A DNA stretch of 61,127 nucleotides, counting the filler. It is 13 parts of 13 records of this genome, joined end to end, with 100 filler letters (N's around TTAATTAATTAA, not from the genome) between each part and the next. Parts side by side here need not be neighbours in the genome. Positions count along the whole stretch, not along the records: positions 38,474 to 44,328 come from SRR7504441_962; 12 more parts are not named here. The stretch is one strand, 5' to 3'. Positions 1 through 61,127 of the stretch are shown here, one piece after another. The stretch's first letter is position 1. Each line of letters begins with the position of its first letter. The position numbers and the translations under genes were made by a program. The notes under the pieces are model-generated. The model saw only the letters and a list, made by a program, of their open reading frames with translations, had not been told where the DNA came from and made no database searches.

Positions 1-2
1 AC

Positions 3-710
3 CCGTCGGAGCTCGGGGACCTTGAGGGCACCGGCTGCGAGTTTTGTGGGAGAAACTTCCTCAACTGCGAGTACAGCTCGCCTGCTGCGGCCGAGCAAGC
101 CTGTAGGAACCACCGACGGGATCAGCACGGGGAAGACAGTCCGTACGGCATGCTACGTCTGCCCGAGGAGGATGCGTACGTGTGCGGGGTGTGTGGGCGG
201 GAGTTTGACTGTATGGACTATAGTTCGCGGGAGGCTGCCAGACTGGCCAAAGAGCAGCACACACGCGACGCGCACAGGCCCCCACCGGCGGGGCGCGGGC
301 GACAGAGAGCGGGTGAATCGGCGGAGGAGGTGCGCGCGGAGCTTCGGATGGCGGGATTAGCCGATCCGGTGTCTCATGATCCAGAAGACGAACCTCTCGG
401 CGTCGAGTGCCGGAGCGGGTGCGGCAGGATGTTCTGGTTCGCAGAGTATGCGAACGCCAGGGTAGCGATCAAGGCGCGCGAGCAGCACGAGCGAGCAGCG
501 CACAACCGCGATCCGAGCGATCCGTACATGGATTGGGAGGCTCGGGGCAGCCAGGCCGCGCAGGCCGAGCGTGAGCGCGTGGCTGCGGTAGCACGGCTCG
601 AGGCGGCACGGATCGAGCGCGAGCGCCTCGCGCCGCGCCCGCCGCGCCCACTGAATCAAACTCAGTGGAGGCCGCCACGCCCGCGCGGCCGACCTACTGA
701 TAGAACCTGA
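3..710 (+). CDS. 5'-truncated protein with three atypical C2H2-like zinc fingers
   Basis: The frame is open from base 3. It has three repeats of C-x2/3-C-GRxF-x4-Y...H-x4-H (CEFCGRNF...HRRDQH, CGVCGREF...HTRDAH, CRSGCGRMF...HERAAH). Stop at 708-710. Confidence 0.7.
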   Translation, partial: PSELGDLEGTGCEFCGRNFLNCEYSSPAAAEQACRNHRRDQHGEDSPYGMLRLPEEDAYVCGVCGREFDCMDYSSREAARLAKEQHTRDAHRPPPAGRGRQRAGESAEEVRAELRMAGLADPVSHDPEDEPLGVECRSGCGRMFWFAEYANARVAIKAREQHERAAHNRDPSDPYMDWEARGSQAAQAERERVAAVARLEAARIERERLAPRPPRPLNQTQWRPPRPRGRPTDRT

Positions 711-863
711 TTTGTTACCTAAACCAATTCGTTTCATTCTCGAGAGTCCTATACGCGGATCGATACGTGCGTAATGTATTGTATGCACACAATCACATTA
801 GTACGAGTACGAGTAATCAGTATATTGTAATCAATGGTAGCCGTGGTCATGGCTGAGCTGATG

Positions 864-1946
864 TCAGCTACATGCACTAGACGTGGTCCGAGGCGTCGAG
901 GCTAGCAACCTCGCCTGCGACGCCTCGCTAGCACTAAGACCCTCAGAACAGCCATCCTCGCTTGTCCGACGGTCGTGAACCGCGCCCAGGCAGAACAGCA
1001 GCAGCCCACTCACCACCGCAGCCCCGCCAGCCAGCTCATACGGGCCAAGCACCCGGCCGAACAGGCTCCAGTCGAGCAGGCAGGTGAGCACTATTTGGAC
1101 CGGAGAGAAGACCATCACTGCGCCCTGCTCAGCTGGCCCAGCCCTGCCATCCTACCGGTGGTCGGACTGCTGTTCCGGTTTGCCCAGGCAAGCAGCAGCG
1201 CGCACACAGGCCACACCTGCCGAGACCGTTGCACCAGCGACCGCAGCGCGGGGTACCGGAACAGCCACCGCGAGCGCGATGATGTCGTCTCGGTGGAATT
1301 GCCAGGCACTCGGATGGCACGCAGTCGGGAGCACGACCATGCATAGCGCCACCCAACCGCTGACGTAGTACCAGGCCGCGGTCTGAGTGCTACTGTAGCT
1401 GCGCAGTAGCCGCTTCTGGAGGTGCCAGAACCCGGCGCCCCCGAGCAGCACTTGAAGCCCGAAGCACACGCTGGCCGCCGGGAGAGACCACCCGGTCTTG
1501 CTGGCCCCGGGCGACCCAGCAGTGGCCAACGCGGCCCCTGCGACGCTCACCACCAGCCCGGCCTGCCGGAGCAGCGTGGGCCAGTGGCTGGAGCACCGCT
1601 CAGTCCCGAGCAGTAACCCTGCGGCGTAGGTGGCCAGCGGAGTGAGACTGGACCAGTACGCAGCGAGCACCGCATCGCTGCGCTGGACCCCGATCAGATT
1701 CAGATACTGCCCAAAATACAGACCGAGCACTCCCAGCAGAATGAACGCCCCCTGGTGCTCCGCCCGGGGCAGCCGGCCCTCCCGGCCCGCCGCCAGCCCG
1801 CCGGCCAAGCATCCGGCGCACGCCGTGTCCCGAATCAGCACCAGCACCCCCGGGCTGAGCCCCCGGTGCAGCGCCCGGCTGGCCAGCACCGCGTACAGCG
1901 AGAGCAGCCCGGAGACCAGCAGCAGCCCGCCCACCACCCGCCACAT
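864..1946 (-). CDS. EamA/DMT family (WAT1-like) transporter, 2 introns
   Basis: About 10 hydrophobic helices with DMT-like motifs (VLVLIRD..A, SLTPLATY..GLLLGTE, SSPTTVMVFSPVQ). GT-AG introns at 1217-1256 and 1118-1155 join ORFs 1152..1946, 1115..1309 and 864..1118 in frame. Confidence 0.8.
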
Positions 1947-2072
1947 TGCGGGGGTCGACCGGGCTGGTGCCGATGCGCTTGCCGATGCGCTTCAGTCCGG
2001 ATTCAGTTAGACTCTATTATAATAACGGCAAACTCGTGGTCAACGCCGCCGAAGCCTCGGGGCCCCCGAGCG

Positions 2073-3210
2073 ATGAAAACTCGGTTTCTTCTCGGTCTGC
2101 TGCTCCCGGCGCTGGCCGTGGGCGAGCTCGGCGATCGGCTGCTCCGGAGCTACCTCGGTTACCAAGCCAGCCCACTCACCGCCCAAGATGCGGAGGCGGC
2201 CGGCTGGTCAAAGGCTGGCGAGTGCGTGGAGGGCCTCGGCAGCCCGTACGCCCCAGCAGGCGGGATCACGGCCGAGCACCCGAGCTCGCTGTACTACGCG
2301 GCCTCCGGCCAGATCTCCGGGTTCGGTGTCGACATCTTCAACCACTCGGCGCCGGGGCTTGTCGAAGCCGGATACTACACCCAAGTGGCACCGGGGCAGT
2401 ACCGCGTGACCATCGGGCTCCGTGCGGCCGGCGTGTGCACCCAAGAAGAGGCGTACCCCGAGACCATCGGTGAAGTGGCCGTCATCAACCCGGGCGGGCT
2501 GGCCAAGCCGTTGCCGCTCACCGGGGCCGCGGCCGAGGCGGAGGGATACTACAAAGGCTCGTGCTTCGACGCCATGGGCTGCCACTACATGTACGACGTG
2601 TCCACCGACGGGCCGAGCCTGAGCTGGGTGGCCGCCAACCTGCAGCCGGTGGTGCCCATGTACGCATCTCCGACTGGCAAGCTCAACACGATCTTCTTGA
2701 CGGCGTACAACGACCAAGTGGCGCTAGGCTCGTCGGAATGGGACGCTGTTGGCGCGCTGAGCAACCCGCTGTTCTGCAGCAACACGTGCGACTACGCCGA
2801 CGGCACCTGCACCTTTGAGGGGACGCAGGTCTGGAGCACGCAGCACTGGTTCCTTCATGACCCGAAAGCCGTCTCGCACCCGGACGACTATGTATGCATG
2901 ACAGTGCCACCGGCTCCGTTCGGCGGGATCGGATGCTGCCCAGCTGCCCCAGCGGAGGCACCTGCTCAAGTCAACCCGTATTGCAAGGGCTGCGCTGGAG
3001 TCGAGTACATTGCGTTTGTCTTCTTGTTCATCGGGCCAGCCGTCTTCTTCTTCTGGTGAGCAGTGCCCGATGAGCGGCCGCTGACCGCTGCACAGGTACT
3101 CCGGCCACAGTTTCTCGGATCTCGTGCGGGTGAGCGGGATGTCGAGCGCCATTGGCCAGTCTGAGGCTCAGCAGACCAAGGGCACAGGCCTCTTTGGCGA
3201 CGACGTTTGA
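2073..3210 (+). CDS. Uncharacterised type I membrane protein: signal peptide, Cys-rich ectodomain, C-terminal TM helix
   Basis: ATG 2073 gives MKTRFLLGLLLPALAVG (signal peptide). TM helix YIAFVFLFIGPAVFFFW. A GT-AG intron at 3056-3095 (branch GCTGAC) gives a short cytoplasmic tail ending ...LFGDDV* at 3210. Confidence 0.7.
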
Positions 3211-3504
3211 ATCGAAAATCGGAGACAGACGTGACACACAAAATGTCTGGCCGGCCGCGTGCATGAGCGCCTGGCCGCCTCGGCGGTATGAGCATCATAG
3301 AGTGCTCGTTACCTCTCATTCGGAGAGATTAATTCTCACGCACTAGATTCGTGATTATTAATTGATCAATGGTGATTCATAAGCGCTGGATTGTTGCCCC
3401 CCAATCATGATCCACCCGGAGTGAGCTACGAGTACGTGTTTAACTACACGCGTGAGTGTACCCGTACTCTCATACTATCCCTTAAAGCCCCGGCCCTGTG
3501 TTCT

Positions 3505-3604
3505 NNNNNNNNNNNNNNNNNNNNNNNNNNNNNNNNNNNNNNNNNNNNTTAATTAATTAANNNNNNNNNNNNNNNNNNNNNNNNNNNNNNNNNNNNNNNN
3601 NNNN
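3505..3604. other. Artificial contig spacer (N44-TTAATTAATTAA-N44). The same spacer occurs at 7544, 11086, 16919, 20385, 24070, 27433, 34773, 38374, 44329, 51398 and 54787
   Basis: An identical 100-nt N block with a six-frame stop linker occurs 12 times, and genes are truncated at these points. Confidence 0.98.
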
Positions 3605-3853
3605 GCTGACGATTTCTTCAATTTAAGGAAGAAGATTTCTGGAAATAATCCCAACTCCACACCACCACCACCACAGATAGTCCCACCCCAGTCAACTGCC
3701 AGCAATAGTGCTGCACCACCGACAGTGCCGCAAGAAGGTGCTGTGAGCCCTAGGGGATTAGCTGCGATGGATTCTCTCCGTGCAAAAATAGTTAACAAGC
3801 AAAACAACAAGAAGGAAGCACGGCAGCAGATTGAGCGCAGCACAGATTTATGA
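3605..3853 (+). CDS. 3' fragment of an unknown low-complexity protein
   Basis: Open frame from the contig edge: ADDFFNLRKKISGNNPNSTPPPPQ...KKEARQQIERSTDL*, followed by AT-rich sequence. Confidence 0.35.
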   Translation, partial: ADDFFNLRKKISGNNPNSTPPPPQIVPPQSTASNSAAPPTVPQEGAVSPRGLAAMDSLRAKIVNKQNNKKEARQQIERSTDL

Positions 3854-4272
3854 TGATAAAGTAGTAAGAGCTACGCTCTAATCAGTTTAAATGTCTTACA
3901 TAGCATATAAAGTATACCTAGCTTACTTAGAATGATGTGTGCACCTCCTACATTATCGCAACAAGCCGTCACTAGTCGAGCGAGTTCGCCTCGCGCTGTA
4001 AACTCCAAGGCTCGTCGAAGAATCCTGAAACCCAGAGCTCGCAACGCTGCGGGCAGGCCGGGATGCTAGGCTGGGGAGGGAGATCGACAGCACGGAGCTG
4101 TGTGGTTTCACAGGGATCAGCTACCGAGAGCCTGCTCTTCAGCAATGTCCCTGCAGTTCACAATCAGTGACCACGTGAGGGACGCGGCAACGAGAATAGG
4201 GTGTCGTAGAAGGGCTAGCGGCGACACCCGAATGGGTGCTCAGACTGGCCTTAGGGGCGGGCCGCCGGTGGT

Positions 4273-4798
4273 TCACAGCCAGAGTGGGGCGGCGCACTTG
4301 GCAATCTCCTCGAGGTTGTGCCCGTCGTAGCCAAACTCCCACATTAGGTCGAGCACTTCGACAACGTACGCCATCGGGACAGCAGGCTCGAAACTCGGAA
4401 ACCCGTTCGAGATCACCTGCAGCCGGGCCTCGCAGCAGCCCCTCGGCCGCTGGCGTACCACATCCTGGGTCGCCTGCAGAGTTTTAGCATCTCTGGTGAC
4501 TGTACGTCCTGCAGGGCACTGATTAGCCCGATGCAGCGCAGCGCCTTGGTCACCCTTGTGGTCTCGTCTCCAGTGGGCTCGGACGGCCTTCCAGCATTCT
4601 TCGCCTGGCGCGCGGGTCAGCTAATCTCACCGCGCGTGGCCACCGTGCGTGGGCTGTGCCTGCTGCGGTGCAGCCTGGGCTGGCCCCTGCTCCGCCGCGC
4701 CTTCGGCCAGGCCTGGCTGCGCGTCCATCTTGTGCGGGCTCCGGCTCTGGGGCTGCGGCCAAGTCGTGGTGCGGCCTCACCAACGGACCCGCCGACAT
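4273..4798 (-). CDS. Possible small intron-containing hypothetical gene (boundaries unresolved)
   Basis: GC-rich island with a coding-like segment (EARLQVISNGFPSFEPAVPMAYVVEVLDLMWEFGYDGHNLEEIAK) and GTGAG...CTGAC...AG intron-like sequence. No family recognised. Confidence 0.25.
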
Positions 4799-5365
4799 GC
4801 CTCGTACTGTCAGTACACTCAGTGACTCTCAGTGTGTAAGGCTGACTCATCACTGCACATTGTACAGGTCTGGCATAGACCGTATAGTGCACGTGTAGTC
4901 CACGGCACGCCGAAAGAGGTCATTCGCAAAAGAACTTTTATTTCGTTGGCGCTTAGATCTAGTTGGAACTCAATTAGAACTCAATGTAACCGAGAGCTCT
5001 CATCTCGAGTGTGCTGCCTTTGTCCGGAGCTTGTCATTATTAACATTGGAATAATCTTATTGCGAAAGATGATCACGCCGCATACATGTACAAGTCATGT
5101 ACTCGTACATCACCGTCTGGAGCCAGCGTCATACAGCTGGCCATCGGATACTCCGATAGCTCGACGTGCATGCACTATGCAGGCAATACGCTCAGTCTGG
5201 GTGCCACGTGCACCCATGATCTGGAGCATGCTCGTAGTTGACACGACAGGACGGAACTGGAATGCCAGTTCTCCCGGTGTTGCAGCTGCTGCTGCAAGTC
5301 AGCTGAAGCAGCACTTACTGTGCGTTGCTTTCGGAGAACAGCTAACCCTCACGTTGGCGCAATTA

Positions 5366-7525
5366 TCAATGATTCGGATCCCACGCTTCCATGCCATTTT
5401 CAAAGACGACGGTCCATTCACTCTTGACAGACTCGATTTCTTGGCGCAGTTGGCGCTCTGGTGGGGGCTCGTCATGAATCTGGTCCACAGCAATGTTAGG
5501 CCAAGCGGCTCAACCACACGCACCGCGTGATCGTCCTGGACCTGCCTCATGACGACGTCCCTGATCCCACGACGGTCTGCAACATAGGTTCGCTGACGGC
5601 GCGGCCAAGATGATGGGCACCGAGCTCGTCGTCTTCCTGGATCGGAGTTTCGAAGGTCGCCTTACACTCGATCAACGTGAGGAACCTCCAAAACTTGTTG
5701 TATTCGTTTTTCCGAAGGTTCCAGTCGTAACTCTCAACATCATCGTTGTCAAACTCGATGCGGACCTGACAGTTACTGGTCGTTTTCTTGTAGATTTTTG
5801 AAATTGAACCAATCTGTAATGCGCAGTCATCAGGTGCCCAGTTCCAGTAGACAACTAATGGATCGATTACCTCCGCATTATCACACTCAAGCGCATCGAT
5901 GTCATCGTGCCGCCACGACACCCTTACCTGCCAAAGGCACCCGTTGAGAATCTAGAGCATGTGGGATCGACTTACCCGATCTCCAACTTCGATAGAGTCC
6001 ACTCTGACGATGCATGGCTGGGGATGCAGCTTTGTAGCTGGGACAAGATTGGACAGGCTCCGCGCAAAGCCCCCTTCTTGCACCCATTTGCCGGTGCTCC
6101 CGTCCCACAAGCAGCCTTTGCACGGCCAGCCTGCACGAATCCTCAGCCCCAGCAGCTGGCTCGCCGCTCGCCTGCGGGCTGTGTAGCTGGTGAAATCGTC
6201 TCCAATCCAGGGGCAGACTCGTCTGGGATCGAAAGCATCTCTTGGACATCACTACAGATCTCTCTGACAGCCTGTTGAGCCATAGAGACCGACGACTCGT
6301 CCAGTTCCTCGTTGTCGGCTTCTGCTGGGTGCTGATCAAGCGGGTCGTCGTCGACAGCCAGCTCATAGGAAGCCACTGCCTCTGCAGCCAGCTCAGCGGT
6401 GGCGAATGCACCGAGGTAAGGGTAGCCCTCATTCTTTGGTCCCCGTGCTTCGAACTTGCCTGATTTCGATGGATAGACGCGTATGTACCCAGATTTGGTT
6501 GCGTTGGTTCTCCAAGCAGAAAGGTCGATCGCGCCTTCCTTCTTACGCTTGTTGCTTTCGGGCACCCTGATCTCCTCGGTATCTTCCCTCTTGCGCTTGT
6601 TAGTGCCCTCGGTCTCGGCGATCTCCTCGTCGATCATTTCGTCAGACAGCTCCTGGGCGACCTCGCACGAGCTGTACTTAGGGTCGACATTGTCGCTGCA
6701 CCGCCAAGTTCGACCCACTGATCCCACGAACCGACGCCACTGACCCCCACCATGACTAGCCAGGCCACTAATGCAGCGCACCTTGTTACAGCTGTCGCAC
6801 TGCACCCAGCCAGTGGTCTCACCATCGCTATCGGTGTCACTATCGACGCCAGAATTCTCGCCTTCGCAATCAGTATCACTGCTGGCAGTGTCGCTGTCGC
6901 CTTCAGATGAGTCTTCTGATGGACTGTGTTTCGTTTTGAGTTTGCTGTTCCAACGATTCTTTATCTGGTTGTCAGTCCTGCCCGGGATCTGCTTGGCAAT
7001 CTGCGTCCACCGGCTGCCTAAGGTGGCATAAGCCTCCCGGATGAGTTGGTCCTCCTGGTCTGTCCAAGGCCCCCGGCAGATATTTGGATCGAGCTGGTTG
7101 AGCCATCGCTCCCGGCACTGCTTACCGGAGTGGCGATCCAGTGGAACCAGGCACCAATTGGAGGCACCAAACTCCTTCACGTGCTCGCGGAGCACCCGAT
7201 CCTCCTCCTCCGACCAGGACCGTGAAGCATGAGGACCAGATGTGTGTTGCGACCCCTTGCTCTCTTCAGGACTTGCGAGCTGCTTCTGGGCCGAGTTGGC
7301 AGTCAGATCCGGTTCATCAGAAAGGTTCAGCGAGCTTGATTCGTTGTCACTGTTATTCCTGCTCAGATGTTGAAGAGGCACTCGCTCGCAGTCTCCTAGC
7401 TTGACCCCTCGATCTAACTTCATTCGGGTGCGGGGACCTGGTGAACTTTGATGCGTGTTCCCGGCCGCTCCCATGTCGTCTTCGCGATCCACCTCCATGT
7501 CGTCTTCGCTTCTGAACCCATCCAT
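5366..7525 (-). CDS. R2R3-type Myb transcription/chromatin factor with CW zinc finger, AP2-like domain and Tudor-like domain
   Basis: Two Myb repeats (WSEEEDRVL...SGKQCRERWLNQLDP; GPWTDQEDQLI...PGRTDNQIKNRWNS). CW finger (WVQCDSCNKVR...WRCSDN...C). AP2-like TKSGYIRVY...KFEAR...YLGAFATAELAAEA. Inferred introns (including GC-AG 6131-6171) extend the ORF into IEVGDRVRVSW...IGSISKI...VRIEFDNDDVE and a stop near 5366. The frame is open to the contig edge, so it may be 5'-partial. Confidence 0.75.
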
Positions 7526-7643
7526 ATGAGGCTGATCAGGTGCNNNNNNNNNNNNNNNNNNNNNNNNNNNNNNNNNNNNNNNNNNNNTTAATTAATTAAN
7601 NNNNNNNNNNNNNNNNNNNNNNNNNNNNNNNNNNNNNNNNNNN

Positions 7644-9165
7644 CCCGGAGCCGATCGGCCCGACCGCCAGCGCGCAGCTAGACCAATGGCTAATCAAGAG
7701 CCGCAAGAGGTGGTGTCCGTTAGACTCCAGCCTTGGGGCCGGGCCTGCCGTGCTGCTCACCGCCACCATTGAAGGATTCGGTGTAGCGAGCTGGCATGGA
7801 CGATCCCGGAGCTGGCATGGACGAGATGCTCGCCGCAGCCGAGAGCCGGCTCGAGAGTGCTCTCGCGTTCTTGGCCCAGCTGAGCGCGTCACAGAGGTTT
7901 GCAGCAGCCTCCCCGGGTTGAGCCCTTGCCGCAGAGCCCGAGAGGTACAGGGCAACGACGAGGCGGCCCAACTGAATTCTGACACCCAAGCGCTCCTGGA
8001 GCAGATTTCCCGCCAGCGCGAGGAGCGAGCTACCGAGCTCCGAGAAAAAGTGGGCGCAGCTCGGGAAGAGTGTTTGGAGTCCGCCCAGGTGTGCCTCGGA
8101 GAGCTGCCGTCTGTGATGGCGTCCTGTGCAGCTGCAGCTGCTTCAAACAGAGCACCAGCTCGCTGAGGCAGAGGCGCGGCTTCAGGCCGAGTTCAAGGTG
8201 AAAGAGCAGGAGCTGCAGGATTCGTGCGCGGCCGAGCGCAAACACGCCACCGACATGTACGATGCAGTGATTACCGAAATGGCTGGCCAAGTACAGCAGT
8301 CCAAGAAGCAGCTTGTCGATATGGCACGTAATCACGATGGCCTGCTGTCGAGCCTACAGGCCATACAGCAAACATTTGATACAAATGCCAGCGCACTTGC
8401 ATTTGAGAGTCAGCTGGCGGCCTATGAACCAATGACTGCTCGTGTGGTGCCCTTCGCCTGTCGGCGAACCGATTGATTGGTGCCGATTTAGGTGGATGGC
8501 TTCCAGAAAGTCGAAGCCGCTCGTGCTGTCCAGCAAACCGATGGAAGCCGCAGCAGAAACTGGAAAGATACTGAAGCTGCCATGGAGAAAATGTACCGAG
8601 AGCTTGCTGAGTCTAACTTAGCAGCAGCTGAGTCCAAGCAAAGGGACGTGCAGAGGCTTCACGCATTGGAGTTGGATGAGCTCGAGCCTGCAGTACCTGA
8701 CATTGATCAGGTGCATGTGCGCCTGATGGTCCCAGTTGATATACTGGTTGATAGAGCACGTATGAAGCTGCATGTGAAGGGAGGTGTGCTCTCGTTCATG
8801 CCAAGCTTGCTGCTGCTGCCAAAGAAGCCAAAGAAGAGGATGACTTGAAGGATTCACCGGCTGATGCTGGGAACGACTTGGTCGATGAGGTCTGCTCGAT
8901 AACTTTTCATCCGGGCTTGAGCAAACTTGTCCTTTGTTAGGTGAGCGCAGCTGCTTTGAAGTTGAAGCTCGAATTAGACACGCTATATGATGCAATTTTG
9001 GAGCGCTTGAACCAAGCACACTCTACTGAGCTACACAATAGGGATAGAGAGTACTTGAAGCATGCACGCGCTTGCTGGGAGGGGCACACCAAGGTACCCC
9101 ATATCATAACTCGCCACCATAGGCTCTGGTATGACACTTGTGTGAATACTACCAAGTGTGGTTGA
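7644..9165 (+). CDS. Coiled-coil hypothetical protein, multi-exon, partial
   Basis: E/Q/A/L-rich heptad segments in ORFs 7750, 8126, 8492 and 8941 can be joined by short GT-AG introns (e.g. GTGTGCC...GTGCAG, GTGCCC...TTTAG). Confidence 0.5.
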
Positions 9166-10076
9166 CCCTATCCACACTCTGGCTATCAAACACACATATA
9201 GAGAGGTTTGCACTCAAAATCAACGCTATGCCTGCCTGCACAAGGCATCATGGTATAGTGTCTAGGCCGAGGGCTCACAAATGTGTACTACTTGTTATTG
9301 ATTGCAGCATGGTGGTGCCATTCTATAGTATCAACTCGGCTTTTGTTAGGCAGTGGAGGGGAAAATTGAAGCTGCCGAGCAACAGCGCTTGCAGCGTGAT
9401 CAGGTGAATCAACAATAGTGTCGCAGTCAAAACCCTTTGGTCCAGGTTGAATTAGATCGGTGGGCGGTGGAGCTGACCAAGATGCAAGACGCTGAGGCAC
9501 TTCACAAGCAAGGACTCGCAACCTTGGAACAGCAACGGTAAAATGGCCTTACCAAGAGAGCTGCTCTAACACCAATGCACCAGATTAAGTGTGGTCCAGG
9601 TATCTTTCAGAGCGTCTGATTTTAGAAGACACACTATCAGCGCGCCGTGTGCTAGCAGTGGATGGAACCGTAGCATCTTCGTTGATTTCTGGCGGCAGAC
9701 GGCAGTGAGGCTAGTGCTTGAGTGGCAGCACTGATTTTTGTCGCTGCAGGGATCAATTTGCTCAATTCGGTCAAGGCAAGGTAGGTTATACACAGGAGAT
9801 TTCCGACACCTGGGCACCTGCAGAGGTGTGGAGTCGCTCCAGATCTGCTCTGAGGGGTTTTGACAGGCTGCTTTGGCTCGCATGAGCGCCGTTGTTCTAG
9901 AGGTTAAAAAATGTGCAGCAGATTCGAGGCCCGCGTGAGAGTCCCGTTCAAGTATAATACATGTACTTGTAATAAATTCTGGCGTGAAGTCACTTACATA
10001 TGTCATTTTTATACTTGTGATTTTGGTATGATTTTGGCATTAGATCTATAGTAATTTTTATCTAATTCGTGTCAAT

Positions 10077-11085
10077 TTAATCTTGGCCTTCAAGTCGTCC
10101 AAGTACCTCCATCGAAACGCATTCCCGCCTTGCTGCAATATGACGCACTTGCTTAGCCAGCATCGTGTTGCACACCGTGTAAGCTTTTAGATTTCGATAC
10201 TTGAGTTGTTTTCTTGCCTGGGCGACTGCCCGTCTTTCAGCCTTGATGAATTGGGAATACGATTGGTTAGCGAGCCTATCTATCTCCATTTTTCTCTGTC
10301 TTTCTTGCCATTCCTGTTGGTGAGCCTTAAACGCAAAGATGTCATCTTGGCGCCGCATTTGTGTGGAGTTCTGCGAGCCTTGCATCCACACTTCTGCTTT
10401 TAAGTGAGGTGCAGCCATTACTGGCTTAGCTTGCAGGGATCCGATATGAGACATGGACATATGACCTGCGCGTGGCTTGGTTGTAACGACTTGGCAGGTC
10501 TGCTTCATTGGGTCCCCGCGCCCTATGTCGAACAGTGGTGTCAGGCCGCCATCGCAAGCAATTCTTCGTTGCTGAAAGGCTCTTCCTCTGCACCAATCAA
10601 AGCCTTCCGAAGCTTGATATCGTATGTGTAGAAGAGCTCCTTGGTGACCCATGTACCATCCAACGCGTGAAAAGCCAGCGCCTTCCAAAGCTTTTGTATG
10701 CTAACTCTCACAGCTCTGCTCCGGCGCAGTGCACGGCGCTTCATCAACGCCTCCCTTGACATCGGTCGAAATCCCAATTCTTTCCTCTCGTCTATTCGCT
10801 GTTTTTTGTACAGTTCATCTTGCCTTTTCTTTGCTTCGAGCATCAATTCGCCCGACATAGCAATTAGTCTGAGCGCAAACCAGCTGTCAGAAGAAAATGC
10901 ACGAAGGAACTCTATATATGACACTCTTCCATCACAGTCAGTGTCTGCGAGCTGAATCATTGTGCTTATTTCAGCATCAGTCACCTGAAACGGTGCCAAC
11001 ACTGCGGCTATGCTCCTGCTATCGATACTCCCACTAGCATCCGCATCAAGTAACTTCCAGGTCGCCATGATGTCATTCATCAGAT
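10077..11085 (-). CDS. EF-hand (calmodulin-like pair) protein with coiled-coil C-terminus, 5'-partial; junction near 10520-10590 unresolved
   Basis: EF-hand loops DADASGSIDSRSI and DTDCDGRVSYIEF in ORF 10541..11080. The downstream ORF 10077..10688 is in another frame after a CTGAC...TAG acceptor. Confidence 0.55.
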
Positions 11086-11273
11086 NNNNNNNNNNNNNNN
11101 NNNNNNNNNNNNNNNNNNNNNNNNNNNNNTTAATTAATTAANNNNNNNNNNNNNNNNNNNNNNNNNNNNNNNNNNNNNNNNNNNNGTCAATGGAATTTTT
11201 AAGCAACTTGCCACCTCTACACCTCTACATATTAATTATATGTAAGCAAAGCTTGCGCCATTATCTTATGGAC

Positions 11274-14200
11274 TTATACACATATCTTGACGACCTTGCC
11301 AACTCGAACTAGAATATCGCGTACTAACCTCCTCACCTCGATCTTATTACACTCCGTGAGCTCCACCACGGCGGAGTAGATGTGCGCCTTTAAGTGGCGC
11401 TCAAACTGCTCCTCGTCGAAATTCTTGATGGCAGTTAAGATCTGTACTACCACAGGCGTGAAGGCCATCATCTCGGGCATCTCCTCGGGAAGCATTGTCG
11501 GCTTGAGAGTCTTGGTGATATACCTTCAGCCACAGATGAGTGAGTGGCCCAAGGAGTCACTTGGCGCACCTTTCTGTGATCGTGTCCATCGTCGACAGCA
11601 GTCGCTGCTCAGCAATCTCTCTTCTAACAGGCACCTCGATCTCCTTCTCTTGATACAGATTGGACAGGATGTTCAAATAGACCTAGCCCTAGCATGTGAG
11701 CAGCCCTCAGCCGAGCCGCCAGCACCTTGAGCGCCGACGTCTCCTGCTCGATCAGGTCAGGCATCTCCTGTATCAATTCAGGATTCCACAACTTAGTCCG
11801 CGCGCCCCGATTCAGGTTGAAGTCATGCGCAAACCTGCCAACAGATCTCATCAGACATCCGGCTAGCACGGCGCTCACCTGCAAGCGCCCTCTAGGCACT
11901 CCACAAGGACCAAAATGTGCCTCGAGAGCAATCTGGATCCATGTGACTCGTAAATTTCACCACTCACCTGTTAAGCCTCCAGTCAGAGCTGGGCCTAGCC
12001 AACTAGAAAGCACCTTTATGAGCAGCAGCTGCACCGTGCACATGAGCCTCATTGCCTCAAACTGCACCTCGTTGGGAGGCTCCCACTTATTGGCAGGCTC
12101 AGTGGAGCTGGTAGGCTCTTCATCGTCCTGCGACGGTTCCTCGCAGCCCTCCCCTTCCTCGTCTTGTTCTTCTGATCCTCGCATGTCTATCAGCTCTTGG
12201 TCGGCAGCAGCAGACTTGACTGCCGCATCAACAAACTCCCGAGGAGTTGAGGTCTCAAAGATGAGCCCCACCACCTTGAGCAGCGTGTCCCACATGTCGT
12301 TGGTCAGCCTCTCACCCAGAGAATTGACCAAATAGTCGAGCATTTTCATCCCAACCAGTGCGAGCTCAAGGTCAGGCTGCGCAATCATGCTGTACATATA
12401 CATCACCAAATCCTCCCACAAAGGATGCAGCCGCTCCAGGTGATGTCCAAACACATCGATCAGCAATGTGACTGCTGTGCCACACGACTTGTCTATCCAC
12501 TCTTGCCGCAACTTCTCGTCCGCTGGGCGCGTTCGAGTCCCTTTGGCCCCATCTACCGTCTCAAACACTACTTGCTTGAGAACCATCTGCCATATATCTG
12601 TGTCCCACATATGTCCGTGCTCACTCAGCAGTCCGAACAGCGTGCTAACCCCTTGTGAACCAATCGCAGCTCTAGCATCCCATGCGATTACCCTAAAAGC
12701 TGAAAGCACTGTGCACCAAACTTTGCCCTGTCCGTCAGCAAAGCTGAACGTGCCACCCGACGGAGTGCACGATGGCACAGCCCCCTCAGCTAGCTTCTCG
12801 CAGAAGCCTCTCAAAAGCTTGATGGCCTTCACACCCACTGCTGTGTCATGCGGGTTTCCCGCAAAACAAGTGGCGCAGTCGACCAAATGCTGCCAGTATT
12901 CGGATACCCCAACAAAGTGTGCCCCGACAATATCTTCGAAAATCTGAAAGCCCACAAGGCAGATGTTAGGGAAGTTATCGGTTGCTGTGAGCGACAGGAC
13001 TTGCATCGCAGTCTCCCAGCCGGACTTGAGCTGAGCCCCTTTGGCTTGGATGACCTGCTGAAAGCAACGGACCACCAGCTCGTGGGCATCCTCTGTTTCA
13101 TTACTCTGCAGAATCCGGATAAAAGGGCTGAGGAAATCCTTTTGAAATGTGAAGCTCTCCAACTCATCCTTGGCCAGGAACTTGATGGCGAGCTGCCTCA
13201 GAGAGTCAATCGCATACATGGAAATGTGGCTGTTGGGATGGCATCCAGCCTTGAAAAAATGCTGGGACATAAGCTGCCAGATCCGGAGCCAAACAATCCG
13301 GATCCTGTCCATGTTGTAGTGTGCCACCTCGACAATCTTCTGCGAGGTGAATATACGAGGATCCTTGGGGTTGTGGATCTCGCCGAGCGCCACCATACAG
13401 AGTTCATTCACAAAGTCTACGATACACTCGGAATTGTAGTGCTTAGAGTTGTTGAAGATTGACTCAATCGAGCTCTCGTTGATCTCGGCCATTACCCTGG
13501 CTGCATCCTCCCTGGAATCGATAGGTGCCAGGAAGCCACTGTCCCGCTCTTCTTCGGGCTTCTGGCCCTTTTGGGGAGTCACTGGCTTAGCAAAGGTATG
13601 GCCAAAGAATTGAGCCTCATCTGGCGCCCCAGTGCTGATCAGCCTGAGCCTTTCGACTTGAGAAATACACGTCAGCACCTGATTCCATGTGCTCTGCAGA
13701 AAGTTGGCCTCTGTAGTTGCTATGTTGAGCAGTGTATTGATCACAAGTACATTCTTCCCGTTCATCTCCCGCAATGTTGACAACTGGGTGAACTTTGAGA
13801 GCGAGGTGATGAATGCGTCGCGCTCAGTGGACATGTAGAAGATGCACGAGATATGGATCGCGGCCTTGAAGCCATCCAAGCAAAGATTGCACACACTCTG
13901 CTCACCCGTCTGTTCGAGATACTGCGAGAAGCCAGATAGGAACGGCCACCTCGACACCTCGAACATGGGGCGCACGTGCTCTGAATGGCTGGCAACATGA
14001 TACTCTGCACGTGTCCTCGCCTTGTCGTCCATGGTCTGCCGCATCTTGAGGATTGCATTAGAGGATTCTTCTTCCCAGCGCTGTGCACGCATTTTGGGGT
14101 CCATTGCTGTGCTGGCCTGGTTCCCCCCTTCAAGGTTGTACCACGAAATATCGTCATCCTTGAGCTTGATCTCGTCATTCTTGATTGAACTATAGATTCC

Positions 14201-16842
14201 AGCCAGAAAGTCTGGATCGAGATCACCTCCATCGTTCACACCGCGCAGATTGTTTTTGAACTGCTGCTCGGTCATCCTTTCCTTGACCTCTGGGTGATGC
14301 AGGTCTGTGTTCAGCATCATGATTGAGTACGATAATACGTATGCTGCGTCTGCGTTTTTGAAATAATGCTCCGGTTCTGGACGGTGCTCTTTGGTCACCT
14401 TGAAATACTTTTCCGAGAACTTCTCCATGATGGGATCAATCATGCATGCCTCTCCAGGGAGTCTGAAAGAATTCAGGAACATTCGGATCGCGTCAATGTA
14501 AGATGCATCTGTAAAGTTCAAGTACTCGGTGAACTCGTGAAGCACCTCTTTATTGAAGTCCTTGGACCGACCCAGGTACTGCCCAATCGAGTTCTTGGAT
14601 AGTCCTTTGAATTCGTGGAAGAAACGTGCCACATCGGGAGGGTTCATCTCGACAAACCCTTTCTCGGCAAAGTATTTAAGCCCAGATCCTGGGCTTTCGG
14701 AGAATAAGTTATGCCCTTTGACAATGATATGTTTCTGAATTCGCTCCTTCTCAAACTTCTCGGCTTCGTTCACCAGCTGAGCCACACCACAGTCAATTCA
14801 GCCACTGCGGCCAGCTCACCTCGCTCGAACCATCTTCCTCAAAATCAGCATTGAACTCCTCGTCCTCTTCAGCGTCAATGTCTATGGCCCCGTCTGCTGG
14901 CCTCAGCTCCGGCGAGACTTTAGCGAGCATGTTATCCACCCACTGGGCCATGCTGGTCGCAATCACCACCAGACTCTTGAGTGCTTCGTGCATCAGGTCG
15001 TGCTCCTACAGCCCGCTCGCATATAACCCAGCCTGGGGCTTGCCTGAGAAGCAAACAGCCCGGTGTTCTTGACGTGCACACCCTGGGCGATCCGTGAAAG
15101 AGTGTTGACCAACGCTTCGTACAGGTCATCAAATTCGAGGTCGCAGTCATAGTTCACAAACAGCTCGACCTGGAGCCAGGCTCGCGGCAAGGTAGAAGCA
15201 GGCCTGTCACCAGATTGCGTGAGTCCTTGACGAACGAGTTGATGGTCTGAAGCACAAGAAGCTTCATTGTAAATGAAGAGTTGTCGGTCTCAAGTGTCCG
15301 AAGCAGCACCGAAGAGAAGAAGATGCCCACCTCGGCCTTGAGGTTGTGCTTGAAGTGATGGAGCAGCGTCTCGAAGATTTTGATAATCAATTTGAATATC
15401 GCAGGCACCGCTGAGACAGAATTCTGACCCGTGCCCGTCAGCCCCCGTCGGGCTGGCCTGCCAAACCTGGACCAGGGACATGCAAAGGTACTGCTTGACC
15501 GCAAAGATGCACCGCTCGGATGCCTTGAACACCGGCCCGGCTGACTTGAGCAGCCCATCCAACAGTTCGAGCGACAAGATCTTCATCCGCATTGAAACGT
15601 TCTCAATTGTCACGCCTGACCCCCCGCTCGCCCCGGCACCGGTCGCTCACTCCACCTTCAAGCAGCGGCTTCATGGCCAGCTTGCACAGCGCCCGGAACA
15701 GCAGGATGGCGTCCTTCATCAGCACGTCCCCCCGCGCATCCATCTCCTTCGTGGAGCTGGACGACACCGACGACACCACCGCACTGTCGCCCCTCGCCAT
15801 CAGGTTGGCCGCGGAATCGTTCCGGTCCCGGGTCTCCTCTAGTGGCTTGAGTGCCTCCTCGCTCTCCTGCGGCGAGGCAGGCTGCAGTGTCTCCTCTGGC
15901 TGCACATCAGCCTCCTCCTTCTCTTCAGCAGGACTCCCAGAGTCCTCAGTAGTGTCATCAGGAGCGCCACTGTGCCCGTTCTGGGCCAGCCCAGCCGGCT
16001 CCTCGGACTCAGCCATGGGCATCTCCTCGGCATAGACCACCTCAGCCTCGTTTTCATCAGCTCCGTCGACAGCCCCATCTGCAGGTTGGCCTGAATCCTC
16101 GAGTGAATCTGGCTGGCTGCGTGCCGAAAAGTGCCGCTCCATGCTGTCGAATACGGCGGAGAGCATCTGGGACAGCGCGGCCCGGGCGATGGCCTGGTTG
16201 GTTGGGCTCTTGGTGGTGAGGTGGATGTGGCAGCAAGTGCGAACTGCCAGCTGCAGCTGTGTGTCATGTACCTGCACACAGGCGGGTCAGACCAGCAAGC
16301 CCGGTCGCCGGATGCTCTGCACGCGGGGAGCGCAGCCAACAAGGCGCTACAGACGCACGACACAGCAGCCACGCGCGAGAGGAGGAGGGCAGTCGCCGCA
16401 GGGGCGGATGCACCTCGCACTTCTCCGAGGTCACGGCCGTGAGCAGCGCCTGCAGCACCTGCAGCTGCACGGCGTCGTCGGTCTCGTGAGAGCACTCGCA
16501 GACCGCCTCCACCACCACATCCATCAGGGTCTTGCCGCCCCCGGCCGCCTGCATATCGTCCAGCGGCATCTTCAGGAACCCGAAGGCCATCAACTTGGAG
16601 AGGCAGTCGATCGCGATCACCATCACGCCAGGGAGCTTCGATTTGCACGCCTCCTTCAGCGGCTGAGCGCACGCCTCGGGGTCGATGTCGGGGTCAGCTT
16701 TGATCGCAGCGATAGCGGCGGTGCAGGTGGTGCGCAGCGCCTTCTGGATGGCGGTCAGCCGATTGAACATGGACTCGTCCTTCCCACATTCAGTGTAGAT
16801 CTTCTCCAGCGCGCGCAGCACCAGCTGAGCGTTGCCACTCAT
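11274..16842 (-). CDS. ARFGEF: Brefeldin A-inhibited ARF guanine nucleotide exchange factor (BIG/Sec7), multi-intron
   Basis: DCB N-terminus (PLKEACKSK...IAIDCLSKLMAFG, VQLQVLQALLTAV), HUS box (ELFVNYDCDL), Sec7 motif FRLPGEACMIDPIMEKF and YVLSYSIMMLNTDLH, HDS1-3 (ERDAFITSLSKFT, QKIVEVAHYNMDRIRIVW, DSLRQLAIKFL, LKSGW), and a C-terminal EVRRLVRDILVRVG. Confidence 0.95.
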
Positions 16843-17133
16843 CCTCGCGCCGCCGGTGCTGTCTGCCCAGGAGTGCCCGCCAGCACTTGTCTCGGACCAG
16901 GCTGGTGGTGTTCGGTTGNNNNNNNNNNNNNNNNNNNNNNNNNNNNNNNNNNNNNNNNNNNNTTAATTAATTAANNNNNNNNNNNNNNNNNNNNNNNNNN
17001 NNNNNNNNNNNNNNNNNNCGCCACGTGATTAGCACGTGTCTAGACATGCAGGCCGACTGCTTGGAACCAGATTGTACATGGGCGTTTCGCAAAGTTGAAC
17101 CGCGGCGTTCGTGCTCATTGAAGCATTGGCTAG

Positions 17134-20100
17134 CTAGGAATCGCCCAGCTCATCGTCGGAAGACGAATCAATCACACAAGCCTTGCGCTTGCTAGGCTGG
17201 TAGCCCAGATCATCGCCGTACAGATCCGTTGAAAACTGAGCGGCCGACTCCATACCACTCCACAACGGCCCAGCAGATAGCAGGGCCATCAGCTCTTCAG
17301 TAAGCCCAAACTCCTCCCCAAGGCATCTGGCCTGGCGCACACAGTTGCGCCTCGAGCGCCCGCCGCTTCCTAGCTGATTAGGATCAGTCACCACTCTGTG
17401 TGTCATCTCGAAATAAGGCTGGAAATCGAGTGACAGGAGCGACTTGGTGAGCCGGAAGTGAGGCGCCACAGATGCCCGCCAGTGTCCCATTTGAAGCTGT
17501 CCCTTGGCGGCTTGAGCCCTCCGCTCGGAGTCAAGTAGGCACACCGATGCCTTGCACGGCTGAGCGCAGTACCCCACGCTGGCCGCGGCTTGCACAGCGT
17601 GGATGCCTACTTGATAGCTCAAAGCAATCATAGCGCTCGAGTGCTGCAGCTTCGAGCCTGGATACTCCGAATGCCAGCCTTGGTAGGATTCCTCGTCCGA
17701 CCACACGTTCGAGTGGGCGGTCCCAATCACATCTGCGACTGCAAACCCATCAGCGCAATTGGCCATCGCCTCAAGCACTGCACAATCTGCTTGTTTTCTG
17801 CTATCCTCAGTCAAGCTGTCCAGGCTGAGATGAGGGTCGCTCATCAGGTCCAGGTACCTTTCAGTCAACAGCTGAGAGCTCTTTTCAACAGTTGAGCTCA
17901 GCCAATCTGGACCTGCCCGAGTGACCGCAGGAGCCAGCAAGGTGGTCTTGAGCTGGCTTCTGCTCAGCGGGGTGTCGAGCGACGAAGCGAAGCGCCGACC
18001 AGACGCACTCGGCTCTGTTGCAGCATCGGCTAAATCGAACTGCAGCGTGTTGAGAACCTTACGCATGTCGTTGTCGAGGGAGGAGATCAGATCCACGAGA
18101 TCCACGCCAGCACCAATCTCGATGCCCTCGACAGCGCAGATCGCCTTGACGTGCAGAAGGAGCGAGGCCACATCCGGGCGGTCGAGTGCCCTGTGCTCCA
18201 CGCCGTTGATCTTGGTGAGCTCCTTGTGCGATCCGGTAAGCCGGTTGCAGGTGACCACAATCGGGCACTTGGCTGCGGCCATCATCTTGGCCATTGCGCC
18301 AAAGAAGCCTCTGTCTTCCTCGAGCAGCAGATCCGCCTCATCGAACAGGATGAGCGGTGCAGAGGTGGTGCTGCTCTTATCCACCGCGTCACGGTCTTTC
18401 TTCTTGCGCCGCTTCTTCTTGGGGACTGCGCCTTTCACTTGGCTAGTCCACTCGACCCCAACTGAACGCGACAAGGTGGCCTCGCGGAACATTTGCATCA
18501 CTTTGGCTCCCGACCTGTCCTGCGAGGCGTTCACCTCGATGATGTTGAACCCCAGTTCCGACGCGCACGCGTGCACCATCGAGGTCTTGCCGACCCCTTC
18601 CGGCCCGGTCAGCACCATTGTCCGATACGTCTCGTCCTCATCCGACGTGTCACCCTCGCTGTCGGCCCCGAGCCGCCGCCCGAGCTGCCAGATTCGGCGT
18701 GATTCGCGGAGCCAGCACATGAAATGCACCACAGCGTCTCTGTTGCCGCAGATGTCTGTCGACTGGAGCGGTTTGTACCTCTCTGTCCAGAGCGCCGACT
18801 GATGCAACGCAGTGTTGGCACACCGATGCGCATACGATTTCATCAGGCCACAGAGCCTCTCGGCGGTGACGGCCGGCATTGGGACCACGTTGTCCTTGAG
18901 GGCTCGGGCCTGAGCGACCAGGAACTGCTCATCCGTGCACTGAGCCTCTGTCCAGCGCTCCCCTCGGGTAAAGCTACACTTGTCGGCTGAATCGTCTGCA
19001 GTGTCTTCTGCCCCAACCCCATCCGACGCCACCGCGCTCCAGCCAGTTAGCCGCTCCCTCGCTGGACTGGCTTTGGCGCGAGTCGGCACCGCTGCGAGGG
19101 CCCATGGCCCACAGCCTACCTGGCAGCTGTTCACGGCACTGTGGCTCGCCACTTGCACTGAGTCGGGCTCCGTGCGCTCCGGCTGGCCGGGTGGCGCCTC
19201 GAGCTGCTGGACATGTCCGACTGAGCTGAACTCGAGCAGCTCAAACCGCTGGCCGCTGCAGGCCTGCTCCGCCTGCACCTTCTCGGCCCTGCCCCCCAGC
19301 TCTCAGCGCCGAACCGCATCCGCGGGGCACCGCTGCGCTTCGCGCTTCATGGAGAAGAACCCGTGGACTTGCGCCGCGCCCTGCGCCTCGCCCTTCTCGG
19401 CTCTGTGCTTGGCGACTGCCTCCGACATCCGTCTATCGGCTTCGCGCCTCGCCTGCCCGCACTGTCGGCAATGGGTAGACAGGCCTAGCACCTGCAGCCG
19501 TTTCCGGTTCTGCTCGATCGCCTCCTCTGCTGCACGCTGCTTGGCAACCTCGGCCTCTGCTGCTAGCCTGCCAGCCGACTCACACGGGGATCCACACGCC
19601 TGCTGGGAGGCACCGGGCTGCTTCGGCCTCTTCCTCCTCCTGCTTCCGCTTCGCCTCCTCCTCCTTCATCTTCGCCTTCTCCGCCTTGGTCATGAAGAAA
19701 GACTTCATCGCCGACTTTCGCCGCTTCTTGCTCTGTCCCGCCGGCTGGCGCCCGGCGGCTGCCCGCTGGCCACCTGCACAGGATCCTCGTCCAGCTCCAC
19801 GTGCTCCACCGCCGCCGCGGCCGCGCCTGCGCCAGCCGGTCAGCCCGTCGCCCCAGCGCTCGTACACACCCTCCATCAGCTGTCGCACCCGGCTCGACCG
19901 GCGGCGGGTGCCGTCGAGCGCTTCAGGCTTACGCGATTGCTCAACAGGGGTGTTGTCGTCGAGTTGCTTGAGCTGCAGCCGACCACCGGCCTCGGCCTCC
20001 TTTGCCTCGTCGCCACTCGCTGCGCCAGCCGCTCAGCAGTTGGCGGGCATGGATCCACCTTGGGCGCTCTCCGGGGGCTCGGCGGCCTCCTCGGCTGCGG

Positions 20101-20239
20101 ACGGCTCGACTGGGGCGGCCTCGACGGGGGCGGCCGGCTCGTCCTCGGGGACTGGGGTGTCGCTGCTGGGCGGGGGCGCGGGGGCTGGCTCCTCTTCGCC
20201 GTCAGAGGCCATCCAGTCGCTCTCCTCTTCGGAGCCCAT
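17134..20239 (-). CDS. ATAD5: ATAD5/ELG1-like RFC-family AAA+ ATPase (PCNA unloader)
   Basis: LWTERYKP box II, Walker A GPEGVGKTS, EVNASQDRSG, Walker B ILFDEADLLLEEDRGF, KCPIVVTCN and DMRKVLNTLQF. Acidic/low-complexity N-terminal exons start at probable ATG 20239 (MGSEEESDW). Confidence 0.85.
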
Positions 20240-20484
20240 CGCGGAGTGTGGCAGTTCAAAGCTGCTGTTGCCGTTAGTGAGCTGCCGTTGGCCTTCGGGC
20301 GACCACCGCCGGCAAGCATTGCGCCAGCAGGACTGGGAGCATTGCAAGCATGCCGATCCGGCCGTGGCCGACTCTTGTGCTGGTNNNNNNNNNNNNNNNN
20401 NNNNNNNNNNNNNNNNNNNNNNNNNNNNTTAATTAATTAANNNNNNNNNNNNNNNNNNNNNNNNNNNNNNNNNNNNNNNNNNNN

Positions 20485-23400
20485 CCACACAGAGCATCGG
20501 GGGACACTCGTCTCAATTGTGTGAGGCACTTGGCATACTCAATGGCGGTTGCTATCCCAACTCTGTCAGACTTGTTGAGGCCGTCCAACCTCTTGTCAGC
20601 TGTGGCAACATTGCCGCTCCTGGACGACTCTGTGAGTGAAAAGCACTGAGCAGTGAGGGCAATGGCGCGCGTCCTGTGTTCCTGAAGCCGAGCAGACACG
20701 CTCTCGAGCTCTTCCTGTAGCGACTGATGCTCCTCCGGGAGCTCCACGCACGTCATGGCGGACCCTGAAGCGAGGAAATTCAGGGAGAACAGCGACACAA
20801 ACCAGCACTCAGGCAAGCGCTGCAGATCTTCACAGAGTGCCTTGGCATTGCCCAGCCGACGACACATCCCAAAAAGTCCCCCTGAATTGGTCTTACTAAA
20901 ATGCGCTGCGACAACAGCATATCAGTAACAGCTGGTCATAGCGGACAAATATGGGCACCTTCCTTCATCAGGTTTGCGATGGCAGCCTCAATGACACCCT
21001 GAAGCGGAATGGTCCCGCAAGATAAGGCTTCGATTACGGCGAGTACGCGACACTCAAACTCGACTACAGCGCCAATGGTCGACAGAACAGTGCCTGCGAC
21101 CACCCACAAGCAAGTAGCATCATGATTTTCTATCAAGTCCACCCCAACACCGTACACAAGACCGGCTTCGGACCGCAAATGCTGATTCAGCAAGTCGGCC
21201 AGGACTATGCGTAACACGTGGGACTGCAGGCGTGCCTGCATCACCCGCAGCTCCAGCTCCAGCTCTTCAGGACACCACGTAGGCCGTCGCTCGGTTTGTA
21301 TGCTGAGTAGAGGGCCGAGGCTGGCTGGCCAAAACATTTGCACCTTCGCACACTGCATGCTACCATGTGCGAAGACCTTGTAGGTGATGCCCGGTGGGAA
21401 TTCAGGAATCGTGACATCCGGCGTCACTGCAGCTGGCTCGAGCGCCGGCAACGAGGCTGGCGCTGCTCTGGTACTTGGGGCAGAAGTCTGCTCCGCTGTG
21501 CAACGCGGGATCGAGGCAAGATAACGCTCCATCTGGTGCACCATCTCCTGGATCTCGTCAGAAGAAAGCTTCTCGCATGTAATGATAACTGTAAACTGCG
21601 CAGGGTCGTTGAAGAGTGTCGTGTTGAAGAACTCAATTGCCTCAGCAAAGTCGCATTGCTCGATATCTTCTACGGTGATCTGGGTGAAGAGTGGATTGTT
21701 CTTCCAGAGCAACTGCTGCACTTGCGAGTCCATTGAATGGTCCTGTCCCTGACGGACGTTTGTGGCTTTCAGTGCCTCCTTTATGGATTCTATTTCCTCC
21801 GGCAAGGGAACACGTACAGGTACCACAAACAGATGATGCAACAGTTCGAACGTTAGAGCCATGCGGTGCATTGGCAGGTTGATTTTCATATACCTCGAGT
21901 CCGCATTTGTCTCGCATTCTTCGATCATCACCAGACAGTTTAGCATGAATCGTTCGAGCTGCTCAATTTTAAATCCTGCCAGTCCAACCATTAAAGCAAT
22001 AGAACAGGACAGGCGAGCTGCAATGACTGATTTGTGCCCTTGGGCTAGCGCTGTGATTCCTGGATTGCCCACCAGCCTTAGACTCGCGCCCCATACTGTC
22101 TGAATATTGTCCGACTCTAACAGCACTGTGTCATGCGGCTCGTATCTGACAAGCATCCCATTGCTCAGCTGCCACTGGCGGTCCTGAACTGCAGTGCATG
22201 GTAGCTCTGTGGCCTGTCCAGCGGGAAGCAGGCACTCCTGAGGGAACTGGTCTAAACTGGACAGCTCGCAGAGTTCGTCTGCGCACTGTTCAAGTTCACT
22301 GCTTTTGACCTGTTCCCAGAGGGTCTCCACCTCGGCCTTGCTGACGCAGTCCGTGAAAAGTGCCAGCACAGTGTCCGTTCTGTCATTAACGAGCCGCTGC
22401 ACCTGACTTCGACTGAAACTGGGCTTCATACGTTTCCAGGCTGCCATGACGTAATCTTTATCGCACCGCTGCGGTAAGGCCTTGTCGCCTTGCCATACAA
22501 CCGACTCAAGCTCCTCCACATGTGCTGAAGAGGACTGCGAATCTCTCCGCTCAACCATCGTCATCAGTATGTTCTCGTAAAACGTCCCAAGCTCAAGCAG
22601 CTCAGAATCGGAAAGGCCGAACCGACGGATTCGCTCGAGCTCAGTCAGAACAATCCGGGTCTGGTCCAGTACAGCCTCGGTTCTCTCTTCAGTCTGAGAG
22701 TGTATGGCCATCAGCTCGATGTGCCGGGCCTTCAACTCTAAATCAAGTATCTCGCATGCGGCTGTTTGCCGCTGCAGTCTGTGCAGCCTCTGGCACAGCA
22801 CGGTGGTCACCAACCCTCCCAAAAGGGCATCGATGTCGTGCTCAATGCTGTAACAGTCCGAGGGCTCGTTCTTCCTCCTGACAGCAATCACCAGATTCGC
22901 CACCCCGGGCATGTCACTCGCACACGGCTGCACAAACACCAGCTGCTGCCCTTCCGTAGCACCAGCCCACACATCCGCGCAACACGGGAGCTCCGGTGGT
23001 GGAGCCGAGGGCGCCGGCACAGACCCAAATTCGTCCGCAATCATGGCAACCATGTCGTCGGCTGATTCGAAATCGCCCACCGCAATCACAGTCACGCGCG
23101 AAGGCTGGTACCAGGTGCTGTAGAACCGGCGCAGCGCGGCCGAGTCCGCACTGGCCACCACCTGCGGCGAGCCGGCAGGCGACCTAGTCGAGTGAGTGAG
23201 GCCTGTAAGCAGTAGCTCGACCATCTTGCTGCCAAGCGCTGAATGTTGTCTGAGCTCCTCCAGCACCACCCGGCGCTCCACCCCGACCATCTCCTCGTCC
23301 AGGCTAGCCCCGAACATCATCTCGCTCAGCATCCGGAGCGCGGTCCGCGAAGCGTCACCGCCGCGGCTTGGGTCGTCCGAACGCCACGGCACATTTAGTT

Positions 23401-24025
23401 TATAGCTGGTCATTTCGTGACCCGTCCACGCGTTGTTATCCGCCCCCGGCGCGGCCCCGATCGCCTTCATGAACCGGTCGATCTGCCCGTCCGCGAAGCT
23501 GGCCGTCCCCCTGAATACGCAGTGCTCCAGCGTATGCGCTAGCCCGCGTTGAGCCTCAGTCTCTTGTAGCGAGCCGGCCAGCACAACAGTCCGGAGCTGG
23601 ATCTCCTGACTGGGGTGCCGGTTGAGCCGCACCAGGTAGCGCACCCCGTTCGGCAGCCGCCCGTGCCGCACCGCTGGGTCCTGCTCCGGCCGCCACTCGG
23701 GCGGGGTGAGTACCGTCCGGCTGGCGGCCCGGCCGAGCGGCCCGGACAGCAGCGGGGGCAGGTCCTTCATGGACACGTGCCCCGGGATGGACGGCACCGA
23801 GGCCGACCGCTGGAGCTGCCGCCTGGGGCCCGAATCGGGCTGGCTGGCCGGCACCGAGGCGGCCCTTGTGAGCGTGTGTTTTGGCTTCTGGGCGGCGGCC
23901 CGGGCGAGGGTTCGCTTGTGCAGGTGCAGTCGGAGCAGCCCCCAGCGGGAAGGCTCCGCGGCCGGGCAGCCCTCCCACTCGTCTTGCAGCTGGTCAAGCG
24001 CGCTTCGGCTCCGGCGGAGCTCCAT
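20485..24025 (-). CDS. M16 family zinc peptidase, PqqL-like; 3' end runs off contig
   Basis: GRLPNGVRY, AGSLQETEAQRGLAHTLEHCVFRGT (inverted HxxEH), NAWT...TSYKL, ERRVVLEE, FYSTWYQP...VIAVGD, second-half LSNGMLV and LRSEAGLVYGV. A GT-AG intron near 20906-20958 joins ORF 20433..20867. Confidence 0.85.
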
Positions 24026-24169
24026 GTCTCTCCGGTCCGACCCTATGCCGGCTCTCCGATCCGACCCTANNNNNNNNNNNNNNNNNNNNNNNNNNNNNNN
24101 NNNNNNNNNNNNNTTAATTAATTAANNNNNNNNNNNNNNNNNNNNNNNNNNNNNNNNNNNNNNNNNNNN

Positions 24170-26428
24170 CGCTCAAGCGGTGCCAGGCAGAGCTGGCCGA
24201 GTGCCAGGCCCAGCTAGCCGGCCGTGGGTCGGCTCAGGGCGGCGAAGAGTGCAGGAAGGAGCTGGAGATCTGCCAGGAGCAGCTGGCCCGGTGCCAGAGG
24301 GACGATCGGGTGGAAAAGCGGGAGGCGGACGATGCGCTGCGGGTGTGTCGGGCAGAGAAGCTGCAGCTGCAGAAGCAGTGCGGCTGGCACTTGCAGGAGC
24401 TGGAGGGCGCCAACCGACTGCACAGCCATTGCGAGGCCGAGCTGAGGGCGTGCCAAAAGGAGCTTCTCGCCCTGAAGAAGGAACAGGCCGGACAGCCGGA
24501 ACGGGTGACTGAGACCGAGCCTCTGCGAGATTCGAGCCCGGCAGAGACTACGCCCCCTAAGCAGTCACAGCACTCGCGTCCTCCGCAGCGGAAGACGACG
24601 GGCAAGTCGCTGGGCACGCAGGCATTCACCAGGGGGTTCGCAAAGCTCACTGAGAACGAGCAGCAGCAGGCGGATGCAGAGCTGCGCAGTTCACAGCAGC
24701 AGTACGAGCAGCTCGCGCAGCTCAACAGCCAATACAAACAGCAGCTCGAAACTGCCACCACCGAGCTAGCCGCCTGCAAGCAGCAGCTCGAGCAGCAACC
24801 CAAGGTCAGCTCTCCCGATCCGAGTAGCCCAGAGAGATTCCAGCGGGTTGGCAGACGCGAGCTGCAGAAAACTCAGTTCCAGCTGCGCTGTGCTTTAATG
24901 GACCAGGCCGAGACCGAGAAGCGGTCTGCGGCCCAGGCCAAGGAGCTCGATCACGTGAGGCGGATGCACACAAAGGCTCGCCAAGAGCTTGCCCAATGCA
25001 AGGAACAGCTCAATCGGAAGCCTGAAGCTACAGTTGCCGTGGTCACTGATTGGCCGCGCGCAGAGTCTGCTGGCGCTGCGGCTGGGCCGAGCAGTCCAGA
25101 TGCTGCCCAAGCCGAGCCACAGGACATATTCGCTGCATACAAGTATGAGCTGAACCAGAGTCGACTTGAGTGTGAAGCGCTCAGGAGCCAGCTCAAGGCG
25201 AGTCGCTGCGAGTCCTTGTTGGCTGACTTGTTTGGGGTGCAGGCCCAGGCAAAACCGACCGGCAAAAAGTCACTGAGCACGCAGGCATTCACGAAGGCGT
25301 TTGCCAAGCTCACAGAATCTGAGGCGAACAAGGGAGAGTCTGCCGAATGCGACAAGCTTAGAGGGCAGATGAAGGCTTGTACAGGCCATGAAGCTGGCCT
25401 GACTGTGTTGGGGGCAGAAGCAGGAGCTGGAGCTGGAGGAAAGCAGGAGGTTGCTCGGGCAGTGCCAGCGCGAGTTGGAGGCTTGCAGCCGTCAACTGCA
25501 GCTGTGCTGGAACGAACAGGGGCCTCGCAGAGTGAGACATGGCTCTCGGCGTGCCTGAGTGGTGGGGACTGTAGGTGAATGACGCGCCAACTCAAGACGA
25601 GAGGGATGCTTATAGGGATATGTGTCAGAAGCAGGCCGACCAGCTCAAGGCACTGGCTAAGCAGATCCAGGGCTTTCAGGCAGAGCTCAACACGCTCATC
25701 CGCGAGTTTGCGCCGTTGCGGCTCGAGGCAGAGCTCCGCAGCACTCGTGAAGTGCTCGTGCTGTACAGGCAGCTAGAGGCCATGGCTATCAGCAATCATG
25801 GCCTGTTCGAGAGGCTTCAGCCTTTTGTGTGGAGCTGGAGAATCGGCTGTCTCGAGGCGCAGACTGATCATGGCTCGCACAACCCGCAGGCAGCAGATGC
25901 AGCTGCAGCCAGTCCCACACACTCAGGCCGTGTGCTCTCTCGATCATTCAAAGGATGGGAAACCCAAATGACGGATCGAGTAGCCTCTCAGCAGATGCTG
26001 TTACAGAACAAACAGGCGGAGGCCGATGCGGCCACCGCTGCTTTGGGTGTAGAGCGGGCCAAAACTAGTGATCTCGAATCCAAATTGGAAATGGCACGGG
26101 CCTCGTTTGCTGCTCTGAAGCTGGATTTCCAGGCAAGTCCACATTGCATGTTTTTCCAGCTGAGGAACTGTGCTGGCAGGTCATCAAGTCCCGGCATCTT
26201 CAAAGGATTTCGGAACTAACAGCGATAGTGAATGAGAAAGTGGAGGAGTATCAGACTCTAGACGAGCTTTATCGCAACAAACTGCAGACGGCTCATCCAA
26301 TGGACACTTGGGCCATGAAGACACAGCAAGAGCTGCATGCCAAGGCTGCAGTGATCAAAGAGTTGTTGGCAGCTGCAAGAAACCTTGATGATGCGAAGAC
26401 AGAGGAACCATGGTCAAAAATTGAGTGA
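24170..26428 (+). CDS. Long coiled-coil protein, 5'-partial, at least 3 introns (two GC-AG)
   Basis: ELxxC heptad-rich ORFs 24310, 25575 and 26144 are joined by introns 25375-25417 (GC-AG), about 25532-25574 (GT-AG) and 26133-26179 (GC-AG). Confidence 0.65.
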
Positions 26429-27020
26429 AATTCTAGATATAGTGTAGTGCTCTTTAAATTTGTACTATAATAAGTATTTGAAATAATCCGAGATGCGGCT
26501 ATCTTTCTAATCTTCGGGGAGTCTTGCTGCATTGTCTTGGACCGTCTCTCCTCTCCCCTCGATTCCATAGCCTTGTGAACTCATAGCACACAATTAGTTC
26601 AAGTTTGGCGCGCTTGCAAGTCTTCGTTTAATTTGGATCCACGGATCCACAGCTTTCCGTTGCTCAAATCCCGGGAAGCCAATAGCGCCGCGAAAGAAGG
26701 TGGTACCCTGGGCGGTGAAGAGTTCCAAATTTACCCCGGGCGATTACGACTTGGAGTGGCTCCAGAAGGACCAGAAGCACAAGATGACCGAGAAGGCGAC
26801 CCAAACGGGCCATCGCTGCGACACTAAGGGGCTTGCGCTGGTGAAGTCGCGCCATCTCAGGAGATAGGCACCAACGTCGGCGAAATGCTGACTGTCGACC
26901 TGACCAAGACAAGGATTACGTACACTGGCCACCCCCAGTTCGGGTCGTTAGGGCAGCCCAAAGGTACTAAGCCTTGCTCGTATTGCGCCTAATCTAACTC
27001 TTCTCTTCACAGGCATCATC

Positions 27021-27389
27021 ATGTACAAACTTTGCGAGGATGGCTACTTCGACGCAAGGATGGTCAAGTTCGTCGAGATCGTCCTTGGGTGGGATCGTCG
27101 TGCCTGCTTGGAGAAATTGAAGGAAGCTTTGGCACCCAAGTGGGTACACAGTGGGAGCAGCACAGGACAAACGATCGACAACATTGACAACAACAACAAC
27201 TGGCGGTTGATGATTGATGATCGACAAGCGACAACAATTCCCGCGGTCCTTGGGCCAGCTGCGGGCGGTCTGGTGCGGCTGCAAGCTCCGTTCCGGCGTG
27301 ACGTCCAGCGCGGTCTGGTGCAGTCCCCCGGGGAGCTGGGGTCGCCGACCAAGCTGGCAGGCGGAGCGCGGGGTGTGGCGCAGGACTGA
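27021..27389 (+). CDS. Hypothetical protein / exon fragment
   Basis: 122-aa ORF preceded by an acceptor-like TCTAAC...TTCACAG. No family recognised. Confidence 0.25.
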   Translation: MYKLCEDGYFDARMVKFVEIVLGWDRRACLEKLKEALAPKWVHSGSSTGQTIDNIDNNNNWRLMIDDRQATTIPAVLGPAAGGLVRLQAPFRRDVQRGLVQSPGELGSPTKLAGGARGVAQD

Positions 27390-27840
27390 GGAGGACACGG
27401 GGGCGGCTGCTGCCCGGGCGCAGTGTTGAAGCNNNNNNNNNNNNNNNNNNNNNNNNNNNNNNNNNNNNNNNNNNNNTTAATTAATTAANNNNNNNNNNNN
27501 NNNNNNNNNNNNNNNNNNNNNNNNNNNNNNNNACCAGAATCAACAGCATAAACAAATTGCCTTTTTTTTCACGCGTGGGAACTGGAGAGGGTGGGCTAGA
27601 TCCACCCGATCCACCACGCCAACGCCACCATCAGATTGCACCACTTCTGCCGAGCCTCGGCGTCTTCCGAGGTGATTATTCACTCGAGGTGACTATTCAA
27701 CTATAAGAGTACGATTGAGTGCGCCATTACATTCAAATGCCCTTACCCGGCTTAGAATTTCAGCCAGCTGCCTATATCATTAGCTGGCCAGCTTTGACTT
27801 GCCCTTGAGGCTGTCAGGCATTTAGTGCACTTGCAATTGG

Positions 27841-30156
27841 TTAGCTCCGTTTTGTGCGGACCTTAGTGATGATGCCTACAGCAATTGTGACACCGGCCTG
27901 CCGCACCATAAATCTGCCCATTGCGCGGTTTGCAGCAAACTCCTCCATGCACAGCTGTCAACACCCCCATCATGCAAACACAAGGTGCGAGTGTATCTCA
28001 CCAATTGCTCGGTCGAAATCTCAACTTGCGCCATTGTATCGCTTCGCAAGCATCGGGGCTTCTTCTGTGCCACCTCCCCACCCTTGCCCAGAATTCCAAT
28101 CAGCTTGCTGAACGTGGCAGCTCGTTCACAGCCCTGCAAATCCCGGAGTTAGCTGAGACAGCAAGAGCAGGCCACCTGCATGAACAGCGACACAGACTGC
28201 CCTCGCAAGATCGGCACAGACAGCTCCAGGACCTGCCTGTCTGATCACAGCCGGGCTGCCGGGCACGCACCGCAATCTGGGCTTCGAACCTCTGTGCCAT
28301 CCTCACCTGGGGGAGGCTTACGAGGCAGCCAGCGGTGGGCTCGCCATGTGCTGCGGATCACAGACTACATCTCCGACCGACAGCGTGTTGAGCTCGACCC
28401 CCGTCACCCCGACGTCAACGTTGTCGCCAGCAAACCCCCATCCGACTGCAGTGCCGTCGACCTCAATCCCCTGAGAGCCACAGTTAGGCCTCGAGTGAGG
28501 GCATTGCGTGCCTTGATGGTGGCCACAAGCAGCTGAGGCAGAATCGCCACCTTGTCTCCTGGGCGCAGAGAACCGGACTCGACCTAGCTCGTAGCTGAGG
28601 CAGCGCAGAGCAGCCGAGGTACCTTGCCCGCGAAGGCCACGCCTAGAGTGTTGGAGGCACTCTTGAACGCATCAGTGATGCACAGCCGAAGAGGGGCCTG
28701 CAGAGAGGTTTGATCCGGGGCGACCGGCAGCCCGCCTCGTAGTGGCGCGCAGGCGGCTCGAGTGCGTCAATCGCTTGCACCACACTCACCCCTTGAGAGT
28801 ACCACTCGCATAGCTGAGCGGTCTGGCTGGGTTCGACCAGGTTGTCAGCTGTTAATCCACTCACCTGCGTTCGATTGAGGCTACAGCCGGCGATGCACGC
28901 ACGGGCACAAACGTGATGTTCTTAGGCTTGAACCCGACCCCTCTGCTGGTCAGAAACTCGGTCAGCTGGCTCGAGATGCTCTCAAACCTTGCTACCCAGT
29001 CAGCGCCGGCTACGGGAGCGCTCTGACCGGGTCTGATTCCACGCGCACAGCTCCATCTTGTTCACTGCCACCACCAGCTGGACCACCCCAAGCGACCTGA
29101 GCAGCTGCGCATGCTCCCTCGTCTGCCCGCCCTGCCCGCCAGTCGGCCCTACTGACTGGGTCGAGCTGGGACCTGTGAGAATCCTGCTTCAAACTGGCCC
29201 TCAGCCGCGTCCACGACCAGAAGCGCCACGTCCGCTTGAGCCACCCCGGATATCATGTTGGGGATGAAGTCCCGGTGCCCCGGCGCATCCAGCACCGTCA
29301 CCTGCAGCCCGATTGGCCCGGCCAGCCGCCCTGCGCACCGATCGGTTCTCTGTCTCAAACGAGCGCACAGCCACATCGATGGTGACGCCGCGGCTGCGCT
29401 CGGCCTCCTGCTGATCTAGCACCCAGGCGTATCGGAACGACGCCTGCCGGCCCGGCTAGCCTGTGGGGACGGGAGCGTGGCACCTTGCCGATGGCCTTGG
29501 CGTCCTTTTCAAACTTGTGGAGGGTCTTCTGCGAGACCTGCGCCGCCGGTGACCGATGGAGCACGGCCCATGGAGCCTGGCCGAGCTCGCACAGCAGACG
29601 GCCCACCAGCGTCGACTTGCCGGCGTCCACGTGACCCACTACCACCAGGCTTACCCGCGTCTTACTCTCCGCGCCCTGCACAAATCAGCCGCAGCAGGCC
29701 TGGCGCCGCACCCGCGCAGCAAGCGCCTGGCTAATCTCCGCTTGGAGCTTGGCGTTGGTCGGCCGCTGGGCGGTCTGGAGCATTTCCTCCAGCTTGGCCT
29801 GCCGCTGGCTGAGTACCCGAGCCCCCGGCGGCCTGGACCTCACGCAAGGTATGGCTGCGCTGCAGGCTGGCGCCGCGCTCCACAGCCGGCTCCTCGGCTG
29901 GGGCCGGGGCCGGAGACTCTGGGGCAGGCGACTTGGGGTTGGCCGGCTTGGGCTTGGGCTTGGGCTTTGACGTGTTGGCTGGCGGGGCTGGCGGGGCTGG
30001 TGGGGCGGCCGGCTGGTCAGCTGGCGGCTGCTGCTGCCACTGCTGGTCGTTCGTGGCCCAGTCGGCCTGGTTGGAGTCGTACGACTCGCCGTACCACTCG
30101 TCGTCGTACCCGTCGTCGAAATCGTCGGCGTCATAGGCGCCAATGTGGCGCGGCAT
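27841..30156 (-). CDS. HBS1L: HBS1-like translational GTPase (eEF1A/eRF3 family), about 10 introns
   Basis: N-terminus [20 protein letters not shown]1 [71 protein letters not shown]-terminus [18 protein letters not shown]. Stop at 27841-27843. Confidence 0.92.
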
Positions 30157-30277
30157 CTCGGGATGAGGCGAGGGAGCTGGGAGCGGGGACGGAGGGCAAC
30201 TGGGGCAAGGCGGGCTGCGGCTGGAGCAGCAACGGACTTTTTTGCGTGCAGCTCTTGGCTTCGACAAGAGGCATAGA

Positions 30278-31492
30278 ATGATGAGAGCGGCTCTGGCGCT
30301 GGCGCTGGTAGCGGCGGCCTATGCGGCCCCCAAGTGCAAGATGCCCTCTGACGCCTACCCCCCGGCTCTGGCCCCACTCCGAGACGGGACGGCCAAGAAC
30401 GTGACTTGGGTCTCAGTGGACCTTGACGCCGACCCGACCCAGCGCTGGCAGCACGTCGTGGCTCCGTACAGCCGCCAGATCTCCCAACTGATGGACGTCA
30501 TCATCCGCACCGTCCAGGAGGTGCTCGGTCAGGACCGTTACCGCAGCCTGCTCGCCAGCTTCGACCGTCGGATGACCGAGTACACCACCAATCTTCCCGG
30601 GGACTACGGCAAGGAGCTGGGCGGCATCGCCAACGCGACTGGCCTGGACCCGGCTCTGGTGCTGCTGTACAATGTGTTCTATACCGTTTTCGGGGCCTGT
30701 ACCTCGATCGTGGCCCAGGACGGCCATGGGTCGATCTATCACGCGCGCAATCTGGACTTCGGACTGTGGCCGGCCCTCGACCTGAAGAACGGCTCGTTCT
30801 GGGAACTGGCCACTGTGCTCCGGCCGCTGGTGGTGAATGTCAACGTGCACCGGTCAGGCAAGCCCATCTACAGCACTACCACCTACCGAGGGTTTGTGGG
30901 GCTTTCGACCGCAGTCAGGCCAGGTTCATTCTCTATCACACTCAACACCCGGTTTGATGACCATCTGGACGCCGGGTTGCTCCGGTGGCTGCGCGATCCG
31001 GCCGAGGCGCATGTGGACTCGACTCTCGGGCTGAGGCATATCATGGAGACTGTTGATAGTTACCCTGATGCGTTGAGCGCAGTCACAGCTGCCCAGTTTA
31101 TTGGGCCAGCTTACGTGATTCTGGGAGGGGTCAAGCCCGGCGAGGGCGCGGTGCTGACCAAGGGGGCCGCGGGGCTGCTCAAACCGGACGGCGAGACTGT
31201 GGATGTGGTGCTGCTTGCGGATGCGCTTAAGAACGGGACGAGCTATGTGCTGCAGACGAATTACGACAACTGGAAGCCGGCGCCGTGGTTTGACAACCGA
31301 CGGGATCCGGGCAAGCTGTGCATGGACAAGCTCGGACCCGACGGGACTGGGTTCGCGGGGCTGTACAATGTGCTGCAAGGGAAACCGAACTTGAACCGGC
31401 TGACCACCTTCAGCACGTTGATGCAAGTGGCGACAGGCCGGCTGGAGACGTACAGACAGCTGTGCGACACGCTCGACTGTCCGTTGTTTTGA
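30278..31492 (+). CDS. ASAH1: Acid ceramidase / NAAA-like Ntn-hydrolase (secreted/lysosomal)
   Basis: Signal peptide MMRAALALALVAAAYA, VDLDADPTQRW, catalytic GACTSIVAQD...YHARNLDFG, FSITLNTRF, VLQTNYDNW...DNRR and PNLNRLTTFSTLM. Intronless. Confidence 0.88.
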   Translation: MMRAALALALVAAAYAAPKCKMPSDAYPPALAPLRDGTAKNVTWVSVDLDADPTQRWQHVVAPYSRQISQLMDVIIRTVQEVLGQDRYRSLLASFDRRMTEYTTNLPGDYGKELGGIANATGLDPALVLLYNVFYTVFGACTSIVAQDGHGSIYHARNLDFGLWPALDLKNGSFWELATVLRPLVVNVNVHRSGKPIYSTTTYRGFVGLSTAVRPGSFSITLNTRFDDHLDAGLLRWLRDPAEAHVDSTLGLRHIMETVDSYPDALSAVTAAQFIGPAYVILGGVKPGEGAVLTKGAAGLLKPDGETVDVVLLADALKNGTSYVLQTNYDNWKPAPWFDNRRDPGKLCMDKLGPDGTGFAGLYNVLQGKPNLNRLTTFSTLMQVATGRLETYRQLCDTLDCPLF

Positions 31493-31722
31493 GTCGAGCG
31501 TTGAGGGGATATTCACTAGGTTCCAAGCGTTGGTCTCTTGATTGAGATCTACTCATTATTACTTTTTCTCTATGTAGAACATTATCGATACAATAGATAG
31601 ATCTGTTATTCTCTAATGGATACTGTACAGTCATGCACAATTGCCAAGTCGTGCTTTGGCGGACAGCTGCTTTTTATTTCAAGGCAATGAGTATCGCAAC
31701 TATGCTTTTTATGATTGTGCGC

Positions 31723-32842
31723 TCATAGCAAACTCGTTTTGTTGTAGAGATTGATTTGATTTGGCATTGATTTGTCAAGAGTCACATGCAAGCTGGGGCA
31801 GGCCTCCCCTTGGGTGAGCAGCTCGTGCAGCCGCCTGTCCACCCGGACGCAGCAGCTCTGCAGCCGGTCCCTCAGCTCTCTCAGCTCCGCATAGTCCACG
31901 TGCCCCTCATCAGTAAGTAGCACAATCCTTTGCATAAACAACAAGTAATTGCTCATCTGCTGCACCTGTCCGCACTCGCCTCCTCTCCCCCCGCGCCCGC
32001 ACAAACCGGCATCATCAGCAGCCGCTTCAGGCTGACGCCGCCCTGCTCGAGCTGCCGTTGCTCAATCTTCTCCACAGCGAGCCTCATCTCATCGCTCAGT
32101 TCTGCCCCCAGCGAGCTGCTCTGCCGCATATCCTGTGTGCTCCCTTTCGCCCGCCTCTGCATCTGGCCCGCGCCCTCGGCCCCGCACCCCGGCGCGAGCC
32201 ACCTGCGTCAGCCCGGCCGCACACTCGACATACTCCAAGTAGAGCCGATCTAGTGTATCACACACTCGCCCGAATATACCGGGCAGCCCCGGCTGCTGCT
32301 CCCGAGTCAGGCTCGCGCGCAGGTCTTGCAGTTGCTCAAGCTCTGTGCCGATCTGCCGGTGAGCGGCCCTCAGCTTGTGCACCTGCACAGCACTCAGCCT
32401 GCCCCTCGGGAGGCGGGTGGCCTGGCCTAGCGTACTCCGCAGGAGCAAGGCCACCCGGTGCTGCAGCTGATCTGCTGGCAGCCGTTCGATCATCGGGGCC
32501 AGGTACTCGTTCGCCAGCATGTCCAGCTTCTTGCTGTAGCTCAGCTCCCTCAGCTCCAGCTCTTGCACCACCGACGCCCGCGTCCGGTAGGCCCGCAGGT
32601 CGGCCATCCCCAGAGACGACTTGCGCACAACGGAAACCTGCAACGGCACTGACCTCGCCTCTCCGGGGCCGCACCAGGCTGGCCAGGCGCCTCCGGAGCA
32701 TCGCCTGCTTGACCGCGCGCTTGAGCACCTCGCGCAGTCGCCCGGTGGGGGCGGGTAGGTTGGCGCGCAGCTCCTCAACACTCAGACCCTCGCTCACCGC
32801 GCCGTCGCTCGAGTTGCAGCAGCCGAGCATCGCGTTACCCAT
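31723..32842 (-). CDS. Small DH-domain (RhoGEF) protein with N-terminal acylation motif, several introns
   Basis: Starts MGNAMLGCC. DH motifs RASVVQELELRELSYSKKLDML and LKRLLMMP|VQQMSNYLLFMQRIVLLTDEGHVDY across short GT-AG introns. The 3' end is approximate. Confidence 0.65.
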
Positions 32843-32940
32843 CGCAGCCGAGTGCCTCAGGTGCCTGCGGTTGAGATAGCCGGTGCACCGTCCCGCGGTG
32901 CTGCGATAACGGCAGCCTCCGCGCGGGAGATTGACCTCAC

Positions 32941-34152
32941 ATGGAGCGTCAGACGCTTCTCATTGTGGGCGGGGCGGGGTACATCGGATCCACGGTGGGC
33001 CGGCCCTGGGGCCAGCTCAGCGCTTGCGGCAGGTGGCCTTCCGGGCGCTCAGCCAAAGCTCTTTCAAGGTCATCGTCTTCGATCGGCTGATGTACACCGG
33101 CAGTTCACTCTACCCGTTCTTCGCGATGGAGGACCGCTTCGAGTTCGTCCACGGCGACTGCCGGATGCCCAAGCAGCAGTGGGTGGCGCTGCTCAAGGCC
33201 AAGAAGGTCGACTTCGTCTTCAACGCCGCCGCGCTGGTCGGAGAGCACATTTGTAAGAAGTACCCGCAGGATGCCCAGCAGATCAATGAGGATGCCAGCA
33301 TCGAGATCGCAGAGGCGGCCGCGCTGGCCGGTGCCCGGACCGCCCGGCCCGACGGCTCAGCTCCGGCCTGCAGGCTGCAAGCGGTACATTTTTGCCTCGA
33401 CCTGCTCCAACTTTGGCAAAACCGAGGATTTCGTGGATGAAACTGCGCCCACCTTCGCGCTATCGCTGTACGCCTCGACGTGAGCGGCCGGCGGTGCGGG
33501 CCAGGCTTACTGTGGGGGCAGTAAGATTAACACCGAGAACTATCTGATGAGTCCTCAAACCTGCCCCGGGATGGCCTGCACGGCACTCCGGTTCGCTACA
33601 ATCTACGGGCTGGCGTCGCGTGTCCGTTTTGACCTGCTGGTTCATGAATTCATCCGGGACGCCTGGAGTCAGGGCAAGCTGGAGGTGTATGGGCCTGACG
33701 GCTGGTGCGCTGTGTGCCGGGTTGGGCTGATCATTGGGCGCAGGCGGCCTTTCCTTCATGTTGACGATGCAGCACGGGCAGTGATAATGGTCTGCGAGCA
33801 GCACGCAAGCCTTCCAGCCAAGGAAATCTACAATGTGGGCGATACTAAGCAGAACTTTCAGAAGAAGGAGCTGGCCGAGCTGGTCAAGGCACGGCTGCCC
33901 CAAGCGGAGTTAGTGTACAACCACAAGGCCGTGGACAAACGGTCGTACAAAGTCGATTTTAAGAAGATTCGGGAGGCGCTCGGGTTTGAGGCGATTCACA
34001 ACGTGAATGTGTCTGTCGATCAGATATGTGCTGGGCTCGAGTCTGGGCTGGTCACGGTGACTGAGCTCGAGGAGAGTGTGAACGTCGGGAAAGACGACAG
34101 TATCCGGCAGGACACCACGGCACATGTGCACAAGCCGAGGTCGCGCCTCTGA
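32941..34152 (+). CDS. NAD-dependent epimerase/dehydratase (extended SDR), 4 introns
   Basis: Spliced protein MERQTLLIVGGAGYIGST..., AALVGE, YIFASTCSNFG, catalytic YxxxK (SLYASTK), LRFATIYG...RFDLLVHEF and WRPFLHVDDAA. GT-AG introns at 32995-33032, 33331-33373, 33480-33521 and 33705-33743. Confidence 0.9.
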
Positions 34153-34334
34153 CGCGGCGTAGGGGGATGACACTGTTGACCTTACCTAGCTGTGCGTGTA
34201 TACTCATACTCGAGTATGGGTGCTGAAAAGTACTCGTGCAGTACTCGTACCGTGACAATTAAAAACACACGTTATTTACTACACTATATACACTTGCACT
34301 CTGTGCGGTTGCTCGACTGTGAGCGGGAATCTAG

Positions 34335-34772
34335 CTATATCTTGAGGCTCCCCGGCGCTAACCGGCCTCCACGACCACCTCCACCAGCTCCACCGCCATA
34401 CCCCGCGTTCGCCTCCGCCCTAGCGCATACCCCCGGCCGCTCCGGCGCCGGCCCCACGCTCATATCCACCAGAAAGTTCATCACAGACCCTGTTGACCGC
34501 CCGAAGGGGTCCCCTGGCACGCCCGGCAAGGGACCCAGCCTGTGCAGGGCTTCCTCGGCGTCGGCGTCCGTCCATAACGAGCACCGTCGCTTCCTGTGGC
34601 GGCGGTGCTCGCTGTGAAGGCAGTCATCCGACGCGGCGTGGTCCGCGCACGCGGGCGGCTGCTTGCTGGCCTGGACGCACTCCGCGCACCTCGGGCTCTT
34701 GGACTTCTTCTGAGTCTTGGAGAACTCGCCTGGCTTCTTCTGCGCGCCACAGTCGTTGCAGGTGAGCCCCGA
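34335..34772 (-). CDS. 3' part of a protein with a Stc1-like C4 zinc finger (5'-truncated)
   Basis: LTCNDCGAQKKPGEFSKTQKKSKSPRCAECV (CxxC...FSKxQ...RCxxC) at the contig edge. The exon structure downstream is unresolved. Confidence 0.4.
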   Translation of the reverse strand, partial: SGLTCNDCGAQKKPGEFSKTQKKSKSPRCAECVQASKQPPACADHAASDDCLHSEHRRHRKRRCSLWTDADAEEALHRLGPLPGVPGDPFGRSTGSVMNFLVDMSVGPAPERPGVCARAEANAGYGGGAGGGGRGGRLAPGSLKI

Positions 34773-34872
34773 NNNNNNNNNNNNNNNNNNNNNNNNNNNN
34801 NNNNNNNNNNNNNNNNTTAATTAATTAANNNNNNNNNNNNNNNNNNNNNNNNNNNNNNNNNNNNNNNNNNNN

Positions 34873-35599
34873 AGCGCCCTGAGTGGATCCTCCTGCAGAG
34901 TGCTGTCTGGGTCGGCGGGTGAGCGGAGCACTCGGTTAGCTAGGTCCTCCAATCCGAGTCCTGCCCTCGTTCCGGCCCCGGCACACCGCGCAATCCACCA
35001 GTCGGGTCCTCCACCGTCTCAGAGTGCAGGTTGTAAAAGAGCGCATTCACGCTCAGATCCCGCCTGGCCGGCGCCATCGCCGGCGCCCCTCGCCACCCAG
35101 TCCACCTGCTCGCGTCCTGCGCGGGGGTGCCGGTCTCCACCGTCGGTATGCGCGAGTCCTCCGCGTACTGCTCCGCACGCAATCCGGCGAGGTCGACCTC
35201 GCTGCCAGGCCGGCTGGGAGCGGCCAGTGGGGGCACTGATTACAATCCGCCCAGGTGCACAGTGGCCGTCTCTAGATGCTTGGACTGCGCCGGATTGGAG
35301 CGGACGATCCCCACACCGCCAACCCTGCCGACCGTCCCCTACGGCAGCTGGCGGCGGCTACTCCGGATGACGATCGCGCACCGCCTCGGCGAACTCAGCA
35401 CCAGTGGCTCCAGCCACGGCGATGTCGATGTCGGTGGTGGGGCGGCCGAGCAGCTTGTCGCGAACCCAGCCACCGGCCACCTGCTGCCACTGGCGGCCCG
35501 CTGGGAGCCGCGCGGCACCCGGAGCTGAACGCCCGGCCCGGCCGCCCTGAGCAGCACCCGGAACACCGCCGCCTCTGCCCGGGTGGGCCTGATCTTCAT
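34873..35599 (-). CDS. CCA1: CCA-adding tRNA nucleotidyltransferase (class II), 3'-truncated, multi-intron
   Basis: Spliced motifs LR|VAGGWVRDKLLG...DIDIA, NPAQSKHLETATV, EVDLAGLRAEQYAEDSRIP...GTPAQDA, RRDLSVNALFYN...VEDPTG and EDPLRA. Confidence 0.88.
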
Positions 35600-35728
35600 A
35601 ACCTCGAGCACACCGCCATCCCAACCACAGACTGCCGCACCAGCCAAGCCGGCTCCACTGCAGGGTGCTGTTTGACTGGCTTCTTTTTCTGAGCGGCCGC
35701 GGGTGGCGCTTCTAGGCGCTTCGTCTGC

Positions 35729-38274
35729 ATGGAGGCGGTGGTGGAGGCCGCGGCAACTGCAGCGCAGCGCGCCTGTGTGCACTGCGGCAATGCAGGCAGC
35801 TCGCGGTGCGGTAGCTGCCACTCTGTCTGGTACTGCGGCAGGCGGTGCCAGAGGTCTGACTGGACCAACCACAAGACCAGCTGCAAGGCCGGCCTGCCCG
35901 ACCACCGGATCGGCACCGCGCAGCCACCCCGGCTGGGGCTGGTCGGGCTGCGCAATGTGGGCAACACGTGCTACATGAATTCAGTGCTCCAGTGTCTGTC
36001 GCACACCCCGCCGTTGACCGAGTACTTCCTGATGGGCCCGTGGCAACGCGAACTGAACAGGACAAACGTGCTGGGCTCGCAGGGGAAGCTGGCCGAGGCG
36101 TACCATCAGTTTCTGCGGCTGTGCTGGCACGGTCGGAGCCCGGTATTTGCTCCAACCAGCTTCCGGCGGGAACTGGCCGACTTCGCCCCAGAGTGCGCCC
36201 CCGCGCTGTGAAGGGGCCGAGCAGGGGCAGGTACGGCGAATTCGAGCAGCACGACGCGCACGAGCTGCTCACCCGGCTGGTGGATCGGCTGCACGAAGAT
36301 GTGAACAGGATCGTGGCGCGAGAGTCTGTGGAGGCGCCCGACTGGAACGGGCAGGTTATTTCTAATTCTGACTAGGGAGCGATGATTTAGCAGACCCGTG
36401 TGTCTGAATGGTTGGGCCAGCCGGACGCCGAGGTGGCGCGGGAGGCCTGGACGAGGCACAGGTCTGTCGGGCGCAATCGGGAGGCTGATGCGCTGCTGGG
36501 TCAGGAAGCTGAACGACTCAGTGGTAGTGGACACTATGACAGGCCTCCTCAAGTCAACTGTGCAATGCTCCGTGTGTGGCAAGGTGATGCGGGCTGCCGC
36601 ACGGCCTGAGATGTGCACCTGCAGGTGGCTATCAAGTTTGACCCGATTTGTGCGCTCTCGCTCCCTGTGTCGCCTCCTCAGGCGATGGAGGGGCGCGAAC
36701 TGACAGTGACTCTGATCACCAGACGCGCCTCACGAAAGCCCCGAAGGCAGGGCCCAAGTGCGGCCTGGAGTTAATTGGGCTGGCAGGTATTCAGTCCAAG
36801 TGCCGGGTTGTGGCAGCGCACGGGCGTTCAAAGATAAGCTGGCTGGGATGTGCCAGATTCATACCGATTGTCTGCTTCTGTGCAAGGCAATGCAATTAGA
36901 ATAATAGCTCAGTGGGGACGTCATGCTACCAGAGCTTCCGTTTTGAGTTGCCCTCCCAGGTGGCTGATGGTACGGTCAAGGCGCTATGCAACAAGGGCCA
37001 GATGCAAATATCGGATGATGACTCATGCTTGTTGGTGGCTTATGAGGTGCTTGGGCCCTGTCACTGGCCTCATGTGGGCCAATCCAGGTTATCCCTGGTA
37101 CACCCAACGCTGTAATCGTGCAGCGAGTGACTGAGCAACCCCATCGACTGGTTGGGACATATCCAGGGATGATACCAGTGCCACCTGGCCAGCAGATAAG
37201 TGAATTCAAGAGTGCAGTCGAGCAGTACTGCGACAAATTTGTCCAGGCGGGCAAGGATGGACTGGTTTTGTCGTGGGTTCAGCCATCGGGAAACATAGTT
37301 GACGCTACACGTAGTCCTGCTGGCGCGCTCTCCGAAGCCGAAGGGACTACCCCTGTGTACGACTTGCTGACTGGGCTGCGTAGTGGTAAGCTACGATTTG
37401 TCTCTGTGGATTGGAGTCATGAAAATGAGCACGAATTGGACGCGGAAGGATTGAGTGTGTGTGACGACGATATTTCTCTCAAGCATGCAGAAACCTTGCG
37501 GCGGCTCCAAAGGGTAACAACACGCATCCTGTTTTGTTTTCCTGAGGCCACTGGTTGTAGGTGGGCAACAAGGACACGATCGCACTTGCGGACTGCTTTG
37601 AGCTTTTCCAAGCCCCAGCTCTTCTGGATAAACAGAATACTTGGTACTGTCCAGAATGCAAGGAGCATGTAGAGGCGCAGCAACAGCTCCAGCTGTGGTC
37701 AGCACCAGAAGTGTTGGTGAGTATGGCAAGCAGAGTCAAAATTTGATAATGTCGCAGGTGTTGCACTTAAAGAGATTCTCATTCTCGAATCAGCTCCAGG
37801 CCGTGTTCAACCTGGGGACCAAAATCAAAAGTCTAGTCGAATTCCCTCTTGCAGAGCTCGACATTCAACCATATATGAATAATCAAGGGCTGCCTGCACA
37901 TGAGCAGCAGAGCACCCTATATGATTTGTATGCGGTATCAAATCATCTAGGCACGATGCGCTGTGGGCACTACACGGCCTATGTTAAGGGCCACGACAGC
38001 TGCTGGTATGAGTTTGATGACAACGAAGTAAGTTTGATCGACGAAGACAGGTACCATTCTCCATTCTAGGGCATTTGGCTGACTGGCTTGCAGTGTTTTA
38101 TCTCGAGATGCGTATGTCTTATTCTATCACCGGCGCAAGACCAAAGATTCCGAACATACTGCTGAAGAGACACTAAGTAGCTGCTTAGGGTTTGTGCAGT
38201 CGCCCGAGGGGTTCATCAGCCGGCAACAAGCGGAGACTAAAGCAACTGAAGAATCGGAGCCAGATATTGGATGA
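35729..38274 (+). CDS. Ubiquitin-specific protease (C19) with N-terminal MYND zinc finger, multi-intron
   Basis: MYND CVHCG...CGSCHSVWYCGRRCQRSDWTNHKTSC, Cys box GLVGLRNVGNTCYMNSVLQCL, EQHDAHELL...LHEDVN, LKSTVQCSVC, WYCPECK, LHLKRF, His box YDLYAVSNHLGTMRCGHYTAY...WYEFDD, then AYVLFY. Confidence 0.9.
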
Positions 38275-38499
38275 TAACCGAAGTCTTGCAGGGCTGTTAA
38301 AAGTGTAAAGTGTTAGGTGACCACTGTGATAGTCACGCGCAGGCCTCAGCCAATTGATTAAAAGTGTGCATTCNNNNNNNNNNNNNNNNNNNNNNNNNNN
38401 NNNNNNNNNNNNNNNNNTTAATTAATTAANNNNNNNNNNNNNNNNNNNNNNNNNNNNNNNNNNNNNNNNNNNNCCCCCCCCCCCCCCCCCCCCCCCCCC

Positions 38500-38982
38500 G
38501 TGATCCAGCTCCATCTCCTTGAGCACCGGGCCGCCAATCTTATGGCCAGTGAACAGGGCTATAATCCACACGGCAAAATTCTGGACGAGGCCACCAATCA
38601 GGCCGCGAATGTGAAGCTTCAAGGGCGCATCGAGTCTCTGCAGCAGGCCTCCCCTTCGGCAGTACAGTGGTGGCATGGCCGAAGCGAGGCTCCACTGGCC
38701 GGATGGAACGAGCCAGGATTTGTATTGATGTTTGACCCACAGATGCTGGAAGAAGAGTTCATTCAGTATAAAATAAAGGCACTGGCCTCTGAATTCTCAC
38801 AAGCAGCTGTATTTGAATACAGACTACGGACGTTCGAAGCCGAAATTGCTATCAAGTCAGCGCTAAGGAGGCGTTTGGTCCGAGTTTCACAAATGCCCAG
38901 AGGTTTGCATGATGATGATCAGGAAGCTCACAACTTGGTGATGATCATGAGATCTGATTCATCCGAAGCTCAACAACGTTGA
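38500..38982 (+). CDS. DUF3293-like protein (5'-partial)
   Basis: GYNPHG....EATNQAANVKL...WNEPGF...ALASEFSQAAVFEY resembles the DUF3293 pattern (TAxNP...N...L...W.E...A..f.QxA). Recalled pattern only. Confidence 0.55.
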   Translation: MIQLHLLEHRAANLMASEQGYNPHGKILDEATNQAANVKLQGRIESLQQASPSAVQWWHGRSEAPLAGWNEPGFVLMFDPQMLEEEFIQYKIKALASEFSQAAVFEYRLRTFEAEIAIKSALRRRLVRVSQMPRGLHDDDQEAHNLVMIMRSDSSEAQQR

Positions 38983-39174
38983 ACGAAGTTGCTCAAGAGA
39001 TCATCATCATTGTGATACTTGTATATATGCATGCAATACTTCAATCTCAATGCGTTAATTACGTGTGTTGTACGTGTGTTGATTAACGATGGCAATACTC
39101 GTACAATTCAATAAAATCAATTATTCAATTACAACCATTTAAACGGCTACGTTTTTCGAGAAACTGACTATCTA

Positions 39175-40399
39175 TCAGTCCTGTAGTCCTGTAGTCGGTA
39201 GACTTAGAGCCAAGTCTATGTCGTCCTGGTTCAGGTATTCCTCAAGCGCCTCAAGGCATTCCGTTTCATTCCTTTCAAACGTTTTCCGTTTCATTCCTGT
39301 CTTCCTTCCTGCTTTGTCACTCTCTGTCACAACCATGTATTCAGCTGAGCCACCTCGGAGCTCGAAGATCTTGCAAGACGAATGCTGTTCGTCTAGCGTA
39401 AACAAATCATACCTCTCCTCAACAGCTGTCGTTTTGAGGACCTTTATCGCCCTCCCCCCCTGGTGCTTCCACCTGTACAGTCATGTAAGTTTTGCCTGTT
39501 TGGATAGGAGCGTACTTCCTACGTGGGAATGATGACGACGAGACCCGGCAGTGATCTTCAAGCGAACGATATTTACCCCAACCTGGTACACACAGTGCTC
39601 TGAACCCATTCGGCAACACGTGTGTCGGCCGGCGATCGCCAGCATCGGTCCATGACTTGACAAGATGTACGCCGCAAACTGACTCGTTGGGTCCAGCAGC
39701 CTTTATCAACAATTCTCGTTTGAGCAGCAGCTGCTCTATTGCCTTGGCATTGGCCTGATTTATGTGCCAGGCACCGGTCGGTGGCGGTGCAGCCTGTGCG
39801 CAGATACTCTGCACCTGCGAGTGCTCGTGCTCTCGCTCTAATGCCTGCCAGTTGATCAATAGGAACGCGCGGAGCGTCACCTCGTTCACTGTATCATTGC
39901 GTTTGAATACCAAATTCTCCTCGCTTCCTCCTGGGGCCTTACAGTCGTACGCATTTAGCTTTACCAAGCGCCAGTGCGTCCGGTACGGCTCCGTCCCTGC
40001 TTGCTCTCGTAGCAACTCGGGGTCCGTGAGCTTCCGGATCAGCTCATAGCACCGCTGCCTTCCTTCTGCTGTGCAGTTGTGAGACCACCGCGTGTTTGTC
40101 ATTACGCATCCGGATCTTGTGTGGAAACCGGCAATGGCATTGAAGAAGGGCAGGTAACCGCCAGGGACTGTGCGGGCTCGTTGATCCGCCCCATCTCTGA
40201 TCAGGAGCTCGACGCTCCGCTCGTTGAGCTTGTGCCACGCCTCGTGCAATGCGGTGCTGCCTTTCTGGTTGGCGGACTGCACGAGCTCTTCGAGCCTTCC
40301 ACATTCGCGCGCCCGCGCCAGCAGGCTTTCCAGCAGCGCAGGGCTTTCGACCGCGGCCCTCAGAGCTTCGGCGGACAGGCTGCCGCTATCGCCAGCCAT
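39175..40399 (-). CDS. Ankyrin-repeat protein with unknown C-terminal domain, 1 intron
   Basis: Ankyrin motif NQKGSTALHEAWHKLNERSVELLIRDGAD...GGYLPFFNA. A GT-AG intron at 39473-39515 (branch ACTTAC) joins ORF 39419..40405 in frame to ORF 39175..39405 (...FPRRK|WKHQGGRAIKVLKT...). Confidence 0.7.
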
Positions 40400-40521
40400 T
40401 TGCACGTCCGGGGTGAGGCCTGAGGGACGTTTTTATCCGTTGAAACCTGCGTGCTCTGCACGCCGATGACAGACAGCCAGAGCCGCTGTTACGCCGGTGG
40501 GGGTTCGAGAGAGCCGGCGAC

Positions 40522-43500
40522 ATGGAGCCCTCGAAGCCAGACAACTGCACGCAGGCCGCGGGTTTGAGCTGGGTGGCGGCACAGCCCACCCCGGTGAGGC
40601 CCAGCAAGGCTTACGCGGAAATATGATGCGCTGTGGCCGCAGGAAAAAAGAGCCCAGTTATTGTGTCTGGCTAAGGATGTCTGGCTCCAGCACAATGTTC
40701 AACGCCTAGCTGCTTCCGGCACGGTGCCAGACCACAGTGACCCCGAGGCTCTCCGCGAGTCACTGTGGGAGGCCCTTGTTGCGGCAACTTGGGAGCGGGC
40801 GGCAGCTTGGGAGCGGGTCCCAACAGAGCTGGATGTCGCCGCAATGGTCCTGGACAGGCTCCTCGGCGACGATGAAGAGGAAGCCGAGGCGGACAGCCAA
40901 ACTGTCAGCGAAGAGCAACCAGCCGCAGCAGCAGCATACATTTTCAGGAGGAAGCAGATTCTGCAGGATCTTAAAGCAGCCATGGACAATGCCTCTTCTC
41001 CAGAAGAGAGAGAAGCCCAATTTCGCAAGCTCGTCGCCGATTTCTTTGAATCCGCAGTCGACATGCCTCTCGTCAGTTCTGAGGGGGCTGCAGCCCGTCA
41101 ACTTCAGGCTGCACAGCAAGAGCTGTCTGTGTCACTCTCCAGCCTAGCGGCTAAGTACGGGTACTCCCATGTTCTAGAAGAGTCAATTATGAAACGAGGC
41201 TCAGACATGGGCGGCCCAGGGTCTGGACTTGGGAATGGACCGCTGGATAGCATCACGTGTGCCAACTCCACGCCTTGCTTACAAGGTGGCACCTCTCACA
41301 GAGGGACATTGTGTGAGAAGCGAGGGACCCTGGTATGCGCAAGGTGCCACCTCGTGAAATACTGCTGCAAGAGTTGCCAGAAGGACCACTACGCGATGCA
41401 CAAGGCGGATTGCAGATCAAGGTATGCAGAGGATGCCTGGCTGGTGGGCAGTAAATACAATGACTGCGGCGGGGACAATGAAACAGGCATGTCATCATTC
41501 GATCCAGAGTTTCATTCAATGGCCATCCACTTTCCGCTATCGTTGCCACACAGCTGCACTGCGTGCCTTGCTGCATGTGGCGATCTCAGTGATATTGTTG
41601 CAACAATTCTGAGCATCCCTGATGAATACACTGGGGAGATCGTGCTGCATCTGAATCATGAGGTGCCATCTGTTGCTTTTTGCAATCTCCTGACGCTTCT
41701 AGGAATGGGCATGCTTGGAGAACTATGCTGCGATTTGGTGACACAGCTGTGGTACTCTGTTGCGCTGACCAGCGAGCAAATGGTTTGCATAGGAAAGATG
41801 TTCGGAGATCTAGTCAACTCGTGTTCTGGCGAGCCGAGGAAGGAACCATTATCAGTCCGCCTGCCACAATTGCCTGACGTCTCGCTTAAAGTCGACCTTG
41901 AGGCGCAGCACTGGTATCGATGTATTGCCGACATGGAAAAATCCATGAACAGCCGAGACATGGAAAAATGCATGGACAGCCGTCGCAAGTACATGCTTAG
42001 CCAGCAGGGCAGAGAGCATGCAGTTAAGATGCTTAAATCTCTCAGCCCATATCAACGTGTTTCTTGGGACAACTTTGCACAGCTCGGGATGCTCCTCCCA
42101 CTGGGTGCATTGAATGCGCACCACAATGCGCAGAACCCGTATTTGTTTGATGTGGACAACGACAAATGGCGGCCAACAAGCCAGCTCGACCCTCTTCAAT
42201 GCTGGTCGAAGTCTGAGGTAATTGCAAGGGGAACGGCTCACGGAGTGCCCCGCAATGACATTTATGGTGCATTGTTCTTCCTCGTCCATGACAAGTTATT
42301 ACACTGTATTCAGAAGCTACAGCGTCATCCGATTCAGATTAGCGTTACTTCATGCAATCCAGAAGCTTTCATCAACCATCTGCGTGATGCCAGGATTCCA
42401 TTCGACTTCATCTCAGGAGTCACAAATGTCAAGTGCGACGCAGATGAGGATGAAGACCTGAGCGCTCTCGTACCACAGGCACCCAGCGAAGAAGAGACGA
42501 AGCGACTCAAGTACATAGAGGCTCGGGCAGCTATGGAACCACCTGATGTGCTTGCTGTATGCTATTTAGCCAGGCATGCCACCAATGGAAATGGCTCTTG
42601 GATCGAAAAAGGCGTCACCAGTGGCATCCCGGCATGCCTCGCAATGAACGGTTGGCATCTACTTTGCCAACCAAGCCATGATAAAGCCTTTGATGCTCTG
42701 ATGCAGTTGCGGCAGGCAAAGGTTGCGCTAGACTCAGAGGGCCTGCTTATGTGGGGACTTGTCATGGAGAATGTACACAACAACGCAGCAGACAACGACT
42801 CGCAAGCATGGAAATGCTACTATCGATCTGCCTGCCTGGGCAACCCTGCAGCCATGTTCAATATCGCAGGTATCTTGGCAGATCGTGGGGAACACGAAGA
42901 TGCAGTTGCATGGTGGAAGAGAGCCGAAGTGCATGGGCCCTCCTTGTTTGAGCTGTATCGTTGCTACCGGGATGGAATTGGTTGTCGTCAGGACAACTTG
43001 AAGGCGTGCAAATACTTACAGCAAGCCGCAGAAAAGAAATACAAGTCTGCCTGTTCAGAATTGGGCAAATGGTATAGCTCTGGCTGGGGGAACGTCCTGC
43101 GAAAGGACCCGGACAAAGAGTTGCATTGGTTCAAGGAAGCTATAGCAGCAGAGATGTGCGCTCCTCATCAGCTGATCCAAGTGTACCGGCTGCGCAATTT
43201 TCTTGCTTCCAATACACCAAATTGGTGGAAATTCATGAAGTCTATTCTTGAGCTCATGCCACGCGATGATGAATGCGACGATGCTATTTCTTGTGAAGCA
43301 TTGAGCACGTTTGATGTGTCCATATTTGCAGTTCAAGGAGCACAGGAGTTCATACAGAAAGTCTGCCCTGATTGTGACGGTGACGTGCTGGATGTGGCTG
43401 CACCTGATTTGGATCCAGAGCTCCGATTTCTTGAGACAGCAGAAGCGCTAGCTCTGACATCAGATGAAGTACAATCGCTGGAGCAATTAGTCAAGGAAAT

Positions 43501-44328
43501 AGAAGAAGCTTTGCTAGAAAGTCCGCTTATCGCTTCTGTGGAAGTTTGCGGTTCTTATGGAAAGAACACTGCAGTGAGTGGGTGCGCCGATCTTGACCTC
43601 GTGGCAACAGCTATAAAATGTTTCGAGAGTGACCTTTATGTATCACTGCAACAGCATGCGGCCTCCTTGCTCACAGATAAGCTCAAGGTAAAGATCATCT
43701 ACAAGCCACTGGCTGTATCTTTTACGTACAGGGATGTTGAAATAGACATAGTGCTAGCGAGTCCGGAGATCGAGCCCATATCACAATGCTTTCTGCCACC
43801 AAGACCTCGATTTTTTCGTCGACCATCACTTTCAGTTCAAGAATGCGCGTTTCTTCGTCAACAATCGCCTCTGTTTCGAGCAGTTGTGCGTTTGTTGAAG
43901 TGCTGGCGAGCATGTGCAAAGGATTGGCCTCATGGTTCCAAGCCGCGGTCCTTCTTTCTCGAACTGATTGCGCTCGCAGCAGTCGAGCAGCTGGATGCAG
44001 CCGGACTGACTGAGCAGGGGACTCAGAACGGCTTTGTTTCAGCACTTGAGGTCCTCTTGCGGGTGATCACTGGTGACCTGAAGCTGTACTGGACCCACAG
44101 CTACCCCAAATACGCAATCCAGTTTGAGCATTATGATGGTCCAATCGCAATCGATCCCCTGGACCCGAGCAATAATGTTGCTGGTTCGCTTCAGATCCGA
44201 GACTGGAATGCACTTACTCAGCTAGCCAAAGAGACGCTTTCCATGATCAATCAACTCAATCCTGATCTGCCCGCCGTCAATGCGAGCTCGGTTCCCCGAG
44301 CCCAAAGTGCAGGGCCTCAGTATACATT
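40522..44328 (+). CDS. MYND finger - DUF4470-like - SEL1 repeats - OAS-like (2'-5' oligoadenylate synthetase / CD-NTase) nucleotidyltransferase; 3'-truncated
   Basis: Probable ATG 40522 plus GT-AG intron 40594-40642 joins the 1239-codon ORF. MYND about 41258-41413, DUF4470-like about 41555-42440, SEL1 about 42800-43150, OAS NTase plus OAS1_C about 43410-44250 (GSYGKNT...ADLDLV, VEIDIVLA, VVRLLKCW, PRSFFLELI, LYWTHSY, PIAIDPLDPSNNVA). No stop before the contig end. Confidence 0.85.
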
Positions 44329-45367
44329 NNNNNNNNNNNNNNNNNNNNNNNNNNNNNNNNNNNNNNNNNNNNTTAATTAATTAANNNNNNNNNNNNNNNN
44401 NNNNNNNNNNNNNNNNNNNNNNNNNNNNCCCAAGAACAATGTAACCGGCTGCTCGGTGCCGCTGGTTGAGGGGTGGGTGCAGAAAGGGGAGACTGCGCTG
44501 GCCGACGATGAGTACACGCAGCGCAAGGCGAGCAGCTTGCGTCTCGAGCCTGGGCGGAACAGCTGGTTTGCTTCACCTAGCCCCCAGAAAACCTCCTAAC
44601 CAGCCTGTACTGATTGTCTGGTACGAGAGTACGGTACGAGTATAGTAGCAATCCTATCATTGAAGTGCTTGATTGGATTGATTGATCACATTAAATCAGC
44701 AATCAGCACCTCCATATTAAATCCCGACCACCACCACACACGCAGTTCGCTGCAGTGCTTGTTGGTACGTACAATGTACAATTCATGTAATCACTAATAA
44801 TACTCGTACTGAATCAAGCAGTTATCAAGCAGTCACCGTCCGTCCTAACTGTTGTAAAGGGTCAAGGGCATCTTGGCAAGAGCTCGTAACGATTGTAGTT
44901 TGAATGAGTTTGGTTCCCTTTGAATAGTTGAGTCTAGTTCCCTCCCAATGCCTTTCCAAGCGGTGTGATATCGATTGAATCTACTGTAGACTGAGCCCGT
45001 CATTCAATAGTCTGCTTGAGCATTGACAATCCAAAGCAAGCGGTGGCTCGTGGCCAGTAATAATGCATTGAAGCTGTTGCCGCAACATCCTACGTCGTTG
45101 CGGCTTTAGGCAGTCCAGCGGCACGTGGCAGCAGCCAGCTCTGATGGAGACGGCCCACAGACTCAAGACATCGCACTGGCTAGTCAGTCATGGGCCCTCA
45201 GCTACCTGTGCCAAGACAAGCGTCGGAGCGTCTATATGCGCCTCTTGCTTTTGTTAGCGACAGCAGATGATGCTGTCGCGATCAAGAGGGATGCAGCCGG
45301 TAACAGGACGCTAGGACTTGCCGTTGGCTCTATCCAGCGACTTCCCCACCGCCTGAACGTACTCTAC

Positions 45368-47095
45368 TCAACTCAGCGCCTGGCTCCTCCTCAACTGATA
45401 CCGCTGAAGTGACTGCTTCAGCTGGGCCTTGATCAGCCGTTGCTCCGTCGTGAGGCCCCCAAGCGCTTGGAGGAGCCCAGCTCGGGCCTGCTCGGAGGTC
45501 TTGTCAGACCCAAGCAACGGCCCAAGCCACGGTGCACAGCTCTCGGCCAACTGTCCGTCAGAGACCAGCTGGGCGAGTCTGGTCAGCAGCTCCGACGCTG
45601 TCTGGTCGGTCAGGCGGTCGACCGCTTGCTCGGGAGACCATCTGTTGAGCGCTCGGACCAACTGGAGATCGTCACCGGCTGCGAGCAGCTGCTGGCAGTC
45701 TACCTCCATGGTGCGCTGCGTGAGCTGATCCATCGAAAGCTTGCCCGACGCTGCCCTGCCTCCGAGCAGCTCTGGTGATTGCTCATCGCGGATGCAGTCC
45801 TCGTGGGAGCTGGGCGCACTGGTCGAAGACGGCCGGGTCTCAGGCCGATGGCTGCTGTATAGCTCGGCTGTGGACTTGAAGAACTTGGGATTTGGCCGGA
45901 GTCGCGGGTGCTTTGCCCTGGCCGAACTGCTGCGGGACTCCATCGACAGCCCACCGAGCCGGCTGGGCTGCTTTGCAGTCGGCCTTTCAATTGGCTCGGC
46001 GGCACGGTAAACTGTCGGGCAGAAACTGGAGGCCGGCCGGCGTATTGCAAATGGCAGATCCCAGTCCAGCCCTCCGGGGGAGCCACCTGGCACACCGCGC
46101 CCGGGCGCTGATCCTAGCTGAGCTGCGGGCTTGGGAGGCTCTACAGTGATCTCACTGTTGTCCTGATCCGTGGGGTTTGCGCTCGGCTCCAACTGCTCAA
46201 AGACCTGGAGCGCCTGGAGAGCCGCATCCCGCACTGGCCGCGCCGGGTCCCGCCGGCAGCGCTGCAGCCCGGGCACTATTCGGGGCAAGAGTGGCTGGAT
46301 CCCGACGCGCTGCCGCAGCCCGAGAGTGGTCAACGCTTCGACGGCCGCGGCGCGGGTCTGCCACTCGTTCTTGGACAATCCTTCCAGAACCGCGTCCACC
46401 AGCTCTTCCCTATGCGGCGTGAGTGTCGCTGTTGGCATGCTCCCGAACATCTCACCTATTGCGCCAACCAGCCCAGGCACCGCCTCAGCAGCCGACTGTT
46501 CGATGGCTTGGAGCAGCCGAGGCTTGAATTTATCAAACTCGGCCGGATCGGCCACCCGGCGTGGGGCCTGCTGGACCACCGCTCGGATGGCCAGGCTGGC
46601 CGCATGCTGCAAGTCGGCTGATGGCTGCACAAGCGCCGTGAATAGCGCCTTGAACACGCGACTCAGCGGGGTTTTGCCTTCCGGGGCAGCCATGGGCACC
46701 CAGGCGGCCAGCTGCCCAAACGCCGCCGCCACCGCCTCGCGCACGGTGTGGTCTGGGTCTTTGAGCCGCAGCCCCAGATTGGCCACCAGGCGGGCCCCAA
46801 AGTCGCTCAGACGATCCCGGAGCGCCCAACATGCGCTGCCGATGAGCCCAGCCACGGCCCGGCGCGAGTAGGCGGTCTGCTTGTGCCGGTGATCGAGCAG
46901 CAGCGAGAGGAACTCGGCGGTCCTGTCTGGGGCCAGGGTGCCGGCGATGGCCTCGACCTCCTGCACTCCTGTGGGCAGAGTGTCCAAGTCCTCGAGCTTG
47001 TGCAGCCCGGCGAACAGCGCCTCCCGGAGCACCAGCAGCTGGCCGTCTGACCGCACCCGCTTGTGCAGCCGCGACTGCTTCCGGTCGTGCGGCAT
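45368..47095 (-). CDS. TORTIFOLIA1/SPIRAL2-like HEAT-repeat microtubule-associated protein
   Basis: N-terminal LHKLEDLDT...RLKDPDHTVREA HEAT block, LSKNEWQTRAAAVEAL and CRRDPARPVRDA, then a disordered linker and C-terminal LLAAGDDLQLVRAL...DRLTDQTASELL...CAPWL. Both ends parallel plant TOR1/SPR2. Confidence 0.7.
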   Translation of the reverse strand: MPHDRKQSRLHKRVRSDGQLLVLREALFAGLHKLEDLDTLPTGVQEVEAIAGTLAPDRTAEFLSLLLDHRHKQTAYSRRAVAGLIGSACWALRDRLSDFGARLVANLGLRLKDPDHTVREAVAAAFGQLAAWVPMAAPEGKTPLSRVFKALFTALVQPSADLQHAASLAIRAVVQQAPRRVADPAEFDKFKPRLLQAIEQSAAEAVPGLVGAIGEMFGSMPTATLTPHREELVDAVLEGLSKNEWQTRAAAVEALTTLGLRQRVGIQPLLPRIVPGLQRCRRDPARPVRDAALQALQVFEQLEPSANPTDQDNSEITVEPPKPAAQLGSAPGRGVPGGSPGGLDWDLPFAIRRPASSFCPTVYRAAEPIERPTAKQPSRLGGLSMESRSSSARAKHPRLRPNPKFFKSTAELYSSHRPETRPSSTSAPSSHEDCIRDEQSPELLGGRAASGKLSMDQLTQRTMEVDCQQLLAAGDDLQLVRALNRWSPEQAVDRLTDQTASELLTRLAQLVSDGQLAESCAPWLGPLLGSDKTSEQARAGLLQALGGLTTEQRLIKAQLKQSLQRYQLRRSQALS

Positions 47096-47155
47096 AGCCC
47101 AGTGCTTGTTGATTCCCGGGCAGAACTAAGAATAGAATTATTGAATTATTAGTGG

Positions 47156-47917
47156 ATGGAGGAGATTGCGGAGGGGGACGGGCAGCCCACCTGGCAGCCC
47201 ACCGGCCTGTTCGCCGCGCGCCGGGCGCTCCCAGCCCGGCCGCGCTCAGCGGCGGTGACGGCCCGGACCGGATCCTCCGGCTGGGCTCTCCGCGGGGTTG
47301 GGTCCAGCCAGGTGGGAAGCTGCGCCCGACTGGGATCGGCGGTGAGCTTCGTGGCTGCCGAGTCCGGCTGGCCGCTCCGTGGGGGCTTCGTCTCACAGCC
47401 GGCGGCCCAGAGCTCGCCCGCCCTCTGCCACAGCCGCTTCTCCCCCCTCCCGGCCCGGCGATCCGGCCCGCAACCGGCACCGCGCCGACGCGGCAAGATC
47501 ACACGCCGGGGCGGCCCAAAGAAGCACCAACCACCGCCCCGGCCGGCCACGCCCGGCGGGTGCTGGCGACCAGCGTCAGCCTCGCCCTCAAGGTCGCCAG
47601 TCCGGCCGGCGATCCGGCCAGACAAGCCGCGAGCAGACGCCTGGCGGCGGCCGGTCAGTGCGTGTGGCCGGTTGAGGAGCCAAGGACCGGCCGAGTCGGA
47701 GCCGCTGGAGCGACCAGCGAGTGTGCCGCCGCTGGGGACAGCGCCGTCGGCGTGGGGGCAGTGCGTGGGGCTGCGGAGCGGTGGGGTAATGGGAGGTGTG
47801 CTGGTGCTCGGGAGTCCAGAGGAGCAGATTCGAGGCGATGCTGTGACGGCGGCCGATTTGATCAAAGTGCCTAGCGGTGGGGTGCGAGGGGGGATGCTGA
47901 CCCGCGATAGAGGGTGA
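47156..47917 (+). CDS. Pro/Arg/Ser-rich hypothetical protein
   Basis: 253-aa ATG ORF starting 60 bp from the divergent TOR1-like start, ending before an AT-rich region with AATAAA. No domain recognised. Confidence 0.4.
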   Translation: MEEIAEGDGQPTWQPTGLFAARRALPARPRSAAVTARTGSSGWALRGVGSSQVGSCARLGSAVSFVAAESGWPLRGGFVSQPAAQSSPALCHSRFSPLPARRSGPQPAPRRRGKITRRGGPKKHQPPPRPATPGGCWRPASASPSRSPVRPAIRPDKPRADAWRRPVSACGRLRSQGPAESEPLERPASVPPLGTAPSAWGQCVGLRSGGVMGGVLVLGSPEEQIRGDAVTAADLIKVPSGGVRGGMLTRDRG

Positions 47918-48085
47918 CGATAAAGAATAAAACTAGTCAATTAGTCCTTGATATGCTCAACTTATTCCATTATTATATGGGTGCAATTGAGCTCAAATTG
48001 ATTGCTCAACGCCGGACAGCGTGAACAAGCGTGCTAAATCATAGCTAAATCAGCGCAATTAATGTTACCCACTGGCCAGCCTGGG

Positions 48086-50236
48086 CTACAGCACCGCGTC
48101 GCGGGTCAGCCTGAACGCTTCGCAGAACTCGTTCATATCTACTTCGCCCGAGTGGTCCAGATCCAACAACTCGAACAACTCTGAAGCGTCGAGCGAAGTC
48201 TCTGAGACTTTGTTCACGGCCTCTATCCCCTTTGAGAACTCTTCAAAGTTGATCTTGCCGTCGTTATCCTCGTCCCAGTAGTCGAAGGTCGACTTGAGCA
48301 GACCAAACTTATCATACATGGCCGACAGCTCCGCCTGCTGTGCCGGCGCTGCCTGTTGCCTGACTGTGTACCTACTCAGAAACTTTTCATAGTCAACGGG
48401 CAGCCCCTCCCGCCGCGTGGGCTCGCCCATCAACGAGGGTAGCACGGCAGCCCAGTTGATGTCCAGATGAAGCGCTTGCTTGAGCACGTCAGCCACTACC
48501 TTCTCCGACAGGCTTCCGGTCTTGCCTGTGTCTGCTTGCTGGAACGCTCTGAGCAGCCTGTAATGCCTCCGGAAGAGCATATCGGCCAGCCGCAGGCGAT
48601 TATTCCCCACCAGTTTGGAATCAGGCGGCTTGACCGTCGATCTGAACCTGAAAACCTTGGGCTTTTGGTCTAGCGAGGTGAACGTGAGGACTGCGCCTTG
48701 GTTATCACCGTCAGAGTAATTTGAGGCCGAGAAAATCGTGTACAAGGAGTACTTGGTTCTACTGCTGCTCCCATGCACCGTGTCCTTGACCGGCAGGTAC
48801 TCGCATCCGTCCTCTATGCACTCGTGCGACCGAACCAGTGTGTTGCAGCCTATTTGCTGCAGCCATCGGAGTGTCACGTCGGGTCCGAATTCGACCCCGG
48901 AGCCGCGCTCGCTCGCATATACGCCGTTCATCTGGTCCGGAGTCGGGTCTGACCACAACATCTCCTCGATGAGAGTGTCGTATATGGTGGGTGTCTTTGT
49001 CTGCACTATCACTGTCTGGTACTTGGTCCGCTCGATCTCATTGATCCTATCAAGCGTGGTGCCAGGGTCCGAGAACAGCCCGCCATGCACCACGAATATG
49101 CCCTTGCCGGCGCACTGGCTGCCGCCGCCCACGATAGCGCACAGCGGCAGGTGCTGAAACATCTTGATGATCAAAGCAAACATCCGCTTGGAGTACTTCT
49201 TGGTGCATTCTTTCATAAACCCGTACGACTGGTTCACCAGCAAATCCTCGTGGTTGCCCCGGTTCAGGTGCACATAGTCCGGGTGCAGCACCTTATATGC
49301 CAGTAAGATCAGCAACACCTCCACCCCGTCCTTGCCTCGGTCCACGAAATCACCATTGAACAGAATCCGATTCTGCGCTGACGGGGTCCCAATCTCTTCG
49401 AAGATGCAGTGCAGGTCTGATAAGCTCCCGTGCAAGTCGCCCACGATGGTCAGCCGGGACTCGGGCGTCGGCGGCTCGAGCCTCACTGCGTTAGGCTGTT
49501 GCTTGAACACTGCAGTCGCCTCCTTCACAACAATCTCTGCATACTTGGCAGCCAGCGGCATTCCGTTCATAAAGCTTCGGCGGAGGTCGGTCGCAGTGCC
49601 CGGGGCGAGAGGGACAGTTATGGTTATCCCGTGGCCCTCGCGCTGGATGTCTATATCAACGTTCATCGTATACTCGGCTGCTGGGCCCATCGAGGCTTCG
49701 TCGCTCTGGTTCACATCGGCCTTATCCAGCTCCATGAACAGCTTGGCCACCTGCCCGCGGGCTCAGCGCTGCCACCGCCCAGGGCGCCTTGAGTCGGTCT
49801 TCCTCGTCCCGTTGGTCTAACTGATTCCACAGCCTCCACTCGTTCCCCAGATTCTGGCCAGTGGAACGCACAAATATCTGTCCTGCACTCGCCCCCACCC
49901 CCCGCCTCCGCCCACCTTGTAGCCGTGCACGAACTCGTTCAAATCCACCCGCTGGTTCCTGGGCCACCGCTCCAGCCGGTGCCCCCGGCTAGCGCACCGG
50001 TCCTGGTCCAGCACATGGAAAAGGGCTTCAATGTCTTGATCCCGCATCCCAAAGTCGGCCTGCCCTGCCCGTCAGGCAGCCCGGCCAGCCGGCCACCAGT
50101 CCCGCCATGAACTCGACCAGGTTTAAAGAGCCCTGGTCCTCGGTGTCCATCTCCTGCGGCCGGCTCGTCCGGGGCAAAAGCCGGACTGGGAGACCTTGAA
50201 GATCGCATACGCCACCTCGGCGTCGCTGGTCGGCAT
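48086..50236 (-). CDS. PPEF: PPEF/rdgC-like serine/threonine phosphatase with N- and C-terminal EF-hands
   Basis: PPP motifs GDLHG, GDFVDRG, LNRGNHE, VHGGL, LWSDP, VRSHE and IFSASNY. PPEF-type WRLWNQLDQRDEEDRLK. C-terminal EF loops DTGKTGSLS, DEDNDGKINFEEF and DLDHSGEVDMNEF. Five short 5' introns, including GC-AG 49751-49787. Confidence 0.88.
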
Positions 50237-50418
50237 CTGGCTCGCCCGGCTTGCTGGCCGCAGCCCTGCAGCCCCGGCTATCCACCGGCCCAGCGGCGGC
50301 CGCACCTCCGGTCACGCCGCGTGCCTGTTTTGGACCTCCAACAAAGACGAATCGGTTGCCGTTGAAAAAATCAAAGCCCCGACGGTGAGAGGAGGAGGGG
50401 GGGGGGTTTGCTCGAGAG

Positions 50419-51134
50419 ATGCGGGCCGCCCCTTTGGGCGAGCTGGTGGGTGCCGCTGGGCAGGTGTACGGGGCGCTGCTCGAGGAGGTCCGCGCCCGGC
50501 CAGATGCCCGGCGGCCAGCCCGGTCTGCAGGCCCCGTTCCGGCACAACGAGATCGGCTGCCTGATGAACGACATCGACGTCCGGCCTTTCGGTTCCGGGC
50601 GGCCTTGTGAGCCCGGGGCAGGTGCTGCTGGACCAGCAGCCGATCGACGCGTTCATCGCCGGGCACGATCAGATGGCCCGAATTGTGGCCGATCGGATCC
50701 CCGCCGTCGAGGAGGTGCGCGGGGCCCTCCGGACGGCAGGTCACCCCGGGCGGGCAGCGGCTGTTCGAGCACGCCGAGCCGGCCGCGGCAGCCGGTGCGC
50801 CGCCGTGTGGCCGGGGAGCGAGCCCAGGGCAGCGCGGCAGGCCCAGGGGCTGGCACAGCGCGTGCTCGCACTGGAGGCAACACACAACGTGCCCGGCGGG
50901 CCGGCTTAAGGCCGAGCGGGCGGGCAGGAGCGGCACGCAGCGGCCCGGGCGGCCCGGGCGGAGGAGAATAAGCTCAAGTATGCGGTGAGTGCTCGCCCGG
51001 GCGCTGTGGCCGAGCGTTGGCGATAGACGGAGCTGGCGGCGCTGATGGAGGCCAAGAAAGAGGCGCTGGAGGCGTTCGAGGCCAAGGTGCCGTCCCCGCG
51101 ACTGCATGGCCGGAGTGTCCTAGCGGCTGCCTGA
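50419..51134 (+). CDS. Probable BLOC-1 subunit 5 (Muted)-like coiled-coil protein, about 6-7 tiny introns
   Basis: Manual splicing gives MRAAPLGELVGAAGQVYGALLEE|APFRHNEIGCLMNDID|VLLDQQ...DRIPAVEE|RL...EAKKEALEAFEAK. This resembles the BLOC1S5 N-terminal pattern (GEIHSRLLDHRPVIQGE...HTLPKC). The 3' end is uncertain. Confidence 0.45.
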
Positions 51135-51691
51135 GTATCTTACCCGCTGTCACTCTGTTGAATCGTCAATAGCTTCAGTCATTGGTTGTTGGCACTGGTT
51201 GTCGGTAGCTGGATGGCGGGTGAGGGCAGGGCCAGGGTCTGGAGTTGGAACAACAGATGAGGGTGGCCGACGAGCTGTTGCTGATGGATTGTTGTCGCGT
51301 CCTAGACGATTTATGATATACAATATCTACATACTAAGCGCATTCACTCGATCGATTTTGTGTTTCGTGTGTTTTTAGTGCTGTTTTTCGAGGCGTCNNN
51401 NNNNNNNNNNNNNNNNNNNNNNNNNNNNNNNNNNNNNNNNNTTAATTAATTAANNNNNNNNNNNNNNNNNNNNNNNNNNNNNNNNNNNNNNNNNNNNCAC
51501 CCGATTCCGCACTTCCCTGCCTTATTTGTTCTATAGGGTATCTATAATCCCAGATTCCCGAACCTGCTGATATTAAATAACTAATCTTGGCTATCTTAGA
51601 AGCATCTAGCTGACTTCTGTTGTTCGCGAAGGTTTTCTCCCTTTGGTGTTCATCCAACTTATCAGCGCTCATACAGAATTGGTTGAGCAAT

Positions 51692-52375
51692 ATGCACACG
51701 CTCATGCGCAAGACTTTAAACACCCCACAGAATACTCCAAAGCACAGACACAAACAACAACAACTCTCTGCAGCCGAGCTCTCTCCCATGAAATTAAGCC
51801 CAACTGCCAATCAGCATTCCCCAATGGGTACGCTCACTAAAGAGCCTGCCTCTGTCGCTATATCTCCCGGAGAGTCACCTCCAGTGGCACCAGTGACAAC
51901 AGAGTCAACCCCTGCCACTCCCTTGCGCAAATCCGAAGCGGCTCCAACAACCGCGCTGATTTCAGCAGCAGAACTGGCAGCTCAACGGAAAGAAGAGCTC
52001 AAGGCTCGACTGAAGCAGCAAGCGATTGAGAGGGTCAAGGCGAAACAGAGGAGTTCTGAGGTGGCTGGAAGCAAATTGCCTGAGCTGCCAGGTGCGCACG
52101 AGGAGCCTTTAATGGAGGGTGCTAGTTCAGAAGGAGCCAACAATACAATCATTGGTGCCGAAAAAGGAAGCGCTGACAGGATTGATGTCCAACGCCGACA
52201 GGATTTACTGGATAAGGTGATGGCACGGAAGAGCGACAAAGCTGCAGCGCCGTCTTCGAGCCCAGGAAGCGGCACAACTCAAGATGCAGCGCTCAAGCGG
52301 AGAGAAGAAATGAAAGCCAAGCTGAAAGCCGATGCTATGGAGAGAGTAAAAGCGCGGCAAACAGATGCAAAGTAA
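51692..52375 (+). CDS. Low-complexity protein with repeated helical motif (possibly the last exon of a truncated gene)
   Basis: Repeats QRKEELKARLKQQAIERVKAKQ / KRREEMKAKLKADAMERVKARQ. Stop TAA at 52375. Confidence 0.5.
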   Translation: MHTLMRKTLNTPQNTPKHRHKQQQLSAAELSPMKLSPTANQHSPMGTLTKEPASVAISPGESPPVAPVTTESTPATPLRKSEAAPTTALISAAELAAQRKEELKARLKQQAIERVKAKQRSSEVAGSKLPELPGAHEEPLMEGASSEGANNTIIGAEKGSADRIDVQRRQDLLDKVMARKSDKAAAPSSSPGSGTTQDAALKRREEMKAKLKADAMERVKARQTDAK

Positions 52376-52553
52376 TACAAACAAATTTCAGATCCATGGA
52401 GCGTAGCTTAATAATCGTACATGTAGCTAGCATCACATTCATGTATTTCATAACGTTAGTTGTAGCCTTGGAAATGAACTGGTTGTAAGTCTAAGTTGAA
52501 ATTGCGCCTCGAACATGTACGCGAATCATCCGCTCATGTACGCTCATGATAGC

Positions 52554-54053
52554 TCATAACAATTCCTTGACACGTTCTGTCTGTGAGCATGGCTGGATGG
52601 GCGGCCCGCTGTGCACTAGCGTGAGTAGCCAACTAACCAGCCACACGGTGCCAAGCCCTGCTACCAGCAGAGCCACAAGCGCGTAGCCCCACAGGTCCTG
52701 GGTCTGGTCCCGGTGCCCGAAGTTCTCGATCAGCCCCGTGGTCAACTGGTGCGCTGCCAGCGCCAGCAGCCAGGCCGCTCCAGCAGTGGTCGCCTCCACA
52801 AGGTCGTTGCACCGCTCCATCGCGTTAAGCTGCCGCTGGAACTGCTGGTCCGTCATCCCGGCTGCCTCGGCCAGTCTGCGCTCGGCTCGCCTGGCGTACC
52901 ACTCTGCTGCCAGCCCAAGCAGCAGCACGAGCACCACGGTCAGCCCAAAAGACCAGGCTCGGGTGCCCAAGGCTGGTGCAAGCGGGGCCGGCGCTCTCTG
53001 GCTGCTGAGCTCTATCCACGAGCTTCCCGCGTCGTACAGCGCGGCTGCGGCTGTCAGCACAAGCACCTGCCCCTCACTGAGCCGCAGCCAGCCAACCAGC
53101 CGCCTTGCGCAGCAGCTGGACCGGCAGCGTGAAGCAGCCGCCGTCGATAGTGCGGAGTCCGGCCTGGCTCGGGCCTGGAAGGGCGCTAGTCAGGTGAGTC
53201 CTGTGCACGCGCGGCTGCCAGAGCACCAAGCCCGCTCCAGCCATCTGGAGCACCGGGTAGCCCAACCAACTGGCACAGGCTCAGGCTCAGCCGAGCCGGC
53301 CGGGCACCAGGCCAGCAGCAGCGAGGGCGCGTGGCGGCCCACCCAGCAAATCCCCAGGTGGATGGCCGTCTGCCAACATAGCACCAGCATCCAGCCGATC
53401 CATCCGAGCGCCATACCCGTCCACCCGCGCGACAGCTCCTGCGCCCGCCAACTCGGGTGCTGTCTCTCCGCGCCGCTGAGCTCCAGGCAGACCAGCGCAA
53501 GCCCGAGCAGTCCGAGCAAGTAGCACACGATCGGCACAACCCCTTCGCCGGCCAGCCCCATCATGGCCAAGCTGCACGGCGCCGCCCCAAACAGCAGCGC
53601 CGCGTCCCCAAATACGGCCACCGCCCGCCCCCACACCAGCGCCGCCCGAGCCCGCTGCGGGGCCGCCCTGGGGGCTGGCTGGATCTGCTCGGCGTACAGC
53701 GAGAGCGCCGCGAGGATCGCCCCGACCGAACCGAGCCCGGCCAGCCCGGCGTACAGCCAGCGCGTGCCCCCGTCGACTAGCCCAGCGTCCACCATCCAGG
53801 CGTCGGCGCCGTCGGCGCTCCCGGCCACCGCCGCGAGCGTTGCGAGCGCGGCGATCATCAGGGTTGCCTTGAGGGCGAGCTGGGCGGCCGGACGGGCGAT
53901 GGTGTGCTTGGCCGACCAAATGGAGCTGTGGCTCCCCCAGAGCAGCTCGGCATGGTCCTCCTCCGAATCCGCCGGGGGGAAGCACCCGCCGAGCAGCGGA
54001 GCGTCCTCTGTCAACGGGGCCGGTTGCCCTCGCCCTGCCGGCGACGGGGGCAT
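52554..54053 (-). CDS. Multi-pass membrane protein of unknown family, multi-intron
   Basis: Many hydrophobic segments in ORFs 53190..54053 and 52554..53066, separated by short GT-AG intron-like sequences. Confidence 0.55.
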
Positions 54054-54210
54054 CCTCCTCTCAGGAGGACCGTGACGGCAGTGCTTCTCCGGGCTCTCTC
54101 AGGCACTGCAGCCTTCACGTGCGGTGCCGCGGACGGATCGAGGATTTTGAGAGGCAGAGAGGCCGGGGGGGTGGTAGTCGAAGAGCAAGGGCGTGGCTGC
54201 CCGGTCAGCG

Positions 54211-54786
54211 ATGGTGAGATACCTGCTAGTGCTGGGCCCAGCCGCGGCGGGCAGCCGGAGATATCGCCCGAGCAGCTGCGCAAGGGGCTGACGGACAAGT
54301 TGTTCGGTGCGCCCATGGCCAGCCGGGCTGAGCTTGCGAGCAGAGGCTTACGACGCGGATGGCGGAGGATCGATCGACCCCGACGAGTTCGCCGACCTGC
54401 TCGAGGCGTGCCGGCCGGAGATGAGTCCGGAGCAGCGGGCTGACACCTTCAAGGCAGCTGCTGCCGGGCTGGCTGAGCCCCGGGCAGGAGGCTGGGCTGA
54501 CCGCAGGCCCGATCAACCGAGAGGGGCTCGAGCGGTGGTGCGCGGGGCTGTTCGGGAACGAGGACCAGGCGGTGTGCGCCGGGATCCTGGAGATGCTCCG
54601 AGGTGGGCTGGCCGCTGGTGTGGGGCGAGCAGGCGGCAGATGGGCTGGAGATGACGCCGGACGAGCTGGACCAGCTCAAGGGCGAGGTGGAGGCCGACTG
54701 CCGGACCGAGACAGCCAAGGCCGAGGCCGAGGCCAAGCTGCAGGCCGAGAAGCAGCAGCTGGAGGCCAAGCAGCAGGCGCTGGCCA
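54211..54786 (+). CDS. EF-hand plus coiled-coil protein, 3'-truncated; first coding exon is only the ATG
   Basis: ATG|intron 54214-54254|PEISPEQLRKGLTDKLF|EAYDADGGGSIDPDEF (EF loop)...DTFK|GC-AG intron 54454-54487|EAGL...LQAEKQQLEAKQQ. Confidence 0.65.
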
Positions 54787-55382
54787 NNNNNNNNNNNNNN
54801 NNNNNNNNNNNNNNNNNNNNNNNNNNNNNNTTAATTAATTAANNNNNNNNNNNNNNNNNNNNNNNNNNNNNNNNNNNNNNNNNNNNGGAGTCGACGAAGA
54901 AAGGTCGAAAAAATGTGGGAAGGAAATTATCTACCGTACCGAGGAGGGATACGTGAATATGTGGGGGAAGAAAGTTGAGACTCGCACGTATGTCGCAGGA
55001 TGTCAGTTACCTATGGGGAGACGCCTCCTGGGCAGCGGGCGCGAAGAGCGCGAAGAGCGCGAGCGCGAAGTGCGCGCGCGCGAAGAAGTGCCAATATACA
55101 CTTGTGAGTGTAACCGTGACCCTCATTCGTGGCATTCACGCTACAACCAAGGCGGTTGTGGCGTGTTCTCCGGGTGCTGATAGCGCAAGCCTATAGCAAG
55201 ACTTTTACAAAGAGAAAACCGAACACAGACCTCGGCGAGGTGATGTTTCGACAACACACCGTTCACACCGTTTGGACGGTGTTGGCGTGCAGCCGTGCAC
55301 GGGACTCGGGTTTGTGGCTAGATTGGGTACAATCGTGTACTACATATAGGGTGCAAATCCGTGCAATACAAACTCTTGATCA

Positions 55383-55406
55383 ATTGATTGATTGATTGAT
55401 TGATTG
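55383..55406. repeat. (ATTG)6 microsatellite
   Basis: attg x6 lies just downstream of the GH31 stop. Shorter ATTG runs also occur near 44670. Confidence 0.9.
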
Positions 55407-55449
55407 AATGCATGATTGGGAGACGCCCTTAGGCTAATAGCGCCCTAAG

Positions 55450-58002
55450 TTAATGGTGAGCATGTGGATATTGCACAGGAGCCGGCTGTACTACACAGTC
55501 GTGTCCACGGATTGAGGCTGAGAGCTGTAGTGTACCATCTTCAAGGAGCGCGTGGTGGGACGACTCCAACTCAGAACCATCGGAACACTCGACACTCGAG
55601 CTCACACCAGCACCACCAATGCCGTGAAGGCTCCACACCACGTGTTCACGCGCGGCTTCGTAATTTGAATGCACCACCTTGAAGCGGAGCAATAGCCGCC
55701 CATCCTGACAAATCGCAAACCCTGCTGCAGCCCGCCAGTGCTCGCCTAGCTCCGCATACCTCATGGTCTGGCCGTCGTCGTCGTACAGCCCAGACCACTC
55801 AAACCGTTCGTCGGGTACCAGAGCGGCGCACGGAGTGGTGGCGGGCGGAACCCACACGCGGACACCAAGGCTCACCGGCTCTCCCGGCGAGCTGTGGAAG
55901 AAGAAGACCGGCTTGCCGCCCTTTACAAACAGCGCCGCGGTCATGACTGGGGTGGGTACTTGGGCCCATGTCTTGGGCTGGTACCTGGTGTTGCCGGTGC
56001 TGTTGAACCACGCGTGCCAGGAGCTAGCGGTTCCAGGGAAGTACACTCGTCGGCTGGTGCTCTGCGGGTCCGTCATGCCAGCAGGCGCAACCATCAGCGC
56101 ATCGCCGAGCAGAAACTGGTCGTCAATCCGCCAGCTGTCGCGCTCGTCAGGAGAGTCGACCACCAGCGCTCGAGCCAGGGGGATACCGGTCCGCGACTGG
56201 GCCTCGAATCCCGAATACAAGTACGCCTGGAGCCCGTCACGCAGGTCGTAATGAACCTGAAACATGGCCAGCCACTGCTCGGAGCAGTTGGCTGCGCCAG
56301 GCCCGCCTGAAGGCCAGAGAGTGGTCCCGTCGTGCGAGTCCCAGGCGTTGTACTGGGCCTGCGGGCTGAGGAACATCAGCTGGGTCCGGCGGGCAAAGTC
56401 CGCCCACTCCTTGGGGGTGTGATCGGGTCCGCAGGTGGCATGCCGCATCTCCGGTGCCCAGATCAGACCGCTGAACCCCGAGTTGACTACCCCACGCACA
56501 TACGTGGCATAATCGTACCCGTCGGAGTAGCTATTGGTAGGATAAGCCTGGCTGCCGGCGTACCCGCCGCGGCTCTGGAGCCAGGTCCGCTTGCCAAGGC
56601 TGGCAAACATCTCGTGGTACAGTCTCTGCATGATATAGCCTTGTATGTTGTGGAACTGATGTCCATAGAACCCCGAAGGGAAGACGGTGCTATCGTTGAA
56701 ACCAATGTCCACGTCCACGTCGTCCTCGTCCAGCTTGAACCCCATCGCCCCCGAGGCAATCGCGTGCGACAGCTGGTACTGCTTCCAGAGCTGCTGGCAG
56801 CGCGGCAGGGTCAGGTCCGAGAACTGCGACGGTGCCGGCTCGGTTAGCTGCGAGGGTGCCCCATGGGCTAGGCAGTCGGCCTTGGCCAGGCTCGTGTAGA
56901 AAGGGCCCTTCTGGTCCAGAATCGGGTGCTCCCATAGAATCATCTGGGTCGGGGCGATCGCCTTGATCATCGCGGGCACATCCGGGAACTTGTGCTGGTC
57001 CCAGTTGTATTGGGCGCCTTGCCAAGCTGGCTCGAGCACCGCGCGGTCGGGCCGGATCCCGCGCGCTGCAAACTGGCCGACCACGGTCTCGATGAAGCTG
57101 CTGTTGTACCCTGCTTCGGCCGGATCATATTTCATGCCCATTGCCCAGCGCGGCGGGAGAGACAGCCGGCCGCCCACCACCTCAGCAAACTGGCCAATCA
57201 CTGCCTTTGGTGTCGGCCCACTGAACAGGAAGTAGTCGTACACTGGGTCCGGGCTGGACACCACCAACCGGGACGAGTCGTTGTGCCCAATGTCAAACGC
57301 CGAGTAGCCGTGCGTGTTCAGGAAGAAACCGTGGGCGAGCGATCTGTTGGTGACCCGATCGACCGCTAGGCTGATGTATGAGGGCGAGGGCGCGTGCGAC
57401 GGGCCGCTGTCGAGCGTGCGCGAGAAGGTGGCGATGAACTTGGTCGAGCCGACGGCGCTCAGCCCTGCGGTGACGGTTTGGCCAAACCCGTAGATGTGCT
57501 CGTCGGTGACGCGGCCCGAGCTGTTGGACCGCAGCGACCGGAACCCGCGGAGACAGCCGCCGCTCGAGGCCACCGTTGTCCCGATCCCGGGGGCGAGCCC
57601 GGCCCAGCCCGGCGGGTCGCAGCTGGCGCCGGTGGCTGGGCGCGGCGGCTCGAGGTCGGCGCTCACCAGCACTCCGTTCAGGCTGAGTGCCACTGTGGGC
57701 TGGAGCCGGCTCACGTTGAGGCTCCAGCCGGGGCGTGAGAGGATTGTCCATTGGCTGGTGTTGGCCGCCAGCCCGAACTCAGCCCCGGGGGCCAGCGCGC
57801 TTTGGTTGATGAAGCCCTGGTACCGCCGGAAGTCCGGACTGGCCCCCGGCGGGACCACGGTCACCCGGGCCGCGCTGCCATCGCCCCCGGCCAGCGCGAC
57901 GGTCATGCGGCTGCCGTCCGGGTAAGGCCCAAACTCGATGCTGGCCGAGGCGCAGCCCAGCAGCAAGGCCGCCGCCAGCGTCCGCGGGAGCAGCGCAGCC
58001 AT
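55450..58002 (-). CDS. Secreted glycoside hydrolase family 31
   Basis: Signal peptide, EHIYGFGQ, SHAPSPSYIS, DYFLFSGPTPKAVI, LPPRWAMG, WDQHKFPD, nucleophile region GFKLDEDD, RGGYAGSQAY...YSD, GIPLARAL, DQFLLGDALMVAP and RRVYFP. Intronless. Confidence 0.9.
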   Translation of the reverse strand: MAALLPRTLAAALLLGCASASIEFGPYPDGSRMTVALAGGDGSAARVTVVPPGASPDFRRYQGFINQSALAPGAEFGLAANTSQWTILSRPGWSLNVSRLQPTVALSLNGVLVSADLEPPRPATGASCDPPGWAGLAPGIGTTVASSGGCLRGFRSLRSNSSGRVTDEHIYGFGQTVTAGLSAVGSTKFIATFSRTLDSGPSHAPSPSYISLAVDRVTNRSLAHGFFLNTHGYSAFDIGHNDSSRLVVSSPDPVYDYFLFSGPTPKAVIGQFAEVVGGRLSLPPRWAMGMKYDPAEAGYNSSFIETVVGQFAARGIRPDRAVLEPAWQGAQYNWDQHKFPDVPAMIKAIAPTQMILWEHPILDQKGPFYTSLAKADCLAHGAPSQLTEPAPSQFSDLTLPRCQQLWKQYQLSHAIASGAMGFKLDEDDVDVDIGFNDSTVFPSGFYGHQFHNIQGYIMQRLYHEMFASLGKRTWLQSRGGYAGSQAYPTNSYSDGYDYATYVRGVVNSGFSGLIWAPEMRHATCGPDHTPKEWADFARRTQLMFLSPQAQYNAWDSHDGTTLWPSGGPGAANCSEQWLAMFQVHYDLRDGLQAYLYSGFEAQSRTGIPLARALVVDSPDERDSWRIDDQFLLGDALMVAPAGMTDPQSTSRRVYFPGTASSWHAWFNSTGNTRYQPKTWAQVPTPVMTAALFVKGGKPVFFFHSSPGEPVSLGVRVWVPPATTPCAALVPDERFEWSGLYDDDGQTMRYAELGEHWRAAAGFAICQDGRLLLRFKVVHSNYEAAREHVVWSLHGIGGAGVSSSVECSDGSELESSHHALLEDGTLQLSASIRGHDCVVQPAPVQYPHAHH

Positions 58003-58113
58003 CTCCTCTGCCCAAGCGGAGAAGCGGCCTCTCTCTCGACCAACGGCAATCTATAAAAAGACATCTCGCCGAGGCAGCGTGGAGCGTGGTGGCTCTCGAC
58101 TGAGCGGCTTGGG

Positions 58114-59889
58114 ATGGCGGCGCTGGACCGGGAGACGCTGCTCAAGGGGCTCGGGCGGATCACCAAGTCGGCGGCCGGGAACCAGATCGTTTACACCGAG
58201 CTCTGCCTGGAGGAACGCCAGCTGAGCGAGCTGGAGCTGCTCGGAAAATACCCGCACCTGTCGCACCTGGCGCTATCCAACAACAAGATCCGCGATCTGG
58301 CCCCGCTGGCCGGGCTGCCGCACCTGCTCACCCTGGACCTCTCGCACAACCAGCTCGAGAGCGCGCTCGATTTCGATCCGCCGGCCAACCTGCACCGAGC
58401 CGACCTGTCGTACAACAAGATCAGCCAGCTCTCCGGGCTGGCCGGGCACCTGCAGCTGGCCACGCTGGTGCTGAGCAACAACCAGATCACCAGCCTAGCC
58501 CCGCTGGCCGGCCTCTCCCAGCTCCGCTATCTCGACGCCTCGTTCAACCAGCTGGATGGGCTGGAGGGGCTGAGCGACCAGCCGCTGATCGAACTGCACC
58601 TGAGCAACAACCGGCTGGCCAGCCTGGACGGGGTGCAGCGGCTGGCCCAGCTCCAGGTGATCACAGTCGAGCACAACCAGCTGAACTCGCTCGAGCCGCT
58701 CCGCGAGGCCAAGGGGCTGTACGCTGTGTCCGCAGCTCACAACAAACTCGAGCTCGAGCAGGCAGTCGGCCCGCTCCAGGAGCTGAGCAGTCTGCGGCAC
58801 CTGTCGCTCGCCGGCAACCCACTGGCCACAGGGCTGGTGCTCGACCAGACGCTGGCCGGGGCGATGGTTGGGCTGCCGGACATGCGGCGAGCGTGCTACC
58901 CTGACGCTGTGCTGTACAAGTTGCTCAGGCTGGAGACGCTGGACCAGCGGCCGGTGCAGCCGGAGGACAAGGTGCTGGCGGCCAACCTGGCAGGGGTGGA
59001 CCAGGACGCGCACGAGGCGTGTCACGAAAAGTATTTCCCCAAGGGCCAGGGCGGGATCAGAGACAAGGCGCTGGTGCTCGCGCGGCTGATGTACCCGAGT
59101 GCGTACAAGCCGGGCAGGATGGTCTTCCCGGACGTCTGGGTGCACCAGCAGCTCGAGCGCTGCCTGCAGGCCCAGTACCAGTGTGTGTGCCACCATGGCA
59201 GTTGGCAGGCTGACGATGCCCAGACTGATTTGAGCGAGGTGTGTGTGGAGCTGGTGCTGCAGGAGCCTGGGCCCACTCATCTGGTGCTCATGCTCGGGCA
59301 GCACCAGAGCTGCAACGCCGGCACCCAGAAGCTCAAGTCCTCGATCGCAGTGCAGCGCCGCCAGCCGAGGCAGGCCCGGGTGCGACGGCTGTTTGGCGCT
59401 CTAGACAAGGACAGCTCCGGGGCGATCGACAAGGCCGAGCTGGGGTTCGCCGACCGGAATGGCCGGTTCTTTGGCAAACTGGACGGGGACAAGGACGGGC
59501 GGGTGACTGTAGACGAGCTGGTGAGCTACTTTGAGGGCTCAGTCGAGCAGCGTGGGGAGGCGGCCGTCGACGCGTTCATTGGGCTGATGGAGCAGGGCTG
59601 CACGGGGGAGGCGGCCGGGCCGATGCCTGTGGAGAGTTTCCTGGAGTCGAGTCCGAGCATGCTGATTGGGACGGTGGAGGGATGGCTCAAGCCTGAGAGC
59701 GACGCCAGCATGTCGTACCAGGTGGTGGCGCAGGCTGTGCTGCAGGGCGCTGCGGTGGAGGCCGCGGGCGAGGGGTTCTTCCTTTGGGTATTCGGGAGCA
59801 GCAGCTTCACACTGGGAGGCCTCCAGTCCACTAGTTGCCAGCAAATGGTGGATCATTTCTCCCCAAGGCTTCGACAAGACATCTCCTAA
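58114..59889 (+). CDS. LRGUK-like axonemal leucine-rich repeat protein with EF-hand pair and no guanylate kinase domain
   Basis: SDS22-type LRRs with LRGUK-like signatures (LDFDPPANLHRADLSYNKIS; LLRLETLDQRPVQPEDKV.A.N). EF loops DKDSSGAIDKAEL and DGDKDGRVTVDEL. Confidence 0.75.
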   Translation: MAALDRETLLKGLGRITKSAAGNQIVYTELCLEERQLSELELLGKYPHLSHLALSNNKIRDLAPLAGLPHLLTLDLSHNQLESALDFDPPANLHRADLSYNKISQLSGLAGHLQLATLVLSNNQITSLAPLAGLSQLRYLDASFNQLDGLEGLSDQPLIELHLSNNRLASLDGVQRLAQLQVITVEHNQLNSLEPLREAKGLYAVSAAHNKLELEQAVGPLQELSSLRHLSLAGNPLATGLVLDQTLAGAMVGLPDMRRACYPDAVLYKLLRLETLDQRPVQPEDKVLAANLAGVDQDAHEACHEKYFPKGQGGIRDKALVLARLMYPSAYKPGRMVFPDVWVHQQLERCLQAQYQCVCHHGSWQADDAQTDLSEVCVELVLQEPGPTHLVLMLGQHQSCNAGTQKLKSSIAVQRRQPRQARVRRLFGALDKDSSGAIDKAELGFADRNGRFFGKLDGDKDGRVTVDELVSYFEGSVEQRGEAAVDAFIGLMEQGCTGEAAGPMPVESFLESSPSMLIGTVEGWLKPESDASMSYQVVAQAVLQGAAVEAAGEGFFLWVFGSSSFTLGGLQSTSCQQMVDHFSPRLRQDIS

Positions 59890-60136
59890 ACTCTCACAGT
59901 GGTACACGAAGCACGTTCGGCTCACCATCGCCCGAAGAGTAACCCGAAAAGTGCTCTCGCTTTAGTTTGTACGGTGCCAGCCAAACATTTTAGGCCCTTC
60001 AGCGGCTTATCTGTAGAGCTGTTTTGAAAATAATAGGTTTTATTTACAATAGTCTAAAATCTATCTAAAAAATCCCCATAACTCATCTTTGCGAAAGAAA
60101 AAGAAATCCCTGTAAATCCACACATCGTCCAACACA

Positions 60137-60882
60137 GTGGCGTCGCTGGAGTCGGGTTCGACGGCCGGGCTGCTGGTTCGGCAGCGGCTCGAGATCGAGG
60201 ATCTGCGCCAGCGGGCTCGGCTGAGTGCGCTGGCTGCCGTGCTGCACCGCCGGCTGTGGCTAGATCGCCGGCAACTAGCGTTTGCGCTAGGGGCGATCAG
60301 AGAGCGCAGGCTGGAGCAGCGGCTGGCCGAGGCCGAAGGCGCAGCCAGCCAGCTGGTGGCGGCGGCCGAGGAGAAGCTGCAGCTGCAGGCGCTCCCGGGC
60401 TGGCCGGTCGCTGGAGCGGCTGGGCAGGTAGCCGAGCAGAGAATAAAGCTGGCCCGGGGAGCTGCCGAGGCCGGGGCCAGGCTGGTCAGGAGTGCGCCCA
60501 GTCGAGCTTGGCTGGGTGCGAGGCCGGAGCAGGGTGGAGTAACAGACAAACGGACGATGTGCTCCGCAGGGCGGTCTCCGGTGCGCGCAGTTGCAAGGGC
60601 ACAGGGTTGAAGCTGGGTGCAGGCTGGAGGCGGCTGGTGGCACAGGCGAGCGAGACCACCTTGCTGAGGGTGCTCGGCTGCTGGCTGCGCATCCAGACAA
60701 CAGCCCGACAGAACTGCCTCAAGCAACGGGGCCTGGAGACGTGGCGGAGCGGGATGCAACGACACAGAGCGAGTGGCATTCTTGAGCAGCTCAAGGGCAT
60801 GAAGGCAGGGCTCGCACAAAGGTCTTCTTCTCGAGCCGCCCTACGAGATTCCATCGACGCTAGTAGCGTGGCATCACCATAA
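60137..60882 (+). CDS. Coiled-coil/helical hypothetical protein fragment lacking an evident ATG
   Basis: GC-rich coding-like frames 60137..60610 and 60256..60882 with intron-like segments and Trp-spaced helical repeats. Confidence 0.35.
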
Positions 60883-61127
60883 TCATGGCGTGAATGGTGC
60901 CATACTAATAATAATGCTATATCCGATGTGTTCTCTAACTCTATAATTCGTACTCGATTTTGAAATCAGCTGAATCACGCATGACTCGGCGTGCCCAGTA
61001 GTGGAAGTGCGCGTTGACCGGCCCAGCCGAGATCCTCCAGTCCCGTGCAGTTGTGGCTAGTTTGGGGTCCACCTGCGGCAGCTCTTGACCTGTCTTGATT
61101 GCGGCGGCTGCAGCCAGGTGCAGTTTG

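Follow-up and report, generated by a model that had tools for sequence, protein, structure and literature searches.

Vertebrate OAS proteins consist of OAS units that occur singly, as tandem arrays or joined to ubiquitin-like tails, and OAS-like enzymes are widespread outside vertebrates. The bacterial enzyme CdnC lacks the OAS1_C signature and acts as a stand-alone protein; the operon that encodes it also contains an effector. CdnC acting with HORMA proteins is an earlier case in which a partner protein, not nucleic acid, is the activator (10.1101/694695). A second source defines the OAS superfamily as the clade carrying Pfam OAS1_C (PF10421) and describes OAS-like enzymes in protists as the commonest eukaryotic CD-NTases (PMC10732462). 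For sponges, a third source reports OAS enzymes that are active without dsRNA and make both 2'-5' and 3'-5' links, and reports that RNase L is absent from four sponges (PMC6307210). In the freshwater sponge Ephydatia muelleri, Hall et al. (2021) noted a gene, described as “Oas1-like”, that combines TPR and beta-helix regions with three MYND fingers, and the same source reports one family member as down-regulated in algal symbiosis (PMC7882143).

Here, an OAS-like gene was analyzed in a window of 61,127 nucleotides, i.e., the whole stretch of DNA under study, which consists of 13 contigs joined by N44-TTAATTAATTAA-N44 linkers. The gene is carried on contig 38474..44328. On balance, we read this locus as probably part of a gene encoding a very large multidomain protein, in which an OAS-superfamily NTase with an intact active site lies behind MYND, DUF4470 and Sel1/TPR modules, and which may make an ATP oligomer under the control of its repeat modules. 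The original prediction described a single uninterrupted frame with MYND, DUF4470 and SEL1 regions ahead of an OAS domain, which was borne out by Pfam and by matches to solved Sel1 structures. It was also correct that the C-terminus is cut by the contig end: the stop-to-stop frame 40598..44328 (+), of which 1243 codons could be read, is unbroken for 3.7 kb and runs straight into the artificial linker, as the contig itself ends at 44328. The start proposed at 40522 did not hold, as the ATG there lies in a different frame that closes after 34 codons. Only a hypothetical short intron, for which 27 GT..AG combinations fit (e.g., 49 bases at 40594..40642, hypothetical like all 27), would connect it to the long frame. 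The first in-frame ATG, at 40844..40846 (+), gives the minimal start.

Small pieces identical to the gene were present in three DNA runs from three studies (shares of 0.18, 0.06 and 0.05), and none of the runs listed that contain the gene sequence was an RNA run. Among 11 short contig pieces from four sequencing runs (the 10 listed measure 87-306 bases), none reached 44328 and none spanned the whole gene, so that they gave neither an extension nor independent support over the full length. Pattern searches for related loci confirmed none of 21 and none of 255 matches in metagenome_contigs, and none of 42 in viral_contigs. Rfam gave no matches on the whole window, and an Atlas search with the whole protein gave no usable match. 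On the opposite strand, a divergent neighbor gene of 326 codons (39419..40399, -) encodes one to two ankyrin repeats near its N-terminus, with residues 38-91 matching the ankyrin-1/2 chimera 4rlv (E 5.7e-11) and Pfam Ank_2 reaching E 0.023 only. With no more than one to two ankyrin repeats, and lacking both nuclease and kinase domains, it was rejected as an analogue of a 2-5A receptor.

All six OAS motifs quoted in the original prediction were recovered by string matching on the plus strand, in the order given there and within 43410-44250: CGSYGKNTAVSGCADLDLV (43547-43603), VEIDIVLA (43736-43759), SVQECAFLRQQSPLFRAVVRLLKCW (43832-43906), PRSFFLELI (43943-43969), LKLYWTHSY (44078-44104) and PIAIDPLDPSNNVA (44141-44182). 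The NTase core (43427..43759, +), delineated from alignments and SMODS, contains G985-S986, K989, D998-L-D1000 and D1050, and is followed by the OAS1_C helical domain (43847..44278, +; residues 1084-1227; Pfam and phmmer) with K1101, S1118, E1122 and D1186-P-x-x-P-x-x-N1193. When 40 OAS-like proteins were aligned (37 of which carry OAS1_C), the columns holding G985, S986, K989, T991, D1000, D1050, K1101, S1118, E1122, D1186 and N1193 were at least 90% conserved; D998, D1000 and D1050 were likewise conserved to at least 90% in an 11-row family alignment. Against residues 54-79 of porcine OAS1, G-S-Y-G-K aligned with G-S-S-G-K, and D998 and D1000 with D-A-D. The G-S loop, D998, D1000 and D1050 are all kept in these alignments, confirming that the catalytic triad is intact and that the C-terminal ~300 residues form an OAS-superfamily (CD-NTase) domain with its catalytic residues kept.

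Profile searches with HMMER showed that OAS1_C, zf-MYND and DUF4470 exceed their Pfam cut-offs, whereas Sel1 and SMODS do not. OAS1_C reached 45.5 bits (cut-off 19.9; E 8.6e-12), or 47.9 bits for the domain alone, and SMODS stayed below its cut-off at 19.2 bits for the whole protein (range 19.2-21.4). Using phmmer against solved structures, OAS2 (E 1.3e-13) and OAS1 (E 9.4e-10) were retrieved, and all six sequence matches at E <= 0.01 were OAS1, OAS2 or OASL. The OAS domain was modeled by AlphaFold2 with a pLDDT of 90.5 and a pTM of 0.90, and the five best Foldseek matches of this model were porcine or human OAS1 and OASL (E 1.9e-12 to 1.6e-11, TM 0.60-0.62), with OAS3 also among the best structural matches. 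NF45/NF90, which are catalytically inert DZF proteins, matched structurally as well (E 1.6e-10, TM 0.56), so the fold alone is no proof of activity. CCA-adding enzymes (E 5.7e-9) and Cid1 (E 2.7e-8) were further Foldseek matches, and CCA also matched by profile (E 1.4e-11).

By sequence, a grouping with the non-signaling NTases (NF45/DZF, CCA, PAP/TUT) was absent. DZF membership was rejected because Pfam gave no DZF match and the catalytic residues are kept, which leaves a likeness at the fold level only; membership of the CCA and PAP/TUT enzymes was rejected because the sequence matches among solved structures are all OAS and OAS1_C is present. There was also no Mab21 match at E <= 1 in Pfam that would indicate a cGLR/Mab21 (PF03281) protein, and the 40.6 bits of CBASS_cyclase_a, against a cut-off of 200, make the bacterial CBASS cyclases distant relatives only. 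The protein belongs to the OAS superfamily by its OAS1_C domain, active-site residues and fold, a placement based on HMM scores and not on a rooted phylogeny, as the 53-row tree comprised OAS-like rows only. The OAS core is acidic (pI 5.0, with 25 K+R against 34 D+E) compared with a median pI of 8.2 across 40 other OAS-like domains, which may cast some doubt on a basic dsRNA groove, although the argument is crude as 15 of these 40 domains also have a pI below 7.

Three modules precede the OAS domain. The MYND zinc finger (41312..41413, +; residues 239-272) matches profile positions 4-39 of 39 of Pfam zf-MYND with 27.5 bits (cut-off 22.7), and is atypical in its first Cys pair, which lies upstream as C-A-N-S (residues 221-224). 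The DUF4470 core (41558..41764, +; residues 321-389) scores 26.2 bits against a Pfam cut-off of 25, and the surrounding stretch that is conserved in the family alignment reaches approximately residue 620. Atlas leads for the DUF4470 region were fungal MYND+DUF4470 proteins (0.89) and DNAAF3 (0.79). Residues 225-700 were modeled poorly by AlphaFold2 (pLDDT 53, pTM 0.50), and Foldseek with this model produced no match at E <= 0.001 among 153 with E <= 10. Sequence matches to solved Sel1-repeat proteins, including 6ok3 (four stretches, E 2.5e-13), 6ork and 4bwr, located approximately four Sel1/TPR-type repeats (42779..43243, +; residues ~728-882); Pfam Sel1 itself gave 26.7 bits, under its cut-off of 30.7.

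A search of 1.84 billion representatives returned 110 proteins at E <= 0.001, only three of which reached E <= 1e-30, namely two family members and an animal multi-OAS protein that is 33% identical. Close relatives are limited to a multi-copy family of E. muelleri (Em0009g17a (P0132), KAL5481216.1, KAL5481217.1 and relatives P0002-P0014), with 50-63% identity and collinearity over ~1100 residues. Across the OAS region, 11 proteins share 58-63% identity, and identity above 37% in the OAS domain was confined to this family, whose named members are E. muelleri. Residues 3-1120 of P0003 (51% identity) and 32-1201 of P0004 are collinear on 40877..44323 (tblastn), and the order MYND, DUF4470, Sel1/TPR, OAS is common to P0132 (BLASTP). 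In a quick IQ-TREE analysis of 53 OAS domains, the present gene and 12 family members formed one clade of 13 rows (SH-aLRT 100), which is separate and long-stemmed (stem length 1.29).

These relatives bear on the claim of novelty. The original prediction knew of no description of this architecture, yet the E. muelleri family has it and Hall et al. noted the Oas1-like architecture in 2021 (PMC7882143). Protist OAS-like enzymes, too, were already known (PMC10732462). Among the papers listed for oligoadenylate and MYND, only the sponge paper (as a preprint) was relevant by title, and none of those for DUF4470 concerned OAS. Judged from sequence comparison, what is new here is a diverged copy of an already noted but uncharacterized E. 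muelleri family. In full-length sponge relatives a further 800-1200 residues follow, containing TPR repeats, a right-handed beta-helix and two additional MYND fingers, so the present copy probably lacks its C-terminal half. The locus would then represent the 5' two-thirds or so of the gene for a giant multidomain protein, and the missing 3' part would be expected to resemble the sponge proteins. Beyond the position matching the contig end, the relatives show TPR, beta-helix and MYND but no recognizable effector, and tblastn found no such TPR/beta-helix/MYND part elsewhere in the window.

A protist host for the gene is plausible. The other contigs look non-animal and compact, which makes a gene transfer between protist and sponge possible, and a Sec7/BIG frame on one of them is 31-38% identical to its best matches (fungi, plants, Amoebozoa, Rhodelphis and others) in a search that took proteins of 1655-4725 residues and may therefore miss shorter close relatives. 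Alternatively, the contig could derive from a sponge or other animal and have been binned with protist-like contigs, making the gene simply another member of the sponge family. Its close relatives all belong to one family, in which every named member comes from E. muelleri, and its GC3 of 0.53 lies below the 0.62-0.86 of 13 other long frames in the window. We nevertheless regard an animal origin as unlikely. The tetranucleotide profile of the contig correlates with those of the other 12 at a mean r of 0.70 (range for the others 0.49-0.74), the frame is uninterrupted for 3.7 kb, and the divergent neighbor gene, which begins within ~450 bp, has a GC3 of 0.64 like the rest of the window. Furthermore, the Sec7/BIG frame is only 31-38% identical to anything found among proteins of that size range, animals included, and short identical pieces of the gene turn up, in small shares, in metagenome runs classed as aquatic, marine and seawater.

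A far-reaching scenario, to which we attach little credence, is the exchange of a whole OAS receptor gene (MYND, DUF4470, Sel1, OAS, TPR, beta-helix) between freshwater sponges and a planktonic protist, with protein- or carbohydrate-binding repeats taking the place of dsRNA as the trigger of oligoadenylate-type signaling; the sponge family would then have expanded and come to respond to algal symbionts. If true, several eukaryotic supergroups would have in common a pattern-recognition receptor that synthesizes its own second messenger.

With regard to function, the enzyme may polymerize ATP into oligoadenylates with 2'-5' (possibly also 3'-5') links, or into a small oligonucleotide of a related kind, a product suggested by those that the studied sponge and vertebrate OAS make. 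Its activity or location could be set by ligands or partner proteins bound to the flanking repeats, not by a basic dsRNA-binding surface. In line with the original prediction, we infer a possible immune-sensor role and activation through SEL1/MYND. An active OAS domain could also be something other than a messenger synthase, adding nucleotides to the 3' or 2' end of RNA, to a small metabolite or to a protein, and the repeats would bring in the substrate. CCA-adding and terminal uridylyl transferases share the Pol-beta NTase core (structural and profile matches), and we know of no 2-5A receptor outside vertebrates. The reported absence of RNase L in four sponges (PMC6307210) points the same way. 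However, all six sequence matches to solved structures are OAS, the OAS-specific C-terminal domain is present, and sponge OAS are reported in the same paper to make 2-5A and 3-5A, which leaves transfer to another acceptor rather improbable.

Considerably less probable still is that the OAS domain, like OASL or NF45/NF90, has no catalytic activity and serves for binding or as a scaffold, in a protein that acts through its interaction repeats only. The best structural matches include OASL (4xq7) and NF45/NF90, and interaction modules make up most of the protein, but the G-S loop and three acidic residues are kept, at 90% conservation or more in the 11-row family alignment, and the conservation of catalytic residues despite ~40% overall family divergence argues for selection on catalysis. 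Finally, the source is a fragmented metagenome-type assembly in which no piece from four runs spans the gene (10 of 11 listed: 87-306 bases), but an assembly chimera or chance open frame appears close to refuted, since independently assembled sponge proteins show a collinear domain order over ~1100 residues at 50-51% identity, and a single frame contains four Pfam families together with the Sel1 matches.

On this reading, the family joins a seemingly active OAS within one protein to Sel1/TPR and MYND modules and, in the relatives, to a beta-helix, and it offers concrete candidates for non-dsRNA inputs. A diverged copy in a seemingly non-animal planktonic eukaryote further suggests that immune-type modules possibly move between eukaryotes. 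Practical value is limited pending the complete gene, host identity and product.

Compared with known systems, the present domain has its fold (TM 0.60-0.62), OAS1_C and the G-S, D-x-D and D residues in common with vertebrate OAS1, OAS2, OAS3 and OASL, at ~21-22% identity in structural alignment. Unlike vertebrate OAS, it is embedded in MYND, DUF4470 and Sel1 modules and has no interferon or RNase L context. The best functional analogy is with the classical sponge OAS (Geodia cydonium, Tedania ignis, Amphimedon queenslandica), which are non-vertebrate OAS too, although these are plain OAS by description whereas the present family has large fused modules. Near-full-length HMM and fold likeness extends to the bacterial clade C CD-NTase CdnC (CBASS with HORMA and TRIP13): the CdnC structure 6u7b matched at E 3.0e-10 (Foldseek), with 6p8v also among the fold matches, the profile match of 6p80 to the OAS domain reached E 8.1e-36, and CBASS models matched over nearly their full length (PADLOC Cyclase, E 2.4e-12; NCBIfam CBASS_cyclase_a, E 1.6e-10). 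Fungal MYND-DUF4470 proteins (the 0.89 Atlas lead) share the order MYND then DUF4470 but are free-standing proteins of ~570-630 residues, and both these and DNAAF3 (DUF4470 + DUF4471) lack a nucleotidyltransferase. The Oas1-like gene of Hall et al. is likened to the E. muelleri family records by the description of its architecture. That family conserves the same catalytic residues as the present gene. In contrast to its closely similar sponge copies (branches up to 0.15), however, the present copy sits outside them on a long branch of 0.52, lacks the ~50-residue SAP-like insert that they have after residue 631, and appears to belong to a non-animal host.

The OAS-like gene lies on a contig spanning 38474..44328, one of 13 contigs of 3.3-7.2 kb each that were joined via N44-TTAATTAATTAA-N44 linkers (3505-3604, 7544-7643 and onward to 54787-54886), so that neighbourhood across a linker carries no meaning. 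On the plus strand, a stop-free frame beginning at 40598 is still open where the contig ends and passes into the linker; its 1243 codons were read as P0001, along which residues are numbered here. The original prediction of a 3'-truncated OAS/CD-NTase fused to MYND, DUF4470-like and SEL1 regions was borne out for the frame, domains, motifs and truncation, the open frame extending to the final base of the contig. Its start coordinate was not, as ATG 40522 lies in a different frame that stops after 34 codons and could join the long frame solely via a putative short intron, for which 27 GT..AG combinations would fit. The first ATG within the long frame is at 40844. Judged from the alignment with family members, which reaches the final residues before the contig end and in which Y343 of the OAS domain is invariant, the gene very probably continues past the contig. 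A divergent neighbour gene (39419-40399, minus strand, 326 codons) starts ~120-450 bp away from the OAS-like gene, depending on which candidate start of the latter is taken, and encodes one or two ankyrin repeats (residues 38-91 matching 4rlv, E 5.7e-11), with no Pfam match outside the ankyrin part.

Assignment of the C-terminal ~300 residues to the OAS enzymes was supported at several levels. Residues 1084-1227 scored 45.5 bits with Pfam OAS1_C (E 8.6e-12; cut-off 19.9), SMODS stayed under its cut-off at 19.2 bits, and neither Mab21 nor DZF gave a Pfam match in P0001. All six OAS motif strings given with the original prediction were recovered in order at 43547-44182, and all six solved structures matched at E ≤ 0.01 were OAS2, OAS1 or OASL. 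Pairwise alignment placed the window residues G-S-Y-G-K-N-T...A-D-L-D-L-V on porcine OAS1 residues 54-79 (G-S-S-G-K-G-T...S-D-A-D-L-V). In a 40-row alignment of the window domain and 39 of 110 representatives, chosen for moderate length, OAS1_C was present in 37 rows, W1103 was fully invariant, and G985, S986, K989, T991, D1000, D1050, K1101, S1118, E1122, D1186, P1187, P1190 and N1193 were nearly so. The AlphaFold2 model built from this alignment (pLDDT 90.5, pTM 0.90) most closely resembled porcine and human OAS1 and OASL in a Foldseek search of the PDB (E 1.9e-12 to 1.6e-11, TM 0.60-0.62), with the predicted fold next matching NF45/NF90, OAS3, OAS2 and bacterial CdnC, and CCA-adding enzymes and Cid1 ranking lower. 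A profile of the alignment, whose E-values describe the group and not the window protein alone since other OAS proteins are included, ranked OAS2 (2.5e-87), OAS1 (8e-56), OASL (3.5e-43) and CdnC (8e-36) ahead of CCA enzymes (1.4e-11) and NF45 (4e-11). CBASS cyclase models aligned over almost their whole length, though with weak scores (E 2.4e-12 for PADLOC; 40.6 bits for NCBIfam, whose cut-off is 200). The grouping with NF45/DZF, Nrap, CCA or PAP/TUT that would have spoken against the original prediction was not found by sequence comparison. The predicted enzyme class and intact active site are upheld by OAS1_C, by sequence matches to OAS proteins only among solved structures, and by conservation of both the G-S loop and the acidic triad.

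N-terminal to this unit, Pfam identified a zf-MYND finger at residues 239-272 (27.5 bits, cut-off 22.7), with an atypical first Cys pair (C-A-N-S) and a match beginning at profile position 4, and DUF4470 at residues 321-389 (26.2 bits, cut-off 25). The DUF4470 region was modeled poorly (pLDDT 53) and a fold search with this model returned no match at E ≤ 0.001 among 153 at E ≤ 10. MYND followed by DUF4470 is a recurrent free-standing module in fungi (Atlas lead, score 0.89). A single Sel1 repeat scored under the Pfam cut-off (26.7 against 30.7 bits); the repeat region is real nonetheless, since up to four stretches within residues ~707-882 are matched by Sel1-repeat proteins of solved structure (6ok3, E 2.5e-13). 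On a different contig, a further MYND finger stretch (35774-35941, plus strand) shares 28-42% identity with sponge-family MYND fingers.

Searching by word index, with the OAS region as query, identified 11 proteins at 58-63% identity, encoded on contigs of 0.3-1.1 Mb that had nine different lengths. Exhaustive HMMER against 1.84 billion representatives gave 110 proteins at E ≤ 0.001, three of them at E ≤ 1e-30: two of the sponge-type family (60% and 58% identity) and an animal protein combining multiple OAS units with ubiquitin domains (33%; Carcharodon carcharias per its record). At ~25-37% identity, further relatives included amoebozoan and metagenome proteins and an OAS3-like protein of an echinoderm. 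Family members keep the domain order of the window copy and carry further sequence beyond the OAS domain, as in P0014 (2428 residues; MYND, DUF4470, Sel1/TPR, OAS1_C, TPR, a right-handed beta-helix matched by the Beta_helix and NosD models, and two more MYND, three in total). By tblastn, four family members were collinear with the window gene (P0003 residues 3-1120 on 41135..44323 at 51% identity; P0004 residues 32-1201), and no copy of their C-terminal half was found elsewhere in the window. Searching with the N-terminal region led to a protein named Ephydatia muelleri by its source, whose 90% cluster holds KAL5481216.1, KAL5481217.1 and the EukProt model Em0009g17a (2655 residues), which looks like two tandem copies merged. 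In an unrooted quick IQ-TREE tree of 53 OAS domains (LG+C20+F+G4), all of them from OAS-like hits, the window and 12 family rows formed a single clade with SH-aLRT 100, whose stem was long (1.29). The 12 family rows, the named E. muelleri one among them, were nearly alike (end branches up to 0.15), and the window row branched (0.52) at the unresolved base of the clade.

On the other contigs, typical eukaryotic proteins are encoded in long frames without interruption, three of them closely spaced on one contig: a Sec7/BIG-type ARF-GEF (11957-14794, minus), a TORTIFOLIA1-like HEAT protein (45368-47122, minus), an EF-hand protein phosphatase (48086-49759, minus), a GH31 glycosidase (55450-58047, minus), an LRR plus EF-hand protein (58057-59886, plus) and an M16 peptidase. 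In a search covering solely proteins of 1655-4725 residues, the Sec7/BIG frame shared 31-38% identity with the best of 908 matches, from fungi, plants, Amoebozoa, Rhodelphis and one crustacean. This result argues against an animal host, and as the ARF-GEF has no full-length relative above 38% identity, the lineage may be poorly sampled. Aquatic, marine and seawater metagenome runs from three studies contained short identical pieces, at small shares. In run X1, one environmental contig differed at 15 of 195 bases (41606-41800) while other pieces were identical or nearly so, which would fit a paralogue, or a related strain living in that water. Wrong binning of the OAS contig would fit the GC3 of the OAS-like gene (40598-44326), at 0.53 the lowest of 14 frames (0.62-0.86 in the other 13), for which weak codon bias or foreign origin are also possible; it is unlikely, however, as in tetranucleotide profile the contig agrees with the others (mean r 0.70) no less than they do among themselves, and the neighbour gene has a GC3 of 0.64, like the rest of the window. 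Contig 1-3504 is the tetranucleotide outlier (mean r 0.49 versus 0.65-0.74) and may come from another organism. Overall, the copy is probably carried by a non-animal aquatic eukaryote, most likely a compact, GC-rich planktonic one with a copy related to the sponge family, which would imply either gene transfer or an old family of very patchy distribution.

Conservation of the G-S loop and acidic triad across family copies differing by ~40% points to a working nucleotidyltransferase and not an inert OASL- or NF45-like module. If it acts like the OAS enzymes studied so far, it would yield 2'-5' oligoadenylates. With a pI of 5.0, the core is acidic beside 40 other OAS-like domains (median 8.2), which speaks weakly against a basic dsRNA groove of the vertebrate type. 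MYND, Sel1/TPR and beta-helix are protein- or ligand-binding modules. The OAS unit is flanked by MYND and Sel1/TPR, and in relatives also by a pectate-lyase-like beta-helix. Because such modules flank the enzyme and its bacterial structural relative CdnC is described as activated by partner proteins (10.1101/694695), regulation via a bound protein or glycan is favoured as the candidate mechanism. Interest in the window copy would rise if its host were a protist, or if the repeats gate oligonucleotide synthesis.

For sponge OAS, 3'-5' links are reported as a further product, and activity is described as independent of dsRNA (PMC6307210). OAS-like proteins are recorded in 8 of 12 eukaryotic supergroups by Culbertson and Levin 2023 (PMC10732462), whose main text makes no mention of MYND, TPR or Sel1. 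The original prediction held for enzyme class and active site; the architecture, taken there as undescribed, is already on record for E. muelleri (Hall et al., PMC7882143), so that both the OAS-like class in protists and the fused architecture had been reported. Our literature search found no biochemical study of the MYND-DUF4470-Sel1/TPR-OAS fusion family, and the window gene is a new, diverged member of this uncharacterised sponge-type family. The Oas1-like gene of Hall et al., described with TPR, three MYND fingers and beta-helix regions and reported as down-regulated in sponges with green-algal symbionts, matches P0014 and the E. muelleri protein P0132 in architecture. In sponge copies (P0005, P0008, P0124, P0132), DUF4470 and the Sel1 region are separated by a short SAP-like segment (ARMET_C and RNF34-like models) that is absent from the window copy, where a gap follows residue 631.
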